Source: Candidatus Altarchaeum sp.
GTDB taxonomy: Archaea > Altiarchaeota > Altiarchaeia > Altiarchaeales > Altiarchaeaceae
Assembly (NCBI GenBank): GCA_018260615.1
Contig: JAGWDQ010000139.1
Location: forward strand, 1 to 18,865
Direction: 5' to 3'
Length of the DNA stretch: 18,865 nucleotides
The translations under genes were made by a program, and so were the position numbers. Shown in pieces: positions 1 through 18,865 of the stretch (position 1 is the stretch's first letter; every line of letters begins with the position of its first letter). The notes beneath the pieces were generated by a model. It worked only from the letters and a program-made list of their open reading frames with translations, made no database searches and was not told the origin of the DNA.

Positions 1-113
1 ATTTTAAATAAATTTAAAATAACAATAGATTGAAAATTATTTCGCAACTGGTCTATTTAGTAACTATTCAGAGGATGTCAGATTTACCTGTGAAATTTTT
101 GAAAAAAATACAA

Positions 114-281
114 TTTTCAAAACGCAGAGTTTTGAAAATACACGATTTTCAAAATCACAAAGATTTTGAAAAGACACGAACGAAGTGAGTGGAACGAAGT
201 GAGCGTAAAAATTAAAATTTTACTCGTAATTTAAAAACCCCGAAGTTTTTAAAGATTGAAAATCGTATAGATTTTCAGTAT
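114..281. repeat. Mosaic cluster of REP-like palindromes (TTTTCAAAA-loop-TTTTGAAAA x2 with (T/G)ACACGA linkers, GAACGAAGTGAG x2, AAGAT-TGAAA hairpin)
   Basis: Hairpins at 114-138 and 146-172; GAACGAAGTGAG at 178-189 and 192-203; TGAAAATC/GATTTTCA stem at 257-277. The same units recur at 6121-6350 and 7234-7440. Confidence 0.8.
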
Positions 282-327
282 TTTTTGAGGTGGCTGAATA
301 GTTACAAATTAAATTTATGCTCAAAAT

Positions 328-1122
328 TTATCTGAGCCGTAATTTTAAAAAAACAAGTGCAAAGACCAGAATAAAGGCAAACAAAATATTTGTAAAATGC
401 GATAACGGCGAAATTTTTTCAACCTTGTTGATTGTCTTAATATCAACCTTTTCTTTATTTTCAAATTTGTTTAAAAATTTTTCAATTCCTTCTTTATGCC
501 CCGCCCCTACAACTGCAACAATATTCGCATTTGGAAATCTTGACTGCAACGAATACAAATTCATCGCCATATATATGTCTCTCTCCTCAACCAAACCATT
601 GTAAAATTTCGGAAATTTTTTCATAATGTTTGTTATTTTATTTAAATTTTTCGGGTCCAGTATGCTGTTTATTCCGTCTTCAAAGTCAATATCTTTTGTC
701 ATTTTTGGCGAAAGCGTCAGCATCTTAATTTTTTCATTGAGGGGTAAATTTAGTATCCGGTTCATAGTTATGTTTATATTTCTGTCAATCAGAATAACAT
801 TTGCTTTTATTTCTCTTGCACATAAAATCGCCTCTCTCATTTCTGCACCCGGAAAGACATTTAATTTTTTCCCAATCTCTCTTTGAAACATCGCCAGCAG
901 ATACTGAATAAATCCTGCGGGACCTGAAAATAAATCGCGGGCAGAATAATGCTCTTGTTCAAAATTTACCTCAAAATTATTTTCCTCTAAAATTTCATAC
1001 CTCTTCCTGTCTAATTCAACTGCAACAAAATTTGGTTTAATTGCGAGGATTGTTTCCCTGACTTCATTTACACTTTTTTGTAATACATGTCCCGTGCCTA
1101 TTATTTTTATCATTGTTTCCAT
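328..1122 (-). CDS. TraB/GumN-family (pheromone shutdown-like) protein with C-terminal hydrophobic tail
   Basis: 264-aa ORF with IIGTGH, VAVELD, PGAEM..A, LIDR, LVEERD and VVGAGHKEGI motifs typical of the TraB family. Confidence 0.85.
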   Translation of the reverse strand: METMIKIIGTGHVLQKSVNEVRETILAIKPNFVAVELDRKRYEILEENNFEVNFEQEHYSARDLFSGPAGFIQYLLAMFQREIGKKLNVFPGAEMREAILCAREIKANVILIDRNINITMNRILNLPLNEKIKMLTLSPKMTKDIDFEDGINSILDPKNLNKITNIMKKFPKFYNGLVEERDIYMAMNLYSLQSRFPNANIVAVVGAGHKEGIEKFLNKFENKEKVDIKTINKVEKISPLSHFTNILFAFILVFALVFLKLRLR

Positions 1123-1279
1123 ACTACATAGTGCGATTTAAACTTTTGTAATACATGTCCCGTGCCTATTATTTTTATCATTGTTTCCATACTACATAGT
1201 GCGATTTAAACTTTTGTAATACATGTCCCGTGCCTATTATTTTTATCATTGTTTCCATACTACATAGTGCGATTTAAAC
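1076..1279. repeat. Perfect tandem repeat, 3 x 68 bp, containing the first 47 nt of the traB-family gene plus 21 nt upstream
   Basis: Identical units at 1076-1143, 1144-1211 and 1212-1279, read directly. Confidence 0.95.
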
Positions 1280-1369
1280 CAAAATTTTAAGAATAAAATT
1301 TTCAATGAATAATTAAATTTTAACTGAAATTTAATTTAATATTCAATAAATTTAAAAGTTTAAAACAAA

Positions 1370-2848
1370 ATGATTGAAATTCCAAACGCAGAAAAAGGGA
1401 AAGTAGTTGTCAGATTTGCACCGAATCCTTCGGGATATTTGCACATAGGACATGCAAGGGCAGCAATATTAAACGATGAAATAGCAAAGCAGTATAATGG
1501 AAAACTCATATTGCGAATTGAAGATACAGATCCCGGAAGGGTTGATGAAGAAGCATACACTGCAATTGAAGATGATTTAAAATGGCTCGGAGTTGACTGG
1601 GATATGAAAATAATACAAAGCGAGCGCCTGACGACTTATGAAAATTTTGCAGAACAATTAATTGAGCAGGGAAATGCTTATGTATGTAATTGCGAACAGG
1701 AAAAATTTAAGGCATTAAAACTGGCAAAGATGTCGTGCCCGCACAGAAATTTAACGACGGAGGAAAATTTAAAAAATTTTGAGAAAATGCACACAGAGGA
1801 TGGCTGGACGGTGCGAATTAAGACAAATTTAAACGAGCCGAATCCTTCTTTAGTGGATTTTCCTTTGTTAAGGGCATCAAAAGAGGAACATCCTCGTTTG
1901 AAAAACAATGTCTTAACACTTTATCCCTTAATGAATCTTTCTGTTGCAGTTGATGACCATTTACTTGAAATAACGGATGTTTTAAGAGGTAAAGACCATC
2001 TTACCAATACGGAAAAGCAAAAATTTATTTATAAATATTTCGGATGGAATGAACCAAATTTTATTCATTACGGAATAATGAGTATTGGTTCCGAAGGAAA
2101 AATCAGCAAGAGTGAAATAAAGAAAGGTATTGACGAAGGGAAATTTACCGGATGGGATGATGTCCATTTACTGACATTAAGAGCGCTGAAGAGGCGGGGG
2201 ATAAACCCGCAGGCAATAAGGAATTATATGTTAAATTTGGGGATAAAAGATGTTGATATTGAATTTAGTGAAGAAGCGCTGTATTTTGAAAATAAGAAAT
2301 TTATTGAGTCATGTTTCAGGCATTTTTTCATTGAGGATCCGTTAGGTCTTACAATTGAAAATTTTCCGGATATGGTTGTCCGATTTCCGCTGCATAAGGA
2401 ACATACTTATGGATTCAGGACATTTGATTTAGTGCCGGAAAACAACAAAATTAATTTATTGATTCAAAAGAGTGATGCGGAAAAATTAAAAGAAGGTGAT
2501 GAAATACGGCTGATGAATACCTGTAATGTCCGAATTAAAAAAGCAGATACCACAACAGGAAGAGTTATTGCTGATTATGTGGAGAATTCTCACGGGCCGA
2601 TGGTTGAAATTAATGGAAAAAATGGGGAGAAGAAGAAATTTCATAATATTCCAAAGGTTTTGTGGCTTCCCGAAGGTGGAGGTATTAAGGCGAAAATTTA
2701 TTGTCCCGAAAGAACAGCAGATGGAATTTGTGAAATTGCCTGTAAAAATTTAAAGGAAAATAACATTATCCAGTTTGAGACATTTGGGTTTTGCAGGGTT
2801 GATAAGGTTAAGGATAATTTAATTGAGTTTTATTTTACACAAAGATAA
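1370..2848 (+). CDS. gltX: Glutamyl-tRNA synthetase, archaeal type
   Basis: RFAPNPSGYLHIGH (HIGH), LRIEDTDP, YVCNC, VLRGKDH, ISKS (KMSKS-like), C-terminal QFETFGFCRVD. Confidence 0.97.
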   Translation: MIEIPNAEKGKVVVRFAPNPSGYLHIGHARAAILNDEIAKQYNGKLILRIEDTDPGRVDEEAYTAIEDDLKWLGVDWDMKIIQSERLTTYENFAEQLIEQGNAYVCNCEQEKFKALKLAKMSCPHRNLTTEENLKNFEKMHTEDGWTVRIKTNLNEPNPSLVDFPLLRASKEEHPRLKNNVLTLYPLMNLSVAVDDHLLEITDVLRGKDHLTNTEKQKFIYKYFGWNEPNFIHYGIMSIGSEGKISKSEIKKGIDEGKFTGWDDVHLLTLRALKRRGINPQAIRNYMLNLGIKDVDIEFSEEALYFENKKFIESCFRHFFIEDPLGLTIENFPDMVVRFPLHKEHTYGFRTFDLVPENNKINLLIQKSDAEKLKEGDEIRLMNTCNVRIKKADTTTGRVIADYVENSHGPMVEINGKNGEKKKFHNIPKVLWLPEGGGIKAKIYCPERTADGICEIACKNLKENNIIQFETFGFCRVDKVKDNLIEFYFTQR

Positions 2849-2850
2849 AA

Positions 2851-3336
2851 ATGTCTGTTAAAAACGGCAATTTTGTAGCAGGTTGTATTGACAAAGATAT
2901 AAATAAAGACATTCAGACCCAGCCATGTGGTTTTGATTTAACGCTCAAAGAAATTTATGAATTTACCTGTGCGGGAATTATTGGCTTTTTAAACAAAAAT
3001 TTGTCCGAATATAAAAAGATATTTGACAGCAATGAGGCAGATAAGACATTTTTAAAAAAAGGTGCATACAAAATTGTTTTTAATGAAATTGTTAAGATTC
3101 CGAAAAATTGTATCGGGCTGGTTTTTCCGCGCTCCACTTTGTTGAGGATGGGATGTGAAATTCATACGGCTGTTTGGGATGCCGGATATATCGGAAGGGG
3201 TGAAGCACTCCTAAATGTATTTAATGAGCACGGAATTTACCTGGAAAAGAATACAAGAATTTGCCAGATGATTTTATTAGAAGCGGATGAGCCATTAAAA
3301 ATATATAACGGGGACTATCAATATTCCAATATGTAA
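2851..3336 (+). CDS. dut: Trimeric dUTPase / dCTP deaminase family protein (archaeal dUTPase-like)
   Basis: QPCGFDLTL, PRSTLLRMG, AVWDAGYIGRG and RICQM motifs; 161 aa. Confidence 0.85.
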   Translation: MSVKNGNFVAGCIDKDINKDIQTQPCGFDLTLKEIYEFTCAGIIGFLNKNLSEYKKIFDSNEADKTFLKKGAYKIVFNEIVKIPKNCIGLVFPRSTLLRMGCEIHTAVWDAGYIGRGEALLNVFNEHGIYLEKNTRICQMILLEADEPLKIYNGDYQYSNM

Positions 3337-3347
3337 AAATAATAAAA

Positions 3348-3863
3348 ATGAATATTGTGTTAATCGGATTTAGAGGTACCGGAAAAACTACTGTTGGCAA
3401 AATTTTAAGCGAGCAAATTAAATGGAAATTTATCTCGTCTGATGATGAAATTGAAAACAGGTCTGGAAAAATTTCAAATATTGTCCGGGATAATGGCTGG
3501 GAATATTTCAGACGACTGGAAGAAAATGTGATTGAAAATATAGCAAAAGAAGATAAGACAATTATTGCGACAGGAGGCGGAGCGGTAATAAATAAGAAAA
3601 ATGTGGAAAATTTAAAGAAGAACGGGAAATTTTTCCTTCTTACAGCGGACAAAGAAATAATAATAAACCGCATAAAAAATTCGGACAGGCCGTCATTAAC
3701 TAACCAAGTTAGTATTGAAGATGAAGTTGAGAAAATTTTAAATGAAAGAATGCCGGTTTATCTTTCAATTGCCGATTACATAATTGACACATCTTCTTTA
3801 ACTCCGAAAGATATTGCAGGGAAAATTTTTATCTTTACTATGAAGGACTTAATGCACAAATAA
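3348..3863 (+). CDS. aroK: Shikimate kinase, bacterial (NMP-kinase fold) type
   Basis: P-loop GFRGTGKT, SDDEIE, FRRLE, IATGGG, lid DRPSL, ERMPVY. Confidence 0.9.
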   Translation: MNIVLIGFRGTGKTTVGKILSEQIKWKFISSDDEIENRSGKISNIVRDNGWEYFRRLEENVIENIAKEDKTIIATGGGAVINKKNVENLKKNGKFFLLTADKEIIINRIKNSDRPSLTNQVSIEDEVEKILNERMPVYLSIADYIIDTSSLTPKDIAGKIFIFTMKDLMHK

Positions 3864-3915
3864 TAATTTATGATATTAAATTTTATTGTATATTTTAAAT
3901 TTTAATCTTGTCAAA

Positions 3916-5922
3916 ATGTATGTATGCCCGAAATGCGGAAAGGAATATAAAAAGGATGTGTTAAGAAGATGCGATTATTGTAAGAAGGTAATTGGCTGCA
4001 ATTATTGTTTGACCCCCGGAACATTAGAATACCGTTATTGTGATGACCACAACCCAAAGCCGAAAAAAGACAAAGGTGAAGAAATTTTGAAATTTATAAA
4101 AATTTTCAATACGGATGTTGCTCCGGATGAGCCATTATACAAACATACTGTATTGCAACTGACAAAAATTGCTAATGAAGAAGAAGGTCTGAATAAAATT
4201 ATTAATATTTTTAAGAGTGAAACAGAAAGGACTATTGATTCGGATGTCTTAATTGAGGGACTGATTGATGTGTTTAAAAATGTAAGGAGCGATGCGGTAA
4301 TTGAATCGATTGTAGAATATATTGATAATTCATACCGGAATGATGAATTTGCACACTTGTCTGAATGTATTGGATTGTTATTTGAAATTAAAACAAACAA
4401 GGCGGTTGAAAAAATCAGAGAACTTTCAGGGTATCCTTCTGTTGATATAAGAAAAGAAATATTAGATGTGCTTTCTGAAATTTCACAGGATGATAAAGCA
4501 AATCCGGAAATTTTAAAAATTTATAATGAAATTCTTGCCGGCAGGTCAGATTATGAAGTTGAGGAAATTTACGATTTGCTCGCTCATTTTGCAGATATTG
4601 ATTATCGTGTTAGGGATAATGCAGTCAGGGAATTGGCAGAGAAGGACTCTAAAAAAGAACTGACCGGATTTCTTAACAGTTCAGATCCGCAGATAATCGG
4701 ATATAGTATCAGGACCTTAGCGTTAAAGAACGAATTAAAAAATAATGACGAAGAAAACAAGGCAGAAAAGGATGAAGAAAATGTCATTAATGATGATATT
4801 GATGATGTTGATGCAAAAATTTCCGAATGTATGAAACATGAAAACGAATTTGTAAGGGAAAGTGCAATATTGTATCTGAAAAGCAAAGGCATGTATGACA
4901 AAATTTTTGAGGCAATAACTGATAATTCAACAAACGTCAAAATTTCTGCGCTGGACGCTTTGATTGAAGGAGGAGAGCATGCAAAGGAATATGTTGCTCA
5001 AATACAGGAAGGCGACAATGAATTTGCAAAGAACTATATGAGTAATGAAGAAATGAGATATGCTGAAAATGTAAAAAGAGAGATTGATTTGCATGATAAA
5101 TACGCATGGGATTTCGTAAATTATGATAAAGAGAGCGAAGCAATTGAGGAATATAATGAAATTTTAAAAATAGACAAAAATAATGGCAATGCGTATTTAA
5201 ATTTAGGCGAAGTATATTCTAAAATTTATCGCTACAAAGATGCAGAAGAATGTGCAAAGAAACATTTAGAAATAAATCAGGATTCCGCCGAAGGATGGAG
5301 TTTGCTCGGAAGAATTTACAATGTAAAAGGTATGGAAAAAGAGGCGCTTGATGCGTTTAAGAAGTCCATTGCTATTAAAGATAATTTTTTATCTCGTCTG
5401 TTTTCGGGAGAAATTGAGCAAAGGACTAAAAATTTTGATGAAGCAATTGAGGAATATAAGGCATTGTTGAAAATTAAGGATATTGCAAACATCCGACTAA
5501 GAATATATGAAATTTTGCGCGAACAGGACAAAAAAGAGGATGCGATGGATGAACTGCAAAAAGGAATTGATGCATTTCCCGATGAAATTGAATTTTATAA
5601 AGATCTTTCAACGATGCTGATAGAGGCACAAAGATCGTCCGATGCGGAAAAATTGCTTAGAACAGCGTACAGGAAATTTCCTTATGATGCCGAAACATCC
5701 GGAATGCTGGCTTCCGCATTATTTCAATCGCATAAATACAGCGAATCAGAATACATCATTAAAAAACTATTTGCTGAAAATCCCGATGTAGCAAAATCAG
5801 GGGGGCATGCCGTACTTCATGAAATTTTAGGTATGAGTTTAGGCGAGCAGGGAAAGATAGCAGAGGCAACAAAAGAATTAAAGACAGCACATCGTCTTGA
5901 TCCTTCACTGGGAAGGAGATAG
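3916..5922 (+). CDS. Multidomain protein: N-terminal Cys/His zinc-binding region, HEAT-like repeats, acidic linker, C-terminal TPR array
   Basis: CPKC, CDYC, CNYC and CDDH in the first ~45 aa; VRDNAVRELA, VRESAILYL and VKISALDAL (HEAT-like); AYLNLGEVY, GWSLLGRIY and EAIEEYK (TPR-like). ATG at 3916 preferred over the TTG at 3886 used by the ORF track. Confidence 0.8.
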   Translation: MYVCPKCGKEYKKDVLRRCDYCKKVIGCNYCLTPGTLEYRYCDDHNPKPKKDKGEEILKFIKIFNTDVAPDEPLYKHTVLQLTKIANEEEGLNKIINIFKSETERTIDSDVLIEGLIDVFKNVRSDAVIESIVEYIDNSYRNDEFAHLSECIGLLFEIKTNKAVEKIRELSGYPSVDIRKEILDVLSEISQDDKANPEILKIYNEILAGRSDYEVEEIYDLLAHFADIDYRVRDNAVRELAEKDSKKELTGFLNSSDPQIIGYSIRTLALKNELKNNDEENKAEKDEENVINDDIDDVDAKISECMKHENEFVRESAILYLKSKGMYDKIFEAITDNSTNVKISALDALIEGGEHAKEYVAQIQEGDNEFAKNYMSNEEMRYAENVKREIDLHDKYAWDFVNYDKESEAIEEYNEILKIDKNNGNAYLNLGEVYSKIYRYKDAEECAKKHLEINQDSAEGWSLLGRIYNVKGMEKEALDAFKKSIAIKDNFLSRLFSGEIEQRTKNFDEAIEEYKALLKIKDIANIRLRIYEILREQDKKEDAMDELQKGIDAFPDEIEFYKDLSTMLIEAQRSSDAEKLLRTAYRKFPYDAETSGMLASALFQSHKYSESEYIIKKLFAENPDVAKSGGHAVLHEILGMSLGEQGKIAEATKELKTAHRLDPSLGRR

Positions 5923-5996
5923 TAAAACAACACAAATCAACAGGAAAATCAGGAGGTTAGATGAATGGGAAAATTTAACGGAAAAATTTCAAATTT

Positions 5997-6041
5997 TGGA
6001 CTGGTCGGGATTTGAACCCGAAGCCTCTGCCGTGCGAGGGC
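5997..6041 (-). pseudogene. tRNA-Ala 3' fragment (positions 29-73), att-like copy 1
   Basis: 45/45 nt identical to 6540-6584. Confidence 0.93.
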
Positions 6042-6413
6042 TACGATGAACTTTTTTCTTTTAAAAAAGCTCACACGAAGCCACAAAGCCACAGAGTATT
6101 TTAAAATCAAGAGATTTTTAAAGATTGAAAATTCTCAAAGAATTTTCAGTATTTAAAAATTTCGTAAATTTTAAAAGATTGAAACCTCACAGGTTTCAGT
6201 ATATTTCTCCTTTGTGTCCCTGTGTCTTCGTGTGAGGATCATAAAACGAACTTTCCTGTACGATAAAAAAAGAAAAAATCATCTCGCTCTTGCTCGGAGA
6301 TTTAAAAATTTAGAGAATTTTTAAATCACCTTACTTCGTTCGGAGATTTTAGAAGCAAGTTCTAAAACACTCCGAAAAAAGAAAAAAGTAAACATTGGAA
6401 TAAATTTCAAATT
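6042..6413. mobile_element. Composite non-coding element: ends of the small Y-R-R element with nested inverted-repeat unit and REP-like hairpins
   Basis: Starts TACGATGAACTTTTTTCTTTTA and ends AAACACTCCGAAAAAAGAAAAAAGTAAAC..AAATT as in 6459-6539; interior contains 6070-6236 and REP-like units. Confidence 0.65.
6070..6236. mobile_element. MITE-like unit with 27-bp imperfect terminal inverted repeats
   Basis: 6070-6096 versus reverse complement of 6210-6236: 22/27 match, outer 11 bp (CTCACACGAAG) perfect; two hairpins inside; no clear TSD. Confidence 0.55.
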
Positions 6414-6458
6414 TGGACTGGTCGGGATTTGAACCCGAAGCCTCTGCCGTGCGAGGGC
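6414..6458 (-). pseudogene. tRNA-Ala 3' fragment (positions 29-73), att-like copy 2
   Basis: 45/45 nt identical to 6540-6584 and 5997-6041. Confidence 0.93.
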
Positions 6459-6539
6459 TACGATGAACTTTTTTCTTTTAGGAAAAGAAAAAACACTCCG
6501 AAAAAAGAAAAAAGTAAACCTTTGAAGAAATTTTAAATT
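6459..6539. mobile_element. Small non-coding element (ATGAAC-Y tract-R tract-CACTCCG-R tract-AAAC-tail), copy A
   Basis: Homologous to 13636-13729; 13-bp inverted repeat ACTTTTTTCTTTT (6467-6479) / AAAAGAAAAAAGT (6503-6515). Mobility is inferred. Confidence 0.65.
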
Positions 6540-6611
6540 TGGACTGGTCGGGATTTGAACCCGAAGCCTCTGCCGTGCGAGGGCAGCGATCTACCGTTGA
6601 TCTACCAGCCC
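6540..6611 (-). tRNA. tRNA-Ala, anticodon CGC, intronless, CCA not encoded
   Basis: Full cloverleaf: acceptor GGGCTGG/CCAGTCC with G3:U70, D stem GATC/GATC, anticodon stem CTGCC/GGCAG with loop CTCGCAC, T arm TCGGG-TTCAAAT-CCCGA, discriminator A73. Confidence 0.97.
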
Positions 6612-7054
6612 GAAAATGCCGCACCCTGTTCGTCTCTTTCATTAACCATAACCTCTAATCCGCGTATATTTTTAAAATTTTTTAAAATTTCCTTTAATTC
6701 ATTGTGCAAAAGATATGCCAGATTTTCACAGGTTACATTGCCAATCGGAACAATAACACAATCTTCTTTCGGGAACGAATATTTTTTTGAATTTGCGGTA
6801 AAATTTAAATTTCCGCCATCGTCCTTGTAGTTTATTGAATTCGGAAGCAGCATTTTATGGTCAAATTTGTTCAGCAGTTCGTCGGTAATGTTTTTTAATA
6901 TTGTAAAGTCAATAACCCAGCCGTGTTCTTCCAGTTCACCTTCAACAATTACTTTTACCTTCCAGTTATGTCCGTGAATTCTTCCGCATTTCTCGTGTCC
7001 TATTAAAAAATGTGCGGATGAAAAAGTTTTTACGATTGAAATTTTTACGCTCAT
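6602..7054 (-). CDS. queD: 6-carboxy-5,6,7,8-tetrahydropterin synthase (QueD/PTPS family)
   Basis: FSSAHFL, CGRIHGHNW, FDHKMLL and TCENLA motifs; 150 aa. Confidence 0.92.
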   Translation of the reverse strand: MSVKISIVKTFSSAHFLIGHEKCGRIHGHNWKVKVIVEGELEEHGWVIDFTILKNITDELLNKFDHKMLLPNSINYKDDGGNLNFTANSKKYSFPKEDCVIVPIGNVTCENLAYLLHNELKEILKNFKNIRGLEVMVNERDEQGAAFSGW

Positions 7055-7233
7055 CTTATAGTTATATTATGATTTACAATTAAATTTACAATTAATTTTA
7101 TCCTTAAAAATTAGTTTTGAAACAAATTTATAATAAAATTTCTATGTGCTGACGAAATGCATTAAGTTGTGAGGGAATGCTAAAAATTGAAGGCGACCTG
7201 CAAATTCATCAGAATTTGGATATGTTCGAACGA

Positions 7234-7520
7234 TTTTCAAACAAGTTTGAAAATACACGATTTCAAAAATGAAGTTTTTGAATACTGAAAATCTTTGAGA
7301 TTTTCAATCTTATTTTTAAATCACCTCATTATCATTCGGAGATTTTAAAAACTCTGTTTTTAAAATCGCAGAGATTTAAAAATCTCCGAACGATTTCCAA
7401 AATCGCAGAGATTTTGAAAATACACGAACGAAGTGAGCGTAAGTGAGGTGACAAAATGCGAGCATTTTGTAAAGACACTAACAACAGTGAGTGGAACGAC
7501 AGAGAGCGTAAGTGAAAACA
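7234..7520. repeat. Second mosaic cluster of REP-like palindromes
   Basis: TTTTCAAA-CAAG-TTTGAAAA-TACACGA; reversed AAGAT-TGAAA hairpin at 7281-7311; 12-bp inverted repeat TTCGGAGATTTT (7335-7346) / AAAATCTCCGAA (7379-7390); ACACGAACGAAGTGAG at 7422-7437 identical to 174-189. Confidence 0.8.
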
Positions 7521-7566
7521 AATTTATGCAAATATATCCGAACAATTTAAATATATAAACATCAAA

Positions 7567-8766
7567 ATGGAATTAAAACTTAAATCCATGCTTATCAAAA
7601 ATTTCAAGAGTTTAAAGGACACAAAAATAGAACTTACTGACTTCAATGTTCTTGTCGGGGTTAACGGGAGCGGGAAAAGCAACATTGTTGAAGTTTTCAG
7701 GTTTTTGAAGCATATAAATCAGGAAGGAATTATAAACCCTTTTATTAAATACGGGGGCTATAAAAACATCGTCTGGAAAAAGAATGAAGAATTACCTGTT
7801 GTATTTGAGTTAACATTCGAAAATAAAAAGAAGGAAACTTTGAGTTATGAACTCGCAATAAGCGGGTTCGGGGACGTTTTTAAGTTAGAAAAAGAATCAA
7901 TAATCTCAACTGATTTTTGGCTTGTAAATAACGGCAAAGATCTGATTTTCGAGTACAAAGGGCAAAAAATTAGTAAAGAAATTAAAGGCATGAGGAAAGA
8001 ATTGTTTGAAAATAGGGTGCTACTCTCCTCCAGTATGGTTCCTTGGGTCTTCAGTTCCCTTGTTGATTTAAAAAGCAAAGATGTGGATGCAATAATGAAT
8101 ACAATCGTTTCAATCTCAGATGTTATTCTCACACCCACGCACAATTTCATTCCGTTAAATATGAAATCTCCTGCAAAATTTGAATCGTCTGAAAGAAAAT
8201 TTTTACGCACATCTCAAGAGATTAGTTCATTGAATTATGACGGAAGCAACCTTCAAATGATTCTGTATGAGTTATTTTCCAAAAACAAAAGTGAATGGCC
8301 AAAAGAAGTTACTAACCGGTTAAAAATTTTATTTCCTGATATTGAAAATATGGTGCCTATCCCAACACCAGAAGGAAAGGTTATGCTTGAGGTAGTTGAA
8401 AATGGAACTAACTTTATTCCTCAGTCTCTTTCAGACGGTTTCTTTAAGATTATGGCAATTCTTGCTTTGAGTTTTGGAAAAACAGCACACAATATATTGG
8501 TGATAGATGAAATAGAAAACAGTTTGCACCCTGAGGCGATTGAAATTTTAATTGACGCACTTAAAAGTTCAAAAAAGCAGGTTATAATCACAACGCACTC
8601 GCCGATTGTATTGAATGTGTGCAAAGTTGAAGACATTTTGTTTGTTAAAAAAGAGGTTGATGAAACAAAGGTCTCGAGAGTGGAGAATGCGGAAAAATTA
8701 AAAAAAGATTTAGAAAAAGCAGGAATATCAACCGGTGAGGGCTGGTTGTATAATGTTTTAGAATGA
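7567..8766 (+). CDS. ABC/SMC-like ATPase (AAA_15/AAA_21-like), putative defence-system ATPase
   Basis: N-terminal IKNFKS, Walker A GVNGSGKS, signature LSDG, Walker B/D-loop ILVIDEIENSLHP, H-loop ITTHS. Confidence 0.9.
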   Translation: MELKLKSMLIKNFKSLKDTKIELTDFNVLVGVNGSGKSNIVEVFRFLKHINQEGIINPFIKYGGYKNIVWKKNEELPVVFELTFENKKKETLSYELAISGFGDVFKLEKESIISTDFWLVNNGKDLIFEYKGQKISKEIKGMRKELFENRVLLSSSMVPWVFSSLVDLKSKDVDAIMNTIVSISDVILTPTHNFIPLNMKSPAKFESSERKFLRTSQEISSLNYDGSNLQMILYELFSKNKSEWPKEVTNRLKILFPDIENMVPIPTPEGKVMLEVVENGTNFIPQSLSDGFFKIMAILALSFGKTAHNILVIDEIENSLHPEAIEILIDALKSSKKQVIITTHSPIVLNVCKVEDILFVKKEVDETKVSRVENAEKLKKDLEKAGISTGEGWLYNVLE

Positions 8767-9236
8767 GAAACTGTAAATCATTTTATATTTTGACTGAGGA
8801 CAGGTATGGTGTTAAATTTTTTGATCGCCTGCTTAAAAGAATTGAAAGAGAGTTGGGAATTAAAATTTCACAGCACAGGTGCATACAATCGACAATGGGC
8901 GATGGAGTCATGGACAGTAAAATTGTTCAACTTGCAAGAACAGGATGGATAAGATATGATTGTGTGATTTTCGTTCGGGACGGAGACAGGAAAAGAAAGG
9001 AAATATACGAAAAATTAAATAAAAAAATTTCTGACTTGCCAAAGGAAAATAATAAACACGCGGTGATTATTGTCTTTGAAAAAGCAATAGAATCCGATTG
9101 GATTGAAAAAGGAACCCGCGAAAAAATTGATTACAAACTAAAAGCAGAACTTCCGGATTATGCAGATAAACTGGATATAAACCAGCTCAGAGAAGATGTT
9201 AATTTCAAAAAATTTGTTTCAGCGGTGGATCCTTAA
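8763..9236 (+). CDS. Small TOPRIM-like protein coupled to the ATPase
   Basis: ATGA overlap with the ATPase stop; ILTED (catalytic Glu after a beta strand) and FVRDGD (DxD) motifs; 157 aa. Fold is inferred from motifs. Confidence 0.7.
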   Translation: MRNCKSFYILTEDRYGVKFFDRLLKRIERELGIKISQHRCIQSTMGDGVMDSKIVQLARTGWIRYDCVIFVRDGDRKRKEIYEKLNKKISDLPKENNKHAVIIVFEKAIESDWIEKGTREKIDYKLKAELPDYADKLDINQLREDVNFKKFVSAVDP

Positions 9237-9361
9237 CAAAAATTAGGCGGTGCCTGCACTGACTGGAGAATTCAAAGAGCAATGTTTTTGATGTTTTAAA
9301 TTTTCTTGTTTTCATAATTACTTTTCACTTTTAAATTTATTTTTGTGGTTTTATAATAAAA

Positions 9362-11014
9362 ATGTTCTGGGCAGATCAGTTAGCAAATCAGACAGTCGTC
9401 AGGGTTGAAAAGGAATTTGCAGAAGGAAAAAATAAAGAGAAAATTTTAACAATAAGATGCGGTCAAACACCATCCGGGGGAAAACACATCGGAAATTTAA
9501 ACGATGTTATCAGAGCATACTTTGTTTATAAATCAGTAAAGGAAAAGATTGCTAACAAAGAGTGGAACGGAAATGTAAAATTTATTCACACAAGCGATGA
9601 CAGAGACCCGCTGAAGGACATTCCAACCAGGATTATGGATTTGGATAGCAGATGGCATGAAACAAAAAATTTAGACCTTGAAAAATTTTTGGGAATGCCT
9701 TTATGCAGAGTTCCGGATCCTTTTGGCTGCTGTCCGTCGTGGAGCGAACACTTTACAAAGGTATGGGTGGAAGGAATAAAAGCAATCGGAATTGAGGATA
9801 TGGAAATTTATTACAACGATAATTTATACAAGCAGGGAAAATTTGAGCCATACATAAAAACAATTTTTGAAAACAGGGAAAAAGTCGGCGAAATAGTTAC
9901 AAAATTTCAGCAGACAAAACATGAAAATTACATTCCGTTTGATGCGATTTGTCCGAACTGCGGACGACTGGCAAATATAGATGGCTTTGATTTGAACAAC
10001 AGGACGGTAAAATTTAAATGCGGCGGAAAGGAAATAAAAAAGAAAAAAACAGAGGGCTGCGGATATGAAGGAGAAGCAGGTATTGCAGAAGGAAAATTGC
10101 AGTGGAGGTATGAATGGCCTGCACAATGGGGAATTTTTAATACAACCTACGAGCCATTCGGAAAAGACCACTTTGAAGGGAGCTGGAAGAGCGGACAGGT
10201 CATTGCGAGAGAAATTTACAACATTGAGCCGCCAATCCCGTTTGTTTATGAATTTTTCCTTGTAAACGGAGAAAAGATGTCGGCAAGTAAAGGAAATGTT
10301 TATGTTACGCAGGATATTTTAAAAATTTTAGAGCCGGAAGTTTTGCTTTACTTTTACACAAAAAAGCCCGAGAAGCAGAGGGATTTATCTCTGGCGGAAA
10401 TTTTTCGTCTGGTTGATGAATTTGATACCGTTGAGAAAATTTATTACGGTGTTGAAGAGGGAAGGACAGAACACGAAACAGAGGATGCAAAAAGAATGTA
10501 TGACATAAGCACGAACAAAAAATTTTCAGTCCCGCCGAAACGACTGCCTTATGTTTTTGCTTCAACATTAGCACAGATTTACGGGGAAAAGGCAACTGAA
10601 AAAGTAAAAGAGATGAATAAAAAGGCAGGACAAATATTGTATGATGAGGACATGGCAAAAATACGGCTTGAAAAGGCAGGCAACTGGGCAGATTTATACA
10701 TTCCGGAAACAGAGCGGATTAGAATAATTGATGATGAAGAGGCACAAAAAATTGAGCTCGGGCTTGATGATAAGGTTAAGGAATTATTAAACAAATTTGC
10801 AGAAATGTCTACACAAAATTTAAGCGGAAAAGAAATAACAATAAGAATAGGGGAATTGATAAAGGTCTCGGGGGATAAAGAGTTATCCGTAAAATTTTAT
10901 AAGGCATGTTATATGATGTTGTTTGGCAAAGAGAAAGGCCCGAAATTAGCGGGTTTTATTGATACATTAGATAAGGAGTTTATAATTAAGAGATTTAAAA
11001 GCGGGGAAAAATAG
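9362..11014 (+). CDS. lysS: Class I lysyl-tRNA synthetase
   Basis: TPSGGKHIGN, DDRDPL, CPNCG, GKLQWRYEWPAQW, EPFGKDH, KMSASKGN, GPKLAGFI. Confidence 0.97.
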   Translation: MFWADQLANQTVVRVEKEFAEGKNKEKILTIRCGQTPSGGKHIGNLNDVIRAYFVYKSVKEKIANKEWNGNVKFIHTSDDRDPLKDIPTRIMDLDSRWHETKNLDLEKFLGMPLCRVPDPFGCCPSWSEHFTKVWVEGIKAIGIEDMEIYYNDNLYKQGKFEPYIKTIFENREKVGEIVTKFQQTKHENYIPFDAICPNCGRLANIDGFDLNNRTVKFKCGGKEIKKKKTEGCGYEGEAGIAEGKLQWRYEWPAQWGIFNTTYEPFGKDHFEGSWKSGQVIAREIYNIEPPIPFVYEFFLVNGEKMSASKGNVYVTQDILKILEPEVLLYFYTKKPEKQRDLSLAEIFRLVDEFDTVEKIYYGVEEGRTEHETEDAKRMYDISTNKKFSVPPKRLPYVFASTLAQIYGEKATEKVKEMNKKAGQILYDEDMAKIRLEKAGNWADLYIPETERIRIIDDEEAQKIELGLDDKVKELLNKFAEMSTQNLSGKEITIRIGELIKVSGDKELSVKFYKACYMMLFGKEKGPKLAGFIDTLDKEFIIKRFKSGEK

Positions 11015-11359
11015 AAAAATTTAAATTTAGAAGTTTAATTTAGTAGAGTTGTTGCAAATTAAAAATTTTGCAGATGATTAAAGATAAAAATTGATAAAAT
11101 TTAAGGTGAAAGAATTATTTTGCAACATGTCTATTATTTATCAAACCGAAGACGGAAAAACTCGCGTTGAAGTTCGATTTGAACATGAAAATGTATGGTT
11201 AACGCAAAAGCTCATGGCAGAACTTTTTGGAACAACAAAACAAAATGTTAGTTTGCATCTGCAAAACATATTTAAGGACAAAGAATTAAGTCAGGATTCA
11301 CTTGTAAAGGATTTCTTGACAACTGCCTCGGAGGGGTAAAAATAGAAAAATTTAAATTT
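11007..11359. repeat. 22-bp direct repeat (AAAAATAGAAAAATTTAAATTT) flanking the rhuM-like insert
   Basis: Copies at 11007-11028 (contains the lysS stop) and 11338-11359, each preceded by GGGG or GGGGT. Confidence 0.75.
11127..11339 (+). pseudogene. 5' fragment of a RhuM-family / Fic-associated DNA-binding protein gene
   Basis: IIYQTEDGKTRVEVRFEHENVWLTQKLMAELFGTTKQNVSLHLQNIF...KDFLTTA matches the N-terminus of RhuM-like proteins as I recall it; it stops after ~70 aa. ATG at 11127 preferred. Confidence 0.8.
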
Positions 11360-11437
11360 TAATATTATTGTAAATCTAATTATTATAAATTTTAATATTT
11401 TAATTTTAATTAGTTAGATAAAATTTATTACTTTCAA

Positions 11438-12070
11438 ATGGATATAATTGCAAAACTCATCGTAAGAGGATTTATTCAGGGTGTAGGGTATAGGGCATAT
11501 GTTAAGCAGCTAGCATATAGATTAAAAATCAGAGGAAATGTTAAAAATTTACCTGACGGCGGCGTTGAAATATATTGTAATGCTCCAAATGAGGTAATTT
11601 ATAATAAATTTAAAGAAAAATTAAAAGAAGGTTCCGGAGAAGTCGAGGAAATAGAAGAATATTTTGAAGGTGATAAAAAGTTTGGAATGCTCCCAAAAGA
11701 TTGGAGGGGGTTTAATATTTTAAGAGATGAAACAAGCAGCATTGAAGAAACACTAGATTTTGTTGTTCTCGGAGGTAGAGAAATAATAAATAAAATAGAC
11801 AATCTTGGAAATAAAATAGACAATCTTGGAAATAAAATAGACAATCTCGGAAATAAAATAGACAATCTTACATCTGTAACAACGGATAATTTTAACATAC
11901 TTGACACAAAATATGGTCTAATTTCTCAAAACATGAATAAAATATTGGAAGAACTCATAAAAGAAAGGGAAGAAACAAAAAAAGAATTGATAAAAGAAAG
12001 AGAGGAGTCAAGGAAGTCAATAGAACGACTTGTTGAAGCAATATTGAAAGGCAAAGATAAAAAAATTTAA
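11438..12070 (+). CDS. acyP: Acylphosphatase domain with C-terminal coiled-coil extension
   Basis: GFIQGVGYR and GNVKNLPDGGVE motifs in the first ~50 aa; ~115-aa helical tail. Confidence 0.85.
   Translation: MDIIAKLIVRGFIQGVGYRAYVKQLAYRLKIRGNVKNLPDGGVEIYCNAPNEVIYNKFKEKLKEGSGEVEEIEEYFEGDKKFGMLPKDWRGFNILRDETSSIEETLDFVVLGGREIINKIDNLGNKIDNLGNKIDNLGNKIDNLTSVTTDNFNILDTKYGLISQNMNKILEELIKEREETKKELIKEREESRKSIERLVEAILKGKDKKI
11789..11869 (+). repeat. In-frame 21-bp tandem repeat (NKIDNLG), about 3.9 copies
   Basis: AATAAAATAGACAATCT(T/C)GGA at 11789, 11810 and 11831, partial copy at 11852. Confidence 0.95.
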
Positions 12071-12126
12071 AATAAATTTTTAATGTCAAAATAAGCATCC
12101 AACGTAAAATTTATCATAATTGTAAA

Positions 12127-12423
12127 ATGGTTTATGGTTCGCATGGGTTTTTAAGGAGATCAAGAAACACATTAAAAGGAAAACCGCGGGATAGGGGAAA
12201 AATAAGTATAAGAAAGTACTTTCAGGAATTTGCAGTCGGAGAAACAGCAGGAATAAGTATAGATGTAAAATACCGGAACATTCCGTATCCGAAATTTAAC
12301 GGCAAGCTTGGAAAAATTACGGGACAGCAGGGAAGAGCATACTACATCAACATAAATGATAACGGAAGAAAAAAGGATGTTCTTGTCAGTCCGGAGCATT
12401 TGCAGAAGATTAACAAGGGCTAA
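12127..12423 (+). CDS. rpl21e: 50S ribosomal protein eL21
   Basis: GSHGFLRRSRNTLK, PYPKFNGKLG, QQGRAY, VSPEHL. Confidence 0.95.
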   Translation: MVYGSHGFLRRSRNTLKGKPRDRGKISIRKYFQEFAVGETAGISIDVKYRNIPYPKFNGKLGKITGQQGRAYYININDNGRKKDVLVSPEHLQKINKG

Positions 12424-12440
12424 ATTTATATTAAGTTAAG

Positions 12441-12785
12441 ATGAAAATAATAGAAAAGAAATTAACAACTCTTTCTCATGTAAGGGAAATTTTACTGAAA
12501 AGGGAAAAAGAAGCGGTAGACGGTGAGCCGATGACCGACGAACAAAAAAAACTGCTGAATTATACGGGCAAATTTTCAACATTGTCTGCAAAAGATGCGG
12601 AGGACTTACAAAAGAAGTTAACTGGCTTAAATTTGGGACTTTCGGGGGCTCAAATCGTAAAAATTACAGATATACTTCCAAAAAATACTGATGAAGTAAG
12701 AGCCATATTTTCAAAGGATGAAAAATTTGCACATAATACCGATGAGCTCAAACAGATTCTTGAGTCCATTGCCCAATATGTATAA
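12441..12785 (+). CDS. rpoF: RNA polymerase subunit Rpo4 (F)
   Basis: TLSHVREIL, EQKKLLNY, KITDILPKNTDEVRAIF; conserved position after rpl21e. Confidence 0.9.
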   Translation: MKIIEKKLTTLSHVREILLKREKEAVDGEPMTDEQKKLLNYTGKFSTLSAKDAEDLQKKLTGLNLGLSGAQIVKITDILPKNTDEVRAIFSKDEKFAHNTDELKQILESIAQYV

Positions 12786-12864
12786 ATTTTCCTTTAAATA
12801 AAAACCGGATAGAAAAATTAAACATTAGAAAAATTCAGGGCAAAATTTAATTTATATTTTTAAA

Positions 12865-13506
12865 ATGGAAACCAGGAGAGATAACTATGTAAGGGTTTTG
12901 GACTTAAAGGAAGTTAGCAAAGGTAATGCGCCCTTTAAGACAATTCCTGCTGTTCAGGTAATCGGAGAAGAATATTATACTCTGCTTGAAGTTGCTCCGA
13001 AAGACAATGTAAAATTAGAGGTTAATGAAAGAGTATATATTGGTGATGAAAAAAGAGACAAAGTAGATCATATTGTCCGAAGAATAACATACAACGACCT
13101 TACAAATAGTGCAAAAAACGCCTTAATTGAGGTAATTTCACAGATTGTAATAAACAGGGAAAAATATTTTATTCAGTTTATGAATACAATCAGTCCTCTG
13201 AATGTCCGAATGCACTCTCTGGAAACATTTCCGGGTATTGGAAAAAAACTGACATCTGAAATTATAAATGAAAGAAACATTAAACCGTTTGATGACTTCA
13301 AAGATCTTCAAAAAAGAGTTAAAAGTGTCGGTGATATTTCAGTTCACATTGCAGAGAAAATTGTTGAAGAATTAAAAGGAGAAAGCACGCATTATTTTTT
13401 TATAGATTCAGAAAACAGGGGCAATGTTGCCCGAGAACAAACAAGGACGGAAAGAGGCAGAAGAGAAGGATATGGTGATCGATCGGGATACAGAAGAAAT
13501 AGATAA
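12865..13506 (+). CDS. DUF655 / COG1491 predicted RNA-binding protein
   Basis: VQVIGEEYYTLLEV, RMHSLETFPGIGKK (HhH), PFDDFKDLQKRV; conserved position after rpoF; Arg/Gly-rich tail. Confidence 0.88.
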   Translation: METRRDNYVRVLDLKEVSKGNAPFKTIPAVQVIGEEYYTLLEVAPKDNVKLEVNERVYIGDEKRDKVDHIVRRITYNDLTNSAKNALIEVISQIVINREKYFIQFMNTISPLNVRMHSLETFPGIGKKLTSEIINERNIKPFDDFKDLQKRVKSVGDISVHIAEKIVEELKGESTHYFFIDSENRGNVAREQTRTERGRREGYGDRSGYRRNR

Positions 13507-13523
13507 AACATAAAAGTTAAAAG

Positions 13524-13733
13524 ATGAATCAAATATTTGACGGGGTCTATAGAGAAGGCAGGAATATAGCAACAAAAAATAAATTTAAGGGAAATACAGT
13601 ATATGGTGAAAAAATTATATCTGAAAAAGGTAATGGAATGAACTTTTCTTTCTTTGGAAAAGAAAGAAAACACTCTGAAAAGAAAGAAAAAACAAACAAT
13701 GGAAAAATTTATAAACTTTATTTAAAAGGATGA
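13524..13733 (+). pseudogene. Duplicated fibrillarin 5' end (37 codons) reading through the inserted element, 69-aa chimeric ORF
   Basis: 13524-13635 identical to 13730-13841 (112 bp). Confidence 0.9.
13636..13729. mobile_element. Small non-coding element (ATGAAC-Y tract-R tract-CACTCTG-R tract-AAAC-tail), copy B
   Basis: Same architecture as 6459-6539. Mobility is inferred. Confidence 0.65.
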
Positions 13734-14371
13734 ATCAAATATTTGACGGGGTCTATAGAGAAGGCAGGAATATAGCAACAAAAAATAAATTTAAGGGAAA
13801 TACAGTATATGGTGAAAAAATTATATCTGAAAAAGGTAATGAATACCGGCTATGGGATCCCGAAAGAAGCAAATTAGCAGCGGCAATACAAAACGGACTA
13901 AGAAACTGGACAATAAAAAAGGACTATAATGTTCTCTATCTGGGCGCATCTTCCGGAACAACGCCAAGTCATGTGGCGGATATATCAAATCTGGTTTTTG
14001 CCGTTGAAATTTCAAAAAGAATGATGCGAAATCTTATACAGGTCTCTGAAATAAGAACAAATATAATTCCTGTTTTGGCAAGTGCATTAAAGCCGGAAAC
14101 ATATATGGACAGAATACTGTCTGTTGATTTCATTTATCAGGATGTTGCACAGCCGAATCAGGCGGAAATTTTAAACAAAAACGCTGAAATTTTTAAGCCG
14201 AAATTTGCCATGCTCGCAATAAAAGCAAGAAGTATAGATGTTCTAAAAAATCCGTCCCAGATATTTAAAAGAGAAATAGCAAAACTGAAAAATTTTGAGG
14301 TTCTTGAAATTATAAAACTGTATCCTTATGACAAGGACCATGTTCTGGTGAATTTGAGATATAAGGGCTAA
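13730..14371 (+). CDS. flpA: Fibrillarin (box C/D 2'-O-methyltransferase)
   Basis: VYGE, EYRLWDPERSKLAA, VLYLGASSGTTPSHVAD, IYQDVAQPNQAEI, LYPYDKDH. Confidence 0.96.
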   Translation: MNQIFDGVYREGRNIATKNKFKGNTVYGEKIISEKGNEYRLWDPERSKLAAAIQNGLRNWTIKKDYNVLYLGASSGTTPSHVADISNLVFAVEISKRMMRNLIQVSEIRTNIIPVLASALKPETYMDRILSVDFIYQDVAQPNQAEILNKNAEIFKPKFAMLAIKARSIDVLKNPSQIFKREIAKLKNFEVLEIIKLYPYDKDHVLVNLRYKG

Positions 14372-14461
14372 ATAAATTTTAAAAAATTTAAATTTTCACT
14401 TAAACTTTGAAATTATTTAATTAAAATATTAATATATTATATTTATAAATTTCAGAGCACA

Positions 14462-14824
14462 ATGGATGAAATAATTGTATTGACCCTTCCTTTATATGCC
14501 ATAGCAATAATTGGCACATTTATATTAAATAGCGCAAATAGTTTGGATGAGCGGGCCATCAAAAAGAAGAAAGGATATACTAACCTAAAACCATTAAAAA
14601 ATTTGGTTGGAATATTTTCAATAATTTCAGTTATGTTGGTTATAGCATTCTATATTTTACTTTCTTTTTTTGCTTCTACACAAACCGGAAACACAATATC
14701 ATCGCTTGGGGAACACATAGCCAGAATTTCACTTATTTTTTTATTACTCGCTCTATTTTTTATATTACGGAGTTATTATCTTACAAGACAACATATTGAG
14801 ATTAAAATTAAAATAAAAGATTAA
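14462..14824 (+). CDS. Hypothetical membrane protein (about 3 hydrophobic segments)
   Basis: 120-aa ORF with ATG, three long hydrophobic stretches; no recognised family. Confidence 0.6.
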   Translation: MDEIIVLTLPLYAIAIIGTFILNSANSLDERAIKKKKGYTNLKPLKNLVGIFSIISVMLVIAFYILLSFFASTQTGNTISSLGEHIARISLIFLLLALFFILRSYYLTRQHIEIKIKIKD

Positions 14825-14833
14825 TATATTAAA

Positions 14834-15673
14834 ATGGACGGCGAGTTTATAAATACAAATAGGATAAAAGATCATATGATGAGCTGGAACGATGTATGGA
14901 ATGACAAGTATTTTGTTTTATCTTGTATTTTTTTGGGTTTGAGCATAATAATGGGGGGAATTATAGTATTGCCTTTTGATATTGGCATGCCTGATTCTAG
15001 CATTATAGATATTTTTATAGGGGGGATAATTTCCGCAGTAATAATAGGATATGTGTCTAAAGATGGGAATGTAGTTTCATTACCAATAGACATTTCTGAT
15101 AAAGAAATTGAAGGGGAAAAAGTAAGAGATCTAAAAAGTGGCGAATTAAATCCGGGTTTTGCGGGAAAGATAGTTGCAAAAAGTTTGATAGAAAACAATG
15201 GATGTGTCTTAATAGACAAATATCTTTGTATTGGAAAAGAAGCGGATAAAAAATTTATACCTTCCGAATGTTTAAAAGAGATACTAAAATCAGATAAAAT
15301 AACAATTAAAAGAAAAACGGACACAAGTACAAAGTTTGATGGCACAAAAGGGATTGTTGAGCACAACACAGTACATTATTGTATAATGGATGGAGGAACA
15401 CTATTCCACCATCATGATAAAGGTGAGAGGAGTGTTTGGAATTGGACAGTTTCATACCTTAAAAAAAAAGAATTAGAAAAAAATTTTGAGAAAGAGTTTA
15501 ATGATAAAGAAGCAAAGTCCATCTCATCAGAGATAATTAAAAATGAATTAAAAGAGAATATCGACCAAAAAAATTCTAAACCCAACTTTTTAGTGTTAAG
15601 CAATAATAAGAGGTATAGATGCTCCGCAACTGAAGAGATGCAAAAATTTTATGATGCTTTAAATTTTAATTAA
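14834..15673 (+). CDS. Hypothetical protein with two N-terminal hydrophobic segments and a soluble C-terminal domain
   Basis: 279-aa ORF, 9 bp after the previous gene; no recognised family. Confidence 0.65.
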   Translation: MDGEFINTNRIKDHMMSWNDVWNDKYFVLSCIFLGLSIIMGGIIVLPFDIGMPDSSIIDIFIGGIISAVIIGYVSKDGNVVSLPIDISDKEIEGEKVRDLKSGELNPGFAGKIVAKSLIENNGCVLIDKYLCIGKEADKKFIPSECLKEILKSDKITIKRKTDTSTKFDGTKGIVEHNTVHYCIMDGGTLFHHHDKGERSVWNWTVSYLKKKELEKNFEKEFNDKEAKSISSEIIKNELKENIDQKNSKPNFLVLSNNKRYRCSATEEMQKFYDALNFN

Positions 15674-15757
15674 AAGCACAAAGAAATACGTGTAAAAACA
15701 AAATTCATTTTTCACATTGTAATTTACTTTTAAATTTTAAAAATTTATAATGGGCGG

Positions 15758-15803
15758 AGCAATTTCACACACGGATGCTGACGGGGTCTTAGCAGTGGTT
15801 ATG
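15758..15803 (+). pseudogene. Diverged 46-bp copy of the DHH gene 5' end (AISHTDADGVLAVVM), inside a 23-codon mini-ORF at 15750-15821
   Basis: 39/46 identical to 15895-15940. Confidence 0.85.
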
Positions 15804-15886
15804 GGCTTCTCGCTGTTCTAAAAAAACCGAGGGGAAAGGAACAGAATAATAAATTTTATAATAATATTTTAAATTTTATAAATCAA

Positions 15887-16768
15887 ATGAATATAGCAAT
15901 TTCACACACGGATGCCGATGGTATATTAGCAGTTGTCATGCTTTTAAAAATAAAACCGGTGGAAAGGGTTTATTTTACCTCTCCTGCAAAGGTAATGAAA
16001 ACAATAGGTAATTCAATCTATACTGACGACATAAAAAATGATTTATATATATTTGACATTTCGGGAAATAAGAAAACAATTGCTGCGTCCTCTGTATTTG
16101 AAAATACCCATTGGATTGACCATCACGAATGGAATGAAAATCTTGATTATATAAAAAATTTTGATAATGTTCAGGCGGTTGTGAATTCCGATGCAAAAAG
16201 TGCGACCCGTGTTGTTGCCGGGCATTTTGGCATAAGTTCAAATTTGGTAACTTATGCGGATGAAATAGACATAAATGAGGTTAAATCACCGGAAAGCGAA
16301 AGAATCCTAAATATTACCGAAAGTTTCAGGGCAACCAGAAATTATTACAAAATGCTTGAATTTGCGAGAAAACTTGCTATTGACGAGAATGAAATGGACA
16401 ATAATGTTTATGATAAAATAATTGAGGAGCGCAAAATTTTGACAGAAAAGGCAATAAATTTTGCAAAGGACATTGTTGTATTTGAAAAAATAAATCTCCT
16501 GAATGTCGGAATAATTGAGACGGGTGAATCGCTTCCGGTAAGTAAAATTTCCGACAATATTGAATGCGACATTCTCGTTGCGGTAATGCATCAAAACGGA
16601 AATGCACCAAGTACAAAAATAGAATTCAGGTCAAATACAGAAGATGTGTTTTATATCGCAAAGGAATTTGGCGGCGGCGGGCATAAATGTGCAAGCGGAG
16701 CAACATTAGAGGGAATAATCGGAAAGGAGTATGTACTGGAAAAGATTAAGGCATTGCTGGAGCATTAA
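15887..16768 (+). CDS. DHH/DHHA1 family phosphoesterase
   Basis: SHTDADG, IFDIS, WIDHH, KIEFRS and FGGGGHKCASGA motifs. Confidence 0.92.
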   Translation: MNIAISHTDADGILAVVMLLKIKPVERVYFTSPAKVMKTIGNSIYTDDIKNDLYIFDISGNKKTIAASSVFENTHWIDHHEWNENLDYIKNFDNVQAVVNSDAKSATRVVAGHFGISSNLVTYADEIDINEVKSPESERILNITESFRATRNYYKMLEFARKLAIDENEMDNNVYDKIIEERKILTEKAINFAKDIVVFEKINLLNVGIIETGESLPVSKISDNIECDILVAVMHQNGNAPSTKIEFRSNTEDVFYIAKEFGGGGHKCASGATLEGIIGKEYVLEKIKALLEH

Positions 16769-17526
16769 ATTTTCTCACAATTCTTCATTCTAAACTGCTT
16801 TTTCTTTCCCGCCTCATTTTCACCTATTAAAAATTTTCCCGTCTTTAAGACCTTGTAAATTTTATCTCTGTATTTTACCATGTCATTGACTTTTATATCG
16901 CTAAACCGCACGAGAATATATCCCCTGTAAATTCTTTGTCCGTCTTTCATGCCCCAAAGTTTACTCGTAAATTTTAATTCCGCACCATCATCGGCAAATT
17001 GTTTGGTTGAAGATGTTCCATAATCCCTTGAAATCAGATAAACATCAAGCCCTTCTTTTAACTCATCAACATCGGAGACAAAATTTTGAGCTATTTTGTT
17101 GAATGTTTCTTTGATTTTTTCTCTGTCACCTCTCAACTGTAAGACCACTTCACAATAATGCCCGGACTTTCTCGAACATGTTTTGCAGGGTGTGTTTATA
17201 ACTTTAACTATTATGTCTTGCTCATTCTCAAATTTTTCATCACGGTATTCACAGAAAAGGACTACTTTCATATTCATAAATTTTTCAGATTTTTCATCTT
17301 TTGAATAGTCAATTTTCAAATCATTTATTTTAACCATTTCCCCGTGAAATATATTTTTCAGGACAATTCTCTTTAAATTTTCTTCCTCCTCGCCAATTTC
17401 GGGAAAAATTTTTCCGCATTTCTTGCAGATTGTAAGTTTAAAATTTTTTATACCTGTGGGATTTCTTTTGAGATAACACTCCTTACATATTCCTTTGCTT
17501 TCCTTTCCGCAAATCGGGCAAAACAT
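16765..17526 (-). CDS. NMD3-family ribosome biogenesis factor
   Basis: CPICG, CKEC, CKKC and CKTCSR zinc motifs, EVVLQLRG, GLDVYL, LWGMKDG..YR; stop shares TTAA with the DHH stop. Confidence 0.88.
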   Translation of the reverse strand: MFCPICGKESKGICKECYLKRNPTGIKNFKLTICKKCGKIFPEIGEEEENLKRIVLKNIFHGEMVKINDLKIDYSKDEKSEKFMNMKVVLFCEYRDEKFENEQDIIVKVINTPCKTCSRKSGHYCEVVLQLRGDREKIKETFNKIAQNFVSDVDELKEGLDVYLISRDYGTSSTKQFADDGAELKFTSKLWGMKDGQRIYRGYILVRFSDIKVNDMVKYRDKIYKVLKTGKFLIGENEAGKKKQFRMKNCEKI

Positions 17527-17577
17527 CTTTTATTTTTTACTTTTAAATTTAGTTAAGAATTTGTAATTTGTTATAAA

Positions 17578-17847
17578 ATGGAGAATAACAATGATAACTA
17601 TGATTTTGAAATTGAAAATATTATAGGAAAAATTAAGAAGGGAAATTTTAAACTTGTTGGCTTGCAGTTTCCGGAAGGGCTTAAAAGGTCTGCTGTCCAG
17701 ATTGCCGGTGAAATAGAGGCCAAAACACAGGCGAAGACAATTATATTTATTGACCCGACTTATGGGGCATGTGATATAAAATTAAGCGATGTGAAAAATT
17801 TAAATATTGATTTGCTTGTTCATTTCGGACATGAGAAATTCAGATAA
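17578..17847 (+). CDS. dph2: Diphthamide biosynthesis Dph2, N-terminal domain only (89 aa)
   Basis: VGLQFPEGLK, PTYGACD and LLVHFGH are Dph2 domain-1 motifs; the ORF ends right after HFGH. Confidence 0.8.
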   Translation: MENNNDNYDFEIENIIGKIKKGNFKLVGLQFPEGLKRSAVQIAGEIEAKTQAKTIIFIDPTYGACDIKLSDVKNLNIDLLVHFGHEKFR

Positions 17848-17886
17848 AAATTTAAATAAACAAACATTTAACCAAATTTAACTAAA

Positions 17887-18243
17887 ATGGAAACCCTAAA
17901 AATAAACGAAATTTCGGAAATTTTAAAATTGCTGAAAAAGAGAAAAATTGACAATTTTGATTTATACACTGTAATAGCACAGGACTATAAAACAAACGAA
18001 ATTTTAATGGTTGCTTATGCGAATGATGAAGCCATAATCAGGACTTATGAAACCGGAAAGGTTCATTACTTTTCAACGAGCAGAAAGCAATTGTGGTTAA
18101 AAGGTGAAACAAGCGGGCATTTCCAGTATGTCAAAGAAATTTATATTGACTGCGACGGGGACGTAATACTTTATAAAATTGAGCAGATTGGGGCGGCGTG
18201 TCATACGGGAAACAGGAGCTGCTTTTTCAGAAAGATTGAATAG
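17887..18243 (+). CDS. hisI: Phosphoribosyl-AMP cyclohydrolase
   Basis: [43 protein letters not shown]. Confidence 0.95.
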
Positions 18244-18486
18244 AGTAAAACATAACCGTTACACTTCACGATTGTTCCTGCATTTATGACCTTAAAAAAG
18301 GAAATAAAATAGAAAATATAAAATAATTAATACAACTGAAAAATATCCAAATTTAATTATTCTTTTAATATCTAAGTTTGTTAATTTATTATATCTAAAT
18401 TTAATTTATAAATGAATGGCTGATGATAATATAAAATTTAAAAAACAAAAATAAAAGCAATAACCAAAAAACAAAAACAAAATTTT

Positions 18487-18698
18487 TTGTGATGGGCAAG
18501 ATATCTAATGTTCTCTCTTGATAGAGGGATGCTTCTTTTCGGAAGCAAACAAAAGACAACACAGAAAGGTTCCTGAATAGCACGGCAGTTTTGGATGTAT
18601 TGCTGACAATTGCTATTGAGGAATAAATATCGCAGCCAGGCGCCGAAGATGGGCGCTTTACAAGGTCAACGAGAAATGCGAACCTTGCCAAACGGTAA
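18487..18698 (+). ncRNA. Candidate structured non-coding RNA of unknown family
   Basis: Visibly GC-richer island in AT-rich intergenic DNA with several helices; wobble pairs are G-U on the + strand. Not matched to any family I can name with certainty. Confidence 0.55.
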
Positions 18699-18865
18699 AT
18701 ACTAAAAGATATAAATAAAAGATATAAAACAAAAAGTGAGTTATGCAAAATTAAATATATGTGTTATAGGGAAAGATATTCAATTGAAAAGGACAAGAAA
18801 CATTTTTTTATTTTTTTAAATTTAAAAACAAAAAATTTAATATAAAAAGTTAAAAGTTAAAATAT

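Follow-up and report, generated by a model that had tools for sequence, protein, structure and literature searches.

Small non-coding elements lie between long duplications of adjacent gene ends in one Altiarchaeum genus

Results

Two occupied sites in the window

The window, the whole 18,865-nt stretch of DNA analyzed here, covers positions 1–18,865 (forward strand) of contig JAGWDQ010000139.1 in assembly GCA_018260615.1 of Candidatus Altarchaeum sp., a groundwater archaeon. It holds three copies of an 80–95-nt element type, one of them swollen by nested repeats, at a tRNA-Ala gene and at the fibrillarin gene; each copy lies between repeats of host sequence (X). The tRNA-Ala site is organized as follows:

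5955–5996 (+): AT-rich, tail-like sequence preceding the first tRNA fragment, perhaps what is left of a decayed third element copy, an uncertain assignment
5997–6041 (−): duplicate X copy 1, the 3′ part of tRNA-Ala from anticodon stem to 3′ end, a nonfunctional fragment (repeat family D1)
6042–6413 (+): cargo-expanded element copy, with head and pyrimidine tract at 6046–6062 and loop 2, mirror purine tract, and tail at 6364–6413
6414–6458 (−): duplicate X copy 2, the 3′ part of tRNA-Ala
6459–6539 (+): element copy A, with filler (6459–6462), head (6463–6468), pyrimidine tract T6CT4 (6469–6479), loop (6480–6482), purine tract A4GA6 (6483–6493), loop 2 (6494–6500), mirror purine tract A6GA6 (6501–6513), GTAAAC (6514–6519), and AT-rich tail (6520–6539)
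6540–6611 (−): intact tRNA-Ala(CGC) (ARAGORN and Rfam), whose 3′ 45 nt (6540–6584) are duplicate X copy 3

The 45-nt 3′ part of this tRNA is present three times, as X copies 1–3, and occurs once at the empty site in congener G001 (contig C55). Comparison with that site shows that ~6 nt of native flank were duplicated in addition, and the stretch at 5955–5996 resembles an element tail, unlike the native tRNA flank in G001. The interior of the cargo copy consists of nested copies of other small repeat families; its pieces match >100 sites in congener G003, and it contains an inverted repeat (I5, 6056–6096/6210–6250). The second site lies at fibrillarin:

13517–13635 (+): duplicate X1, made up of 7 nt of upstream sequence and 112 nt from the start of fibrillarin; native upstream context kept
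13524–13733 (+): stub ORF of 69 aa, in which 37 residues of fibrillarin run into Lys-rich residues encoded by the element
13636–13721 (+): element copy B, with head (13636–13643), pyrimidine tract T4CT3CT3 (13644–13655), purine tract (13659–13670), loop 2 (13671–13677), mirror purine tract (13678–13692), CAAAC (13693–13697), and tail (13698–13721)
13722–13841 (+): duplicate X2, continuous with the intact fibrillarin gene at 13730–14371 (Fibrillarin match, E 3.8e-75)

The two fibrillarin duplicates are identical at 119 of 120 positions. The TGA of the stub ORF overlaps the ATG of the intact gene, and stub residues 5–37 give a weak Fibrillarin match. In three congeners (G001, G002, and G003) the site is empty, with a single X over which blast pieces overlap by 115–119 nt.

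A sequence-only reading of this DNA had placed copy A and the cargo version exactly where they are listed here. Copy B was rightly located but had been run on to 13729; its last 8 nt belong to the duplicate. The lengths given for X (45 nt of tRNA, 112 nt of fibrillarin) are correct for the gene portions, to which the ~6-nt flank and the 7 upstream nucleotides have to be added.

Element family and triplex-like core

The inserts form a single family of elements about 80–95 nt long, non-coding and non-autonomous, with about 34 matches in this 2.2-Mb genome and further ones in congeners. Across everything searched, the family was found only in four genomes of one Altiarchaeum genus (G000, G001, G002, and G003), all incomplete MAGs (65–87%). 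No head/tail pair enclosing a gene, as expected of an autonomous relative, occurs in this genome.

Each element starts with the head GAAC, preceded in some copies by GGAAAT, followed by a pyrimidine tract of 9–13 nt and a loop of 0–3 nt. The middle comprises the Watson–Crick purine complement of that tract, a 7-nt loop, and a second purine tract, which mirrors the first and has AA added. The unit is completed by GTAAAC and an AT-rich tail of 17–35 nt, resembling an archaeal TATA region. Heads are heterogeneous and truncated in some copies; GGAAAT-type heads occur in about seven copies with differing tract types, and in most of these the target just beyond the junction reads AAAT or AAT.

The three tracts co-vary, with at least seven patterns among the A/T-rich stems. 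Anchored at loop 2, the mirror rule is exact in 9 of 12 asymmetric tract types, in which the second purine tract, read from loop 2 on, matches the pyrimidine tract's parallel complement; only 4 of the 12 types contain a direct copy. Watson–Crick folds predicted with ViennaRNA, which models only those, have z-scores of −1.5 to −2.8. The earlier reading had proposed that the pyrimidine tract can pair with either purine tract, forming alternative hairpins or a triplex. Pairing is possible with part of each, and the co-variation and the triplex option stand, whereas the mirror rule argues against alternative hairpins. The tract pattern is the one expected of an intrastrand purine-motif triplex, not of a second hairpin arm, and on sequence grounds the core most likely forms such a triplex on single-stranded DNA.

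Long duplications, empty sites, and gene-end polarity

A family-wide check, set beforehand, found flanking direct repeats (score ≥50, ending ≤12 nt from the element head) at 28 of 30 parsed copies, compared with 0.9% of 1487 random positions; the outcome that would have refuted the reading, most copies being free of flanking duplications, did not occur. Duplicates range from 38 to 181 nt, as long and unequal as the sequence-only reading had supposed. Its central proposal—a non-autonomous element that on insertion duplicates a long part of the neighboring gene without disrupting it—is borne out by empty sites at fibrillarin, tRNA-Ala, and four further loci, where filled and empty alleles were compared between congener genomes and the empty site carries a single X. 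Loci C20 and C86 differ in this way between genomes; reciprocally, two sites filled in G001 are empty in this genome. The insertions are recent and recurrent: Single-X sites in congeners date the window events as recent. The duplicates of the two window events are 99–100% identical to each other, while congeners differ by 5–13%.

Could the repeat simply have made the assembler loop through X? Overlaps of 55 nt flanking 100-N scaffold gaps suggest that k=55 was used, and the duplicate at fibrillarin, with its 120 nt and 99% identity, is longer than this, so that unit numbers in arrays are uncertain. Even so, the junction sequences must be present in reads, diverged duplicates at many loci (63/71, 38/44, and 70/89) cannot be collapsed, and four filled sites are common to independently assembled genomes. 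We regard misassembly, named in advance as a way for the proposal to fail, as ruled out for practical purposes.

The duplicated sequences also bear on integrase-mediated integration, in which the repeated tRNA part would be the attachment-site core of tRNA-targeting integrative elements. A 45-nt duplicate from anticodon stem to tRNA 3′ end is a classic archaeal and bacterial integrase attachment site, tandem arrays are known at such sites, and Furuta et al. raised the same caveat (PMC2853133). The family as a whole contradicts this: At least 25 distinct, unrelated duplicates carry the element, mostly starts of protein genes, and the inserts are only 80–95 nt and share a structured core. A tRNA-targeting tyrosine-recombinase element was rejected, given no shared attachment core and no integrase among the 20 main window ORFs scanned against Pfam; integration remnants are very improbable.

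The duplicates have a consistent polarity. In about 25 of 27 classifiable copies (manual tally), the tail adjoins the duplicate's outer end, which lies immediately beyond a gene end and in most cases a few nucleotides before the start codon, and the head is joined at a point 40–120 nt into the gene. The gene copy on the tail side is therefore left intact. Targets comprise about 23 gene starts and two to three gene ends (tRNA-Ala, C100, and possibly a truncated C87 copy; manual tally). Two copies, C136 and C87:38279–38321, break the rule. Several older copies have a duplicate made up largely of upstream DNA, whose outer end is therefore not always tight to the gene end. Two tRNA-Leu paralogues share element, tail, and duplicate.

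Tail-side junctions show overlaps with the target (AAATT at tRNA-Ala, TTAAAAG at fibrillarin, and AAAGA at L026), and some carry filler nucleotides (6 nt at fibrillarin and 20 nt at L026). The tail-like word AAATTTAAA has 210 matches in the 40 nt before start codons vs. 26 in the first 30 coding nt (1177 ORFs). Tails lie anywhere between about 10 and >38 nt from the start codon, which makes a promoter function of the tail doubtful. By hand count, the tail-side duplicate at L026 shows about 10 differences from the G000 orthologue in 44 nt and the head-side duplicate 5.

One explanation of this polarity is import by recombination. A fragment or circle carrying a donor strain's element and the gene start downstream of it would enter a naive genome, where homologous exchange inside the gene, together with an illegitimate joint at the head (homology-facilitated illegitimate recombination or Campbell-type integration), would create the duplicate. 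Polarity would follow because the tail is contiguous with the intact gene; variable duplicate lengths, the fuzzy head junction, the greater divergence of the tail-side L026 duplicate from the G000 orthologue, and the two tRNA-Leu paralogues would be accommodated too, and Furuta et al. tie long target duplications to naturally competent species (PMC2853133). Yet precursor alleles, with an element upstream of a gene and no duplicate, are required and essentially none are seen. The identity of the window duplicates, set against the divergence of congeners, would confine the donor to the same population; a circle of 130–200 bp is too small for double-stranded DNA; and the arrival of the element at new genes is left unexplained. 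We consider import unlikely.

Cut-and-paste or replicative transposition, by a transposase making long variable staggered cuts, is slightly less probable still. Purifying selection, which must act anyway, would on this account keep those insertions whose duplicate spans a gene end, and it could by itself account for some of the gene-end bias. In favor of transposition, the family is well defined and its core varies little, both duplicates are complete, and tandem arrays can arise by unequal crossing-over. However, terminal inverted repeats are absent (head and tail are not reverse complements, and the sole inverted repeat is internal), both element ends are imprecise, no gene-carrying copy is present, and duplicates of 38–181 nt are unlike the fixed short duplications of known transposases. 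Selection alone also predicts 5′ and 3′ gene ends to be targeted in similar numbers and in both orientations, in conflict with the tallies above.

Two other systems were rejected. IS200/IS605-type hairpin elements (PATE) have subterminal hairpins at both ends, a fixed 4–5-nt target, and no target duplication; here the hairpin is single and internal, no target word before the head is conserved, and duplications are long. Off-target CRISPR spacer integration (neo-CRISPR) would need a 29-nt duplicate and a spacer-length insert, given the 29-nt repeat and 35–37-nt spacers of this genome's CRISPR, which the lengths of duplicates and inserts do not match.

Discussion

We favor, with a probability of roughly 0.55, a tail-first, microhomology-primed copy-in of an element with a probably triplex-forming core, either target-primed or by template switching. 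Where AT-rich intergenic DNA is nicked, a 3′ end would pair by microhomology with the AT-rich tail, and the element would be copied from tail towards head. The head would then be joined imprecisely, again with microhomology, some tens of nucleotides away, and fill-in would duplicate the interval between nick and head junction. Such geometry would be that of target-primed synthesis or template switching, the template more likely being DNA than RNA, and the predicted triplex fold of the core would mark or stall it. Gene preservation would be a consequence of geometry, not a dedicated function. Microhomologies of 3–7 nt lend this scheme weak support in DNA of 67% AT content, and no donor copy was identified for either window insertion.

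If the template were RNA, the element would be a SINE-like retroelement whose transcript undergoes reverse transcription where an AT-rich target has been nicked. This version is favored by duplications of variable length, by 5′ ends that vary or are truncated, by the anchoring of the AT-rich 3′ tail at AT-rich targets, and by 5′-junction microhomology. Against it, no promoter is evident upstream of the head, fillers lie at the 3′ rather than the 5′ junction, and the tRNA-Ala duplicate runs ~6 nt past the mature tRNA end, which indicates duplicates copied from DNA. Among the enzymes whose distribution the sequence-only reading had proposed to compare with that of the element, reverse transcriptase (PF00078) was found in G002 and not in G000, G001, or G003, an absence that in MAGs 65–87% complete is not proof. 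We judge RNA-templated insertion to be improbable, below both import and transposition.

More tentatively, and with less than even odds, Altiarchaeum may possess a general transposase-independent insertion process at gene ends—copy-in of the target-primed or template-switch type that duplicates the gene end—with the triplex-cored element as the passenger that exploits it best, mobile DNA characterized by a fold and an AT-rich priming tail and not by an enzyme of its own or borrowed. Gene cassettes and solitary CRISPR repeats would reach gene starts by this route as well.

Insertion with long target duplication has been familiar for 25 years from a handful of restriction–modification islands. 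If our reading is right, the element provides a many-copy, small, recently active model for it, links it to a non-B DNA fold, and colonizes a compact genome without breaking genes, even in essential operons such as L21e-RpoF-DUF655-fibrillarin. Its leftovers—stubs of gene starts, T tracts resembling terminators, and new TATA-like sequences—would be able to rewire expression, and for annotators it would explain why these genomes contain partial tRNA genes and short ORFs that are N-terminal stubs.

No described transposon family known to us duplicates 45–120 bases of a gene end and leaves the gene whole, and no published description of this one was found in the literature that could be searched, in which sense "undescribed" was apt. 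Target-primed insertion of non-LTR elements and SINEs places a 3′ tail at an AT-rich nick and yields variable 5′ ends, 5′-junction microhomology, and variable target duplications. The Altiarchaeum element matches this insertion geometry, with much longer duplications than usual and a reverse transcriptase in one of four carriers; to our knowledge, SINE-type retroposition has no prokaryotic example. Like MITEs, the element is small, non-coding, multicopy, and polymorphic between close relatives, and Ca. Altiarchaeum hamiconexum is reported to have the highest MITE density among archaea surveyed (PMC11602168). Classification as a MITE was rejected on the lack of terminal inverted repeats and on duplications of 38–181 nt instead of a fixed short length; no related autonomous insertion sequence was found.

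The core resembles PIT elements, BoxC, and TMECO, bacterial intrastrand triplex motif repeats (Holder et al. 2015; PMC4666352). TMECO has the same block order (pyrimidine stem, short loop, purine stem, short loop, and second purine stem) and is likewise multicopy and linked with genome rearrangement; in the Altiarchaeum element, the second purine block lies in register for antiparallel binding to the first. TMECO differs in being G/C-rich and bacterial, with 9-nt stems and a 3-nt second loop, and Holder et al. report no target duplication, the word "duplication" being absent from their paper. They regarded A/T-rich motifs largely as chance, whereas the A/T-rich stems here co-vary and are accompanied by a conserved head and tail.

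The duplication itself has a published precedent in restriction–modification genes: kilobase-sized units in bacteria (Nobusato et al. 2000; Furuta, Abe and Kobayashi 2010), with no archaeal case surviving the screen of Furuta et al. (PMC2853133). Those inserts are flanked by variable direct repeats >30 bp that align to one copy at the empty site, have no linked transposase or integrase, and are proposed to undergo tandem amplification via the repeats (PMC2853133). The Altiarchaeum inserts are similarly missing at orthologous sites where both repeats align to one copy, with variable duplications above 30 bp. They lack restriction and modification genes, being 80–95 nt and non-coding, and differ further in forming a multicopy family with a structured core, strict orientation to the duplicate, and a duplicate whose outer end lies at gene ends.

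Insertions at tRNA-Ala and Fibrillarin Genes

The host genome (G000) is archaeal, with 2.2 Mb in 148 contigs at 33% G+C; the window is its contig C139. Housekeeping genes in the window are GluRS, dCTP deaminase, shikimate kinase, TPR protein, tRNA-Ala, PTPS, class I LysRS, L21e, RpoF, DUF655, fibrillarin, NMD3, and HisI. The sole Rfam match in the window is the tRNA. Between the PTPS and LysRS genes (7567-9236) lie an AAA_21 (AbiEii-type) ATPase gene and a 157-aa ORF of no clear family; the two may form a defence pair that inserted into this housekeeping neighborhood. An ORF with an N-terminal acylphosphatase domain contains four 21-nt tandem units encoding 7-aa repeats (11786-11873). Two loci carry duplicated gene sequence around inserts:

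5997-6041, 6414-6458, and 6540-6584: three occurrences of the 3' 45 nt of tRNA-Ala
6042-6413: insert of 372 nt, with cargo
6459-6539: insert of 81 nt (copy A)
6540-6611, minus strand: tRNA-Ala(CGC)
13517-13635 and 13722-13841: fibrillarin duplicates, 119/120 identical, 86 nt apart
13636-13721: insert between the fibrillarin duplicates (copy B)

A single element, a noncoding sequence of 80-95 nt, makes up both short inserts and also forms the two ends of the 372-nt insert. Sites with a single copy of the host sequence in congeners bear out the proposal of the sequence-only reading that insertion duplicates a stretch of the adjacent gene and leaves the gene intact. At the fibrillarin locus, three congeneric genomes (G001, G002, and G003) have a single gene start with no insert, and the two halves of the query overlap there by 115-119 nt; in the window, native sequence leads up to the first duplicate. 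At the tRNA-Ala locus, the G001 site consists of the TPR gene, ~25 nt, and tRNA-Ala, with no tRNA fragments. Comparison with this empty site places the end of the duplicate ~6 nt past the tRNA 3' end; its template was therefore DNA rather than the mature tRNA.

The fibrillarin stub retains an open 69-aa frame (13524-13733) that crosses the element. Its TGA and the start codon of the intact gene overlap as ATGA because the second duplicate has one additional G. Translational coupling of stub and intact gene was rejected as a general feature, as it is seen at fibrillarin only and not at other copies.

Family Size, Duplicates, and Cargo

A profile built from ten copies gave 34 matches in G000 and more in the three congeners. 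Most copies were expected to be flanked by duplications, and this holds: a direct repeat ending ≤12 nt from the head accompanies 28 of 30 structure-parsed copies, vs. 0.9% of random positions. Duplicates are 38-181 nt long and 79-100% identical, a range which implies that insertion has been long-running and continued until recently. Duplicate and element also form tandem arrays (at tRNA-Ala, at C70:22209-22532 with three units, and on C53 and C87), in which unit numbers are uncertain where duplicates exceed the apparent assembly k of 55.

Where elements carry cargo, it is made up of other small repeats nested inside them, and no gene-carrying version was found among the copies in G000. The copy on C2 carries cargo; its ortholog on G001:C51 does not. 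At G001:C29, an additional 90 nt after the element suggested transduction of donor flank, a reading rejected because the sequence belongs to another repeat family. The cargo of the long copy in the window (6063-6363) is likewise assembled from high-copy small repeats: a unit of ~110 nt (6095-6206) has >100 matches in G003, often in tandem, and 41-nt inverted arms lie in or near the cargo (6056-6096 and 6210-6250). A cargo-related module, which has GAAC and a TTTCC-type word at its end, is found repeatedly beside tRNA 3' ends. A small palindromic repeat occurs together with its conserved flank at 113-194 and 7357-7442 of the window (53 nt, 89% identity between both sites), and this module is found as loop-2 cargo in several element copies.

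Empty and Filled Sites across Genomes

Two further G000 insertions have empty sites in relatives: C20:5086 and, in all three congeners, C86:2715. Two G001 insertions have empty sites in G000. At four other sites, two genomes that were assembled independently both carry the insertion, with diverged duplicates. Misassembly, by which the repeats themselves would have generated the apparent duplications, is ruled out because filled sites with diverged duplicates recur in independent assemblies and the junctions must exist in the reads. Runs of 100 N between identical 55-nt stretches (e.g., C114:3517-3726, C126:11656-11865, and C129:11838-12047) are scaffold joins that reveal the assembler k-mer and yield false "direct repeats" in repeat screens.

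Orientation Rule and Junctions

Read in element orientation, the left duplicate always ends at the head and the right duplicate begins at the tail. By manual tally, the tail-side end of the right duplicate lies just outside a gene end in ~25 of 27 classifiable copies, with the gene body continuing on the tail side; gene starts are the target in ~23 and gene ends in 2-3. In most copies this tail-side end falls 0-33 nt before the start codon. It stands 3 nt ahead of two tRNA-Leu genes, and it follows tRNA-Ala by ~6 nt and the stop codon of an argB-like gene on C100 by 4 nt. A strict rule placing the outer end at a gene boundary is weakened by five older copies whose duplicates include 54-71 nt of upstream DNA.

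Two copies are exceptions to the polarity. In a HAM1-like gene at C136:3254-3502, the duplicated codons 2-24 enclose 111 nt of element and cargo in reverse orientation, and the reading frame stays open throughout; this may be a translated insertion. The copy at C87:38279-38321 is truncated, and its remaining 3' half takes the place of the final codons of an argB-like gene.

At the head, ~7 copies of differing tract types have GGAAAT ahead of GAAC, and in most of these the target immediately beyond the junction reads AAAT or AAT; other heads begin 2-6 nt later or within the element. Beyond GTAAAC the tail is 17-35 nt long and in some copies includes fillers; where the empty allele is known, tail and native sequence share 5-7 nt. 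The core word of the tail is enriched in the last 40 nt upstream of G000 start codons and also precedes several tRNA genes. A promoter role for the tail was set aside, the spacing to the start codon being too variable for such a claim.

Tract Covariation and a Predicted Triplex Core

The pyrimidine tract and the two purine tracts vary jointly in at least seven patterns, extending to the family the joint change first noticed between two copies, and ViennaRNA and RNAalifold agree that the pyrimidine tract can pair with either purine tract. The sequence-only reading left a choice between alternative hairpins and a triplex, which the tract register decides. Of 12 asymmetric types, 9 have a second purine tract whose opening, right behind the 7-nt loop, is the parallel complement of the pyrimidine tract; this stretch mirrors the first purine tract and usually has AA after it. 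A hairpin calls for the reverse complement, which the second purine tract contains in only 4 of 12. The tract pattern favors a triplex geometry over alternative hairpins. Copying cannot generate the mirror symmetry of the purine tracts, a symmetry that an antiparallel purine third strand requires; the core is predicted from its sequence to be triplex-prone.

Solitary CRISPR Repeats in the Same Layout

At a TraB-like gene in the window (328-1122, minus strand), three perfect 68-nt units (1076-1279) each comprise, in gene orientation, the 29-nt CRISPR repeat of G000 and then 39 nt (a single nucleotide and the opening 38 nt of the gene), so that repeat plus gene start occurs three times with the intact gene last. 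The bona fide CRISPR array of this genome (C73:6058-6477) has seven repeats and unique spacers of 35-37 nt. Elsewhere in G000, solitary repeats flanked by duplicated gene starts occur at C79:40548, C130:1455, C98:21987, C88:30887-31085, C87:24626, C92:705, and C2:11677; on C88, one gene start appears in three copies, with the triplex element in one of the two gaps between them and repeat-spacer-repeat in the other. This style of insertion between duplicates is therefore not specific to the element.

Distribution beyond the Genus

Exact-pattern scans with the 3' part of the element gave no convincing match outside the genus. Among GTDB representative genomes, the pattern matched Altiarchaeales archaeon A3 only, plus non-Altiarchaeales sequences presumed to be chance; all 19 matches in JGI metagenome contigs were chance, and IMG/VR gave 75 chance pattern matches and zero model matches. 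A purine/pyrimidine pattern run over 61 genomes of the phylum recovered one of G000's own copies and is too rigid to gauge spread.

Discussion

The pattern to be explained—a constant 3' side, a ragged 5' side, a tail anchored in AT-rich look-alike DNA, overlaps at both joints, long variable duplications, and strict polarity—fits a copy-in event. Such an event would start at a nick, with the tail serving as primer-binding site, and synthesis would run from tail to head; a second, imprecise joint would close the head some tens of nucleotides away, and fill-in would then duplicate the interval between the joints. The triplex-prone core could plausibly act as a signal for stalling or recognition. 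With this geometry, an event starting in intergenic DNA would leave both neighboring genes intact, so gene preservation would need no special function. Besides artefact, the rivals weighed against copy-in were recombination import facilitated by homology, a long-stagger transposase combined with selection, integrase scars, and retroposition. An RNA template is conceivable, as for SINEs; DNA is favored because RVT_1 was found in only one of four carrier genomes, the sole reverse transcriptase found among the four congeners being a 345-aa open frame at G002:C124:2411-3010.

We found no paper describing the element, or the combination of a triplex-prone core with long target duplication. High MITE density has been published for Ca. 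Altiarchaeum hamiconexum (PMC11602168). Insertion with long, variable target duplication is known, without a mechanism, for bacterial restriction-modification genes (PMC2853133). Bacterial intrastrand triplex repeats have been published without target duplications (PMC4666352), and the block order of bacterial intrastrand triplex motifs is the same as that of the element core.
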